This document shows positions 1 to 64,000 of a stretch of DNA of 64,000 nucleotides, piece by piece. How positions within the stretch are numbered: position 1 is the stretch's first letter; each line of letters opens with the position of its first letter. The notes under the pieces were generated by a model, which worked only from the letters and a program-made list of their open reading frames with translations, was not told the DNA's origin and made no database searches. Source of the stretch: Euglena gracilis (taxonomy: Eukaryota). Position numbers and translations under genes: made by a program. The stretch spans positions 26,734,954 through 26,798,953 of the forward strand of contig CP154954.1 in assembly GCA_039621445.1 (NCBI GenBank). Direction: 5' to 3'.

Positions 1-288
1 GCCACATGCCACCAGGCAGATGGAGGCATTGTTCAGCAGAAAAAGCCTTTCTGTCAACATCCCCAAAAACCCCACTTTGTGCACCGAGTGCAAGGTCACT
101 GAGGCACCACAGCCTACCGCCCACCATTCGTCTTATTGTAACAACCACTTCCTCCCCAGCACCTGAATAGTTCAAAAGCACCAACCCAGCTTCTGGCACA
201 GCAGCGCACAAACCCTCCTCACCATTCTCCCCTATCCTCCACCTTCTCACACAGCACGAATGCATTCAAATACATCTGCCATTTAAAA

Positions 289-720
289 GGACATTTGCGC
301 TTAAGCGCAAATTTTTAGCTTGCGCTTAAGCGCAAATTAAAATTTTGCGCTTAAGCGCAAGCTAAAACTAAAACAGAAGCCGCTGAGCTTGTGGGAGTCC
401 CTCTGATGTGTTACGGTGTGTCGGGGGCCCCTCTCTGCATGGCCAGAGCGCGGGCTTGGTGAGAAAATACATTTGCGCCGAAGCGCAAGGGACATGCCTA
501 CATAATGCACTGCTTGTTCATCCACATTACACTTCGGCGCAAGGTATTTCCTCACCAAGCCCGCACTCTCTGGCCTTTCAGAGAGGGGCCCCCGACACAC
601 CGTAACACATCAGAGGGACTCCCATAAGCCAGGGGCTTCTGTTTTAGCTTGCGCTTAAGCGCAAATTTTTAATTTGCGCTTAAGCGCAAGCTAAAAATTT
701 GCGCTTAAGCGCAAATGTCC
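289..720. mobile_element. Foldback (palindromic) non-autonomous element
   Basis: GGACATTTGCGC... at 289 is the reverse complement of ...GCGCAAATGTCC at 720, with long complementary arms. Each arm carries three copies of the 16-bp palindrome TTGCGCTTAAGCGCAA. Second copy at about 42207-42636. Confidence 0.8.
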
Positions 721-3700
721 ATAACCATTGCCTTCTGTGCCTGGCAGTGTGGGGCCTGGCGTTGCTCACCAGACGTTGGGAGAGGTCCCTAGGCTTGCCC
801 TCAGTCCCCCCAACCCCCCCCACCTGGGTGGTTCCCGCTGTACCGCTCCTCACGCTTCAAGCACCCAGGGATCACAACTCTGTGGCATGCCGTTTTTTCC
901 AACTTTTCACAACGTGCATGTAGAGTCCACCCTCTGGATGCCTCAGCAGCCAAACTCTTCACGGACATATCACAGAGCCAAAAAAACAACAAAAAGGGCC
1001 AATTGTCACCTGGACTGTGTGACACCATCCGGGGAACACAGCCAAGGCTTCAAAAACGAGGGACTCACAACGGGGGTTTCGGCCCATTTTTGGGAAAATT
1101 CACGTGTCCCGGCGGTCAAACCCAGGGTTTTGGGCCTTTTTCAAAATGGTGCACAGGCTGAAAAACACCAAAAATGGGCCTGTTCCCCGGGTTCCAACAT
1201 CGGAAAATGATGCACACGCCACCGTGGAGGGTCTCCGCGGAACCAGAGGGTCAAAAGGGTGGGTTCTACCGCCGGGTCTCAAAGAAATCGAAAATTTGCG
1301 CCAAAGCGCAAGCTAAAAATGAAAACCTTAAGTGCGAGTTAGGCCGCCTAAGAAGGGGGACCAAGCCCGAGGGCCTATCTGCCCATCCATCCATCCATCC
1401 ATCCATCCATCTATAGGCCTTTTGCACATGGACGACAAAATTCTTACCTTGGCCCAAACTTGGCCTCGTTGTCCCCCTGGCCTTACCTTCAATCATGGCC
1501 CAGGCTACAGGGGGGGGGGGGATCTGGAGGTGGGGTTTTCCTTTATTTTCAGCGCAAAGCACGGAACTTTTTTTTTTGACCACAAAATTACTCTCCAAAA
1601 GCGGTTCCCCTTGAGGCCCCCCCCTGGGGGGCCACAAGTGGCCACAAAGTGGCAACAAGTGTGTTGTCCCCTGGGGGACAACACACAAATTCTGAAGCAG
1701 ATACGCCCCCGGACATACGGGGAAAGTGAAAGGGAGGGAAACATTACCATTAGGCTCTTGGAATTTTTGGATTGAAGCACTGACCCAGAAAAAAAAATGC
1801 ATCCAGGTCGGCCGGTACAATCCAATTAATGTACCGCACAAAAAAACTCATGCTGAAATAAAAAAAGAACCAGACAGCCCAGCCCCTCCTGAAAGAGAAT
1901 GCAAAAAAAATGACGCAAAAAAAGTGGAACTGCTTAGAAAGAGCTTTGGATTGCAGGTTTTTGGTTTTTCAGCGAACTAAATTCACTGATTCATCCGAAA
2001 TTTGCTGTGGAGAGGACCCGTTTGGCAATCCTGGTGCTGTCATTTTCTCCACCAAGCGAGAGACCATGAAAAAATGAAAAGAGACCTGGCCAGGCAGTGA
2101 GAGTCCTTTGATGAAAAAAATGGGGGGGGGCAGCCCAGACCCATTTCCCCCCTCCGCCCCCGGGTCACCAAAGCTTAAAAAAAAATGAACTCTTTGGAGG
2201 GAATACCACAGTTTCATCACATTCAGCTTCCAGCTCCAAATGCACTGACATAGGAGGCTTGAAAAAATTTCGACGTGCGCAAATACGTTGGTTGTTTTTT
2301 TGCTGTTGAGCGGGTGTCACAGAGGCTGAAACATCAGTGTGGTGATGGAAAACCTACCACTGAACTCAACAAGGTAACCACCTGATAAAAGCACGGGCTC
2401 ATGGTGGACCGCCGACTCCAGCGGTGGGGGGTGCGCTTCTAACCGGACCCCACCTGGTGATTTTTGTTGATTTCCTTTTGAGATACCACCAAAATGGGGG
2501 GAGGGGGGGGCGCTTGTAACGGACCCCGCCTTCGGCAGCAGGGAGGTGCGCTTTTATTTGGACCCTGCGCTTGCAGCGGCCCCGCACTTCTATTGGGGGG
2601 GGGGGTTAACTGGTGGCAGTCCTCCTTCTTCATCCCCCTCATCAACCACCACTGGCAGAGTTCCCTGACAACCCATTTCTTCCTGTTTTATTTGTTACAT
2701 ACAAAACTCCACCCCTTTTCATAACCAACTTCAAAAGCCTCTACAACGTGCCGTTGTGCTTCAGAAATCAAGGGAAGGGGTGGGCCTGTCACCCCACGGG
2801 CGCTGGCAGTTGCGCATCCCCTTGTCTGCAACCCCCAACTGGGGGGTGGTCGGTACATAGGGGTGGTTGGTGGACAAGGGGGGGGTACCAACGATGCGGT
2901 GTGTCTTGGACAGGGAGGCACCGGGGTTTTCGTGTATTTTTGGTGAATTTCTCTCTTTGAGGAGGTCAGTCCTGGGGGTTTCACAACTCGGCGACGTTTC
3001 AGAGGGTCAATGTGCACCATTCCCCTGAGTGTCAGAAGCAGTTCAAAGACATGGATACCAATTCTCCAAAATTAAAAATTGTGTCGGTGTGTGGACACAC
3101 CGACACAAAAATCCTTGAGTGCGAGACGCCATCTAAGTTGAGGGTCGAGGCAGACACATCACACTGTGAGGGGTGTCAACCGCACGTTCCTGCCACAATC
3201 AGGGCGTCTTTTAACGACCCCTGGGGGGGGGGGGTCCAACCCCGAGGCTAAAAAAAAAAAATGGGCTGGCTGGAAAAAGGATGCTGACCCATAGGGGTCA
3301 CCCAGCCTGACCCAGGGTCAAACTGGGTGTTAGAAAAAAAGCGAAACTACATAAATACCCCCAAAAAACTGCCAATTATTCAAAAATCTTGTTACACTTA
3401 CCTGGCCAGCCCATTTTCAACCCATTTTTGCACCTCCAAAAGCAAAACTCCATGACCGTTTGATGAATGCATTCAGCAAACAAAATTTGTTGATGGGGGG
3501 GCTGGAAAAACATTTCAGGCTGGAGAAAACAATGCTGGCAGGCTGGACCCCCAGTTTGGTTCCCCTTCCGCTCAAATCACGCCCTGGTCGCAATGGCTGC
3601 TCGTCTCGGCCTAGCCACCCGGGACAGAAAGACACCCCGAGGGTGGAGCAAATATATAACCATGACTCAGGACGGAAATGGCGAGGGTGTACAAATGGAC

Positions 3701-4679
3701 GGGGGCAATCCCGCATTCAGCAAAACAAACGGCATGCCAAGGCTGAATGCTGGACCTCTGTAAACTCGAGCCAACAGCCACAATGGTGTCCATAAATATT
3801 CACACCCCACTGCCCAGAAGGCACCCTTTAACGTTTAAATCGTTGGACAACGTCTCTGTGTGCTTGTCAGCTCGTTCTTGGGCCTGAGGAGTGGTGAGAA
3901 AGGCCTGGACATGGGGGCCAGGGAATTAAATGAGTGGGGAGGGGGGGGGTCGCTGAGCTCTTATCCCTTTATGGGTAAGAGCGAAGCTTACCACTGGGGG
4001 AAAACCCCCCCCGAACCCCCCCTCCCCCCCCCCTCGGGGCCACCTCGGGAACCGGCGGATTATCACCATGATCCCGGCCCCGTTCCCGAAATTTTTTTTT
4101 TCAGTCACGAGCGACTGGATTCCTAGTTTCCGAATCACCTGGGTTTGACCCCCAACTCCCCGCCAGGCCCGAGTTATTCACGCGCGAAGGGGTCCAAACT
4201 GGGTAGGATTCGCCAACCCCCCCTGGATAAGCCCCCCCCCCCCCCTTTGGACGGCCAAAAAATGTCAATTTTCAAAATATCTCCAAAATGAAGCAAAATC
4301 AAAGGAAATGTCCGGAGACCTAATTTGAAGCCCTTGGAACGCCCCATCTACTGGTATTTTGATTTCCCCGCAACGCCCCGTCTAGCCCGAGATACGGCCG
4401 TTTTCGGCGCAGCTGGCCGTTTTGTACACTTTTCCCTCTGTTCGACTTGGCCGTTTTCGGGGGGTGGGGGGTCAAAAAATCAATGTTTTCAAAATTTCTC
4501 GAAAATGATGCAAAATCAAAGGAAATGTCCAGAGACCTAAATTGAAGCCCTTGGAACACTCTATCTACTGTGATTTTGGTTTCATCGCAGCTCACCGCCT
4601 AGCCCGAGATACGGCCGTTTTTCGGCCAATTTTGGCCATTTTGTACACGTTTTCCACTGTTCGACTTGGCCATTTTCGG

Positions 4680-6520
4680 CCAAAAAAATCGAAAAAAATC
4701 GAAAAAATTTTTTTTGCCCAAAACGATGTTTTTTGGCCTCCCGGACCTGGAAAAACTGTTTTTGAGCCGAAAATGAGCGTTTTTCGACCCGCCAGCACCC
4801 CGTTCTGGGCCGCCAACCCATTGACTTTGGGTCAAAACCGGGTCAAAAAAGTCAAAAAAAATCGAAAAAAATTTTTTTGCCCAAAACGATGTTTTTTGGC
4901 CTCCCGGACCCGGAAAAACTGTTTTTGAGCCGAAAATGAGCGTTTTTCGACCCGCCAGCGCCCCGTTCTGGGCCGCCAACCCATTGACTTCGGGCCAAAA
5001 CCGGGTCAAAAAAGTCAAAAAAAAATCGAAAAAAATTTTTTGCCCAAAACGATGTTTTTTGGCCTCCCGGACCCGGAAAAACTGTTTTTGAGCCGAAAAT
5101 GAGCGTTTTTCGACCCGCCAGCGCCCCGTTTTGGGCCGCCAACCCATTGACTTCGGGCCAAAACCGGGTCAAAAAAGTCGAAAAAAATCGAAAAAAAATT
5201 TTTTGCCCGAAACGATGTTTTTTGGCCTCCTGGACCCGGAAAAGGGGTTTTCGAGCCGAAAATGGGCGTTTTTCGACCATAATGGCCATCATGGCCTGTG
5301 ATGGCCATGATGCGCATCATGACCGGTGATGCCAATCATGGGTCATAATGTGCATGATGACCCATGATGACCATCATGGGCAATGATGGCCATCATGACC
5401 AATGATGGCCATCAGGACCAATGATGGCCATCACGACCAATGATGGCCATCACGACCAATGATGGCCATCATGACCAATGATGGCCATCATGACCAATGA
5501 TGGCCATCATGACCAATGATGGCCATCATGACCAATGATGGCCATCATGACCAATGATGGCCATCATGACCAATGATGGCCATCATGACCAATGATGGCC
5601 ATCATGACCAATGATGGCCATCATGACCCCTGAGGCCCATCATGACCAATGATGGCCATCATGACCAATGATGGCCATCATGACCAATGATGGCCATCAT
5701 GGCCAATGATGGCCATCATGACCCCTGAGGCCCATCATGACCAATGATGGCCATCAGGACCAATGATGGCCAGCAGGACCAATGATGGCCATCAGGACCA
5801 ACGATGGCCATCATGACCAATGATGGCCATCATGACCAATGATGGCCATCATGACCCCTGAGGCCCATCATGACCAATGATGGCCATCATGACCAATGAT
5901 GGCCAGCATGACCAATGATGGCCATCATGGCCAATGATGGCCATCATGACCCCTGAGGCCCATCATGACCAATGATGGCCATCAGGACCAATGATGGCCA
6001 GCAGGACCAATGATGGCCATCAGGACCAATGATGGCCATCATGACCCATGATGCCCATCATGACCAATGATGGCCATCACGACCAATGATGGCCATCATG
6101 ACCAATGACGGCCATCATGACCCATGATGGCCATCATGACCCATGATGCCCATCATGACCAATGATGGCCATCATGACCAATGATGGCCATCATGGCCCA
6201 TGATGGCCATCATGGGCCATGATGGCCATCATTGGTCATGATGGCCATCATGGGTCAACCAATGATGGCCATCATGGCCCATGATGGCCATCATGACCAA
6301 TGTCAACCGGGTCAAAAAAGTCGAAAAAAATGGAAATTTTTTTTGCCCCAAACGATGTTTTTGGGCCTCCCGGACCCGGAAAAACTGTTTTTGAGCCGAA
6401 AATGAGCGTTTTTCGACCCGCCAGCGCCCCGTTTTGGGCCGCCGACCCATTGACTTTGGGTCAAACCCGGTCAAAAAAGTGGAAAAAAATCGAAAAAATT
6501 TTTTGGGCCCTAAACGATTC
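4680..6520 (+). repeat. 163-bp tandem repeat array, interrupted by a 19-bp satellite
   Basis: The motif GCCC(A/G)AAACGATG recurs at 4716, 4879, 5042 and 5205 (period 163), and a further unit resumes at about 6305-6520. Confidence 0.9.
5380..6302 (+). repeat. 19-bp minisatellite (CATGACCAATGATGGCCAT)n, about 48 units
   Basis: Period 19 read directly. The palindrome ATGATGGCCATCAT spans unit junctions. A variant monomer containing CCCCTGAGGCCC occurs at 5627, 5722, 5855 and 5950. Second copy at about 47295-48193. Confidence 0.95.
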
Positions 6521-6527
6521 GCTGGGA

Positions 6528-6745
6528 CGCCGGGCCGCCGGCCGGCCCGCCGGCCCGCCGGCCCGCCGCTGGCCGGGCCGGGCTGGGCCGCCGGGCCGCC
6601 GGCCGGTCCGGGCCGGGCCGCCGGGCCGCCGGCCGGTCCGGGCCAGGCCGCCGGGCCGGGCCGGGCCGGGCCGCCGGGCCGCCGGGCCGCCGGGCCGCCG
6701 GCCGGGCCGGGCCGGGCCGCCGGCCGGGCCGGGCCGGGCCGGACC
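6528..6745. repeat. Almost pure-GC low-complexity repeat built from GGCCG/GCCG units
   Basis: About 220 bp made of CCGGG/CCGCC/GGCCG units. Confidence 0.9.
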
Positions 6746-7424
6746 GTCGGTGGTGGGGGCGCGCTTATCAAGAGCTCAGCACTATTCAAAACCTGGTATG
6801 GACCCCCCTCGCCCCCCCCCCACGGGGGGGGGTGGGTCGGACCCGCCCCTCTTGTGAAAAAAATGCATATCCCCAAAGCGCCAGAAAAAGCTTTTGGGCC
6901 TTGAAAAATGTCCAAAGATCGTGGTTTCACAAACTTTCTTTTGAAAAGATTGGTCAAAATATGCACCAATTTTTCATCTTTTCCCGCGGGAAGCGCTGGA
7001 ATTTCTTGGGGAGGTTCCGGACCCACCCACCCCCCTCACTCAGTCCGAAGGGGGGGGTGGGGGTGGTCTGGACCCCCCTCCCCACTTCACAAAACCACTG
7101 CTCACCTAATACCCTGTGGGGTGCAAAAAACGTGGGGTGGAGACCATTAATACGGATCTCAAAAACCTCAAATGAACAATGAATCACCAGGCAAAAAAAA
7201 AATGCAACAAACAAACTTTTTTCTTGGAATTCTGCGCAAAGCTGATAGAAAAATGACCCCCATTTCAATTTTTCTTTGGCATTTTGCGCCGAAAATGCTG
7301 GTATCCAGCCCGGCCACACCAGGCTGGCCCCGGCATTTTCTTTCCGGTGGATCCCTTTGGTTGCCACCTGGCTGGGAGGTCCGCACCGGAAAAGGCATCG
7401 GCTGGACGGACCTCGTATCGTGAC

Positions 7425-8285
7425 CAGGGAATTCTTAAGGACCCCCGGGGGTCCAGCCTCCGGCTGGCAAAAAGGCTGCTGGCGGGAAATGAGCACAGGG
7501 GTTTTTTTTAAGACCGGGGGGGGGTCCCCCCCACCCCCCCCCCCCCCCCCGGGGGGCCCCCCTGGGGCGGGGGGGTCCCGGGGGACCCACAAAAAATGGC
7601 CGAAAAATTGCGAAAAGTGCTAAAAATAGCATTTTTTCGGCGCCTGCGGCGCCGAAAAGTATATCCCACCCCCCTCCGGGGGCGCCCCCAGGGGGGCGGG
7701 GGGGGCTCGGCCGGACCCACCCGCCCTACCCCCCTCCCCCCCCTGTGTGCACTGTGGCTGTTTTTTTGGTGCCTTTTATCCCTTCTTCTGGCCTGGCACT
7801 GTTGTTCGCCTCTGGCACTTTTTGTCTGTGTGCGTGGAGGTGGCCGGAGCCTGGCGGGACCCCCCCCCCCCCCGGGGGGCCACGACTAAAAAAACCCCTG
7901 AATGAGCAGCTGGCTGGACCCCCCGGGGGGGGGGGGTCCGGGGCTGGAGGAGGTTGGGCTGGGCTGGGTCGATGAAAAACAAAATTTTCTAAAACATTTT
8001 TGCCATTTTAGACATTTTGATGGATGGAGCTAGATCAAGGCTGGGGGCTGTGATGGAGGAAGCTGTGATGAGGGGGAAAAATGCATGGATAGGTGAGCTG
8101 GGCAGCCCAGTTGGCTGTCCAGCCTGCGGCCGGCTGGCCCGGCCTCCGGCCGGGCTGGACCCGACTTTATTTCACTCGACCCCTGGGGGCCCAGCCCGAA
8201 TTTGGGCTGCTGGCTGGATTTGAGCTGCTGGCTGGCTGGACCCCCCCGGGGGGGGGGGGCACCCTCCGGCTTAAGAAATTCCCTG
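7425..8285. mobile_element. hAT-like MITE (outer), containing a nested MITE
   Basis: TIRs CAGGGAATTCTTAAG...CTTAAGAAATTCCCTG; 8-bp TSD ATCGTGAC/ATGGTGAC (1 mismatch). Confidence 0.8.
7496..7900. mobile_element. hAT-like MITE, CAGGGGTTTTTTTA family (nested)
   Basis: TIRs CAGGGGGTTTTTTTAAG...CTAAAAAAACCCCTG; perfect 8-bp TSD AATGAGCA. Confidence 0.88.
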
Positions 8286-10344
8286 ATGGTGACGTATCGT
8301 GGCGTACCAGTGACGTTACGGAGATCAAAGATGAACGTCCTTCGCCCCAAAAGGGCCGTGCCTTGGCATTGCCGGAAAACAACAACCAAGGCGTCACCTG
8401 CCCAACCGGACACTGCAGTGAAATAGGAATACTGGGGCAGGGGCCGGGTGCGTGGCCGGACCACAGTCCGGCTGCGCATGGCCGGCTGCGACCCGTGGGC
8501 TGGCCCCCTCCCCAGACCACGCTTCTCTTGACCAACCCCAGGGGGGAAGGGGTGCCTTGTGCTATGGGATGCCTGCCCATAGCAGGCACACCCCTTGGGG
8601 GGGGGGTCAGTTTCGGGCCCCGGTGCCTCCCGGCCAAGGCAAATTTCTTTTAAAAATGGCCATTTTCGGGCCCCGGCGAGCCCGGGCGCCTTTGGCGCCG
8701 GGGGAGGGGGGGGTGCTATAGCACCACCCACCCCAAACCCGCCCACCCCCCTTAGCTGCACTAAGGCTTCTTGTCTGTTTATGGCCGGCGCTAACTTCGC
8801 TTCTGGCCCCGTTTGCTGCGTGGTGAGTGGCCAGGGACCCCTTACACCAGTCCTCTTTTGTTGCTCCCCCTGGCCGGGTGAGTAACTCTGGTGTAATTCC
8901 AGCGCTGTAGGGACATACACTCACCTTGTGTGGTTGGTGTGGTTCCCGTGGGTGGGTCTACACCCTTGCGCCCCAGTGCCGCCCTTGCCTCCTGCCCTCT
9001 TCCCACTTTTCTGTTTGGGGGATGCATGGTGCAGGCACAACGCCATGACTTGAAAAATTCCAATGTGGCCTCACGGTCCCGCGGCTTAGGTAAACCCGGG
9101 TCACCAAGTCTCGGCCTTAGGGCGGGTGGCGGGTGGGTAGTGTGCTGCTGGGTACCAGTAGTTCCTTACATACTGGTACCTGCGCTCCGTGCCCTGTCCG
9201 GGGTTGGTTTGGGCGGTCCCACCCACCCACCCCCCCCCCCGGGGTCGAAAATGCCCAACCCCCTGCCCCCAGGGGGGGGGGTGCGACTTCCCTTAAAAAA
9301 AGCCTGCCCCCGGACCATACAAGTTTGCTGACCCCCAGGGGGAGGGGGAAAGGGGGTTTGGCCCCTTTCAGCTTCAGCAATGGCCAATGGCCAATGCTAG
9401 CACAAAAGATTGGGGGCAAAAGAGTCAATTGAACACCCACAATCCGCCTTCAAGACAGGGACTCGCTTTCGGGAGTCATTTTTGAGGTTCATTCCCAGAT
9501 TCTCACACACTTGGACATTTTCGACAAATAAACCCTCCTCCGGGGGGGGAGGGGTGCCAACTAAACAAATAAGCCAACAAATGAAATGAGGAATCAGGAA
9601 AGCACCAGATCAGGAAGAGAGGTATATAGTCCAGCTGGAGCACAGGTGATGTGATGTGATGGGGGCATTGGTTGTGAAAGTGTGGGCAGATCAAGCGACA
9701 AATGCCGGTTGGTGGCCTGTTATTACCTTATGTGCACGAGCCTTTCACCTACTGCTTTGATGTCATCAAATGCCCCAGCAGAAGCGAATATCATACAGAG
9801 TGGACTGCAGGGGGCAGCGAGGACAGCGTTCCGCTGGTGTGGAAGCGACTCCCACCGGGGTTGGTTTGGCATTTGCACATATGGGCCCCGGGGTAGGGCA
9901 GGGAGGGACGGTGTCTGAGCCAGACACTACCCACCGGTTCCCCGTGTTTTGTTGTGCGGAGCGACGTCACGCAGACAAGCCCTGGCCGGCCCAGCCAGGC
10001 ATATGACACCCCCTGTCACCCTTATAGTGGCGGAATAGCGTCGCAAGTGACGGATGGGGCCGTTCGGAGGCTAGGCCCACTTTGAGACCTAAGAAGAAGA
10101 ACAACCAACCTTTCCCAGCTGTCCAGTCTCAAGCCAGGGTCCCTTTGGTCCCCCCCAGAGCAGATTTTTGGGTTTTTGAAGGAATAGGATGAGGGTTGGG
10201 CCTAAGTTTAGACTCATGCGCAGGCCTAACACTAATCTATAAATTAGGTCTAAGAGCCCAAGGCTGACCCCAACCCTGTTCTTTCAATAACCCAAAAATC
10301 CCCTCCAGGTCAAAGGGGGTATCAAAGGGTACACTTGCCAAAAA

Positions 10345-10442
10345 CACACATAATATATATATGTGTGTGTACATACATACATATACATGCATACATACAA
10401 TCCATATGCATGTACATATATGTGTGTATGTGTGTGTGTGTA
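10345..10442. repeat. Compound (TA/CA/TG) microsatellite
   Basis: Alternating purine-pyrimidine tract. Confidence 0.85.
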
Positions 10443-13400
10443 TTGCCCCTTCCACCATTTGCGGCAGTTTCCCCCTCAGGAGTTCCTCTTCCGCTTGTTC
10501 CCTCACGAGTTCCATTTGCCAACGATGCCGACAAAGTTTGGTGAACCGCTGCAAAAAAAAAAAGAATAGACTTGTTGTTGAACACTATTTGCAAATGCCA
10601 AAAAGAACTGAAATCCACAATTGGAGCCCAGTTTCTTTACCTTCTTGAGCAATTTTTGAGTCTGTTTCAAAAGGGCAAAATCAGCAAATTGTTCCTGAGG
10701 GCTGGGCTGCAAATGAAACCGCTCCGGAGCACATGACAAACGTTTACCGAGTCACAGATAATTTTTTTTGCGGATCACAAAAGGGGGAAAAATAAGTGCA
10801 GTGGCATTGGATTACAAAAGACTTCATCCCATGGCAAAAACATGTCTGCTCATTACCAGAGGATGGAATGCCCATTTTTTTGCCAGTGGGTAAAAGAGAA
10901 TCAGCAACCATTCCTTTCTACAACGCAAGCCTGGAGGAGTGTGAGGCAACCGTGCTGCAGGGTTGAAAGACACCAGCCAGTGCCCCAATCCCATTGGGGG
11001 CAAACACTAACCCTAACCTTGCAACCTGCTGGTTCGTCAAATCAAACCAAACCACCCAAATGGGAACTTCCTGCATCATTGCCAAGGCAATGCACATTGG
11101 GTTCCAGCAACCATGCACATTCCCATGGAAACCAGGCAAGGGCACAACAACTGGGCAAACCACGTTTTGCTATGTCAAGGACTCTGTCCAGACCAAGGGT
11201 CAGGAGGAGTGGTTGGGACCATAGAGACACTTGGTGACCCCCCCTTGGATGGGACCCAAACCCACCCACCCACTTTTTGAAAACCAAAACCACCAAAAAA
11301 AAAACCACCCACCCACAACTCCGGGGGGGGGGGGGTCAACACCACCCACCCACCCAGCCACCCAAAACCCAGCCAACGTCGACCGAAAATGCTGGAAAAA
11401 AATTTTCCGGCCTGGCCTTTGGCCGGCAAAAACCTGACCCGTGGCGCACCCCACTCGGGTTTTCCGCAGAGTGAAATCCGGGGGGCTTCTAATTGGGGGT
11501 TAAGTCAACAAGAGGCAACCGGTGCCAAACAATGCATGCAATGCCCAATGGTGCCCAATGGTGGATTTATTGACTTCTTTACATCAGAGAAATGCATCCA
11601 TGATGTGGAATGTAGCATTTTTGATCAGAATTTTTTAAGCAAATGTACACAGATCAGGAAGGATATGGATGGAGACTTTAAACAATCACTGTTGCGAAAT
11701 TGCGACATTTTGCAGAATAATTTTCGGAAATTTGCGGAAATAGTAAAAAAAAAACAAACAAAGTTGATGCCAAGGTCCAGAACAAGCATATGATGGTTAC
11801 TGCAGATTCGAGCGTGAGGCCAAAACCCCAGGAGGTGAGTAATCCGGATCTGGTTGACTTTTGGACCCCCCCCCCCGGTCTCCCCCCTAGAACCTGACCG
11901 ACCTGAACTTGACTGTTGACTTCCCAGGATGTGCACCGGCTGGGGGACAAGTGGGAGCTACAGAGCGGTATGAAATAGACAGGGGACGACTGCCCAAAAG
12001 CGAGAACGGCCAGGGGCAGAGGGCAGCCAGAACCAAAACACTTCCGGCCCCTGAATTGACCCTGGAGTCATTGCGGAAGAATTGACATCCCGATCCATGC
12101 AAACGTGTGATTTTGACTTCAAGAATTGTTGCACTTTGAGCAGTTTTCCGCCTGAGGAAGAAGATTTTTGAATTATGGGCCGATAAATGGGCATTGTGGC
12201 ATCAGACATTTCCCCCCCAAAAACCAAGTTCTGGATCAACCACTACGGCCGCTGGTTGACCCCAACTAGCTTGTTTTTTAGAGTTTTTTTTTTGTTGAAT
12301 TTATACTTTTTTCTAAAGAAATGAAGTGTTGAGGCCCAAAATTTCCTTAAGCTCAAGTGACAATTCGATATTACCCTGCCTGAATATGTATATAGCCGCC
12401 ACAAGAAATGAACAAATGATGTTAGAAAAAAGAGAAATATCTGCCAACTGCCCTCCTGCCCCTGCTGGGACTACACTACAGGAGCACAGGCAGCACACTC
12501 CAATATTTCCAGTTCAGCCAAAAGCGTGCCTGCCAATGTCCCTGACAGCACCGCCATTGCGCAATGGCACAAGCCTTGGCAGCCAGATGGACCCATAATC
12601 TTCCCCTGGGAATCCAAACTCTGTTGAACGTTCACTGGGATCCCAGTGGACAGTCTACACCCGTGTGAAGGTATTGGAATTTTCAATCCCTGCCAGGATG
12701 AAAGAGAGTGCCATTAGGCCTTCAAAAATCACAATCATTTCTGGTATTTGATCACCCCCCCCAAGTTGGAACATGGGGCCTGCCAGAAATGCTCAGGCAC
12801 TTCGGCAATGTGCCACCCCCAGGGATGCAATGCAAACTGTCCGTTTGATGAAGCAAAGCTGCCCCCCCTTTCCCCTGACCAGGCAGAAATCCAAGGACAC
12901 CCCCAGCAGGGGATGCCTCCTGGACAGGTGCTTGACAGCAGATCTAAGGGGGGGGTTCTGACTTGTCTGGGTGGAGGTGCTGGTCTCAAAGCAGCCACAG
13001 AAGGCTTGCCAAGGGGGTGATGGGGGTGGGTGGAACGGTGCTGTACAGATGAATGGCGGTCCAAACTTCTGTTAGAATGGATCAGGCACAATGGAAAAGA
13101 ACACAGGACAATTTGAGGGTGTGCAAGGGTGTGTAAGAGAATGTGGGGGGGGGGGGCAATGGTTGACAGTGATAACTGAATGCTTGGGAAAACCAAAAAT
13201 TTAGGGCGACAATTTTCAATTATTTCTCACTAGCAGCTCTCAAATTTCACCTCCTGTGAGGGCTGTAAACCCCCCCCACCCCCACCCTCAGGGTTTTGGG
13301 ATTTCTGTAAATTCCCCATGGCGCTCCTTGAGGTAAAAAAAAATTCCTGTCTCAACACATTCAATGAAAAAAACAAAATGGTTTGGAAAATAATCATATT

Positions 13401-14109
13401 TTGGCAAAAAAAAAATGTGTCGATTTCGGGGGAAAAGGCTATTCCTTGCATCTTCACACATCGTCCATCCACCCAAAATATAAAACTGCACTTTTCGACT
13501 TCTTAATTTTTGACCCCGTTCGATCCCTGGATCGGCCGTTGGCCGTCCCTGGGGCCTGAAGATCCCTTTGGGGTGGACTTTGAAAATAAAAACCAACCTT
13601 CCCGTCCCTTATTGGCCGCCTTGACATCCCCTGCCCTTGCCCCTGTCTCAGAACATGGTGCCTACCTTAATGGCCACATGTAAGGGAAGTCCCTCTTGAC
13701 CTTTCTTTCAAAATGGAGGGGCATCCACCCTTGGCAATGCCCTTTTGAACTTTTCATGGGTCATGTGGATTGGAACTGCAACACCGCCCCACAGTTTGCT
13801 TACTGAACCACGTCCCATTGTGGCAGTCTTTCAGGGGGGATCATTTGGGGGGTCCACAATGTTCATTTGTCCAAAGGTCATCAAAGTGGGGTGTGAACTC
13901 GGCGAAAGAAATCAATTTTGTGGGCTGCCCAGAGAAAACAGAATTTTAGGCAGCAAGAGGGTATACAAAGCAATATGAGTTTGAATACAGGAAGCGGATG
14001 CTGCCACGCCACCTGGAATGGAAATTTCACTTTTGACAATTCATCTGGGTGATTGTCAAATTGGATTGTCAAATTTCATCAATGTACATGTGTCCCCTCT
14101 GCCTGGGAA

Positions 14110-14390
14110 ACTGTCACCTGACAGGTCGGCCAGTGCTGAGGACCCTGACAGCTTCCTATCATGACAGGTTGGCCAGCACCCAAGACCCTGACAGTTTCCA
14201 AGGAGGGGGGCCTTGACAGTTTCCTGGGGAGGGCATTTTAAGGGAAAATCAATGGAAAAAAAAAGACCCTGACAGGTTGGTCAGCACCAGGGACCCTGAC
14301 AACTTCCTAAACTGACAGGTTGGCCGGTGACGGGGACCCTGACAGTTTCACGAGCAGGACCCTGACAGGTTCTCAGGCATGACAGTTTCC
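14110..14390 (+). repeat. Degenerate tandem repeats of TGACAGGTTGGCCAG / GACCCTGACAGTTTCC
   Basis: The TGACA(G) core recurs about ten times in about 280 bp. Confidence 0.7.
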
Positions 14391-15287
14391 AATGGGAGGG
14401 AGGGAGGTATGTGTGCAATAGGTACGCACGTCCACACCTGCTCCCCCCCAATCTAACAAACGTCCTGGTCCCTGTTCGGATCACAACTTTTGTCACCTGG
14501 AATTTCATATTATGCATGAATATCTGTGCACATATCTGCAGGGGGGGGGGGGGAATGCGCTCGCCCGGCTTGGGAAAAAATGCGGAAAAAGGCGGAGAAA
14601 AATGCGCAAAAAAAATGCGCAAAAATCACGAAAATGCAAAAATTACCCAAAACCATGCAAAAATGGCACCAAATTTGAAGAAATTATGTAGAATAATGAG
14701 GAAAATGTAAGTTTTAAAAAAAGTCGAAAATTTCAAATTTTTGCAAAAAAAATTGCAAAAATGGTCAAAAAATGCGAAAATTTTGGAAAATCACGAAAAA
14801 ATGTGCCAAAAAGCAAAAAAATGCGCTGAAAAAAATGAAAGAATGCGCAAAAAATGCGAAAAAAATGCGCATTTTGGAAAATTTGAAAAAATGCGCAAAA
14901 ACAGCAAAAAAATGCGAAATGCCCCTGTATCTGTATACATTGAAAATAACACATTCTTGGTCTATGCATTGTTGCCAGGCTATTGCTTAAGGTCCCCAGG
15001 AGGGTCACTGGTTAGCCATTTCACTAGACACTGGAAAAAAGGAGCTAGACCAGCCACCCCCCCCCAGGAAAAATTTTTTCTCCAGGAAAGAAATGAAGTT
15101 TTTAATACATTTTTTTGGCTGATTTTGCAAAAATCCCAAAAATGGCCAAAAATGGGCCTGTTTGGCAGGTTTTGGGAGTCCTCCAAAAAATTGCGGCACT
15201 TCGCGCCGGTCACTGTAAAAATTGCTAGCGGACCCCCTCCAGGGAGGTCATTGGGATTTCGCTCGCCAAATTTGGCCTACTGTGAAC

Positions 15288-15583
15288 CAGGCTTCTTTTT
15301 AAGTCCCCCGGGGGGGGGAGGGGGGGGGTCCCCCCCACCCACCCAGGGTGGCGCGGGACCCCCCCCAAGGGGGGGGGGTCCGCCGACCCCCCCAAAATCG
15401 GGCCCCTTAAAGGCAATTTTCAAAAATTTTCGGCACTTCGCGCCGAAAAGGTATACCCAGCGCCTCCGGCGCGGGACCCCCCCCCCCGGGGGGGGGGGGT
15501 CCGGGCCGGGCCCCCCCACCCCCCCCCCACCGACCCCCCCCGGGGGGGGGGGGGGGGGGTCAGGTGACTTAAAAAGAAGCCTG
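15288..15583. mobile_element. hAT-like MITE
   Basis: TIRs CAGGCTTCTTTTTAAGT...ACTTAAAAAGAAGCCTG; perfect 8-bp TSD CTGTGAAC. Confidence 0.9.
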
Positions 15584-18184
15584 CTGTGAACCCTTAAGCA
15601 ATGGACTGATTGTTGCAAGAAAACTGTTGCACATCAAATTTCGAGAATTTGATGCAACCCTTCATTGATATGGTAATTTTTTGAAATGATTGTTGCTTCT
15701 GTGGCATATTGAAGGTTTTCAACAGCAAGCCTTGTCTGCAATTCTTCAAAAGAATTATGCAGCCTTGGGGCATCAACAGCCATAAATATATCTGGCCTCT
15801 GGGTGAGGAACCAACTTTGAAGGAGGCCAAGTTTCCACATGATCGTTAAAAAGGAATATGAGGCTAAACTGTGAGGGAAGATAACAGCCCTGGGTTTGAG
15901 AAAACTGAATGTTGGGCTCATTACAGACGGCAGAGAGGGGAGTGGTCAGCGTTCGGCGGGAACGCTGTAAAAAGGACCCAACGGGTGCCGCTCTACAACA
16001 GAAGGCGCAAAATACTTTAAAAAATGCGGGAGCACCCTTTGTCCGACTCTTCAAAATGGCACACTGACATGTGAACACCCAGGGCTCATGTACCCCCCCC
16101 TTTGCCCACCGACCGGGTTCCTATGACCCCTGACCGGGGGGGGGGGGGGTCATACACGCCACCCAACCCACCACCCCCGACCAGGGGGTGGTCGGACGGC
16201 TGAGTACAAAAACAAAAAAACAACCCAGTTTTCAAAGCCACCTACAACCCCGGCCAGGGTGGTCGTATGTACCCCCGAAACTGTATCCCCCAACTGGGGG
16301 GTGGTCGTTGTTCATGGGTGGTTAGCGGGCAAAGGAAGGAGGTATGGGGGCTGTGGTGAGTTGGGTGGGATGACATTGGAACCTTCAAGAAAATTATGGA
16401 TGACTGCAGAAAAGCTCATACTGAGAACACATTTCCACTGAAGAGGAAAAAATCACCTCAGGCTCAAAGTGCCAATTTTTTCCAAGTTGAAAAAAAATTC
16501 CCAGCAGAACTGGGGGGGAGGGGCAAACTTGGCACGAAGGGTCCCCTTGGGAACAAAAAAAATCATAGGGGAGCTGAGGGAAAAGTTTGGCGTAGAAATC
16601 GGCACCCCCCAGAAAAATGGAAAGGCCTGGTGGGGGGCCAGGGATGGATGGGAAGCCTTGAGGGTCGGACCCCCCCCCCTCCTACTCGAAACTGAGGGAG
16701 GGCCGAAAATTTTTCGATTTCATGGACGGGCAAAGGGCCGGAAATCTGTTTGAAATCGGTCAAAAATCCCTGATTTTTCTTTGAAAATCAATCCAAAAAT
16801 GCTCATTTTTGAAATTTTTTGAACATTTTTTTGGGGGGGGGGAACACCAACACGTCAAAAAGTGGGCAATATGTCCAAAAGTCAGCAAAAGGGGGGGTTT
16901 TGCTCATTTTCCGGCGCTGTGCGCCGGAAGAAAATTTTCTGCTATTTTTGGCACCTGTTAAGGAGGGGTGGTCCGCCCCCCCCTACCACCTTATCCCCCC
17001 AGGGGGGTGGTGGGGACCCCCCCCCCTACCACCTACCTCAATACCGAAGGGCTCCCTGGGGGGGGGACCCCACCCCACAGCGGTCCTTTACAAAATTTAA
17101 AAAAAAAACTCCGCTGTTCCAGCACAGTCAATGGAAAAAAAACCAGGGAAGTGGGCAAGAAAAATTGGTATTTTCCGGCAAGAAGAGGTCGACACCAGGA
17201 AAAAAATAATCCCTGGCATCCTTGGACTATCGCCCATCCACCCAAATCATCAAAAAATGTGCATTTCGGCTTTTGAGTTTTTGACCCCGTTCAAGTCCCA
17301 GTCCAGCCCTTGGTCGGCAGAAAGGGGGGGGGCAGTCCTTAAGAAAACGAAAAAAAACTTTCCTGACCCTTCCGGTTTCAAAGGACCGCCCTGACCCCCC
17401 CCCACACACAGTTCTGTACAGCCCCTGGCAAATTCCGCCAAAAATCAAAAAATACACAAATGCAGAAAAGGCGCTTGTGCCCTCCCCTGCCTTGAGACCC
17501 ATTTGACGAATTATCAGAACGCATTGCGTCATCCATTGGGTGGATCTCAAGGAATCATTATTATTATTTTTTATTAAATTATTTTTCACGGCGGGAGGGG
17601 TCCCAGCTCAGCCCACCCCACGATGGATGGGGGTCCCTCTTTTTTTTCAGTGCGAAGAACTAACATTTTTGGGACAAAATTGACCCCCAAATCCCCTGTC
17701 CCACCCCAGGGGCTGGTTTGGTGCCGACCCCCCCCCCGGGTCCTTAAAAAAAATCTCACACACCTCATCCATTTGATATTATGCATTTGAACCAATTTCT
17801 TTAAAAAAGGGTCGGACCAAAATGAGTTCCATCTGTTTCGACGAAAACCAAATTAAAAAAAAGTGCTGGGGGGATCGCTGGGGGAGGACCTGAACCAAAA
17901 CCTCACAGAATAAAAAACCACCAAAATGAGAAGATGCCTTGTTCAAAAAAAAAAGAAACCCAACATTACACCGCTTCGCAGACGCTCAATCCACCTCCAT
18001 CATTTGCAGCAAAAGGATGAAATGTGAAATGGGGATTCCAATGTACATCAAAAGGACTGGTGTGCTGACCTCCGCTCAGGATATCACCTGACGGCATCCC
18101 ACATACCAACCCCCAAGGGAAACACATCTCTGGATTGCCAATTCTCAGGTAGCAGTCCCCCCAATCCTCTCGACCTGTTGACTT

Positions 18185-18584
18185 CATAGTGGGCATTTTT
18201 TTAAAAAAAACAATGTGTTTCTTGAAGAAGAAAAAACACCAAAAAAAACCATTAAAAAGACAAAAGGGAAATTTCTTTGAAAAAACTCGTTATGAAACAC
18301 CCAAACCATACTCTTTAAGATAAGATACTTTGAATCCTACTAAGTTCAAAAACTGCCAAAACATGGGTCAAAATGCAGAAAAATGCAATTTTATGACGTT
18401 TTTCATGTTTGTGGAAATGAGTTTTTGGCAGAAAATACCCAGAGGTTGCCAAAATGATTGAAAATAAACATATAAAATTTTTTTGTGCAAAACCTCATGG
18501 GCGTTTTTTTGTTTTTTTAATATTGTCAAATTTTAAAAAAGCAAACAAAAAAACAACCTCAATAAAAACAGGCTGCCCACAATG
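18185..18584. mobile_element. MITE with CATAGTGGGCA termini (hAT- or P-like), older copy
   Basis: TIRs CATAGTGGGCA...TGCCCACAATG; degenerate 8-bp TSD GTTGACTT/ATTAACTT. Inverted relative of 29733-30130. Confidence 0.7.
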
Positions 18585-19421
18585 ATTAACTTGTCAAATT
18601 TGAACTCCGTTTGATAACGAACGTGTTGTGAGGATTTCATAAATAATCAGAGCTGGAAGCGGAAGCCACCTTGGGGTGAACACCAGATGACCCTCATCCA
18701 GATAACCCTCATTGCAGGAGGAGGACTCGCAACGGGCATCCAACCTTGAAAAGGATGGTGGTGACCCATTTTGCAGGGAAGCCTTTTTACCCTTCATTTT
18801 CCAGGGAAGCCTTGAGAAAAATTGCAGGAAAACTGCGGGAAAAGAAAGAGGAAAAATGTGTGGGGGAAAACAGAGGGAAAATTGTGGGAATTGCAGCTAT
18901 TTTTGTCAAATTGGTGATTGCTTTGAGATGTTATTGACACTTTTTCCAACAAAAAACCCAGACAAAGGATTTTGTACTTTCTGGAACACACTGATTTCAG
19001 AAATAATTATAAATAATTTGTAAAAATTGGCAAACTTTGGCAAATTGGCAACAAAATATCAAAAAAATGCACCAGGGTTCCCTCATGAAACGCTCAAGGC
19101 ATGGCCGGAACTCACTTCGCCATCCGTTTCAGGTTCATGCGGAAAAATTGTGGAAAAGCTTCAAAAATGGTGGACAACTGCAGAAATTGCGGGAAAATTG
19201 TGGTTATCAATTCCCCACCCCTGCATTTGAACCAACTGAATGTGACCCGAGAGAACCGAAACCCAAAGCCAAAATCGCAGCTTCGCTCACTCCACTCATT
19301 CATTCCACTCATTCCACTCCACTCATTCCCTGCCCAAGCACCCAAGAGTCAAAAAATTCCTCAAAAGGGCCTCATCATGGCGTTGATTTTTTCCCAAGAA
19401 ATTCCGGGAGTCACCCTGGCG

Positions 19422-19548
19422 GAAGATACCTCGGGCCAAGCCAGGGCTTTCAAACCCAAACATTGGCACTTGGGTCTGCCTGGGCGCGGCAGGGGCATAC
19501 GCCGCGTGGGAGAGAGGGCTCGAGTTAGGCCAGATGCCCATCTGTGGT
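19422..19548 (-). CDS. Candidate downstream exon of the CCCH zinc-finger gene (Pro/Ala/Ser-rich)
   Basis: Bounded by CTG-N5|A and |N3-CAG. Phase-compatible with the 20841-20938 exon, giving KQMP|PQMGIWPNSSPLSHAAYAPAAPRQTQVPMFGFESPGLARGIF. No homology support. Confidence 0.4.
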
Positions 19549-19918
19549 TGCGACAGGGTGCAAATCTGCTGTTGGCTCACCAAAAAAAAGGAATGCTGAG
19601 TTCAAGCCATTTTTCTGTGCGAGCTGAGGGGTTGAAAAAAGGTGCTGGTGCAACCCGGGGGGGGGGGTGCAGGATCCCACCGGCTGCCAGGGTGGACCAG
19701 GGTTCGATACAACGGCAGGTGGGGGGTCGATGAGGTGACCGAAAATATTCACCTCCCAAAATCTGCAGAATGCTATTTTGGAGACTTTTGGGGGAAAAAA
19801 ACTGTCAAAAATGCGAAAAATTTTCGGTGGAAAGCACCAGAAGGGGGAAAAAACCGGAAGGAAAAGACCTTTTGGGGTGGGTCCCGGGCAGGGGTTTTTC
19901 AAGACAGGGGGTGTCCGC

Positions 19919-20237
19919 CATGCTTGTGCTTACCAACCGGGGAGGGGAGGGGGGGGGGTGCTATAGGGAGCCTGCCCCTAGCAGGCACACCCCCCGGGGG
20001 GGGGGATAGGGGTCCGGGCCGGACCCAGAAAATTTTCATTGAAAATGGCCTTTTCCGGGCCCCCGGCGCCTTCGGCGCCGGGGTCGGAGGGGGGTGCCTG
20101 CTAGGGGCAGGCACCCCCCAAAACCCTACCCCCCCCCCGGGGGGGGGGGGGGTGGGGTCGGGTGCTATGGGGTGCCTGCCCCTAGCACCCACCCCCCCCC
20201 CCCCCGTGGGGTAGGCACCCGACTAAGCACAAGCCTG
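19919..20237. mobile_element. hAT-like MITE, CA(G/T)GCTTGTGCTTA family
   Basis: TIRs CATGCTTGTGCTTA...TAAGCACAAGCCTG; perfect 8-bp TSD GTGTCCGC. Confidence 0.88.
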
Positions 20238-20840
20238 GTGTCCGCCCTCTCACCTGGTCCAGGAGGAGGGCACCCCTCCACCGAAACCCCTCACACCCTC
20301 CTTGCACCCTTACACCCTACACCCCACTTTTTACACCCTCCTCTAGGGGTTTCCTACTCTAAACAGTGTCAAAAGGCGCAATAGACGACCAGAGACCGTG
20401 GAAAAAATAAAAATTCCACGACACACTCTTCTGATACCTGATTTGGTGGGCACCTCATACAGAAGGTGTTGGAACTTACAGCCAGAATTGATTTTTCTTC
20501 ACATTTTCGGATTTTTTTTTGGAAAAAGCATTTTCTCTTTGGCCCAGTCCAGTTGGGTTGGAACTTTTTTGAGTCAAAAACCCAGGTCAAATCCAAAAAT
20601 ACCTCAAACAGCCAAAAATAATAATTTTAGGCCATTTTTTGCCCCTTTTGAAAGAAAAAAAACAAATGGCGATCTGTGTTATTTTTTTTAGGTCCAGAAA
20701 GTCCTGTGCTCTTTCTTTCATTGAATCTTTCATTGAATAAATAAATAAAAGTTTCCATCAACTGAGGACAAAAAGAAGCCAAGGACGGACCCTTTTTGAA
20801 ACGACATTACAAGTTTGCCCCCCATTGAGGTTGCCTGTCT

Positions 20841-20938
20841 GGCATCTGTTTTGCTGGAGGAAGCCGGGCTGCTGTTCGCTGGCGAGAAAGGTGGTCGGCC
20901 AGCTTGGTTAACGACATGACAGCCGCTTCATTGTCCTC
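20841..20938 (-). CDS. CCCH zinc-finger gene, exon after the finger (3' boundary uncertain)
   Basis: Encodes EDNEAAVMSLTKLADHLSRQRTAARLPPAKQM. Joins in frame to the finger exon to give [13 protein letters not shown]. Copy at 62715-62812. Confidence 0.65.
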
Positions 20939-21614
20939 CCAGCCAGGCTTCTCTTCTCTGACCCCAGGTGGTCCTTGCCCAAAGCACCACCCCCAGGGAG
21001 ATGCGCAAAACCCCCCTTCTCTGTTTTTTTTGGTGGTGGCACGTTTTCGGCGATCCACAGAGACGATGCTTTGCAGCCCGAATATCACAAAAAACACACA
21101 CACAAAATTGAAAAGGGGGCTGATTGGCAGTTCCTGGTCTGAGAGTCCGTGCAGGGGAAAGCAAAAATCTCAGAAACCTCTTTCATGGGTTTTTACCAGT
21201 TTGAAAAACGAAAATTAGGGGCCGGTGTTTTTTTGTCTAAGGGCGAAGCGGGACAAAAAAACATGGACACCTTCGTTGCTGTGTCCATTTGTTTGAGATT
21301 GAGCATTGTCCAGGCTTCTGCTTAAGGGTTCAGCACCCCCTGGAGGGGGGGGGGGCTCAACTGCAGCTTGTCCAAATTTGGCCAGTTGGAATTCTGTTAC
21401 AAAAAAAAACCAGCCCCAACCGAAAACACGAAACAAAGGCGAGAATTGCAGCAGAAAAGAATATCTCTTTGTTTGCCTGACCTGAACATTGATGGTGCCT
21501 GGCCTGAACATTGATGGTGCTTTGACACTCCCCATCCCAAAAACCGACCCCCTCCCAGAAGAGGGGAAACTTTGAAAATGCCAGTGGCGGGGTCACATTC
21601 AAAAAAGCCTGCTC
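20939..21614 (-). other. Nonconventional (non-GT-AG), euglenid-type intron made of a TIR element plus one TSD copy
   Basis: Minus strand reads exon|GAG-CAGGCTT...AAGCCTG-GCTGG|G (N3-CAG ... CTG-N5|R). The TIR element 20944-21611 is flanked by an 8-bp near-direct repeat CTCCCAGC/CTCCCTGC. Extra pairing TGACCCC/GGGGTCA. Removal restores the frame. Copy at 62813-63487. Confidence 0.7.
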
Positions 21615-21809
21615 CCTGCAGCGCATTTCCTTAGCCCCATGGGCATAGACACAGGTGTCCCCGTAAGGGCACTTCCCAGTCTCCTTCCAATTGCGACACA
21701 GGCGCGTCTTGTACTTGTTGTGGTCCACTGAGTGATCATCGTGATGGGTGCCCGAAACCTTGGCGGCCTTTTCATTCCTCTTGGCCTTGGTCTCAGGGTT
21801 GGATACGCC
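21615..21809 (-). CDS. CCCH (C-x8-C-x5-C-x3-H) zinc-finger RNA-binding protein, internal exon
   Basis: Translation ...[32 protein letters not shown] has the TIS11/ZC3H-type KYKTxL lead-in and canonical Cys/His spacing. Confidence 0.88.
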
Positions 21810-22537
21810 CAACCCAGAAGAAACCAGGATTCTTTCCTTGGAAAAAAAAGAGGGTCAAAAATAGGGGGAAATGGCATTTTCTCCGCAAAATTTTGGCTTA
21901 ACAATCTCAACCCAGCTGGATTGGAATTTTTTCCGCCAACTTTTCAGAAGCTGGTTGGACTCCCTGGCTAGCCAATCGGCTAGACACTGGAAAAAAATGG
22001 ACCAGCTAGACCCTCTCCTCCCCCGGGGGGAAGGGGGGTCCCCCCAACTGGAAAAAAATTTCCTCCGGCGCTGTGCGCTGAGGTGGAAATGAGGTTTTTA
22101 ATAGGTTTTTGGCTGATTTTGATCCAAAAATTCCCAAATGGCCAAAAGCAGGCATTTTTGGCCATTTTTGGGGGTCCCAACAAAAATTCAGTGCTTCGCG
22201 CCGGTCACTGGAAAAAAATTTTCCACTGGCTAGCCCTGCTAGCAGACCCCCCCCCCCGGGGGGGTCTGCTAGAAATCCCACTAGCCAAATTTGGACTATT
22301 TCCAGTCCACCCCCCCCCCGGGGGGGGGGGGGTACTACAATCCCTTCAGCAAAAGCCTGGTCAGCCCCTTCTGGTGGCTGCACCACTGCACTGTGATTGG
22401 CAGGCAGGTGACTGTCAGAGGAAATACATCCTTTTTTCTCTAGACTTCGTACCCAGTTTTTGGTTCCAAGGAAGGGGAATTCCCTGGTTTGGCATGCGCC
22501 TCTGATGGTGGTGTTCTTACGACTCGGGGGTCTGGAT

Positions 22538-23239
22538 CATGCTGTTTTTACCAACCCCAGGGGGGGGGGGTCCGGAGTGCCTGCCCAGGCAGGCACTACC
22601 CCAGGGTTCGATATAAGGACAGGTGGGGGGGTGGTCCGGACCCCCCCCCCTGCGGGCCAGGAGGGGGGGGGGGGGGGGGACACCCCCCCCCCACCTAAAC
22701 AGGTGCGCGGTCTGGGTTACCGAAAAATTTTGACACCCCAAAACGACCAAAAGTGCCATTTTGGGCACTTTTTGGGCAAAAAAATGTGCCAAAAATGCAA
22801 AAAATTTTCGGCGCAAAGCGCCGGAGGAAAAAATCGACCCTTTTTGGGGGGGGTCCCGGGAATCCCCCCGAGGGTCGGTCCGGACCCCCCTGGCAGGTGG
22901 GGGGGAGTGGTCCGGACCCCCCCCCTGCGGGCCAGGAGGGGGGGGGGGGGGGGGGCCCCCCCCCCCCCCAAACCATGTACGCCCTCCTTATATCAAACCC
23001 TGCACTACCCCCCCGGGGGGTCGGATTTCGGCCAGTGCCCAGGCACATTCCTTTGAAAATAGGCCATTTTTGGCTCCCCGGCGCCTTTGGCGCCGGGGTT
23101 GTGCCAGGGCACTTTTGGCAGTTTGCCCTACCCCCCCCCCCCGGGGGGGAGTCGGATTTGGAGTGCCTTGGAATGCCTGCCCAGGCAGGCACCCCCCCCC
23201 CGGGGTGGGGTCGGCACCCGACTAAAAAAAAACAGCCTG
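22538..23239. mobile_element. hAT-like MITE (CA(G/T)GCTGTTTTT family) with a nested MITE
   Basis: TIRs CATGCTGTTTTTA...TAAAAAAAAACAGCCTG; TSD GTCTGGAT/GTCTGGAC. Confidence 0.8.
22602..23002. mobile_element. hAT-like MITE (nested)
   Basis: TIRs CAGGGTTCGATATAAGGA...TCCTTATATCAAACCCTG; perfect 8-bp TSD CACTACCC. Confidence 0.88.
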
Positions 23240-23539
23240 GTCTGGACAAACATTCACTTAGTGACCTGGGGGAGCATTCTTCCCAGGCCCAAACCCACCC
23301 CCCCACTCTCTTTTTGAAAACCCACCCACCCACCCACAATCACCGTGGGTCAACCACTCACCCACCCACCCAAAATCCAGCCAAAATTGGCCGAAAATGC
23401 TGGAAAGAATTCTCTGACCCTCTGGGCTCCTGGATCTGGCCTGGGGGGAGGGGGGACAGTGGGCCGACCCCAGGTTGGCCCACTACGACCCTAGGGTCGC
23501 TGGGGTCGACCCCCCAGGCTGTGTAGTGGGGGGGGGGGT

Positions 23540-25658
23540 TCGGTCGGCGGTGCTTGCGCACCTGGGGCGCCAGCTGGGCTCCCTAGGGGTCACCTGGGAA
23601 TTGCCCGCGTCCCAGTCCCCGTTAGGTGGGCGGCCCCTGTGCAGCTCTGCCATGGGCTCCCTCAGGTGGCCGCTGTGGTTGCAGCCAGGACCCGAGAGTG
23701 ACCCGCCTCTTCCGCGGTGGTGCCTGCGACGACACGGTGGATGAAGGGGCGCCGAATTGCCGGCGCCGCGGGCGAGGTGGCCCCAGCTGAACTCGTTGTC
23801 ATTTCGGCTGGGCGCACGGGAGGAGCCGTCCTCCTGTGTTTCAGGGCTGGCTCCCCGGCAGCTGCCCCTGTGCAAGAGCATCTGAACTCGATGTAGCTCC
23901 GGCGGACGGCAGCGCTGGTGCGGCCTGTGATGCTGGACACACAAGGGACAAAAAGTAGGCTTTCCATCGTCCCGAAAAATGGCTGAACCACGTTTCCGAC
24001 ATACCGCCGGAGGTGATGACTTTCACAGGCCAACGCACCTGATGGGAAGGTCGGAGACCTGGGTGGAGAGGGCACTGCATGTCTTTCGGGACGAACCAGG
24101 TCTGCAGCTCGGAGTCTTGCTCTGCTGTGGTTTTCAGCCGCCGCGAAAAGCCTGCCAACAAGGAAGAGGATCTATCCCCAGCGTCGCTGGGGAAGGCGCA
24201 GCCATGGTCAACCTCCCACAAGAGGAGAAGGGCCATCCCGGACTCGCCCTCCTCGGGTGCCACCGGCTTCAGAAACCGGTGGCACCGCAGCCAGGCGGCC
24301 AGGGTGGCGTTTGCTGCAGCTTTTGCGCGCCTGCAGTGCTGGTACCAGCTGTTGGCTGGAGGCACCTCCCCTGCCTTGGGAACTCGGGACAGCAGAGGGG
24401 ACAACGAGGGCGGGGGGTGCAGACACAGGAGGCCCAACACGCAGCCAATGGAGCCGTCACGTTGCTGCACATTCACCCCTGGGGTTGGAAGGACTCACCG
24501 GTGCTGCGTTCGAAGAGAGCCAGCAAGACCTCTACTGAAGACCCAGCAGCTGATGGGCAGGTCTCCGTCTCCTCCTGTAAAAGGACCAGGCGCTCCCGCA
24601 GCCACTTCAGGCGAACGGGGCCACACGATGGGACCATGCTTGTGCTTACCGACCGGGGGGGGGGGGGGGGGGGGGGGCTATAGGGTGCCTGCCCTAGCAG
24701 GCACACCCGGGGGGGACCCAGAAAATTTTCATTGAAAATGGCCTTTTCCAGGCCCCAGCGCCGAAGGCGCCGGGGTCGGAGGGGGGTGCCTGCTAGGGGC
24801 AGGCACCCCCCAAAACCCTACCCCCCCCCCGGGGGGGTCGGATCGGGTGCTATGGGGTGTCTGCCCCTAGCACCCCCCCCCCCGTGGGGTAGGCACCCGA
24901 CTAAGCACAAGCCTGGATGGGACCTGGGATGATGGCAAAGGAGGTGGGGAGACCGCATGAAAAAAGACATTGCGCACATGCGCAACAGTTTTACATTGCG
25001 CATACGCGCAATGGATAACTGTTGTGCGGGCGCAACATTTACCAACAGCAATGTGTAATGGAAGCCCCTGAGCTTGTGACAATCCCTGTGATGTGTTACA
25101 GGTTGCAGTGTGTCGGGGGGCCCTCTCTCCCCAGATGGTGCTACACGGGCCAGGTGAATTTTGGCCCTTTTGTTGCTTTTTTAGGCTCTGAATATTTCCG
25201 TGTTGCCGACGGAGGTGTCCAGAGGTATGTAAACCCCCCAAATAATACCCCCCCCATTGGGATCCGACTTCAGCCGCCAAAATAATACCCCCCCCCGGTT
25301 TCGGGCCAAAACCGGGCGGGCAGGCACCCTCTGCCTGTCACAACTCCGTCACCGTGAGGCGGCGCTCCGGTGGCAGGTGCGAAGGCTGGCGTTGTCCCAG
25401 CACCCATTCCTGGGGTACCAGGCCCAGACCGTCCGGGACACGTTGTGGGGCGGCGGCAATCAGCTCGCAGCGGCGACTCATCCACTTGGCCAGGCGTTCT
25501 GCGAGCAGGCAATGCAAACGAGCGAGGAAGCGCTGGGCATCCGATGGGGACAAGGGGCAGGCAGGTGGGACTCCGGCAACAGTGCAGCTGCGAGGGGATT
25601 GTGGAAGGACGCCACCCAGTCCTCCGGCGGCAAAGGCAGGGAAGGCGGCATTGCTCAC
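23540..25658 (-). pseudogene. GC-rich coding-like remnants, probably the C-terminal part of the decayed LINE ORF
   Basis: Protein-like minus-strand segments (e.g. AAANATLAAWLRCHRFLKP...LLLLWEVDHG; FLARLHCLLAERLAKW) lie downstream of, and in the same orientation as, the RNase H remnant. No diagnostic motif recognised. Confidence 0.35.
24635..24915. mobile_element. hAT-like MITE, CA(G/T)GCTTGTGCTTA family
   Basis: Same TIRs as 19919-20237; perfect 8-bp TSD GATGGGAC. Confidence 0.88.
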
Positions 25659-25975
25659 CAGGGCGGTCCTTAAGCAAATAAAAAAAAAAACTCCGCTGTC
25701 CCAGCACACTCAGTGAAAAATTTACCGGAAAATGGGCAAATAAATTTTGGCATTTTTCAGCGAGAACAGGTCGACATCAGGAAAAAAAATTGATTCCTGG
25801 CACCCTTGGACCATCATCCATCCACCCAAATCATCAAAAACTGTGTTTTTCGACTTTTTAATTTTTGCCTTTTCCAAGTCCTAGTCCAGCCCTTGGTTGG
25901 CCCTTTGGCCGAAAGGGGGGCGGTCCTTAAGGAAATATAAAAAAAAAACTTTCCTGTCCCCTAAGGACCGCCCTG
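25659..25975. mobile_element. hAT-like MITE, CAGGGCGGTCCTTA family
   Basis: TIRs CAGGGCGGTCCTTA...TAAGGACCGCCCTG; perfect TSD TTGCTCAC. Related copies near 17076-17394 and 13200-13623. Confidence 0.88.
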
Positions 25976-28064
25976 TTGCTCACCTGCAGTGGACCAGTGG
26001 ACAGGGGGGGGGGGGAATGCGCTGGACGGCCCTCGGAAAAAAATGCGCAAAAATGCGCAAAAAAATGCGCAAAAAATGCGCTGAGTTTGTACATTCCTAA
26101 GGGAAAAAAGACTGAGAAAAATTTCCAACAATAAGCCCAAAATCAAACCAAAATTACCAAAAACAGCTGAAATGAAGGCATTTTTGGTTAAAAAAAAAAT
26201 GCACAAGCAAGGCGTCACCCTCTGTTCACCATAACCGACAATGTCAGCCATGGTGCCCCTCACTTGTGACCAGGGGAGTAGAATTCGATGTGGGGTCTCT
26301 GAAAACCCTTAGTGTCCTCATCATCATTGGATGAGTACCCACTCATCACCCAAGGGTTTTTTCTTGAGGCAGGTCCCTTGGGTGGTAAAAAAAGTGCGGA
26401 AATGGGTTCGTTGGTTATACAAATGGGTTAGTTGAACGTGGGCAAAATTCGGTGAGCATGTGGTTTGGTTGGTGTTGAAGAACGGTGTTGAAGAACACCA
26501 ATGTCGAGTTTGTTTTTGACATACGGACAATGTGGACAACATGGACAATAGGGGAAAAAATGGGATATACTTTTCAGCGCCGCAGGCGCCAAAAAAATGC
26601 TATTTTTAGCACTTTTCGCGATTTTGTGGGTCCCCCGGGACCCCCCCCCCGGCGGGGACCCCCCAGGGGGTGGGTGGGTGGGGGGGGAGCCCCCCCCCCC
26701 CCCCCCTTTTAAAAAAAGCCCCTGATGATGACCATGAATTGCCCACAAAAATTTAAAAAATGCTAAAAATTATTTTAAGAAGTAACTGCCTGAAATGGCA
26801 GAAATCCATCCAAAAATGGAAAAGTGTTGTGGTTTTGATTCAAGCTGCCCATATATGCAGAGCTTTTCTTTGCCAAAGATCATCACACTACATCACATCG
26901 CTATGTCTCTCCTTTCTAACATTGAGCGCGACAAACACTCAATGCGCTTCTTTGATCAGTGCATTTGTGATGGTCAAGATTTTTCCCAACCGTGAATGAA
27001 TGCGCAAACTCCAAAACCAGAAATTGGTATTTGGAAATGTCCAAGAACTCCTGTCTTTGATTTTTCTCTATACCACATGTTGGCGTTGGAGTTGTATTGT
27101 CCATTTACAACGATTTGTATTCGAAAAACGGCTCAAAACGGCTTGAAACGAACCAATGTAACTCATTTGTCAAAGGTTGGAATGAAGTGGGACAAATTCT
27201 GAGGTCAATGCGCTTTTGCAGCAATGACATTTCCATTTCAAACCATTCATTTCCGCTTTCTGAACCATTTTGGTCGGTTTTGGGGGGTTCCAACAAAATC
27301 ATTATTCATGACGCAGCATTTTGGACGGAGACTGCGTTTTAAGACACAGGCCTCATGCCTGAAGTCCGGCGGCGTAGACGCACACCCTGTCCTGAGTCCC
27401 TGCACCTAAGACGCGGACTTTAAGGGCAAAAGTGCAAAACACCCGATCCGTGTGCAAAAAATTTCGGAACGTAGGCAAATATTTTGAGATAAAATGCCAA
27501 ACATTTTTAAGACAAAATGTGAACAAATTTTTAACATGTGCAAACATTTTTGAGATAAAGTGCAAAATATTGACCGGAAGTGCAAAAAAATACGGTGTGG
27601 AGTGCGGAAAAATCGGGATGTGCGGCATTGAAAATCGATTAATCGATCACCGGACGAACGAACGATGATTGGGGGGGTCTTGACCGATTGATCGACTTTC
27701 GATTAATCGAACAACCCTGCCGGGAAACGGCGATTGGGGTGGATGCCGGGAAACAAAATGAGGAGGCGTAATGATGAGCGCTTCTCCCAGGAGACCAGGC
27801 ACCTGAGCCACCAGGCCCAGGCGAACGCTGCGGGGAGGTCGTAGATCGTCAACCCTGAGGCGTCTTGCAGGAGCAAGGGATCGTCAAAGCATGGGTGGGG
27901 GGGGGAGACCACGTTGATGCGGCCCGGCCAAGGGCAGCCTCCTTGGCCCAGAAATCGGCGGAGTCGTTCCCCACTGCCTTGGGATGACCGGTCTCAATGG
28001 CGGCCGTGTCATGCGCCCGCACCTTCTCCAGGAGTGGCGCCGTTGAGAGGGAGGAGGCTGCGGC

Positions 28065-28606
28065 CAGGCTTGTGCTTACCGACCGGGGGGGGAGGGGGGG
28101 GGGGGGTGCTATGGGGTGCCTGCCCCAAGAAGGCACACCCCCGGGGGGGGGGGGGGTCCGGGGGGACCCAGAAAATTCTCATTGAAAAAGGCCTTTTCCG
28201 GGCCAGGCTGTTTTTTTACCAACCCCGGGGGGGAGGGGGGGGTCCGGAGTGCTTTTGAGTGCCTGACCAGGCAGGCACTGGGGGGGGGGTCGGATTTTGG
28301 CCTGTGCCCAGGCACATTCCTTTGAAAATAGGCCATTTTTGGCTCCCCGCGCCTTTGGCGCCGGGTCTGTGCTAGGGCACTTGTGCTAGGCACTTGAGGT
28401 AGGGCCGTGTGCCCTACCCCCCCCCCCCCCGGGGGGGTCGGATCGGGAGTGCCTTGAAGTGCCTGCCCAGGCAGGCACCCCCCCCCCCTGGGGTGGGGTC
28501 GGCACCTGACTAAAATACAGCCTGTTCCGGGCCCCCGGCGCCTTTGGCACCTTTAGCCTTTAGCATCCCCTCCCGTGGGGTAGGCACCCGACTAAGCACA
28601 AGCCTG
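28065..28606. mobile_element. hAT-like MITE inserted in the LINE RNase H, itself containing a second MITE (28204-28524)
   Basis: Outer TIRs CAGGCTTGTGCTTA...TAAGCACAAGCCTG with TSD GCTGCGGC. Inner TIRs CAGGCTGT...ACAGCCTG with TSD TTCCGGGC. Duplicate at 32462-33008. Confidence 0.9.
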
Positions 28607-29334
28607 GCTGCGGCGATGATCTGGCGCACTACCGGGGGGGGGGGGGATTTCGTGCCAGAGAAATTTTGCGGCGACAAATTTCGCGGATGACAAATTTCGT
28701 GGGATTCCTTAAAAATGCCCGAAAATATTTTGCGGGATTTTTTTTCTGTGAAGCAAAAAAGGGAAGCCTTGAGCACCTGAAAGGAAATACACAGACAAAA
28801 ATTTCGCGGGATTCCTTAAAAATGTCTGGAAATATTTCGCGGGATTTGCTTCCGCGAAAATTGTCTGGCAAATTTTCTCTAGAGCAAAATTTTTGCCCCC
28901 CCCCCCCCGGTGGGGACATGAGGGGAGACTGGAGGACACACGGAAGGGAGAAGAGATTCCCCCCTGCCAGCGTTTGGAGGGAGGTCAGTAAGTCTGTCAA
29001 GATGTGCGGGGGGGGAGCCTCCGCCGCCGTGCGTAGGGCCACCAACTCGCAGAGGGTGGAGCTCAAGGGACCTGGAACAGAACAGGTGAGGGCAGACTCG
29101 GTGTCTGGGGCCCAGACCGCGGCTCCCCCGGAGGACGCTAAGGAGTCATCTGTGAAGACGGCACCCGGAGGGAGGAAGTCATTAACCGGCGTGAGGACAA
29201 TCTGTCCTGGGTAGGCCTGCTCGGGCAGAGGCGCGGCCAGGCTGCAGACCGGACGAGCGCAAGCCTGGTTGCGCACCACACGCCATCCCACTGCGAGGGC
29301 AGAGCGCAGAGCGGAGGATGTTTCTGCCCAGGTT

Positions 29335-29433
29335 TAGGATAATGACATTCGTGAAAAGTGGTCGGAAAGAAAAGGAAAAAAATCGTGAAATTTCGTGAAA
29401 TTTCAGGGGCCGGAAATTTCAGTCACCACCCTG
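29335..29433. mobile_element. 99-bp degenerate MITE
   Basis: Imperfect TIRs TAGGATAATGAC...GTCACCACCCTG; perfect 8-bp TSD CCCAGGTT. Confidence 0.65.
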
Positions 29434-29732
29434 CCCAGGTTGGGCCCGGGCAGGCGATTGCCCGGTGGACGAAGCCTGAGATGGCAAAGGTGTTGCCCAG
29501 GGTCTGGAGCCATACCAATTGCAGAAACCGCATGGGCGACCGGGTGTGCCACAGCAGATTCTCCCAACGGGCCCCCCACTGCCGCAGCGGGGAGCGCCAG
29601 GTGTTCAAGCGCAGGGGCTTGTGACCCATGGCCGCCACCCCGGCGGACATGAGCCGCTGGGGGGCCATCGGCTTGAGATCCCGGATCTGGTACACACCTG
29701 TGGGAGGACAGTGGCGCGCCACAGGAGGGAGC

Positions 29733-30130
29733 CATAGTGGGCACGCCTGTTTTTTTTGACGTTGTTTTTTTGTTTTTTTATTTCTAACAATGTTTTTTTT
29801 AAAAAAAACAAAAAACACGCCCACTAGGTTTTGCAGAGAAAATTTTTTGAATGTGTATTTTCGGTCATTTTTGGCAACTTTTGGGTCAGTTTTACCAAAA
29901 ACTACCTCCTGTAAAAAATGGAAAAAGTCATAAAATTGCATTTTTTTGCTTTTTTGGATGTTTTCGACCATTTTTGGCACTTTTGAACTGAGTAGGATTC
30001 AAAATATGGTTTGGGAGTTTCATAATGAGTTTTCTGAATGAAATCTCCCTTTTGCTTTTTGATGTTTTTTTAGTGGTTTTTTTTAAAAAAAACACGTTGT
30101 TTTGTTTTTTTTAAAAAAATGCCCACTATG
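29733..30130. mobile_element. MITE with CATAGTGGGCA termini (hAT- or P-like)
   Basis: Perfect 11-bp TIRs CATAGTGGGCA...TGCCCACTATG; perfect 8-bp TSD GAGGGAGC. Interrupts the LINE. Confidence 0.88.
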
Positions 30131-30847
30131 GAGGGAGCACAGGGAGGACGGCAGGGGGAGCCTTCAGCCTGCGCAGGGTCTCCAAGGCCTTGCCCAGGCG
30201 AGGGGCGAAGTGCACCTCCGAGGCCTGGGGCTCTGGCAAGCCCAGCTCCACACCGACAAAACGAAAACCTGAAGAGGAAACAATGTCCAGGTCGCCCAGC
30301 TGGAGGCATGCTCGGATGAGGGCCGTCATTTCTGTGGCCGAGGCGGCAATCAAGGCCACATCGTCCGCGAAGCTGATGGAGGGCAGTCGGATACCCGCCA
30401 CCGGCACGCCCATATCGCTGGCAGCCGCCCAGCGGTGGAAGGTCTCCAATAGAATATTGAGGAGATCCGGGCTGTGTTGTGCGCAGACCCTGGGGTCGGC
30501 CCACCACACGACCTCACCCCCCCCCAAAAACACACTGGAATTTTCTTGTGTGTTCAATCCACGCCACTCAAAGAACGAACATTTTGGGGAGGGGGGCAAA
30601 TCGAGAGTCGGTGAACACCCTATTTGTCTAAAGCCAACTGGGAGGCCTTGTGCAAGCAGCCAAAATGGCCAAAATGGATGGACACAGTTCAAAAAAGGTC
30701 AGAAAAATGACATAAAAGGCCCAGCATTTCCTAAACTTATTAAAAATATTTGAAAACATCCCAAAAAAATGATTGACGATCTGCCAGAAATTTGCCCAAA
30801 ATGAAGCCTCAATGGATTGAACACGACATCAAAAAATCCATGATGAC

Positions 30848-31127
30848 CAGGGGTTTTTTTAGTCGTGGACCCCCGGGGGGGGGGAGGGGGGGTGCATGGT
30901 GGGTGGGTCCGGCTGAGCCCCCCCCCCCGGGGGGGGGGGGGGTCCCCTTGGAGGGGGGTGGGATATACTTTTCAGCGCCGCAGGCGCCAAAAAAATTTCT
31001 ATTTTTAGCACTTTTCGCGATTTTCGGCCATTTTTTGTGGGTCCTCCGGGACCCCCCCCCCCGGGGGGACCCCCCAGGGGGTGGGTGGGTGGGGGGGACC
31101 CCCCCTGTTTTTAAAAAAAAACCCCTG
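30848..31127. mobile_element. hAT-like MITE, CAGGGGTTTTTTT family
   Basis: TIRs CAGGGGTTTTTTT...AAAAAAACCCCTG; perfect TSD ATGATGAC. Confidence 0.88.
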
Positions 31128-33977
31128 ATGATGACCATGGATTGACCCCAAAAATTCCAAAAATGCTAAAAATTATTGCAAAAAAAAACTGCCTGAAATG
31201 GCCAGCCAAAAAAGCAAAATATTTGGGGTTTTGATGCAAGCTGTCCACATATGCAGTGCTTTTCTTTGCCAAAAAATCATCACACTACATCACATCGCTA
31301 TGTCTCTCCTTTCTAACATTGAGCGCAACAAACACTCAATGCGCTTCTTTGAGCAGTGCATTTGTGATGGTCAAGATTTTTCCCAACCGTGAATGAATGC
31401 GCAAACTCCAAAACCAGAAATTGGTATTTGGAAATGTCCAAGAACTCCTGTCTTTGATTTTTCTCTATACCACATGTTGGCGTTGGAGTTGTATTGTCCA
31501 TTTACAACGATTTGTATTCGGAAAAACGGCTCAAAACGGCTTGAAACGAACCAATGTAACTCATTTGTCAAAGGTTGGAATGAAGTGGGACAAATTCTGA
31601 GGTCAATGCGCTTTTGCAGCAATGACATTTCCATTTCAAACCATTCATTTCCGCTTTCTGAACCATTTTGGTCGGTTTTGGGGGGTTCCAACAAAATCAT
31701 TATTCATGACGCAGCATTTTGGACGGAGACTGCGTTTTAAGACACAGGCCTCATGCCTGAAGTCCGGCGGCGTAGACGCACACCCTGTCCTGAGTCCCTG
31801 CACCTAAGACGCGGACTTTAAGGGCAAAAGTGCAAAACACCCGATCCGTGTGCAAAAAATTTCGGAACGTAGGCAAATATTTTGAGATAAAATGCCAAAC
31901 ATTTTTGAGACAAAATGTGAACAAATTTTTAACATGTGCAAACATTTTTGAGATAAAGTGCAAAATATTGACCGGAAGTGCAAAAAAATACGGTGTGGAG
32001 TGCGGAAAAATCGGGATGTGCGGCATTGAAAATCGATTAATCGATCACCGGACGAACGAACGATGATTGGGGGGGTCTTGACCGATTGATCGACTTTCGA
32101 TTAATCGAACAACCCTGCCGGGAAACGGCGATTGGGGTGGATGCCGGGAAACAAAATGAGGAGGCGTAATGATGAGCGCTTCTCCCAGGAGACCAGGCAC
32201 CTGAGCCACCAGGCCCAGGCGAACGCTGCGGGGAGGTCGTAGATCGTCAACCCTGAGGCGTCTTGCAGGAGCAAGGGATCGTCAAAGCATGGGGGGGGGA
32301 GGAGACCACGTTGATGCGGCCCGGCCAAGGGCAGCCTCCTTGGCCCAGAAATCGGCGGAGTCGTTCCCCACTGCCTTGGGATGACCGGTCTCAATGGCGG
32401 CCGTGTCATGCGCCCGCACCTTCTCCAGGAGTGGCGCCGTTGAGAGGGAGGAGGCTGCGGCCAGGCTTGTGCTTACCGACCGGGGGGGGGGGGGGGGGGG
32501 GGGGTGGGTGCTATGGGGTGCCTGCCCCAAGAAGGCACACCCCCGGGGGCGGGGGTGGGGGGTCCGGGGGGACCCAGAAAATTCTCATTGAAAAAGGCCT
32601 TTTCCGGGCCAGGCTGTTTTTTTACCAACCCCGGGGGGAGGGGGGGGTCCGGAGTGCTTTTGAGTGCCTGACCAGGCAGGCACTGGGGGGGGGTCGGATT
32701 TTGGCCTGTGCCCAGGCACATTCCTTTGAAAATAGGCCATTTTTGGCTCCCCGCGCCTTTGGCGCCGGGTCTGTGCTAGGGCACTTGTGCTAGGCACTTG
32801 AGGTAGGGCCGTGTGCCCTACCCCCCCCCCCCCGGGGGGGTCGGATCGGGAGTGCCTTGAAGTGCCTGCCCAGGCAGGCACCCCCCCCCCTGGGGTGGGG
32901 TCGGCACCTGACTAAAATACAGCCTGTTCCGGGCCCCCGGCGCCTTTGGCACCTTTAGCCTTTAGCATCCCCTCCCGTGGGGTAGGCACCCGACTAAGCA
33001 CAAGCCTGGCTGCGGCGATGATCTGGCGCACTACCGGGGGGGGGGGGATTTCGTGCCAGAGAAATTTTGCGGCGACAAATTTCGCGGATGACAAATTTCG
33101 TGGGATTCCTTAAAAATGCCCGAAAATATTTTGCGGGATTTTTTTTCTGTGAAGCAAAAAAGGGAAGCCTTGAGCACCTGAAAGGAAATACACAGACAAA
33201 AATTTCGCGGGATTCCTTAAAAATGTCTGGAAATATTTCGCGGGATTTGCTTCCGCGAAAATTGTCTGGCAAATTTTCTCTAGAGCAAAATTTTTGCCCC
33301 CCCCCGGTGGGGACATGAGGGGAGACTGGAGGACACACGGAAGGGAGAAGAGATTCCCCCCTGCCAGCGTTTGGAGGGAGGTCAGTAAGTCTGTCAAGAT
33401 GTGCGGGGGGGAGGCCTCCGCCGCCGTGCGTAGGGCCACCAACTCGCAGAGGGTGGAGCTCAAGGGACCTGGAACAGAACAGGTGAGGGCAGACTCGGTG
33501 TCTGGGGCCCAGACCGCGGCTCCCCCGGAGGACGCTAAGGAGTCATCTGTGAAGACGGCACCCGGAGGGAGGAAGTCATTAACCGGCGTGAGGACAATCT
33601 GTCCTGGGTAGGCCTGCTCGGGGCAGAGGCGCGGCCAGGCTGCAGACCGGACGAGCGCAAGCCTGGTTGCGCACCACACGCCATCCCACTGCGAGGGCAG
33701 AGCGCAGAGCGGAGGATGTTTCTGCCCAGGTTTAGGATAATGACATTCGTGAAAAGTGGTCGGAAAGAAAAGGAAAAAAATCGTGAAATTTCGTGAAATT
33801 TCAGGGGCCGGAAATTTCAGTCACCACCCTGCCCAGGTTGGGCCCGGGCAGGCGATTGCCCGGTGGACGAAGCCTGAGATGGCAAAGGTGTTGCCCAGGG
33901 TCTGGAGCCATACCAATTGCAGAAACCGCATGGGCGACCGGGTGTGCCACAGCAGATTCTCCCAACGGGCCCCCCAC
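30959..33977 (+). repeat. About 3-kb direct duplication, copy 2 (includes a second copy of the LINE RNase H remnant and its MITEs)
   Basis: Near-identical to 26561-29580 except for the first ~300 bp. Ends abruptly where the DIRS fragment starts. Confidence 0.92.
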
Positions 33978-33979
33978 GG

Positions 33980-34890
33980 CAACAAAAAAACTGCCACACC
34001 AGGCGGCCCCACTGGGGAGCCACAGCAGCAGATGCATTACAATGTCCACTGGACAAGATGGGGGATCTTTATGCAAACCCCCCCTGGTCTGTAATCCAAA
34101 AATTTCTCCCCGGATTAAAAATGCTTCCACAGGTCAAAAAATTGATGGTCAGCCCCTACTGAGATTCAGCCACATGGTGGCCCCAGTTAATAAAAATGAA
34201 AGCTCCAGGGACCCGCTGCCTGAAAATCACCCCCTACATGGGTATGTTCACAATTGCAGGGGGGAAAAAATGCCACCCCCCAGGTGGCCCCTGCTTTGCA
34301 TGAGTGCTCAGGCAAATTCTGGAGGGGAAACAAGTACAAAATTAAACCATTAACGATTTACTGGGAAGAAACCCCAGTTTAAAGCGTTATCAAAGCGCTT
34401 TTACGCTTTTTTATGGGTAATTTTGGACAAAATTACCCCCCCCCCCTGAAGCCACCACTGACCAAGTGGTTGACGCTTTAATTCAACTGTTTCAAATTTC
34501 AATGGCCCAAGCACGCAATGCATACAGTGCTATGCCATTGATCCCTGGCTTGGGAGGCCTGAGTTTCCATGCAATGTTGGCACCTTATAAAAGGCTTTGG
34601 AACCAAAATTTGGAGAAATATTGTGCATTCTGGGATCCCCTCCCAATCCTCCTGGGGCTGGCACAGTCCCCCCTGCCCTTTGATATATGTACATTGCGTA
34701 CACAACTCATTTTCTGTTCATGAATCCTCTGTTTATACAGAAATTCTGATTTGGCACAGGTCCAAAGAACCACCAGTTTATTGGAGGGGGGGCACCCTAC
34801 AACAAAATTAAACGTAAAGGTCAAAAACTCCACATGTGGGAGCGATTTGTCTCCATTCCCCAATGCCCCCAGATGAGTCCCTTTCATTTA
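33980..34890 (+). pseudogene. DIRS-type retrotransposon fragment: adenine-methyltransferase-like domain and N-terminal part of the tyrosine recombinase
   Basis: DLYANPPWSVI...TWWPQL...EKMPPPRWPL (MT-like), followed by RNAYSAMPLIPG...KYCAFWDPLPIL...CLYRNSDL (YR R-x-x-D-L motif). Contains stops and frameshifts. Confidence 0.75.
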
Positions 34891-35385
34891 ATGATGTCTC
34901 GGACTCCCACGACACAGGAAGGGGGAGGAAGGGACCAGGAGGGCGAAGCACAAGAAGATGGTGAGGTCCTGCTTTCCTTGCCGGCTTGTGCAGTCCTGCA
35001 GGGGCACCCCTTTGTGCAACAATTGGCCCACAAATGTCCTGAAGGCTGAGTCATATCTTTTGACATTTGCCAGATTTTTTATGTAAGTGTCGACACTGGA
35101 CATCGAAACTTTCTGGGATTGTAATATTTGCCTGACACAATCAAGCAGGCCAAATTACACCTTGGGGGGGGCATCTCCTCCCCCCAGCAATTGGTGAACA
35201 GACCCCACTGGGGGTGGTACCAGTAAAACTTTGCTGCCTGGCTGCCTGATTGACATCAATTGGCGCCACCAGGATGTCGAAGCCCAGTGGGGTACGATCA
35301 ACAGACAAGTCAGGTCTGGGTGTGTGCGGCAGACGGGAGATCCTACGGAGGTTGGTAGCCGGCGCGTAGTACCAAGCCGAGCATC

Positions 35386-35458
35386 GCTCGAGTAGCTTAT
35401 TCGGTAAGGTGCTGGGCTCACACGCGGGAGGTCGTGGGTTCGAGACCCAGGTCCCGCC
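35386..35458 (+). promoter_or_regulatory. tRNA-Val(CAC)-derived sequence (Pol III type 2 promoter) in the 5' LTR
   Basis: A box TAGCTTATTCGG (35393), anticodon loop CTCACAC, variable loop AGGTC and B box GGTTCGAGACC (35437), all at tRNA spacing. Acceptor and anticodon stems are degenerate. Confidence 0.8.
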
Positions 35459-36074
35459 GTGTGAGTCCTGGTCGATCCCGTACGGGCAGAGGGCATACCA
35501 CGGGGATCGACCGGGGCGCGTAACTGCGCCCAAGGACGAGACACTGGTTGGCCGGACCTTGGGTGTAGTTCCCCGCCTAAGGGCGTGCAACGGCAAGCAG
35601 TATGAGCTGCCCCGTGGCCGTCCAACGGCGGGTGGTGACAACCAACGTAAACATGGTAGCAGAGGAACCCGTCTAATGCCACACGAACCGGGAAATCACA
35701 GCCTGACCCCACGGCGCCCGGAAGGCGGAAGCGGACGCGCCGAGTCTAGGGCGACTGAAACTCCTACACCGTTCCAAAGTCTTAAGCCGATGCAAAGGAG
35801 GACGCTCCAAGGCGGCAGAGCCCGTGGAAGTCGACAACACGTAAACTGCCGGCAATAGCAAACCCGAGCTGCAGGGGTCGGCAGCCTGGTGACGCAGTAC
35901 TCGTGAGAAGCACTCAGCCAACTAGGGCCGTGTGAGGCATAACCCGAGCTGCAGGGGCCACGGCCATAGTGACGCAGTGGGCTAGTGTAGTCAGGCTCTT
36001 GGGAGGGAGTGTGTGCGGCAGACGGGAGATCCTACGGAGGTTGGTAGCCGGCGCGTAGTACCAAGCCTAGTATC

Positions 36075-36147
36075 GCTCGAGTAGCTTATTCGGTAAGGTG
36101 CTGGGCTCACACGCGGGAGGTCGTGGGTTCGAGACCCAGGTCCTGCC
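36075..36147 (+). promoter_or_regulatory. tRNA-Val(CAC)-derived sequence in the 3' LTR
   Basis: Same A and B boxes and anticodon loop as in the 5' LTR. Confidence 0.8.
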
Positions 36148-39100
36148 GTGTGAGCCCTGGTCGATCAAGTACGGGCAGAGGGCATACCGCGGGGATCGAC
36201 CGGCACGCGTAACTGCGCCCAAGGACGAGACACTGGTTGGCCGGACCTTGGGTGTAGTTCCCTGCCTAAGGGCGTGCCACGGCAAGCAGTATGAGCTGCC
36301 CCGTGGCCGTCCAACGGCGTGTGGTGACAACCAACGTAAACACTGGGTTTACCATTAATCTCTGAACACACTGAGGAATGATGCTCCAGGGGGGGGTTTG
36401 CATAAACTGGGGGGAGGTCCCTCAAGTCTGCCCTTAAGGCATCCACCAGCAAAGCCTCTTGGTCGGGGTATCAACAAACAAACTTGGGGATTTTTTTGTT
36501 TCTGGGTGTGCAAAACATGTCCACCTCTGGGGTAATGTCCTGCCTGAAAAAGTTCAGAATCAGGTGAAAGATGTTTAGTTTTAGGGTATAATCCCCTGGG
36601 TCCTTTTGCTCCCTGGTCAGGGAGTCTGCCAATTGCTCCTTTGTGGGAACCCAAACCACTTGCAAATTGATTTGCTTTTCTTGGCAATGATATAGCAGGG
36701 GTTTAAATATAGAATTGATGTAGGGCTTTTTGCCTCCCCACTTTGTTAAATAGCTCACAGCCAACTGGCTGTCGACATGAAGCATAATTGTTTGCTTTGG
36801 CTTGGCTAGTGCTTTTGTAGTTTCCACTGCAGCCTGCAACTCTTTTTGGTTGATATGAAGGACATGCAGGTCCCTCCAAAAATCCTGCACCTTTTGGCCT
36901 GAATCTTTGTCCAGCCCCCCCCCCCATTGCCAGGTGCTGCTGTCTGAGAAGAGTTCCTGAGAGGCCTGTGATTGAAATGCCCTGCCAACCCCTGGCTGTA
37001 AAAATGTTTTTTAACTCCACAATCTGATCTTTGAACCCCTGGGGAATGGTAAGGGCGTGGTCCCAACCCCACCTGGTGTGCGAATCCACCATTTTGCAAA
37101 GTTGATCTGTCAGAATTCTGAGAAATGGCATGGAGACTAAATAGCTTCTGACCTGCCCCACAATAGATCTGAGTTTTCTGCAGCTCATTTTTTGTGCAGT
37201 GAGCACCTTGCCTAGCTCCTTTCTTAAAAATTTTTAATTTTTCCTGTGAAATTTCCAGTTGGCCTTTTTTCAAATTGATCCACTGGCCCAAATGCTTTAT
37301 TCCCTGTGTGGGTTCCAAACAGGACTTGGGAAGGTTTAATCTGAAACCTGCCAGTAAAAGATCCTGTTTTATTTCTGCCAAATGCTGGGCTGCTGTCTTT
37401 TTGCTGGGTGCTAACAGCAAAATGTCGTCGAGGTAGATGAAAACTACCTTTCCGTCCTTTCTCCATTTCCTTTCCCAGACTCTCATGAGAGCCATAAATT
37501 TTTGTGGCAGGCTGCTTATACCAAAGCATGCAGCTTGAAACTGCCAAGTTTCCCCCCCCCCCACCAGCATGCAAACATGTTTTTCCAGGCTGCTGTGCAG
37601 TTTTAAGTGGAAATAAGCATCTTTCAGATCTATTTTTCCACAGAACCAACCTTTCTTTAAGGATGGGAAGCTTCCCATGTGTTCCAGCCTGAACTTCTGG
37701 GGGGTGAAATGTAGATTTAACTGTCGACAATCTGAAATTAGTCTTTCCTTGGTTTGTTCCCCTTCTTTTTTGGAAATGATGAAATAAGGGACAAAATGTT
37801 TTGCCTCCTCTGGGGGAATCTGCCTGGTTGCCCCTGCACATTCGTCCTTGGGGGGGAGGCCCAAGATTGGCTGCAACAGGGTCCCCCCAGAAGATAATCA
37901 GCCCAGACACCCCAGCTGTGTATGTACCCCCCCACTGCAGACACGGACCTTCCCCCATCATTGAAAATCAGGGGGAAAGCCTGTCCTTGAAAGGCCCTAT
38001 GGCAGGGCCAGCTGCAGCCCCAGTGATGGGGCAACCAAGGGGAAGGACCCCTGTGATGGGGCCTGTGGGATCCCCAGACACATTACACCCAGGGGTGCCC
38101 CCTTACAAGGCCCTGCAGGCCAGCCTGCCCCATTGGGTCAAGGCAGGTGCCTGAAGAGAGGTGTGCTTATGTTCCCCCTGGGTGGGTGGTGGCGATGTGA
38201 AAACAGGGGGTAGTCTTCCAGACCTGTCTGCCCATTTCTGTCCCTCTGGGCTGTGGGCTGCTGGTGTCTTTGTCTCCTCGACTTCATGGCCACCAATGTC
38301 CAGGGTCCATGGCCGTCGTCGAAATGATGGAATTGAAATTTTTCCGGGAAATTGGAGGGTGGGGGGGTTGCGACGGCCACGGACTGGTGCTCCGCTCCGC
38401 TCCTGCTCCATCATCGTCCAGCGCCTGCTGCGCCTGCCCTTTTCTCCACTTCAGGTTTCTTCCTTGAAACTCCTTGCAAAGCTACTTGAAAGCTTGGTGC
38501 CATGTTGGTTGCTCCGGCTCCTGCTGGAACTCCATCTTCTCCAGCTTCTGCTGCCTTCGCCGGCGTTCTTTGTTGCTTTGCTGGGCCGCTGGACACCAGG
38601 TATGTGGCATCTTTCATCGAAGTCAAAATTTCCTTCCTCCGCTGATCGTTGAATTGCTCTTCCCCCTCTGTGTTGATTGGTCGCTGTGGTGAACGTTTTT
38701 GACCTCGTTGAGTTGAAATTCTGCCTTCTTGCGGTCGAAGGGCAGAATTAGGAGTCAGCCAACTCCGGCAACAAAAGCAGTAGGAAGCACCCCCCGCGCA
38801 CACACAAACACACCGAACAGAACAGCCGGAAAGGAAAGCAGGACCTCACCATCCCGAAGTGCGGAGCCCGAATGGTCCACAAGGGAAAAGTGCGGAGTCC
38901 GCGGTGTCGGCAAGGGCTCGCCCCTGGACGCTGGTTGGCTTCCACACGTGCGTGGGTCCTCGGTGCATGTTAAAAAAAAAGGTTCCATAATAAACGGATG
39001 TAAGAAGGTGGAACCTTGGGGGTGAAGAGAACCTGCGCTTCCTCGGACCAGGCTGAATAAAATGACAATTCCCCAACAATTTCTACCTGGTTTGAACGCA

Positions 39101-40138
39101 AAGACAGAGACTCCCCGACTGCACCAAAGAGCACTGCATCACATCGACGAGGCTCAAATCCAGTCTGGCAAGCTTATGCAATGGGCCACAAGGCAGGTGC
39201 GTGCTGAAGCTTAGGTGGCGGATCTCGCAATATGCGGCTTTTGCTTTGTGTGCACATTTGCGCAAATCAACGCTTTTTTCCCTTCAAAATGACTACACCT
39301 GGATCCTGAAGTCAAATATGTGGAGGCGGAGATGGAAGCATGGGCTTTGCAGTTAGGGTGCCCAAGAGCAGGTGCCACCACAGAAGGTGCATAATACCCA
39401 GCATGTGTGTTTGGGAACCTTGAAATGGCTGCCGCATGGGATGTTGCCAGAAAAATTTGGGGGCAGGTGAGAATTAGCCAGAAACGATGTCCCCAAAATT
39501 TTGACCGTGTGAGAATTCAATGGTTGGTGTGCACTTTTGTGCAAGCGAATGATGCGCGCAAATATGCAAATCAATCATTTTTGCAAATGCGTAAACGGGC
39601 CACAGTACAAGCTGAAAATGGTGTGCTTGTGAGTTGTACAAGTGGTTGGTTTGCACAAATGCGCAAACAGTCTGTCTGAAGTTCAGCATTGCTGCGATTT
39701 GAAAATCCTTAAATGCCAGATATTTCACAAAAGTCAAATACCACAAAAAGACCAGCTTCTGGGTCCGAATGTGGGCATCGGTGATTGAACATGTGCAAAA
39801 GAATTTTCAAAGAAACAAAATATATAAAAAACAAAAAATCATCAAAACGGCATGTCCAGTGCCATCCTTGAAAATTTAGTTTAAAGCTGCCCCTCAGCCC
39901 CAGTATTTTGGTCCGAAAACGAGGCAAAATGCATTTGGCTGTAACTGGATGTGTCTACTCACTTGAAAATCCCTGGGTTCAGGGGGGGCATAAAATGTAA
40001 TACCCCGACACTTTATTTCACCTGTCAGACATACTGCACAACACATCCACTTTGTGGACGCTGCTCTCCTCCTGTTTTCTCGTCTCAGAAATCCCTGTTG
40101 TTAAAGTCCCAAAGCTAAAACAACATTTAGGTCAGTGT

Positions 40139-40429
40139 CAGGGGTTTTTTTAAGACCAGGGGGGGAGGGGGGAGGGGGTCGGCACCCACCCCCCCCCCCC
40201 CCGGGGTGGGCCCCCCGGGGGAGGGGGGGGGGCTCCCGGGGGGGCCCACTTTTGCCCGAAAATGCTAAAAAAAGCACCTTTTCAAAATTTTCGGTTCCAA
40301 AGGCGCCTAAAAAGATATACCCACCAGCCCCTACCCCCACCCCCCCGGGGGGGAGGGGGGTCCAAGGGACCCACCCACCCGACCCCCCCTCCCCCCGGGG
40401 GAGGGGGTCCAAGACTAAAAAAACCCCTG
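40139..40429. mobile_element. hAT-like MITE, CAGGGGTTTTTTTA family
   Basis: TIRs CAGGGGTTTTTTTA...TAAAAAAACCCCTG; perfect TSD GTCAGTGT. Confidence 0.9.
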
Positions 40430-40491
40430 GTCAGTGTGTGCAATTAGAAATGTGCCATAAATTTCTTCCAGATCAGTTTTTCTGAATAATG

Positions 40492-43330
40492 TAGATAGAC
40501 AGATGGATAGATCGATAGATAGATTGAAAGAAAATAGATAGATAGATGGATAGATAGATGCCAAGTTTGCATTTAAGGAGAAGGGCTTAGGCGGCCTAAC
40601 TCGCACTTAGCTTTGAAAGTGACTGTAAATTTGCGCCGACGCGCAAATCCCCAAAAAAGTTTGGTTTTCGACCACCGTGGCCTGAGACTCAGGACAGTCT
40701 GAAAATAGTGTCTCCCTGCACCCCAGGGCCTGGGGACGAAAGCAACGACTGGGAACTCCACGGTCCACGGGCACAGCGCTCCCGGGTCCCAGTGTGCATG
40801 AACACAAAGCGGCGGGTGATGAAACGAGGGGACTCCACTTACTCATTTGCGCTTTGGCGCAAATTTTTAAATTACAAAAAATAAAACCATTTGCGCTTTG
40901 GCGCAAATTTTTGACTTTTTTGTGATTCAACACGTGGGTGACCATTGCCGCATTTGAACAATGATAACAACTTTTGAGTCAACATGTGTTTCCATTTGTG
41001 CCAAAGCGCAAGGGGTAGGCCTATGAAGGATGGAAATTTACGAGTTACCTTGCGCCAAAGCGCAAATAGAAATACAATTTTTAAAATTGCAAAAGCAACA
41101 TGGCTTGCGCCGAAGCGCAAATATAACTGTTTAAAACTTATCTCACAACGCAGGGAGAGAACGGCCCTGGTGGAGTAAAACCACCAGAGGAGATAGAGCA
41201 CAAAAATGTAGAACAGGGGGACGGAAGCCTACTCTCAGTCACGTTGAGTTAAAACTGGTCAACATTGCGCGTCGGCACAAGAGCCACGTTGCTTTGACAA
41301 TTTTAAAAGTGTTTTTCTACTTGCGCTTTGGCGCAGTATAACTCTTAAATTTCCATTCTTCATGAGCCTACCCATTGCGCTTTGGCGCAACAGCCATCAA
41401 GTTGTATTTTCCATTTTTATCACTGCGGGTGGAGAGAGCAGTCCTGGGAGCATCTCATCGCCAGAGCGGACAGAGCTCAGATGGAGGGAAGCCTTGCCTG
41501 GGACAGGAAGCCAACCCGTCTGTGAAAACAACCACCAACTTCTTGATAGCTAGACGTGTCTTGTCTTATGCGTTGTAAACCCAACTTCCAGTGCCGGAGG
41601 TTCCTCCCACTTGCCTCGCAGTTAAGCGTGCCTGAGGGGCCCTTCTCTTTGGCCGACTTTTAAAAGTCGGAAAAATTCTGTTTGGAAAAGAACAGGTACC
41701 AGATAAACCCTGGGAACCACAGCCGAGGAAACAGTTTTAGGCGTTGAAAGGGTGTTTTAATAAAGCTCGTCACCCCCCTTTCCTCGCCCAGGATTTGAAG
41801 CACAGAACTTTGGGGATGAGCGAATGGAATTGAGAAATTGAAAGGGCCCATCAACAACGGCGGAGAAGGGAAGACATGCTGACACACCTTTTTTCGGTAT
41901 TTTGCAACCCACCAGACAGCCACATGCCACCAGGCAGATGGAGGCATTGTTCAGCAGAAAAAGCCTTTCTGTCAACATCCCCAAAAACCCCACTTTGTGC
42001 ACCGAGTGCAAGGTCACTGAGGCACCACAGCCTACCGCCCACCATTCGTCTTATTGTAACAACCACTTCCTCCCCAGCACCTGAATAGTTCAAAAGCACC
42101 AACCCAGCTTCTGGCACAGCAGCGCACAAACCCTCCTCACCATTCTCCCCTATCCTCCACCTTCTCACACAGCACGAATGCATTCAAATACATCTGCCAT
42201 TTAAAAGGACATTTGCGCTTAAGCGCAAATTTTTAGCTTGCGCTTAAGCGCAAATTAAAATTTTGCGCTTAAGCGCAAGCTAAAACTAAAACAGAAGCCG
42301 CTGAGCTTGTGGGAGTCCCTCTGATGTGTTACGGTGTGTCGGGGGCCCCTCTCTGCATGGCCAGAGCGCGGGCTTGGTGAGAAAATACATTTGCGCCGAA
42401 GCGCAAGGGACATGCCTACATAATGCACTGCTTGTTCATCCACATTACACTTCGGCGCAAGGTATTTCCTCACCAAGCCCGCACTCTGGCCGTTCAGAGA
42501 GGGGCCCCCGACACACCGTAACACATCAGAGGGACTCCCATAAGCCAGGGGCTTCTGTTTTAGCTTGCGCTTAAGCGCAAATTTTTAATTTGCGCTTAAG
42601 CGCAAGCTAAAAATTTGCGCTTAAGCGCAAATGTCCATAACCATTGCCTTCTGTGCCTGGCAGTGTGGGGCCTGGCGTTGCTCACCAGACGTTGGGAGAG
42701 GTCCCTAGGCTTGCCCTCAGTCCCCCCAACCCCCCCCACCTGGGTGGTTCCCGCTGTACCGCTCCTCACGCTTCAAGCACCCAGGGATCACAACTCTGTG
42801 GCATGCCGTTTTTTCCAACTTTTCACAACGTGCATGTAGAGTCCACCCTCTGGATGCCTCAGCAGCCAAACTCTTCACGGACATATCACAGAGCCAAAAA
42901 AACAACAAAAAGGGCCAATTGTCACCTGGACTGTGTGACACCATCCGGGGAACACAGCCAAGGCTTCAAAAACGAGGGACTCACAACGGGGGTTTCGGCC
43001 CATTTTTGGGAAAATTCACGTGTCCCGGCGGTCAAACCCAGGGTTTTGGGCCTTTTTCAAAATGGTGCACAGGCTGAAAAACACCAAAAATGGGCCTGTT
43101 CCCCGGGTTCCAACATCGGAAAATGATGCACACGCCACCGTGGAGGGTCTCCGCGGAACCAGAGGGTCAAAAGGGTGGGTTCTACCGCCGGGTCTCAAAG
43201 AAATCGAAAATTTGCGCCAAAGCGCAAGCTAAAAATGAAAACCTTAAGTGCGAGTTAGGCCGCCTAAGAAGGGGGACCAAGCCCGAGGGCCTATCTGCCC
43301 ATCCATCCATCCATCCATCCATCCATCTAT
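40492..43330. mobile_element. Unclassified ~2.8-kb inverted-repeat element with microsatellite-capped ends
   Basis: Perfect 24-bp inverted repeat CTTAGGCGGCCTAACTCGCACTTA (40586-40609 / 43245-43268). Outer (GATA/GGAT)n on the left and (ATCC)n on the right. Internal TTGCGC-N4-GCGCAA palindromes. The right end is also present at about 1295-1414. Confidence 0.55.
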
Positions 43331-46300
43331 AGGCCTTTTGCACATGGACGACAAAATTCTTACCTTGGCCCAAACTTGGCCTCGTTGTCCCCCTGGCCTT
43401 ACCTTCAATCATGGCCCAGGCTACAGGGGGGGGGGGGATCTGGAGGTGGGGTTTTCCTTTATTTTCAGCGCAAAGCACGGAACTTTTTTTTTTTGACCAC
43501 AAAATTACTCTCCAAAAGCGGTTCCCCTTGAGGCCCCCCCCTGGGGGGCCACAAGTGGCCACAAAGTGGCAACAAGTGTGTTGTCCCCTGGGGGACAACA
43601 CACAAATTCTGAAGCAGATACGCCCCCGGACATACGGGGAAAGTGAAAGGGAGGGAAACATTACCATTAGGCTCTTGGAATTTTTGGATTGAAGCACTGA
43701 CCCAGAAAAAAAAATGCATCCAGGTCGGCCGGTACAATCCAATTAATGTACCGCACAAAAAAACTCATGCTGAAATAAAAAAAGAACCAGACAGCCCAGC
43801 CCCTCCTGAAAGAGAATGCAAAAAAAATGACGCAAAAAAAGTGGAACTGCTTAGAAAGAGCTTTGGATTGCAGGTTTTTGGTTTTTCAGCGAACTAAATT
43901 CACTGATTCATCCGAAATTTGCTGTGGAGAGGACCCGTTTGGCAATCCTGGTGCTGTCATTTTCTCCACCAAGCGAGAGACCATGAAAAAATGAAAAGAG
44001 ACCTGGCCAGGCAGTGAGAGTCCTTTGATGAAAAAAATGGGGGGGGGCAGCCCAGACCCATTTCCCCCCTCCGCCCCCGGGTCACCAAAGCTTAAAAAAA
44101 AATGAACTCTTTGGAGGGAATACCACAGTTTCATCACATTCAGCTTCCAGCTCCAAATGCACTGACATAGGAGGCTTGAAAAAATTTCGACGTGCGCAAA
44201 TACGTTGGTTGTTTTTTTGCTGTTGAGCGGGTGTCACAGAGGCTGAAACATCAGTGTGGTGATGGAAAACCTACCACTGAACTCAACAAGGTAACCACCT
44301 GATAAAAGCACGGGCTCATGGTGGACCGCCGACTCCAGCGGTGGGGGGTGCGCTTCTAACCGGACCCCACCTGGTGATTTTTGTTGATTTCCTTTTGAGA
44401 TACCACCAAAATGGGGGGAGGGGGGGGCGCTTGTAACGGACCCCGCCTTCGGCAGCAGGGAGGTGCGCTTTTATTTGGACCCTGCGCTTGCAGCGGCCCC
44501 GCACTTCTATTGGGGGGGGGGGGGGTTAACTGGTGGCAGTCCTCCTTCTTCATCCCCCTCATCAACCACCACTGGCAGAGTTCCCTGACAACCCATTTCT
44601 TCCTGTTTTATTTGTTACATACAAAACTCCACCCCTTTTCATAACCAACTTCAAAAGCCTCTACAACGTGCCGTTGTGCTTCAGAAATCAAGGGAAGGGG
44701 TGGGCCTGTCACCCCACGGGCGCTGGCAGTTGCGCATCCCCTTGTCTGCAACCCCCAACTGGGGGGTGGTCGGTACATAGGGGTGGTTGGTGGACAAGGG
44801 GGGGGTACCAACGATGCGGTGTGTCTTGGACAGGGAGGCACCGGGGTTTTCGTGTATTTTTGGTGAATTTCTCTCTTTGAGGAGGTCAGTCCTGGGGGTT
44901 TCACAACTCGGCGACGTTTCAGAGGGTCAATGTGCACCATTCCCCTGAGTGTCAGAAGCAGTTCAAAGACATGGATACCAATTCTCCAAAATTAAAAATT
45001 GTGTCGGTGTGTGGACACACCGACACAAAAACTCCTGAGTGCGAGACGCCATCTAAGTGGAGGGTCGAGGCAGACACATCACACTGTGAGGGGTGTCAAC
45101 CGCACGTTCCTGCCACAATCAGGGCGTCTTTTAACGACCCCTGGGGGGGGGGGCCCAACCCCGAGGCTAAAAAAAAAATGGGCTGGCTGGAAAAAGGATG
45201 CTGACCCATAGGGGTCACCCAGCCTGACCCAGGGTCAAACTGGGTGTTAGAAAAAAAGCGAAACTACATAAATACCCCCAAAAAACTGCCAATTATTCAA
45301 AAATCTTGTTACACTTACCTGGCCAGCCCATTTTCAACCCATTTTTGCACCTCCAAAAGCAAAACTCCATGACCGTTTGATGAATGCATTCAGCAAACAA
45401 AATTTGTTGATGGGGGGGCTGGAAAAACATTTCAGGCTGGAGAAAACAATGCTGGCAGGCTGGACCCCCAGTTTGGTTCCCCTTCCGCTCAAATCACGCC
45501 CTGGTCGCAATGGCTGCTCGTCTCGGCCTAGCCACCCGGGACAGAAAGACACCCCGAGGGTGGAGCAAATATATAACCATGATTCAGGGACGGAAATGGC
45601 GAGGGTGTACAAATGGACGGGGGCAATCCCGCATTCAGCAAAACAAACGGCATGCCAAGGCTGAATGCTGGACCTCTGTAAACTCGAGCCAACAGCCACA
45701 ATGGTGTCCATAAATATTCACACCCCACTGCCCAGAAGGCACCCTTTAACGTTTAAATCGTTGGACAACGTCTCTGTGTGCTTGTCAGCTCGTTCTTGGG
45801 CCTGAGGAGTGGTGAGAAAGGCCTGGACATGGGGGCCAGGGAATTAAATGAGTGGGGAGGGGGGGGGTCGCTGAGCTCTTATCCCTTTATGGGTAAGAGC
45901 GAAGCTTACCACTGGGGGAAAACCCCCCCCGAACCCCCCCTCCCCCCCCCCTCGGGGCCACCTCGGGAACCGGCGGATTATCACCATGATCCCGGCCCCG
46001 TTCCCGAAATTTTTTTTTTCAGTCACGAGCGACTGGATTCCTAGTTTCCGAATCACCTGGGTTTGACCCCCAACTCCCCGCCAGGCCCGAGTTATTCACG
46101 CGCGAAGGGGTCCAAACTGGGTAGGATTCGCCAACCCCCCCTGGATAAGCCCCCCCCCCCCCTTTGGACGGCCAAAAAATGTCAATTTTCAAAATATCTC
46201 CAAAATGAAGCAAAATCAAAGGAAATGTCCGGAGACCTAATTTGAAGCCCTTGGAACGCCCCATCTACTGGTATTTTGATTTCCCCGCAACGCCCCGTCT

Positions 46301-49300
46301 AGCCCGAGATACGGCCGTTTTCGGCGCAGCTGGCCGTTTTGTACACTTTTCCCTCTGTTCGACTTGGCCGTTTTCGGGGGGTGGGGGGTCAAAAAATCAA
46401 TGTTTTCAAAATTTCTCGAAAATGATGCAAAATCAAAGGAAATGTCCAGAGACCTAAATTGAAGCCCTTGGAACACTCTATCTACTGTGATTTTGGTTTC
46501 ATCGCAGCTCACCGCCTAGCCCGAGATACGGCCGTTTTTCGGCCAATTTTGGCCATTTTGTACACGTTTTCCACTGTTCGACTTGGCCATTTTCGGCCAA
46601 AAAAATCGAAAAAAATCGAAAAAAATTTTTTTGCCCAAAACGATGTTTTTTGGCCTCCCGGACCTGGAAAAACTGTTTTTGAGCCGAAAATGAGCGTTTT
46701 TCGACCCGCCAGCACCCCGTTCTGGGCCGCCAACCCATTGACTTTGGGTCAAAACCGGGTCAAAAAAGTCAAAAAAAATCGAAAAAAATTTTTTTGCCCA
46801 AAACGATGTTTTTTGGCCTCCCGGACCCGGAAAAACTGTTTTTGAGCCGAAAATGAGCGTTTTTCGACCCGCCAGCACCCCGTTCTTGGCCGCCAACCCA
46901 TTGACTTCGGGCCAAAACCGGGTCAAAAAAGTCAAAAAAAATCGAAAAAAATTTTTTGCCCAAAACGATGTTTTTTGGCCTCCCGGACCCGGAAAAACTG
47001 TTTTTGAGCCGAAAATGAGCGTTTTTCGACCCGCCAGCGCCCCGTTCTGGGCCGCCAACCCATTGACTTCGGGCCAAAACCGGGTCAAAAAAGTCGAAAA
47101 AAATCGAAAAAAAATTTTTTGCCCGAAACGATGTTTTTTGGCCTCCTGGACCCGGAAAAGGGGTTTTCGAGCCGAAAATGGGCGTTTTTCGACCATAATG
47201 GCCATCATGGCCTGTGATGGCCATGATGCGCATCATGACCGGTGATGCCAATCATGGGTCATAATGTGCATGATGACCCATGATGACCATCATGGGCAAT
47301 GATGGCCATCATGACCAATGATGGCCATCAGGACCAATGATGGCCATCACGACCAATGATGGCCATCACGACCAATGATGGCCATCATGACCAATGATGG
47401 CCATCATGACCAATGATGGCCATCATGACCAATGATGGCCATCATGACCAATGATGGCCATCATGACCAATGATGGCCATCATGACCAATGATGGCCATC
47501 ATGACCAATGATGGCCATCATGACCCCTGAGGCCCATCATGACCAATGATGGCCATCATGACCAATGATGGCCATCATGACCAATGATGGCCATCATGGC
47601 CAATGATGGCCATCATGACCCCTGAGGCCCATCATGACCAATGATGGCCATCAGGACCAATGATGGCCAGCAGGACCAATGATGGCCATCAGGACCAACG
47701 ATGGCCATCATGACCAATGATGGCCATCATGACCAATGATGGCCATCATGACCCCTGAGGCCCATCATGACCAATGATGGCCATCATGACCAATGATGGC
47801 CAGCATGACCAATGATGGCCATCATGGCCAATGATGGCCATCATGACCCCTGAGGCCCATCATGACCAATGATGGCCATCAGGACCAATGATGGCCAGCA
47901 GGACCAATGATGGCCATCAGGACCAATGATGGCCATCATGACCCATGATGCCCATCATGACCAATGATGGCCATCACGACCAATGATGGCCATCATGACC
48001 AATGACGGCCATCATGACCCATGATGGCCATCATGACCCATGATGCCCATCATGACCAATGATGGCCATCATGACCAATGATGGCCATCATGGCCCATGA
48101 TGGCCATCATGGGCCATGATGGCCATCATTGGTCATGATGGCCATCATGGCCAATGATGGCCATCATGACCCCTGAGGCCCATCATGACCAATGTCAACC
48201 GGGTCAAAAAAGTCGAAAAAAAAGGAAATTTTTTTTGCCCGAAACGATGTTTTTTGGCCTCCCGGACCCGGAAAAACTGTTTTTGAGCCGAAAATGAGCG
48301 TTTTTCGACCCGCCAGCGCCCCGTTTTGGGCCGCCGACCCATTGACTTTGGGTCAAACCCGGTCAAAAAAGTCGAAAAAAATCGAAAAAATTTTTTGGGC
48401 CCGAAACGATTCGCTGGGACGCCGGGCCGCCGGCCGGCCCGCCGGCCCGCCGGCCCGCCGCTGGCCGGGCCGGGCTGGGCCGCCGGGCCGCCGGCCGGTC
48501 CGGGCCGGGCCGCCGGGCCGCCGGCCGGTCCGGGCCAGGCCGCCGGGCCGGGCCGGGCCGGGCCGCCGGGCCGCCGGCCGCCGGCCGGGCCGGGCCTTGC
48601 CGCCGGCCGGGCCGGGCCGGGCCGGACCGTCGGTGGTGGGGGCGCGCTTATCAAGAGCTCAGCACTATTCAAAACCTGGTATGGACCCCCCTCGCCCCCC
48701 CCCACGGGGGGGGGTGGGTCGGACCCGCCCCTCTTGTGAAAAAAATGCATATCCCCAAAGCGCCAGAAAAAGCTTTTGGGCCTTGAAAAATGTCCAAAGA
48801 TCGTGGTTTCACAAACTTTCTTTTGAAAAGATTGGTCAAAATATGCACCAATTTTTCATCTTTTCCCGCGGGAAGCGCTGGAATTTCTTGGGGATGTTCC
48901 GGACCCACCTCCCCCCCTCACTCAGTCCGAAGGGTGGTGTGGGGGTTGTCTGGACCCCCCTCCCCACTTCACAAAACCACTGCTCACCTAATACCCTGTG
49001 GGGTGCAAAAAACGTGGGGTGGAGACCATTAATACGGATCTCAAAAACCTCAAATGAACAATGAATCACCAGGCAAAAAAAAAAATGCAACAAACAAACT
49101 TTTTTCTTGGAATTCTGCGCAAAGCTGATAGAAAAATGACCCCCATTTCAATTTTTCTTTGGCATTTTGCGCCGAAAATGCTGGTATCCAGCCCGGCCAC
49201 ACCAGGCTGGCCCCGGCATTTTCTTTCCGGTGGATCCCTTTGGTTGCCACCTGGCTGGGAGGTCCGCACCGGAAAAGGCATCGGCTGGACGGACCTCGTA

Positions 49301-52300
49301 TCGTGACCAGGGAATTCTTAAGGACCCCCGGTGGTCCAGCCTCCGGCTGGCAAAAAGGCGGCTGGCGGGAAATGGGCACGGGGGTTTTTTTTAAGACCGG
49401 GGGGGGGCCCCCCCCACCCACCCACCCACCCCCTGGGGGCCCCCCAGGGGGGGGGGGGGTCCCGGGGGACCCACAAAAAATGGCCGAAAAATTGCGAAAA
49501 GTGCTAAAAATAGCATTTTTTCGGCGCCTGCGGCGCCGAAAAGTATATCCCACCCCCCTCCGGGGGGACCCCCCGGGGGGGGGGGGGCTCGGCCGGACCC
49601 ACCCACCCTACCCCCCTCCCCCCCCTGTGTGCACTGTGGCTGTTTTTTTGGTGCCTTTTATCCCTTCTTCTGGCCTGGCACTGTTGTTCGCCTCTGGCAC
49701 TTTTTGTCTGTGTGCGTGGAGGTGGCCGGAGCCTGGCGGGACCCCCCCCCCCCCCGGGGGGCCCCGACTAAAAAAACCCCTGAATGAGCAGCTGGCTGGC
49801 CCCCCCGGGGGGGGGGGGTCCGGGGCTGGAGGAGGTTGGGCTGGGCTGGGTCGATGAAAAACAAAATTTTCTAAAACATTTTTGCCATTTTAGACATTTT
49901 GATGGATGGAGCTAGATCAAGGCTGGGGGCTGTGATGGAGGAAGCTGTGATGAGGGGGAAAAATGCATGGATAGGTGAGCTGGGCAGCCCAGTTGGCTGT
50001 CCAGCCTGCGGCCGGCTGGCCCGGCCTCCGGCCGGGCTGGACCCGACTTTATTTCACTCGACCCCTGGGGGCCCAGCCCGAATTTGGGCTGCTGGCTGGA
50101 TTTGAGCTGCTGGCTGGCTGGACCCCCCCGGGGGGGGGGGCACCCTCCGGCTTAAGAAATTCCCTGATGGTGACGTATCGTGGCGTACCAGTGACGTTAC
50201 GGAGATCAAAGATGAACGTCCTTCGCCCCAAAAGGGCCGTGCCTTGGCATTGCCGGAAAACAACAACCAAGGCGTCACCTGCCCAACCGGACACTGCAGT
50301 GAAATAGGAATACTGGGGCAGGGGCCGGGTGCGTGGCCGGACCACAGTCCGGCTGCGCATGGCCGGCTGCGACCCGTGGGCTGGCCCCCTCCCCAGACCA
50401 CGCTTCTCTTGACCAACCCCAGGGGGGAAGGGGGGTGCCTTGTGCTATGGGATGCCTGCCCATAGCAGGCACACCCCTTGGGGGGGGGTCAGTTTCGGGC
50501 CCCGGTGCCTCCCGGCCAAGGCAAATTTCTTTTAAAAATGGCCATTTTCGGGCCCCGGCGAGCCCGGGCGCCTTTGGCGCCGGGGGAGGGGGGGGTGCTA
50601 TAGCACCACCCACCCCAAACCCGCCCACCCCCCTTAGCTGCACTAAGGCTTCTTGTCTGTTTATGGCCGGCGCTAACTTCGCTTCTGGCCCCGTTTGCTG
50701 CGTGGTGAGTGGCCAGGGACCCCTTACACCAGTCCTCTTTTGTTGCTCCCCCTTGCCGGGTGAGTAACTCTGGTGTAATTCCAGCGCTGTAGGGACATAC
50801 ACTCACCTTGTGTGGTTGGTGTGGTTCCCGTGGGTGGGTCTACACCCTTGCGCCCCAGTGCCGCCCTTGCCTCCTGCCCTCTTCCCACTTTTCTGTGTGG
50901 GGGATGCATGGTGCAGGCACAACGCCATGACTTGAAAAATTCCAATGTGGCCTCACGGTCCCGCGGCTTAGGTAAACCCGGGTCACCAAGTCTCGGCCTT
51001 AGGGCGGGTGGCGGGTGGGTAGTGTGCTGCTGGGTACCAGTAGTTCCTTACATACTGGTACCTGCGCTCCGTGCCCTGTCCGGGGTTGGTTTGGGCGGTC
51101 CCACCCACCCACCCCCCCCCCCGGGGTCGAAAATGCCCAACCCCCTGCCCCCAGGGGGGGGGGTGCGACTTCCCTTAAAAAAAGCCTGCCCCCGGACCAT
51201 ACAAGTTTGCTGACCCCCAGGGGGAGGGGGAAAGGGGGTTTGGCCCCTTTCAGCTTCAGCAATGGCCAATGGCCAATGCTAGCACAAAAGATTGGGGGCA
51301 AAAGAGTCAATTGAACACCCACAATCCGCCTTCAAGACAGGGACTCGCTTTCGGGAGTCATTTTTGAGGTTCATTCCCAGATTCTCACACACTTGGACAT
51401 TTTCGACAAATAAACCCTCCTCCGGGGGGGGGAGGGGTGCCAACTAAACAAATAAGCCAACAAATGAAATGAGGAATCAGGAAAGCACCAGATCAGGAAG
51501 AGAGGTATATAGTCCAGCTGGAGCACAGGTGATGTGATGTGATGGGGGCATTGGTTGTGAAAGTGTGGGCAGATCAAGCGACAAATGCCGGTTGGTGGCC
51601 TGTTATTACCTTATGTGCACGAGCCTTTCACCTACTGCTTTGATGTCATCAAATGCCCCAGCAGAAGCGAATATCATACAGAGTGGACTGCAGGGGGCAG
51701 CGAGGACAGCGTTCCGCTGGTGTGGAAGCGACTCCCACCGGGGTTGGTTTGGCATTTGCACATATGGGCCCCGGGGTAGGGCAGGGAGGGACGGTGTCTG
51801 AGCCAGACACTACCCACCGGTTCCCCGTGTTTTGTTGTGCGGAGCGACGTCACGCAGACAAGCCCTGGCCGGCCCAGCCAGGCATATGACACCCCCTGTC
51901 ACCCTTATAGTGGCGGAATAGCGTCGCAAGTGACGGATGGGGCCGTTCGGAGGCTAGGCCCACTTTGAGACCTAAGAAGAAGAACAACCAACCTTTCCCA
52001 GCTGTCCAGTCTCAAGCCAGGGTCCCTTTGGTCCCCCCCAGAGCAGATTTTTGGGTTTTTGAAGGAATAGGATGAGGGTTGGGCCTAAGTTTAGACTCAT
52101 GCGCAGGCCTAACACTAATCTATAAATTAGGTCTAAGAGCCCAAGGCTGACCCCAACCCTGTTCTTTCAATAACCCAAAAATCCCCTCCAGGTCAAAGGG
52201 GGTATCAAAGGGTACACTTGCCAAAAACACACATAATATATATATGTGTGTGTACATACATACATATACATGCATACATACAATCCATATGCATGTACAT

Positions 52301-55300
52301 ATATGTGTGTATGTGTGTGTGTGTGTATTGCCCCTTCCACCATTTGCGGCAGTTTCCCCCTCAGGAGTTCCTCTTCCGCTTGTTCCCTCACGAGTTCCAT
52401 TTGCCAACGATGCCGACAAAGTTTGGTGAACCGCTGCAAAAAAAAAAGAATAGACTTGTTGTTGAACACTATTTGCAAATGCCAAAAAGAACTGAAATCC
52501 ACAATTGGAGCCCAGTTTCTTTACCTTCTTGAGCAATTTTTGAGTCTGTTTCAAAAGGGCAAAATCAGCAAATTGTTCCTGAGGGCTGGGCTGCAAATGA
52601 AACCGCTCCGGAGCACATGACAAACGTTTACCGAGTCACAGATAATTTTTTTTGCGGATCACAAAAGGGGGAAAAATAAGTGCAGTGGCATTGGATTACA
52701 AAAGACTTCATCCCATGGCAAAAACATGTCTGCTCATTACCAGAGGATGGAATGCCCATTTTTTTGCCAGTGGGTAAAAGAGAATCAGCAACCATTCCTT
52801 TCTACAACGCAAGCCTGGAGGAGTGTGAGGCAACCGTGCTGCAGGGTTGAAAGACACCAGCCAGTGCCCCAATCCCATTGGGGGCAAACACTGACCCTAA
52901 CCTTGCAACCTGCTGGTTCGTCAAATCAAACCAAACCACCCAAATGGGAACTTCCTGCATCATTGCCAAGGCAATGCACATTGGGTTCCAGCAACCATGC
53001 ACATTCCCATGGAAACCAGGCAAGGGCACAACAACTGGGCAAACCACGTTTTGCTATGTCAAGGACTCTGTCCAGACCAAGGGTCAGGAGGAGTGGTTGG
53101 GACCATAGAGACACTTGGTGACCCCCCCTTGGATGGGACCCAAACCCACCCACCCACTTTTTGAAAACCAAAACCACCAAAAAAAAAACCACCCACCCAC
53201 AACTCCGGGGGGGGGGTCAACACCACCCACCCACCCAGCCACCCAAAACCCAGCCAACGTCGACCGAAAATGCTGGAAAAAAATTTTCCGGCCTGGCCTT
53301 TGGCCGGCAAAAACCTGACCCGTGGCGCACCCCACTCGGGTTTTCCGCAGAGTGAAATCCGGGGGGCTTCTAATTGGGGGTTAAGTCAACAAGAGGCAAC
53401 CGGTGCCAAACAATGCATGCAATGCCCAATGGTGCCCAATGGTGGATTTATTGACTTCTTTACATCAGAGAAATGCATCCATGATGTGGAATGTAGCATT
53501 TTTGATCAGAATTTTTTAAGCAAATGTACACAGATCAGGAAGGATATGGATGGAGACTTTAAACAATCACTGTTGCGAAATTGCGACATTTTGCAGAATA
53601 ATTTTCGGAAATTTGCGGAAATAGTAAAAAAAAAAACAAACAAAGTTGATGCCAAGGTCCAGAACAAGCATATGATGGTTACTGCAGATTCGAGCGTGAG
53701 GCCAAAACCCCAGGAGGTGAGTAATCCGGATCTGGTTGACTTTTGGACCCCCCCCCCGGTCTCCCCCCTAGAACCTGACCGACCTGAACTTGACTGTTGA
53801 CTTCCCAGGATGTGCACCGGCTGGGGGACAAGTGGGAGCTACAGAGCGGTATGAAATAGACAGGGGACGACTGCCCAAAAGCGAGAACGGCCAGGGGCAG
53901 AGGGCAGCCAGAACCAAAACACTTCCGGCCCCTGAATTGACCCTGGAGTCATTGCGGAAGAATTGACATCCCGATCCATGCAAACGTGTGATTTTGACTT
54001 CAAGAATTGTTGCACTTTGAGCAGTTTTCCGCCTGAGGAAGAAGATTTTTGAATTATGGGCCGATAAATGGGCATTGTGGCATCAGACATTTCCCCCCCA
54101 AAAACCAAGTTCTGGATCAACCACTACGGCCGCTGGTTGACCCCAACTAGCTTGTTTTTTAGAGTTTTTTTTTTGTTGAATTTATACTTTTTTCTAAAGA
54201 AATGAAGTGTTGAGGCCCAAAATTTCCTTAAGCTCAAGTGACAATTCGATATTACCCTGCCTGAATATGTATATAGCCGCCACAAGAAATGAACAAATGA
54301 TGTTAGAAAAAAGAGAAATATCTGCCAACTGCCCTCCTGCCCCTGCTGGGACTACACTACAGGAGCACAGGCAGCACACTCCAATATTTCCAGTTCAGCC
54401 AAAAGCGTGCCTGCCAATGTCCCTGACAGCACCGCCATTGCGCAATGGCACAAGCCTTGGCAGCCAGATGGACCCATAATCTTCCCCTGGGAATCCAAAC
54501 TCTGTTGAACGTTCACTGGGATCCCAGTGGACAGTCTACACCCGTGTGAAGGTATTGGAATTTTCAATCCCTGCCAGGATGAAAGAGAGTGCCATTAGGC
54601 CTTCAAAAATCACAATCATTTCTGGTATTTGATCACCCCCCCCAAGTTGGAACATGGGGCCTGCCAGAAATGCTCAGGCACTTCGGCAATGTGCCACCCC
54701 CAGGGATGCAATGCAAACTGTCCGTTTGATGAAGCAAAGCTGCCCCCCCTTTCCCCTGACCAGGCAGAAATCCAAGGACACCCCCAGCAGGGGATGCCTC
54801 CTGGACAGGTGCTTGACAGCAGATCTAAGGGGGGGGTTCTGACTTGTCTGGGTGGAGGTGCTGGTCTCAAAGCAGCCACAGAAGGCTTGCCAAGGGGGTG
54901 ATGGGGGTGGGTGGAACGGTGCTGTACAGATGAATGGCGGTCCAAACTTCTGTTAGAATGGATCAGGCACAATGGAAAAGAACACAGGACAATTTGAGGG
55001 TGTGCAAGGGTGTGTAAGAGAATGTGGGGGGGGGGGCAATGGTTGACAGTGATAACTGAATGCTTGGGAAAACCAAAAATTTAGGGCGACAATTTTCAAT
55101 TATTTCTCACTAGCAGCTCTCAAATTTCACCTCCTGTGAGGGCTGTAAACCCCCCCCACCCCCACCCTCAGGGTTTTGGGATTTCTGTAAATTCCCCATG
55201 GCGCTCCTTGAGGTAAAAAAAAAAATCCTGTCTCAACACATTCAATGAAAAAAACAAAATGGTTTGGAAAATAATCATATTTTGGCAAAAAAAATGTGTC

Positions 55301-58300
55301 GATTTCGGGGGAAAAGGCTATTCCTTGCATCTTCACACATCGTCCATCCACCCAAAATATAAAACTGCACTTTTCGACTTCTTAATTTTTGACCCCGTTC
55401 GATCCCTGGATCGGCCGTTGGCCGTCCCTGGGGCCTGAAGATCCCTTTGGGGTGGACTTTGAAAATAAAAACCAACCTTCCCGTCCCTTATTGGCCGCCT
55501 TGACATCCCCTGCCCTTGCCCCTGTCTCAGAACATGGTGCCTACCTTAATGGCCACATGTAAGGGAAGTCCCTCTTGACCTTTCTTTCAAAATGGAGGGG
55601 CATCCACCCTTGGCAATGCCCTTTTGAACTTTTCATGGGTCATGTGGATTGGAACTGCAACACCGCCCCACAGTTTGCTTACTGAACCACGTCCCATTGT
55701 GGCAGTCTTTCAGGGGGGATCATTTGGGGGGTCCACAATGTTCATTTGTCCAAAGGTCATCAAAGTGGGGTGTGAACTCGGCGAAAGAAATCAATTTTGT
55801 GGGATGCCCAGAGAAAACAGAATTTTAGGCAGCAAGAGGGTATACAAAGCAATATGAGTTTGAATACAGGAAGCGGATGCTGCCACGCCACCTGGAATGG
55901 AAATTTCACTTTTGACAATTCATCTGGGTGATTGTCAAATTGGATTGTCAAATTTCATCAATGTACATGTGTCCCCTCTGCCTGGGAAACTGTCACCTGA
56001 CAGGTCGGCCAGTGCTGAGGACCCTGACAGCTTCCTATCATGACAGGTTGGCCAGCACCCAAGACCCTGACAGTTTCCAAGGAGGGGGGCCTTGACAGTT
56101 TCCTGGGGAGGGCATTTTAAGGGAAAATCAATGGAAAAAAAAAGACCCTGACAGGTTGGTCAGCACCAGGGACCCTGACAACTTCCTAAACTGACAGGTT
56201 GGCCGGTGACGGGGACCCTGACAGTTTCACGAGCAGGACCCTGACAGGTTCTCAGGCATGACAGTTTCCAATGGGAGGGAGGGAGGTATGTGTGCAATAG
56301 GTACGCACGTCCACACCTGCTCCCCCCCAATCTAACAAACGTCCTGGTCCCTGTTCGGATCACAACTTTTGTCACCTGGAATTTCATATTATGCATGAAT
56401 ATCTGTGCACATATCTGCAGGGGGGGGGGAATGCGCTCGCCCGGCCTCGGAAAAAATGCGCAAAAATGCGCAAAAAAATGCGCAAAAAAAATGCGCAAAA
56501 ATCACGAAAATGCAAAAATTACCCAAAACCATGCAAAAATGGCACCAAATTTGAAGAAATTATGTAGAATAATGAGGAAAATGTAAGTTTTAAAAAAAGT
56601 CGAAAATTTCAAATTTTTGCAAAAAAAATTGCAAAAATGGTCAAAAAATGCGAAAATTTTGGAAAATCACGAAAAAATGTGCCAAAAAGCAAAAAAATGC
56701 GCTGAAAAAAAAATGAAAGAATGCGCAAAAAATGCGAAAAAAATGCGCATTTTGGAAAATTTGAAAAAATGCGCAAAAACTGCGAAAAAATGCGAAATGC
56801 CCCTGTATCTGTATACATTGAAAATAACACATTCTTGGTCTATGCATTGTTGCCAGGCTATTGCTTAAGGTCCCCAGGAGGGTCACTGGTTAGCCATTTC
56901 ACTAGACACTGGAAAAAAGGAGCTAGACCAGCCACCCCCCCCCAGGAAAAATTTTTTCTCCAGGAAAGAAATGAAGTTTTTAATACATTTTTTGGCTGAT
57001 TTTGCAAAAATCCCAAAAATGGCCAAAAATGGGCCTGTTTGGCAGGTTTTGGGAGTCCTCCAAAAAATTGCGGCACTTCGCGCCGGTCACTGTAAAAATT
57101 GCTAGCGGACCCCCTCCAGGGAGGTCATTGGGATTTCGCTCGCCAAATTTGGCCTACTGTGAACCAGGCTTCTTTTTAAGTCCCCCGGGGGGGGGGAGGG
57201 GGGGGGGTCCCCCCCACCCACCCAGGGTGGCGCGGGCCCCCCTCCAAGGGGGGGGGGGTCCGGGGACCCCCCCAAAATCGGGCCCGTTAAAGGCAATTTT
57301 CAAAAATTTTCGGCACTTCGCGCCGAAAAGGTATACCCAGCGCCTCCGGCGCGGGACCCCCCCCCCCCCCTGGGGGGGGGGGGGTCCGGCCCGGACCCAC
57401 CCACCCACCCCCCCTCCCCCCCCGGGGGGGGGGGGGGGGGCGGGGGACTTAAAAAGAAGCCTGCTGTGAACCCTTAAGCAATGGACTGATTGTTGCAAGA
57501 AAACTGTTGCACATCAAATTTCGAGAATTTGATGCAACCCTTCATTGATATGGTAATTTTTTGAAATGATTGTTGCTTCTGTGGCATATTGAAGGTTTTC
57601 AACAGCAAGCCTTGTCTGCAATTCTTCAAAAGAATTATGCAGCCTTGGGGCATCAACAGCCATAAATATATCTGGCCTCTGGGTGAGGAACCAACTTTGA
57701 AGGAGGCCAAGTTTCCACATGATCGTTAAAAAGGAATATGAGGCTAAACTGTGAGGGAAGATAACAGCCCTGGGTTTGAGAAAACTGAATGTTGGGCTCA
57801 TTACAGACGGCAGAGAGGGGAGTGGTCAGCGTTCGGCGGGAACGCTGTAAAAAGGACCCAACGGGTGCCGCTCTACAACAGAAGGCGCAAAATACTTTAA
57901 AAAATGCGGGAGCACCCTTTGTCCGACTCTTCAAAATGGCACACTGACATGTGAACACCCAGGGCTCATGTACCCCCCCCTTTGCCCACCGACCGGGTTC
58001 CTATGACCCCTGACCGGGGGGGGGGGTCATACACGCCACCCAACCCACCACCCCCGACCAGGGGGTGGTCGGACGGCTGAGTACAAAAACAAAAAAACAA
58101 CCCAGTTTTCAAAGCCACCTACAACCCCGGCCAGGGTGGTCGTATGTACCCCCGAAACTGTATCCCCCAACTGGGGGGTGGTCGTTGTTCATGGGTGGTT
58201 AGCGGGCAAAGGAAGGAGGTATGGGGGCTGTGGTGAGTTGGGTGGGATGACATTGGAACCTTCAAGAAAATTATGGATGACTGCAGAAAAGCTCATACTG

Positions 58301-61300
58301 AGAACACATTTCCACTGAAGAGGAAAAAATCACCTCAGGCTCAAAGTGCCAATTTTTTCCAAGTTGAAAAAAAATTCCCAGCAGAACTGGGGGGGAGGGG
58401 CAAACTTGGCACGAAGGGTCCCCTTGGGAACAAAAAAAATCATAGGGGAGCTGAGGGAAAAGTTTGGCGTAGAAATCGGCACCCCCCAGAAAAATGGAAA
58501 GGCCTGGTGGGGGGCCAGGGATGGATGGGAAGCCTTGAGGGTCGGACCCCCCCCCCTCCTACTCGAAACTGAGGGAGGGCCGAAAATTTTTCGATTTCAT
58601 GGACGGGCAAAGGGCCGGAAATCTGTTTGAAATCGGTCAAAAATCCCTGATTTTTCTTTGAAAATCAATCCAAAAATGCTCATTTTTGAAATTTTTTGAA
58701 CATTTTTTTGGGGGGGGGGAACACCAACACGTCAAAAAGTGGGCAATATGTCCAAAAGTCAGCAAAAGGGGGGGTTTTGCTCATTTTCCGGCGCTGTGCG
58801 CCGGAAGAAAATTTTCTGCTATTTTTGGCACCTGTTAAGGAGGGGTGGTCCGCCCCCCCTACCACCTTATCCCCCCAGGGGGGGTGGGGACCCCCCCCCT
58901 ACCACCTACCTCAATACCGGTTGGCTCCCTGGGGGGGGGTCCCCACCCCACAGCGGTCCTTTACAAAATTTAAAAAAAAAACTCCGCTGTTCCAGCACAG
59001 TCAATGGAAAAAAAACCAGGGAAGTGGGCAAGAAAAATTGGTATTTTCCGGCAAGAAGAGGTCGAAACCAGGAAAAAAATAATCCCTGGCATCCTTGGAC
59101 TATCGCCCATCCACCCAAATCATCAAAAAATGTGCATTTCGGCTTTTGAGTTTTTGACCCCGTTCAAGTCCCAGTCCAGCCCTTGGTCGGCAGAAAGGGG
59201 GGGGGCAGTCCTTAAGAAAACGAAAAAAAACTTTCCTGACCCTTCCGGTTTCAAAGGACCGCCCTGACCCCCCCCCACACACAGTTCTGTACAGCCCCTG
59301 GCAAATTCCGCCAAAAATCAAAAAATACACAAATGCAGAAAAGGCGCTTGTGCCCTCCCCTGCCTTGAGACCCATTTGACGAATTATCAGAACGCATTGC
59401 GTCATCCATTGGGTGGATCTCAAGGAATCATTATTATTATTTTTTATTAAATTATTTTTCACGGCGGGAGGGGTCCCAGCTCAGCCCACCCCACGATGGA
59501 TGGGGGTCCCTCTTTTTTTTCAGTGCGAAGAACTAACATTTTTGGGACAAAATTGACCCCCAAATCCCCTGTCCCACCCCAGGGGCTGGTTTGGTGCCGA
59601 CCCCCCCCCCGGGTCCTTAAAAAAAATCTCACACACCTCATCCATTTGATATTATGCATTTGAACCAATTTCTTTAAAAAAGGGTCGGACCAAAATGAGT
59701 TCCATCTGTTTCGACGAAAACCAAATTAAAAAAAAGTGCTGGGGGGATCGCTGGGGGAGGACCTGAACCAAAACCTCACAGAATAAAAAACCACCAAAAT
59801 GAGAAGATGCCTTGTTCAAAAAAAAAAGAAACCCAACATTACACCGCTTCGCAGACGCTCAATCCACCTCCATCATTTGCAGCAAAAGGATGAAATGTGA
59901 AATGGGGATTCCAATGTACATCAAAAGGACTGGTGTGCTGACCTCCGCTCAGGATATCACCTGACGGCATCCCACATACCAACCCCCAAGGGAAACACAT
60001 CTCTGGATTGCCAATTCTCAGGTAGCAGTCCACCCCTCTCGACCTGTTGACTTCATAGTGGGCATTTTTTTAAAAAAAACAATGTGTTTCTTGAAGAAGA
60101 AAAAACACCAAAAAAAACCATTAAAAAGACAAAAGGGAAATTTCTTTGAAAAAACTCGTTATGAAACACCCAAACCATACTCTTTAAGATAAGATACTTT
60201 GAATCCTACTAAGTTCAAAAACTGCCAAAACATGGGTCAAAATGCAGAAAAATGCAATTTTATGACGTTTTTCATGTTTGTGGAAATGAGTTTTTGGCAG
60301 AAAATACCCAGAGGTTGCCAAAATGATTGAAAATAAACATATAAAATTTTTTTGTGCAAAACCTCATGGGCGTTTTTTTGTTTTTTTAATATTGTCAAAT
60401 TTTAAAAAAGCAAACAAAAAAACAACCTCAATAAAAACAGGCTGCCCACAATGATTAACTTGTCAAATTTGAACTCCGTTTGATAACGAACGTGTTGTGA
60501 GGATTTCATAAATAATCAGAGCTGGAAGCGGAAGCCACCTTGGGGTGAACACCAGATGACCCTCATCCAGATAACCCTCATTGCAGGAGGAGGACTCGCA
60601 ACGGGCATCCAACCTTGAAAAGGATGGTGGTGACCCATTTTGCAGGGAAGCCTTTTTACCCTTCATTTTCCAGGGAAGCCTTGAGAAAAATTGCAGGAAA
60701 ACTGCGGGAAAAGAAAGAGGAAAAATGTGTGGGGGAAAACAGAGGGAAAATTGTGGGAATTGCAGCTATTTTTGTCAAATTGGTGATTGCTTTGAGATGT
60801 TATTGACACTTTTTCCAACAAAAAACCCAGACAAAGGATTTTGTACTTTCTGGAACACACTGATTTCAGAAATAATTATAAATAATTTGTAAAAATTGGC
60901 AAACTTTGGCAAATTGGCAACAAAATATCAAAAAAATGCACCAGGGTTCCCTCATGAAACGCTCAAGGCATGGCCGGAACTCACTTCGCCATCCGTTTCA
61001 GGTTCATGCGGAAAAATTGTGGAAAAGCTTCAAAAATGGTGGACAACTGCAGAAATTGCGGGAAAATTGTGGTTATCAATTCCCCACCCCTGCATTTGAA
61101 CCAACTGAATGTGACCCGAGAGAACCGAAACCCAAAGCCAAAATCGCAGCTTCGCTCACTCCACTCATTCATTCCACTCATTCCACTCCACTCATTCCCT
61201 GCCCAAGCACCCAAGAGTCAAAAAATTCCTCAAAAGGGCCTCATCATGGCGTTGATTTTTTCCCAAGAAATTCCGGGAGTCACCCTGGCGGAAGATACCT

Positions 61301-64000
61301 CGGGCCAAGCCAGGGCTTTCAAACCCAAACATTGGCACTTGGGTCTGCCTGGGCGCGGCAGGGGCATACGCCGCGTGGGAGAGAGGGCTCGAGTTAGGCC
61401 AGATGCCCATCTGTGGTTGCGACAGGGTGCAAATCTGCTGTTGGCTCACCAAAAAAAAGGAATGCTGAGTTCAAGCCATTTTTTCTGTGCGAGCTGAGGG
61501 GTTGAAAAAAGGTGCTGGTGCAACCCGGGGGGGGGGGGGGGTGCAGGATCCCACCGGCTGCCAGGGTGGACCAGGGTTCGATACAACGGCAGGTGGGGGG
61601 TCGATGAGGTGACCGAAAATATTCACCTCCCAAAATCTGCAGAATGCTATTTTGGAGACTTTTGGGGGAAAAAAACTGTCAAAAATGCGAAAAATTTTCG
61701 GTGGAAAGCACCAGAAGGGGGAAAAAACCGGAAGGAAAAGACCTTTTGGGGTGGGTCCCGGGCAGGGGTTTTTCAAGACAGGGGGTGTCCGCCATGCTTG
61801 TGCTTACCAACCGGGGGGGGGGAGGGGGGGGTGGGGGCTATAGGGTGCCTGCCCCTAGCAGGCACACCCCCCCCGGGGGGGGGGATAGGGGTCCGGGCCG
61901 GACCCAGAAAATTTTCATTGAAAATGGCCTTTTCCGGGCCCCCGGCGCCTTCGGCGCCGGGGTCGGAGGGGGGTGCCTGCTAGGGGCAGGCACCCCCCAA
62001 AACCCTACCCCCCCCCGGGGGGGGGGGGGTCGGATCGGGTGCTATGGGGTGCCTGCCCCTAGCACCCGCCCCCCCCCCCCGTGGGGTAGGCACCCGACTA
62101 AGCACAAGCCTGGTGTCCGCCCTCTCACCTGGTCCAGGAGGAGGGCACCCCTCCACCGAAACCCCTCACACCCTCCTTGCACCCTTACACCCTACACCCC
62201 ACTTTTTACACCCTCCTCTAGGGGTTTCCTACTCTAAACAGTGTCAAAAGGCGCAATAGACGACCAGAGACCGTGGAAAAAATAAAAATTCCACGACACA
62301 CTCTTCTGATACCTGATTTGGTGGGCACCTCATACAGAAGGTGTTGGAACTTACAGCCAGAATTGATTTTTCTTCACATTTTCGGATTTTTTTTTGGAAA
62401 AAGCATTTTCTTTTGGCCCAGTCCAGTTGGGTTGGAACTTTTTTGAGTCAAAAACCCAGGTCAAATCCAAAAATACCTCAAACAGCCAAAAATAATAATT
62501 TTAGGCCATTTTTTGCCCCTTTTGAAAGAAAAAAACAAATGGCGATCCGTGTTATTTTTTTTTAGGTCCAGAAAGTCCTGTGCTCTTTCTTTCATTGAAT
62601 CTTTCATTGAATAAATAAATAAAAGTTTCCATCAACTGAGGACAAAAAGAAGCCAAGGACGGACCCTTTTTGAAACGACATTACAAGTTTGCCCCCCATT
62701 GAGGTTGCCTGTCTGGCATCTGTTTTGCTGGAGGAAGCCGGGCTGCTGTTCGCTGGCGAGAAAGGTGGTCGGCCAGCTTGGTTAACGACATGACAGCCGC
62801 TTCATTGTCCTCCCAGCCAGGCTTCTCTTCTCTGACCCCAGGTGGTCCTTGCCCAAAGCACCACCCCCAGGGAGATGCGCAAAACCCCCCTTCTCTGTTT
62901 TTTTTGGTGGTGGCACGTTTTCGGCGATCCACAGAGACGATGCTTTGCAGCCCGAATATCACAAAAAACACACACACAAAATTGAAAAGGGGGCTGATTG
63001 GCAGTTCCTGGTCTGAGAGTCCGTGCAGGGGAAAGCAAAAATCTCAGAAACCTCTTTCATGGGTTTTTACCAGTTTGAAAAACGAAAATTAGGGGCCGGT
63101 GTTTTTTTGTCTAAGGGCGAAGCGGGACAAAAAAACATGGACACCTTCGTTGCTGTGTCCATTTGTTTGAGATTGAGCATTGTCCAGGCTTCTGCTTAAG
63201 GGTTCAGCACCCCCTGGAGGGGGGGGGGCTCAACTGCAGCTTGTCCAAATTTGGCCAGTTGGAATTCTGTTACAAAAAAAAACCAGCCCCAACCGAAAAC
63301 ACGAAACAAAGGCGAGAATTGCAGCAGAAAAGAATATCTCTTTGTTTGCCTGACCTGAACATTGATGGTGCCTGGCCTGAACATTGATGGTGCTTTGACA
63401 CTCCCCATCCCAAAAACCGACCCCCTCCCAGAAGAGGGGAAACTTTGAAAATGCCAGTGGCGGGGTCACATTCAAAAAAGCCTGCTCCCTGCAGCGCATT
63501 TCCTTAGCCCCATGGGCATAGACACAGGTGTCCCCGTAAGGGCACTTCCCAGTCTCCTTCCAATTGCGACACAGGCGCGTCTTGTACTTGTTGTGGTCCA
63601 CTGAGTGATCATCGTGATGGGTGCCCGAAACCTTGGCGGCCTTTGCATTCCTCTTGGCCTTGGTCTCAGGGTTGGATACGCCCAACCCAGAAGAAACCAG
63701 GATTCTTTCCTTGGAAAAAAAAGAGGGTCAAAAATAGGGGGAAATGGCATTTTCTCCGCAAAATTTTGGCTTAACAATCTCAACCCAGCTGGATTGGAAT
63801 TTTTTCCGCCAACTTTTCAGAAGCTGGTTGGACTCCCTGGCTAGCCAATCGGCTAGACACTGGAAAAAAATGGACCAGCTAGACCCTCTCCTCCCCCGGG
63901 GGGAAGGGGGGCACCCCCAACTGGAAAAAAATTTCCTCCGGCGCTGTGCGCTGAGGTGGAAATGAGGTTTTTAATAGGTTTTTGGCTGATTTTGATCCAA
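41919..64000 (+). repeat. Long direct segmental repeat, copy 2 (right end cut by the window)
   Basis: Colinear with 1-22127. All MITEs, satellites and CCCH exons listed for copy 1 recur here at an offset of about 41.87-41.92 kb. Confidence 0.97.
63488..63682 (-). CDS. CCCH zinc-finger exon, second copy
   Basis: Identical finger. One nonsynonymous change upstream (RNEKAAK to RNAKAAK). Confidence 0.88.

Follow-up and report, generated by a model that had tools for sequence, protein, structure and literature searches.

The stretch of DNA analyzed here (64,000 nucleotides, referred to below as the window) is nuclear DNA of Euglena gracilis, and the first-pass annotation, which had been made from the letters alone and had taken the host for a euglenid, was right in this respect. 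On its minus strand the window carries a CCCH zinc-finger gene, one frame of which ends in the CCCH zinc finger while another resumes with EDNEAAVMSLTKL... The gene is interrupted by the intron that is the subject of this work. The parts of the gene concerned are the following:

21615..21788, minus strand: exon X, coding for the CCCH zinc finger, with a translation that ends in ...GAKEMRCR (located by tblastn; its 5' edge at 21788 is preceded by CTG and 5 nt)
20939..21614, minus strand: nonconventional intron of 676 nt, GAG-CAG...CTG-GCTGG and then G (from the sequence, a transcript-derived protein and an RNA contig; borders according to the code in PMC12501133)
20825..20938, minus strand: exon Y (EDNEAAV...DRQPQ; located by tblastn and RNA contig)
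19422..19547, minus strand: exon Z (PQMGIW...GIF; located by tblastn and RNA contig)

We have used the frame that reads through the intron as a protein query, and four proteins were confirmed among 25 candidates. P0001 and P0002 come from other assemblies and represent frames that read through this very intron. The third, P0003 (270 aa, with a Euglena transcript as its source label), joins ...MRCR to EDNEAAV... and reads ...KEMRCREDNEAAV..., and P0004, the last of the four, is a homologue of different provenance in which no residue is gained or lost at the junction and the spacing is the same. When P0004 was taken to a metagenome scan, 141 pattern matches were obtained, none of which was confirmed, and the scan did not yield the genomic locus of any other euglenid. 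By tblastn, residues 130-190 of P0003 lie at 21794-21612, residues 190-227 at 20938-20825 and residues 227-270 at 19550-19419. Upstream of these, 69 reads of run X24 (among the loose ends listed) continue from 21788 into an exon outside the window that encodes ...KKQADPSIES, as P0003 does, and for which tblastn finds no match in the window.

Splicing of the intron

Four sequencing runs were placed on positions 11000-30900 of the window, and the runs of one organism contained 0.90-0.92 of the words sampled from 19300-21900. In run X15, an RNA contig of 492 nt (record 10) has 21788-21612 as its letters 1-177 and 19547-19421 as its letters 289-415, with 111 letters between them, which is the length of exon Y (20935-20825). 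The RNA depth in run X21 was 2.19/3.18 in the intron bin versus 20.7/27.7 and 31.4/45 in the bins on either side. The spacing in the RNA contig, together with the drop in depth, indicates that the RNA loses 676 nt. The first-pass annotation had claimed a non-GT-AG intron and had predicted its junction; both were borne out, the junction of ...TGCAGG with GAGGAC... being seen at that very place in the RNA contig and in the transcript-derived protein P0003. GGGAG is found on both sides of the intron and, therefore, six cut positions (a slide of 5 nt) give one and the same mRNA. The first and last dinucleotides of these six options are GG/CT, GG/TG, GA/GG, AG/GG, GC/GA and CA/AG, so that GT/GC-AG is found at none of the six. 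Conventional splicing was rejected, the borders being non-GT/GC-AG at a junction supported by RNA.

Knock-in genetics in Euglena has provided the code 5'-N3CDG-/-CH'GN5-6|R for nonconventional introns (Nomura et al., 2025, PMC12501133). According to that study, the 5' spacer of 3 nt cannot be altered without loss of function, CAG and CTG are essential, and the 3' spacer has an optimum of 5 nt with 6 being tolerated. At the RNA-supported borders of our intron CAG is read at +4 to +6 and CTG at -8 to -6, as had been annotated. The 5' end follows the rule of 3 nt and then C-D-G (GAG and then CAG), and the 3' end that of C-H-G, 5-6 nt and a purine (CTG, GCTGG and then G). As an intron this is a regular member of the known nonconventional class, with every element of the code present. 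Borders, spacers, purine, paired ends and sliding cut are the same as those described for euglenid nonconventional introns (PMC12501133, PMC11170887). Splicing being identical, the additional features here are the 7/8 repeat, which runs exactly across both spacers, and the free elements nearby that have the same ends and exact 8-bp duplications.

The paired ends are strong, and their pairing reaches beyond what the first-pass annotation had described. The end duplex had a folding energy of -33.1 kcal/mol versus -16.1 +/- 3.4 for the shuffles, of which 0 in 1000 were as low (the folded slice overran the 3' end by 1 nt). When the whole intron was folded, positions 2-14 paired with 661-674, and positions 18 and 20-24 with 652-658. 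A long stem of this kind may bring the cut sites together for the machinery that cuts and joins. Nonconventional introns are described as coming out as full-length circular RNA (PMC11282704).

The locus is present twice, since positions 1-22127 of the window repeat at 41919-64000 with 99.1% identity. The three tblastn pieces of P0003 recur about 41.9 kb downstream, and so does the intron:

62813..63487, minus strand: intron twin in the second copy of the 41.9-kb duplication, with one base of difference, in a C run

At position 21772 the RNA reads carry the base of the twin copy in 120/120, 153/153 and 74/74 cases, and both bases are present in a DNA run (141/235 summed depth). From these RNA bases, the copy at 20939-21614 appears to be silent and the twin at 62813-63487 to be of the expressed type. 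That all the reads have the base of the twin, leaving the first copy unrepresented in RNA, speaks for a reading without real splicing here, with the intron as an artefact of the assembly or of paralogues. We consider such an artefact, or a conventional spliceosomal intron with odd sites, extremely improbable: 0 of the six cut options are GT/GC-AG, the twin has the same intron bar one base and matches the RNA, and the junction itself is present in the RNA contig and in the transcript-derived protein.

Inverted termini and the flanking octamer

The first-pass annotation had described an element with inverted termini, flanked by a direct repeat of 8 nt. The layout was verified by direct reading of the plus strand, where CTCCCAGC (20936-20943) is followed by CAGGCTT starting at 20944, and AAGCCTG, which ends at 21611, is followed by CTCCCTGC (21612-21619). 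The features at the borders of the intron are:

20944..21611, no strand assigned: element of 668 bp between inverted termini (7 nt perfect; pairing extends to about 23 nt including an internal bulge)
21612..21619, minus strand: copy of the 8-mer on the 5' side (read along the gene, exon X closes with its first 5 nt and the intron opens with its last 3)
20936..20943, minus strand: 3' copy of the 8-mer, identical at 7/8 positions (its first 5 nt close the intron and its last 3 open exon Y)

The termini of the intron are inverted repeats of the type found in MITEs, 7/7 perfect and 9/16 when compared ungapped, and outside them the duplication of the flanks amounts to 7/8 at length 8. The single mismatch between the two copies lies within the first five letters on the gene strand. 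In the register fixed by the splice code, an identity of at least 7/8 has a chance of 3.9e-4. In 50 simulations of a 41.9-kb sequence, pairs at 7/8 came up five times, a rate of about 0.1 per window, and the repeat counts as evidence only because its position coincides exactly with the verified splice junction. The sum on which the earlier annotation was built is correct in the sequence and at the RNA junction: 3 + 5 = 8 nt of flank repeat leave with the element and the mRNA retains one copy.

We have looked at other introns of the same gene, and no 8-nt flank repeat was found in those compared. The upstream intron ends in CTG and 5 nt, followed by A at 21788, and matches at 2/5 of the duplication positions that can be tested. 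Intron 2 (20824-19548, 1277 nt, slide of 3) is without a 5' CAG and has a match of 1/8 in register, and the candidate last intron, which may reach from 19421/19422 to about 15283 and end at the terminus of the MITE at 15288, has a flank match of 2/8, counted by eye. In old introns, loss of the repeat signal would be expected. A search of Rfam gave seven weak matches, all under the gathering score and located in the G/C hairpins of the intron-2 MITE.

These data can also be read in terms of an ordinary nonconventional intron, in which selection for splicing maintains both the stem and CAG/CTG, the repeat arose by chance or as the by-product of another route, and fragments of MITEs landed later. 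The flank repeats missing at the other introns of the gene would be in agreement with this, as would the 7/8 pair that chance is expected to place somewhere in about every tenth window and the short direct repeats that also flank conventional introns in E. agilis (PMC12501133). It does not explain well why the repeat sits in precisely that register which the code dictates (P = 3.9e-4). The comparison with the free elements of the window, described below, bears on this same point.

Free elements with CAGG ends

We have scanned the unique 41,918 bp of the window for exact inverted termini of 7 nt that start with CAG and are 40-3000 bp apart, and 315 pairs were found. Flanks identical at 8/8 positions were present in 10/315 pairs, for a binomial expectation of 0.009 and 0 cases in 50 Markov simulations. 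At 7/8 identity there were 2/315 pairs (binomial expectation 0.2, and five in the 50 Markov simulations), and these two are an 861-bp element at 7425-8285 and the intron itself. Eight of the ten perfect pairs are independent, the other two being copies within an internal 3-kb duplication. When flank lengths from 5 to 12 were compared, all ten perfect pairs were perfect only at length 8. The elements that they delimit are 280-542 bp long, mostly with arms made of G/C runs and an AT-rich centre, and the termini of the free elements match in inverted orientation at 12-16/16 positions. Scan and flank-length test thus agree with the earlier claim that free MITEs with CAGG...CCTG ends and exact 8-bp duplications exist within the same window. 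The following were recorded, none with a strand assigned:

7496..7900: free MITE of 405 bp with 8/8 duplication, nested in the 861-bp element at 7425-8285 (7/8 duplication)
15288..15583: free MITE of 296 bp with the heptamer of the intron at its termini, 16/16 inverted match and 8/8 duplication, seen directly
22602..23002: free MITE of 401 bp with 8/8 duplication, located in a repeat (scan and flank-length test)
25659..25975: free MITE of 317 bp with 8/8 duplication and an AT-richer body
28065..28606: free MITE of 542 bp with 8/8 duplication, enclosing a second MITE at 28204-28524 (8/8)
30848..31127: free MITE of 280 bp with 8/8 duplication (scan and flank-length test)
40139..40429: free MITE of 291 bp with 8/8 duplication (scan and flank-length test)

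Three of the elements are nested: 7496 lies within 7425 and 28204 within 28065, and 22602 belongs to a repeat that is found elsewhere in the genome without it. The MITE at 28065 and the one nested in it at 28204 both recur in the duplicate at 32462-33008. Other genomic DNA contigs are devoid of the MITE at 22602-23002 and, among the joints listed, connect 22599>23008 and 22602>23015 (408 and 412 nt skipped). In a DNA run, the bins that contain MITEs had a summed contig depth 10^3-10^4 times that of single-copy bins; this is not a copy number, and by such summed depth the free elements appear to be highly repeated in the genome. As to coding content, a Pfam search of the 10 long ORFs of the window gave a match to a reverse transcriptase and a weak one to RNase H only.

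MITEs of the hAT superfamily generate a duplication of 8 bp and have termini that start with CAG or a similar sequence. The target pattern of hAT elements is T at position 2 of the duplication and A at position 7. The free elements described here are like hAT MITEs in the 8-bp duplication, in the CAGG starts and in their small non-coding bodies. All 18 free termini and both termini of the intron start with CAGG. Among the free duplications, position 2 is T in 6/9 cases, position 7 is A in 4/9 (10/18 altogether, P = 0.005) and position 8 is C in 7/9. The 8-mer of the intron, on the plus strand, has T at position 2 and G at position 7.

The hAT label given in the first-pass annotation has less behind it than had been claimed. 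The 8-bp duplication and the CAG start are there; on the other side, transposase families identified with Pfam among the 10 long ORFs of the window were 0, and Merlin is an alternative, two Merlin families with 8-bp duplications having been reported in E. gracilis (PMC8101967). The name hAT is thus unproven, because no transposase was seen and because Merlin elements with 8-bp duplications occur in the species. It could be, accordingly, that an insertion did give rise to the intron and that the inserted element was a Merlin, or another transposon that duplicates 8 bp, rather than a hAT. The two Merlin families of E. gracilis and the absence of a hAT transposase from the 10 ORFs scanned speak for this. 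However, the inverted repeats of Merlin are described as ending in GG (PMC8101967), and Merlin-type GG ends are absent here, where all 18 free termini start with CAGG; besides, with 10/18 positions (P = 0.005) the duplications show a weak fit to the target pattern of hAT. We regard this version of the insertion as quite improbable. For the superfamily as such, our estimate, which was not computed, is that the elements are probably hAT-like, with Merlin rather unlikely and any other superfamily equally so.

The intron had been annotated as being exactly a MITE plus one copy of its duplication, and this identity was not confirmed: the body is single-copy except for the duplicated locus, a foreign MITE terminus is found inside, and the ends match at 9/16 positions. 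We found no second copy of the body within the window apart from the duplicated locus, and a comparison with the bodies of 9 free MITEs gave matches confined to G/C runs. When an intron-internal frame was searched against 5.8 billion proteins, one match was found among 9 candidates and it was the same locus. The element is small (668 bp) and non-coding, its internal frames having no relatives other than that locus, and no Rfam match was found inside the intron. A single-copy DNA contig (run X1, record 6, depth 150) spans 20237-21063 unbroken across the element end at 20944. A family of similar introns like that of the introners was found neither within the window nor in protein space. The foreign terminus is the following:

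21311..21395, plus strand: solo MITE terminus inside the intron, with a score of 11.6 (top 0.06% of CAG sites)

It resembles the terminus that ends at 22359 over about 85 nt (local alignment, score 79). A dimer origin of the intron was considered and rejected, the two halves being unalike (score 38 versus 26 +/- 4 for shuffles, with a maximum of 40). The foreign terminus inside and the unrelated halves suggest that the element is composite and old and not a fresh member of a family.

The ends of the intron provide a different type of evidence. The heptamer at its start and end is that of the MITEs at 15288 and 28065. We built a matrix from the 18 free termini in which CAG was excluded and positions 4-18 were scored, and the termini of the intron obtained 4.43 and 3.58, which places them in the top 1.2% and 1.4% of 1557 CAG sites. 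True termini that were left out ranged from 0.2 to 15.5 on the same matrix, with both intron ends inside this range. The published logos of E. gracilis nonconventional introns have CCAGG at +3 to +7 and CCTG at -9 to -6 (PMC11170887), and their four-letter ends are the same as the four-letter ends of the free elements.

The single-copy body and the degenerate termini (9/16 versus 12-16/16 in the free elements) are in favor of an ordinary nonconventional intron, whose ends would not derive from a transposon. Against it, the likeness of both termini to the consensus of the free MITEs goes further than the CAG needed for splicing, and the free elements have the same heptamer together with an exact 8-bp duplication. 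Taking this together with the register of the repeat, we think that an ordinary intron of this kind is somewhat unlikely. The reading of the intron as a transposon plus its duplication is plausible, with independent support from the free elements and a single intron as its base.

Origin of the intron and of its splice code

In our preferred reading, the nonconventional intron of the CCCH gene probably originated by the insertion of a CAGG-ended transposon with an 8-bp duplication. A small DNA transposon with CAGG...CCTG ends would have inserted into a coding exon and duplicated 8 bp of the target, the free relatives in the window showing the same 8-bp target duplication on insertion. The splice code, with its cuts 3 nt upstream of CAG and 5 nt downstream of CTG, would make the RNA lose the element and one 8-nt copy. 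With the element and one copy removed, the reading frame would therefore be that of the exon before the insertion. More tentatively, the splice code itself may mirror, at the level of RNA, the 8-bp staggered cut of a superfamily of CAGG-ended hAT-like MITEs, and insertions into transcribed exons, in either orientation, would be born precisely removable. Removal in both orientations, which the first-pass annotation had put forward, is predicted from the symmetry of the termini. This wider proposal we put forward as a possibility that goes beyond the origin of the single intron.

The idea of a transposon origin, which the first-pass annotation acknowledged as having been suggested before, is indeed in print (PMC3935182 and PMC11282704). 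A MITE origin was proposed in 2014 by Milanowski et al. (PMC3935182), according to whom euglenid genomes had until then yielded no transposable elements. In the 2024 review (PMC11282704) the legend of Fig. 3D labels CAG/CTG as "TIR" and the repeats at the junction as "TSD". Shared with our proposal are the inverted transposon ends, the repeats derived from duplication and the creation of an intron by insertion into an exon. Neither PMC3935182 nor PMC11282704 says how long the duplication is, names a superfamily or points to a free element that matches, and a whole-word search of PMC11282704 for "hAT", "8 bp" and "8-bp" gave 0 occurrences. We found no publication linking Euglena introns to hAT or to an 8-bp duplication, and supplements may bear data on slide length. 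We met with neither the 3 + 5 = 8 sum nor the matching free elements in the literature. The origin of the euglenid nonconventional introns was called open in 2018 (PMC6221363) and that of nonconventional introns was called unclear in 2025 (PMC12501133).

There are similar situations in other eukaryotes. The introners of Micromonas and Aureococcus and the MITE-derived noncanonical introns of Fritillaria and Amoebophrya are described as insertions into exons in which the duplication supplies a splice signal (PMC11282704). The intron studied here would be like them in the insertion of a transposon into an exon, in a duplication that is part of the splice signal and in exact removal. However, at least in Fritillaria it is the spliceosome that takes the introns out (PMC11282704), whereas the machinery here is the nonconventional one. 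Introners, moreover, are families of similar genic copies (PMC11282704), in contrast with this element, of which no second copy is known.

The MITE idea has hitherto been without a matching transposon, and candidate elements are now visible in one window. Three things come together there, namely a verified intron with a split 8-mer, free elements that share its four-letter ends, and the 3 + 5 = 8 link, which ties to spacer lengths that have been fixed by knock-in genetics. If it were true genome-wide, the splice code would be an imprint of integration geometry, and a free MITE placed in an exon together with its duplication should be spliced out. It would also account for the nonconventional majority of introns and for the prevalence of sliding cut sites.

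A putative last intron of the CCCH gene

We have found indications of a further intron in the CCCH zinc-finger gene, downstream of exon Z (19422–19547). It is listed here with the intron that precedes this exon:

15283–19421, minus strand: putative final intron, CCCH gene, proposed from exon-edge sequence, the 'Q stop' site and the end duplex
19548–20824, minus strand: intron 2 of the CCCH gene, 1277 nt

Exon Z ends at 19422/19421 and the next letters are CGC-CAGGG. Downstream of this point, the 'Q stop' ending of P0003 (the 270-aa protein derived from a Euglena transcript) can be obtained at only two sites, and one of them is the terminus, at 15288, of a MITE with a perfect duplication, where CTG is followed by 5 nt of the MITE's duplication and then by CAG TAG. 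The end duplex of the candidate reached -22.6 kcal/mol, against -14.4 ± 3.3 kcal/mol in shuffles (18 of 1000 shuffles reached -22.6), and the bin depths are compatible with an intron at 15283–19421. On these features, 15283–19421 is a putative last intron of the gene that would end at the 15288 MITE terminus; the read joints listed include none that spans it.

In intron 2, the 5' end does not fit the published code (N3-CAG...CTG-N5, then a purine), and the 3' end reads CTG plus 5 nt, then A. The right end of a MITE lies inside it, at 20237. By eye, a direct 8-mer (7/8) could be read beyond an inverted end of the CAGGG type, at a distance of 2 nt and off the expected register.

Duplications and other repeats in the window

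1–22127 and 41919–64000: 41.9-kb segmental duplication, 99.1% identity
26561–29579 and 30959–33977: internal 3-kb duplication, 97% identity
5277–6302 (and 47193–48194): tandem array, self-matches offset in ~19 bp steps
36474–37897, minus strand: retroelement remnant, Pfam matches in adjacent frames

The 41.9-kb duplication places the three 3' exons of the CCCH gene twice in the window. At 21772 all RNA reads carried the variant of the second copy, and both variants were present in the DNA run. A nested MITE pair is found in both copies of the 3-kb duplication. The tandem array at 5277–6302 also gave false inverted pairs that begin with 'CAT' and whose flanks are identical. In the retroelement remnant, one frame matched reverse transcriptase (RVT_1, E = 6e-13), and an adjacent frame matched RNase H weakly, under the Pfam cut-off.

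Sequence context of MITE termini

On the plus strand, the base adjoining the left CAGG was C in seven of the nine free MITEs (for example those with duplications at 15280–15287 and 40131–40138). The published logo of nonconventional introns also has C at +3 (PMC11170887), a correspondence that is tentative as to strand with so small a number of elements (n = 9). The 7 nt CATTGTC (plus strand) immediately precede the solo MITE terminus inside the focal intron, and the identical 7 nt immediately precede the 8-mer adjoining exon Y (21303–21319 compared with 20929–20952). Judged from this shared stretch, the context of the solo terminus looks as if it were the exon Y-side context minus the 8-mer.

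Follow-up and report, generated by a model that had tools for sequence, protein, structure and literature searches.

A many-copy mobile element of probable TRIM type with a decayed tRNA-like module in each LTR in Euglena gracilis

A contig of Euglena gracilis harbors a real, many-copy mobile element of 1022 bp, located by direct reading and blastn at positions 35321-36342 of the 64-kb stretch of DNA analyzed here (the window, to which all coordinates refer). This element is very probably one copy of a non-autonomous TRIM-type LTR retrotransposon that is present in many copies in this euglenid genome and carries a decayed tRNA-derived module in its LTRs. Its features are as follows.

35316..35320, plus strand: left copy of the TSD, CTGGG (direct reading; empty-site joint)
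35321..35653, plus strand: 5' LTR, 333 bp, TGT...ACA (blastn and direct reading; 96.4% identity to the 3' LTR)
35386..35458, plus strand: tRNA-like segment in the 5' LTR, 73 nt (alignment to the Rfam tRNA model)
35393-35404, plus strand: A box of the 5' LTR, TAGCTTATTCGG, within the tRNA-like segment
35437-35447, plus strand: B box of the 5' LTR, GGTTCGAGACC, within the tRNA-like segment
35654..35666, plus strand: PBS, TGGTAGCAGAGGA, matching a sequence that would pair with the 3' terminus of initiator tRNA-Met
35654..36009, plus strand: interior, 356 bp (blastn; no Pfam match)
36001..36009, plus strand: polypurine tract (PPT), GGGAGGGAG, 9 nt, abutting the 3' LTR (direct reading)
36010..36342, plus strand: 3' LTR, 333 bp, TGT...ACA (blastn and direct reading)
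36075..36147, plus strand: tRNA-like segment in the 3' LTR, with the A box at 36082-36093 and the B box at 36126-36136
36343..36347, plus strand: right copy of the TSD, CTGGG (direct reading; empty-site joint)

Structure and mobility of the element

All cis signals of LTR retrotransposition are present, namely LTRs with TG..CA termini, a PBS of the initiator-tRNA-Met type and a PPT, and the element has no detectable coding capacity. The PBS begins at the first base 3' of the 5' LTR, and its 12-mer occurs only once within the window. TGGTAGCAGAGGA equals the 13 nt that open an 18-nt PBS designed against human tRNAMet(i) (PMC1797187), and a near-identical PBS has been assigned to tRNA-Met in GalEa-like Copia elements (PMC3587641). 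Two diverged copies of a 38-nt direct repeat lie in the interior, at 35861-35898 and 35941-35978. A Pfam search with the open frames over the interior gave zero matches, and a protein search with the longest translated frame (35370-35858) returned 122 candidate relatives, none of them significant. Every structural detail proposed in an earlier note on this DNA (333-bp TG...CA LTRs, an iMet PBS, a PPT, a 5-bp TSD and a 356-bp non-coding interior) was confirmed by direct reading and blastn, and the 12 differences counted among the 333 LTR positions agree with the divergence of about 3-4% estimated there. The fairly recent insertion that the note read from this divergence would need a substitution rate to be dated.

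Evidence for mobility comes from an empty-site joint, 35315->36343, which skips 1027 bases, that is, the 1022 bp of the element plus the 5-bp TSD, and leaves a single CTGGG. This joint was seen in eight contigs of the DNA run X1, in three reads of the RNA run X24 and in one contig of X20, and it represents sister copies of the flanking repeat that lack the element. The element is thus a discrete 1022-bp unit that entered a copy of a different repeat family, with 5 bp of the target duplicated. X20 is a leaf-litter metatranscriptome whose contigs are about 97-98% like the element and flank; these contigs may be DNA carry-over, and therefore no evidence of transcription or habitat is drawn from them.

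In X1, 7390 contigs, a contig count that does not equal copy number, match a 1461-bp stretch made up of the element and its flanks, with identities of at least 99% in 1496, 95-99% in 2690 and 90-95% in 3204. Together with the empty site, these matches show a multi-copy element and argue against a lack of other TSD-flanked copies. At the variant places inside the element, another letter is carried by 4 to 48 distinct X1 contigs. Because the family majority has the letter of the other LTR at six sites (35382, 35500, 35515, 35589, 36068 and 36263), the LTR differences behave as private post-insertion changes.

Word searches in other data sets yielded no further copies. A 32-mer of the tRNA-like part had 0 matches in metagenomes and 0 in viral contigs, and a 23-mer spanning the LTR end and PBS had 0 matches in genome contigs. 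A 22-mer of the T arm was found at a minimum of 120 metagenome loci; a blastn comparison of the element with these 120 gave nothing beyond 60 nt at 80%, and ARAGORN identified tRNA genes (Val, Asp, Glu, Phe, His) at 11 of the 12 loci on which it was run. These tRNA genes are taken to be bacterial, and the loci are not considered to be copies of the element.

With regard to the neighborhood, the element is inserted into an RT/RNase H remnant repeat and is not part of that repeat. This minus-strand remnant (36471-37897) was considered as an autonomous partner and rejected, as it lies on the opposite strand and neither an integrase nor LTR signals were found in it. Two 3-kb direct repeats (26561-29582 and 30959-33980) were likewise rejected as the LTRs of a partner, as they are devoid of TG..CA ends, a TSD and a PBS. 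Elsewhere in the window, a CCCH zinc-finger exon (21570-21767, minus strand) has a match in the EukProt protein EG_transcript_18911, with 100% identity across 79% of the query and, in BLASTP, agreement at 59 of 62 residues. Names of this form are used in papers on Euglena gracilis, and the match supports the earlier guess of a euglenozoan host.

The tRNA-like module and its transcription

The module in each LTR reads as a tRNA-derived sequence that has decayed while its Pol III promoter boxes have stayed intact. The Rfam tRNA model aligns to it over the whole model length (positions 1-71) with 15.8 bits, short of the gathering score of 29, and with an E value of 0.54 in a 131-nt scan against 4227 Rfam families; the anticodon position is CAC. 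A hand count on this alignment gave 4 of 7 pairs in the acceptor stem, 3 of 5 in the anticodon stem and 4 of 5 in the T stem. Over the whole window, ARAGORN made zero tRNA calls and Rfam gave 0 matches at the gathering score. The two copies of the module differ only at 36144, and the A and B boxes are identical between the LTRs, so that the 73-nt tRNA-shaped segment with intact boxes and decayed stems described in the earlier note is recovered by the Rfam alignment and by the identity of the boxes. One of the 12 LTR-LTR differences falls in the tRNA-like part against 2.6 expected, a shortfall that does not significantly indicate constraint.

A type-2 polymerase III promoter requires both an A box and a B box. 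Since the A box (TRGCY..YGG) and the B box (GGTTC) have been kept while the cloverleaf stems decayed, the most likely role of the module would be that of an internal Pol III promoter. Transcription of the element would then begin near 35386, and the 65 bp of LTR before that point would be U3. Starting in the 5' LTR, Pol III could transcribe past the end of the 3' LTR and terminate at the first flanking T-run, T7 at 36491; such read-through is possible because no run of three or more T occurs on the sense strand of the element. The same feature leaves the LTR without a T-run terminator, and canonical Pol III termination would therefore not close R. Copying of the element would depend in trans on an autonomous LTR retrotransposon located outside the window, and this partner would provide a reverse transcriptase primed by initiator tRNA-Met and an integrase making 5-bp staggered cuts. 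That Pol III is the polymerase making the transposition template is a proposition we hold tentatively, at chances close to or slightly below even.

Another reading, which we regard as a serious possibility though not a favored one, is that the same TRIM carries the module as an inert fossil, an old SINE or tRNA pseudogene copied into both LTRs, and that its template is made by Pol II from the LTR start, as in ordinary TRIMs. The absence of a Pol III terminator from the LTR would fit this reading, and the 65 bp of the LTR upstream of the module could harbor a Pol II promoter. RNA reads are few, with no start at the module: in the runs X21 and X24, which bear the same species label as X1 and of which about 5-6% each was examined, the element and its flanks drew 13 reads in X21 and 26 in X24, out of 12.9 and 8.3 million records, respectively; the reads lie on both strands, and no pile-up of starts or ends of RNA molecules was found among them. 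The lack of T-runs is not significant relative to dinucleotide shuffles of the element (TTT, P=0.15; TTTT, P=0.85), and T-run depletion was accordingly rejected as evidence that Pol III read-through has been selected for. In addition, at least one contig carries a variant with the joint 35408->36174, in which eight letters stand in place of LTR positions 89-164, the B box included, and thus the module is not retained by all copies. RNA reads and one X20 contig match the element solely in the module region and continue with unrelated sequence (loose ends at 35514 and 35449), which suggests that the module is also present in other repeats.

However, perfect boxes next to broken pairs in the acceptor (3/7) and anticodon (2/5) stems form the pattern expected if only promoter function had been retained. 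Furthermore, among the 40 variant places listed, the two tRNA-like segments (146 nt) contain 0, the rest of the LTRs (520 nt) 14 and the interior (356 nt) 8. The pattern is also found in the independently arisen Helenus and Cassandra lineages, and Pol III transcripts have been reported for Cassandra (PMC10886601). Overall, the internal Pol III promoter is the role that we prefer for the module. As to the earlier note, whose title placed a Pol III promoter in each LTR, the tRNA-derived module stands, whereas promoter activity does not find support in the few reads (13 and 26), in which no start place appears, or in an LTR that has no terminator.

It is improbable, in our view, that the tRNA-like fold serves as a signal for RNA processing or packaging, for example as a site of RNase P or RNase Z cleavage that defines an RNA end. 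The RNA of the LTR is unusually structured (-167.4 kcal/mol for the 5' LTR, z -4.59, with 0 of 100 shuffles as stable), and the segment 35385-35465 folds at z -4.27, both of which would suit such a signal. However, the predicted minimum-energy fold is not a cloverleaf, as the anticodon region pairs with sequence downstream of the tRNA-like part; the acceptor stem, needed by RNase P and RNase Z, has only 4 of its 7 pairs; and the RNA reads lack end pile-ups. Finally, the idea that the structure is not mobile, but consists of direct repeats paired by chance or of a locally duplicated segment, with tRNA pseudogenes included, would fit the single copy that blastn finds in the 64-kb window, and it is nonetheless dismissed with near certainty on the basis of other copies of the flanking repeat in which the site is precisely empty and CTGGG stands once, the PBS and PPT exactly at the edges of LTRs with TG..CA termini, and the thousands of DNA-run contigs that match the stretch.

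Relation to Helenus and other known systems

By classification, the element is in all likelihood a Helenus-type TRIM. Helenus, part of "TRIMp3", comprises TRIMs with tRNA-derived sequence in their LTRs, and its published hosts are fungi, six animal phyla and Selaginella (Kojima, 2024; PMC10886601). The earlier note had placed such elements in fungi, animals and plants, and this source indeed names fungi, animals and one plant. Like Helenus, the element is short and non-coding with two LTRs, and its 1022 bp fall within the range of 311-1263 bp stated there (PMC10886601). The LTR module has the A box TRGCY..YGG and the B box GGTTC and encodes no usable tRNA, the boxes here being TAGCT..CGG and GGTTCGAGACC in both LTRs. 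A PBS follows the 5' LTR, a PPT precedes the 3' LTR, and there are many copies. According to the same source, some fungal Helenus families likewise combine a 5-bp TSD with an initiator tRNA-Met PBS and are tied to Copia-type partners, and fish Helenus modules have likewise been aligned with tRNA-Val-CAC (PMC10886601).

There are also differences. The host in this case is a euglenozoan, and the 333-bp LTR is 10 bp over the longest one published, 323 bp (PMC10886601). Animal Helenus elements have TSDs of 4 bp, and their primers include His, Leu and Lys (PMC10886601). Six words of 10-12 nt taken from the LTR, the LTR/PBS junction and the PBS were searched for in the consensus FASTA of PMC10886601, where five of them had 0 occurrences, in a file whose line breaks could hide words. 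Only generic B-box words were present, GTCGTGGGTTCG four times (Puccinia families in the two shown) and GGTTCGAGACC once, in a fish family. This absence of sequence kinship is no bar to Helenus membership, because the group is delimited by its architecture and considered polyphyletic.

No report of a tRNA-bearing TRIM from Euglena was found in the literature. The element would constitute a new family that widens the host range of an already known kind, set apart from published Helenus by the word search of one consensus file. This is in line with the earlier proposal of a new lineage or range extension in the case of a euglenozoan host, as no specific word is shared with the Helenus consensus sequences and Euglena lies outside the published hosts. 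Pol III transcription of Helenus is itself described as unvalidated by Kojima (PMC10886601).

The element shares a common principle, a small-RNA gene promoter inside non-autonomous LTRs, with Cassandra of plants, which has 5S rRNA sequence in its LTR, and Ajax of a nemertean, which has a 5S promoter. The module here is tRNA-like (type 2 promoter), whereas theirs is 5S (type 1), and Rfam scans detected no 5S rRNA either at 34000-38000 (E<=1) or in the whole window at the gathering score. A hammerhead ribozyme, the hallmark of retrozyme LTRs, was likewise absent from the Rfam scans of the window, of 34000-38000 and of the module. The element also resembles SINE2 in having a tRNA-derived head with A and B boxes, no coding sequence and a high copy number, and in exploiting the machinery of another element. 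However, SINEs have no LTR, PBS or PPT and are copied by LINEs with variable TSDs, in contrast to the full set of LTR signals and the 5-bp TSD seen here. A SINE has been proposed by Kojima as the donor of the Helenus module (PMC10886601), and the module of this element may likewise derive from one.

Implications for Euglena and for tRNA-bearing TRIMs

The element would add a fourth eukaryotic lineage, a very distant one, to the hosts of small-RNA-promoter TRIMs (Helenus, Ajax and Cassandra) and thereby supports a repeated origin of chimeras between tRNA promoters and LTRs; as a kind of element it is not new. In the Euglena genome, which is large and rich in repeats, it probably also gives rise to spurious tRNA predictions and contributes to repeat mass that is classed as LTR or left unclassified; for E. 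gracilis, a size of 2.37 Gb, 21.8% LTR elements and 4882 tRNAscan calls are reported (PMC11252322). Moreover, Euglena is a culturable unicellular organism in which the proposed Pol III origin of such elements could be examined.

A bolder interpretation, which we put forward as possible but rather unlikely, is that the element belongs to a Pol III-driven LTR lineage that arose independently in Euglenozoa and became very abundant there, and that would be the first of its kind beyond fungi, animals and plants. This lineage would make up a visible share of the E. gracilis LTR fraction; it would also account for some of the 4882 tRNA calls, much as Helenus contributes to tRNA predictions in rust fungi. 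In trypanosomatids, which are also Euglenozoa, tRNA-like A and B boxes are known to drive neighboring Pol III genes (PMC4950102). If this interpretation is true, thousands of scattered LTR-borne A and B boxes could seed Pol III activity near host genes.

Architecture of the element and its primer-binding site

A complete miniature LTR element with its flanking target-site duplications (TSDs) occupies window positions 35316-36347, as established by direct reading and blastn. These methods, together with Pfam, confirm the 333-bp TG...CA LTRs, the PPT, the 5-bp TSD and the 356-bp non-coding interior described in an earlier note made from the sequence alone.

Features of the TRIM (window positions)
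35316-35320 and 36343-36347: TSD, CTGGG on either side of the LTR pair
35321-35653 (5') and 36010-36342 (3'), forward strand: LTRs, 333 bp each, TGT at the start and ACA at the end
35393-35404: A box, TAGCTTATTCGG, same letters in the 5' and 3' LTRs
35437-35447: B box, GGTTCGAGACC, same letters in the 5' and 3' LTRs
From 35654, the first base 3' of the 5' LTR: primer-binding site (PBS), TGGTAGCAGAGGA
Between the LTRs: interior, 356 bp, no Pfam match
Nine bases adjoining the 3' LTR: PPT, purines only, GGGAGGGAG

The LTRs differ at 12 of 333 positions (96.4% identity), in keeping with the divergence of about 3-4% estimated earlier. By base counts the TRIM has a G+C content of 62.5%, and blastn finds one copy of it in the 64-kb window. 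Interior frames of at least 110 codons have no Pfam match, and a search for predicted-protein relatives of the longest frame over the TRIM found none. The interior also contains a diverged 38-nt direct repeat (35861-35898 and 35941-35978, 79-85% identity).

The PBS 12-mer occurs once in the 64-kb window. The first 13 bases of the site are the same as in the 18-base PBS complementary to human initiator tRNA-Met that the available text of PMC1797187 describes as built there, and it differs only at the 12th base from the GalEa-like Copia PBS assigned to tRNA-Met in the available text of PMC3587641. Because the PBS agrees with these two published sites, an initiator tRNA-Met type, as proposed earlier for the site directly 3' of the 5' LTR, is supported, the comparison being with human-tRNA and Copia sites.

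Copies, empty sites and surroundings

Alignment to 35100-36560 at a likeness of at least 90% drew on Logan contigs from DNA run X1, on raw reads from RNA runs X21 and X24, which carry the species label of X1, and on contigs from X20, a metatranscriptome of leaf litter. From X1, 7390 contigs aligned (1496 at 99% or above, 2690 at 95-99% and 3204 at 90-95%), and these counts indicate that the TRIM and its flanks are both repeats. When depth is summed, the flanks reach 2-4 times the value of the TRIM, a measure that the tool warns is not copy number and that is taken here to mean solely that copies are many. Position 35315 is joined to 36343, with 1027 bases (the TRIM and one TSD) skipped, in 8 contigs of X1, 1 contig of X20 and 3 reads of X24. 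This joint represents an empty site in sister copies of the flanking repeat, and thus 1022 bp were inserted as one unit with 5 bp duplicated. Contigs in such number and a precise empty site argue against the single-copy outcome named in the earlier note, and the TRIM is a genuine mobile, many-copy family.

At 35382, 35500, 35515, 35589, 36068 and 36263 the family majority carries the letter of the other LTR, as expected if the LTRs were identical at insertion and drifted afterwards. At 35579/36268 the majority letter is absent from both LTRs, a subfamily mark. Among the 40 variant places listed, of 54, none falls in the two tRNA-like modules (146 nt), 14 in other LTR sequence (520 nt) and 8 in the interior. 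One contig variant counts against uniform conservation, as 8 letters there stand in place of LTR positions 89-164, a stretch that takes in the B box, and in further variants pieces of the LTR second half are missing or replaced. In several RNA reads and in one X20 contig, likeness to the TRIM is confined to the module region and ends beyond it, so the module may also occur in other repeats, possibly including a SINE donor.

The flanks (35100-35315 and 36343-36560) belong to a very abundant repeat with about 110 distinct contigs per variant place, of which no second copy was found within the window. X20 includes contigs that share about 97-98% identity with the TRIM; a 661-nt record joins the 3' part of the interior, the LTR, the PBS and the 5' part of the interior, and a 450-nt record is an empty flanking repeat. 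Near-identical Euglena-type repeats are unexpected in a litter sample and may reflect DNA carry-over or a close relative.

Other features of the window
21570-21767, reverse strand: CCCH zinc-finger exon, PF00642, with TIS11-like lead-in; second copy in 41919-64000
26561-29582 and 30959-33980: 3-kb direct repeats, 97% identical, 1.4 kb apart, starting TGGG and ending CCAC
36471-37897, reverse strand: frame-shifted retroelement remnant, RT (PF00078, E 6e-13) with YLDD motif, then weak RNase H (PF00075)

The two ends of the window, 22 kb each (1-22127 and 41919-64000), are direct copies at 99.1% identity, from either an assembly duplication or a segmental duplication in tandem of about 42 kb. A TIS11/ZFP36-like zinc finger is encoded by the CCCH exon; 79% of the query is covered by a 100% match to the EukProt protein 'EG_transcript_18911' (59/62 residues by BLASTP), the match stopping at a likely exon border. 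'EG_transcript' names are in use in Euglena gracilis papers, and this one presumably derives from a published transcriptome. Relatives of the RT remnant, which is possibly DIRS-like, are nearly all unnamed metagenome proteins (best 91% identity), the only named one among the matches listed being a frog protein at 32%. Long tandem-repeat arrays with many staggered self-matches at 85-95% identity lie at 4678-6302 and 46595-48194, and the unit at 4678-5278 measures about 163 bp; 40101-40485 is low-complexity and G-rich with proline/glycine-rich frames on both strands, and G-runs are common across the whole window. In G+C (52%) and in repeat load the window is consistent with the published genome of 2.37 Gb, in which, by the available text of PMC11252322, repeats make up 58.8% and LTR elements 21.8%, and tRNAscan makes 4882 calls. 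The host is thus very probably E. gracilis or a close relative, in line with the euglenozoan suggested in the earlier note.

Transposition and the tRNA-like module

The insertion and the cis signals of the TRIM are the observed part of its mechanism. By established LTR-retrotransposon biology, an autonomous partner would supply Gag, RT/RNase H and integrase, initiator tRNA-Met would prime the minus strand at the PBS, the PPT would prime the plus strand, and the partner's integrase would cut with a 5-bp stagger. No autonomous partner lies in the 64-kb window. The RT/RNase H remnant was rejected as a candidate, being part of the repeat into which the TRIM inserted, on the opposite strand, with no integrase found; so were the 3-kb direct repeats as partner LTRs, as they are without LTR hallmarks and neither TSD nor PBS was found beside them.

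In the window ARAGORN reports no tRNA gene and Rfam no match at gathering score. A focused Rfam scan (4227 families against 131 bases) aligns the tRNA model from 1 to 71, end to end, on 35386-35458 at 15.8 bits (E 0.54; gathering score 29). Counted by hand on this alignment, 4 of 7 acceptor, 3 of 5 anticodon-stem and 4 of 5 T-stem pairs are kept, which with the reading of the boxes bears out the 73-nt tRNA-shaped segment with intact A and B boxes and decayed stems. The anticodon position reads CAC, the sole basis of the putative Val(CAC) label. Fold prediction for the module as RNA favours a long hairpin over a cloverleaf, the anticodon region pairing with downstream sequence, and the whole-LTR fold is unusually stable (z -4.59). 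Two strong hairpins are seen in the LTR: one of the anticodon-loop region with sequence just 3' of the module (35416-35465), the other with an 11-bp perfect stem (about 35470-35513).

Judged from its sequence, a Pol III promoter is a reasonable reading of the module, which, as a weaker step of the mechanism, might act as a type-2 promoter with an RNA start near 35386. The sense strand of the TRIM has no T-run of three or more, so Pol III could read across it, an absence that is non-significant against the TRIM's own composition (TTT, P=0.15; TTTT, P=0.85). Against Pol III use, no T-run terminator lies within the LTR, the first T-run being T7 at 36491. The RNA reads (13 from 12.9 million records in X21, 26 from 8.3 million in X24; both strands, flanks included, with no pile-up of starts or ends) decide neither way, and a poly(A)-based library would miss Pol III products. 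Transcription by Pol III has a little under an even chance; that the module is an inert fossil and transcription is by Pol II is somewhat less probable, and a role in RNA processing or packaging is very improbable.

Relation to Helenus

The available text of Kojima 2024 (PMC10886601) gives the name Helenus to TRIMs whose LTRs contain tRNA-derived sequence, places it in TRIMp3 beside the 5S-type Ajax and Cassandra, and makes the case that such elements arose more than once, by a SINE inserting into an LTR. The earlier classification stands, as every architectural feature of Helenus described there is present in the TRIM, whose A and B boxes match the Helenus motifs TRGCY, YGG and GGTTC. In its 5-bp TSD and initiator tRNA-Met 3'-end PBS the TRIM is like those fungal Helenus families that are linked there to Copia-type partners, and unlike animal Helenus, where TSDs are 4 bp long and the primers are His, Leu or Lys.

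In the Kojima consensus FASTA, five of six TRIM-specific words are absent, generic B-box words being the sole matches; a line break may mask one word, but hardly all. Judged against these words, the TRIM would be a new family. The literature searched gave no link between Euglena and a tRNA-bearing TRIM, and used TRIMp3 in this sense in Kojima 2024 alone. The Helenus hosts in Table 1 of that paper, in its available text, include no protists, and the suggested extension to a euglenozoan is upheld. Overall, the TRIM extends the host range of a known, recently named kind of element and is not a new kind.
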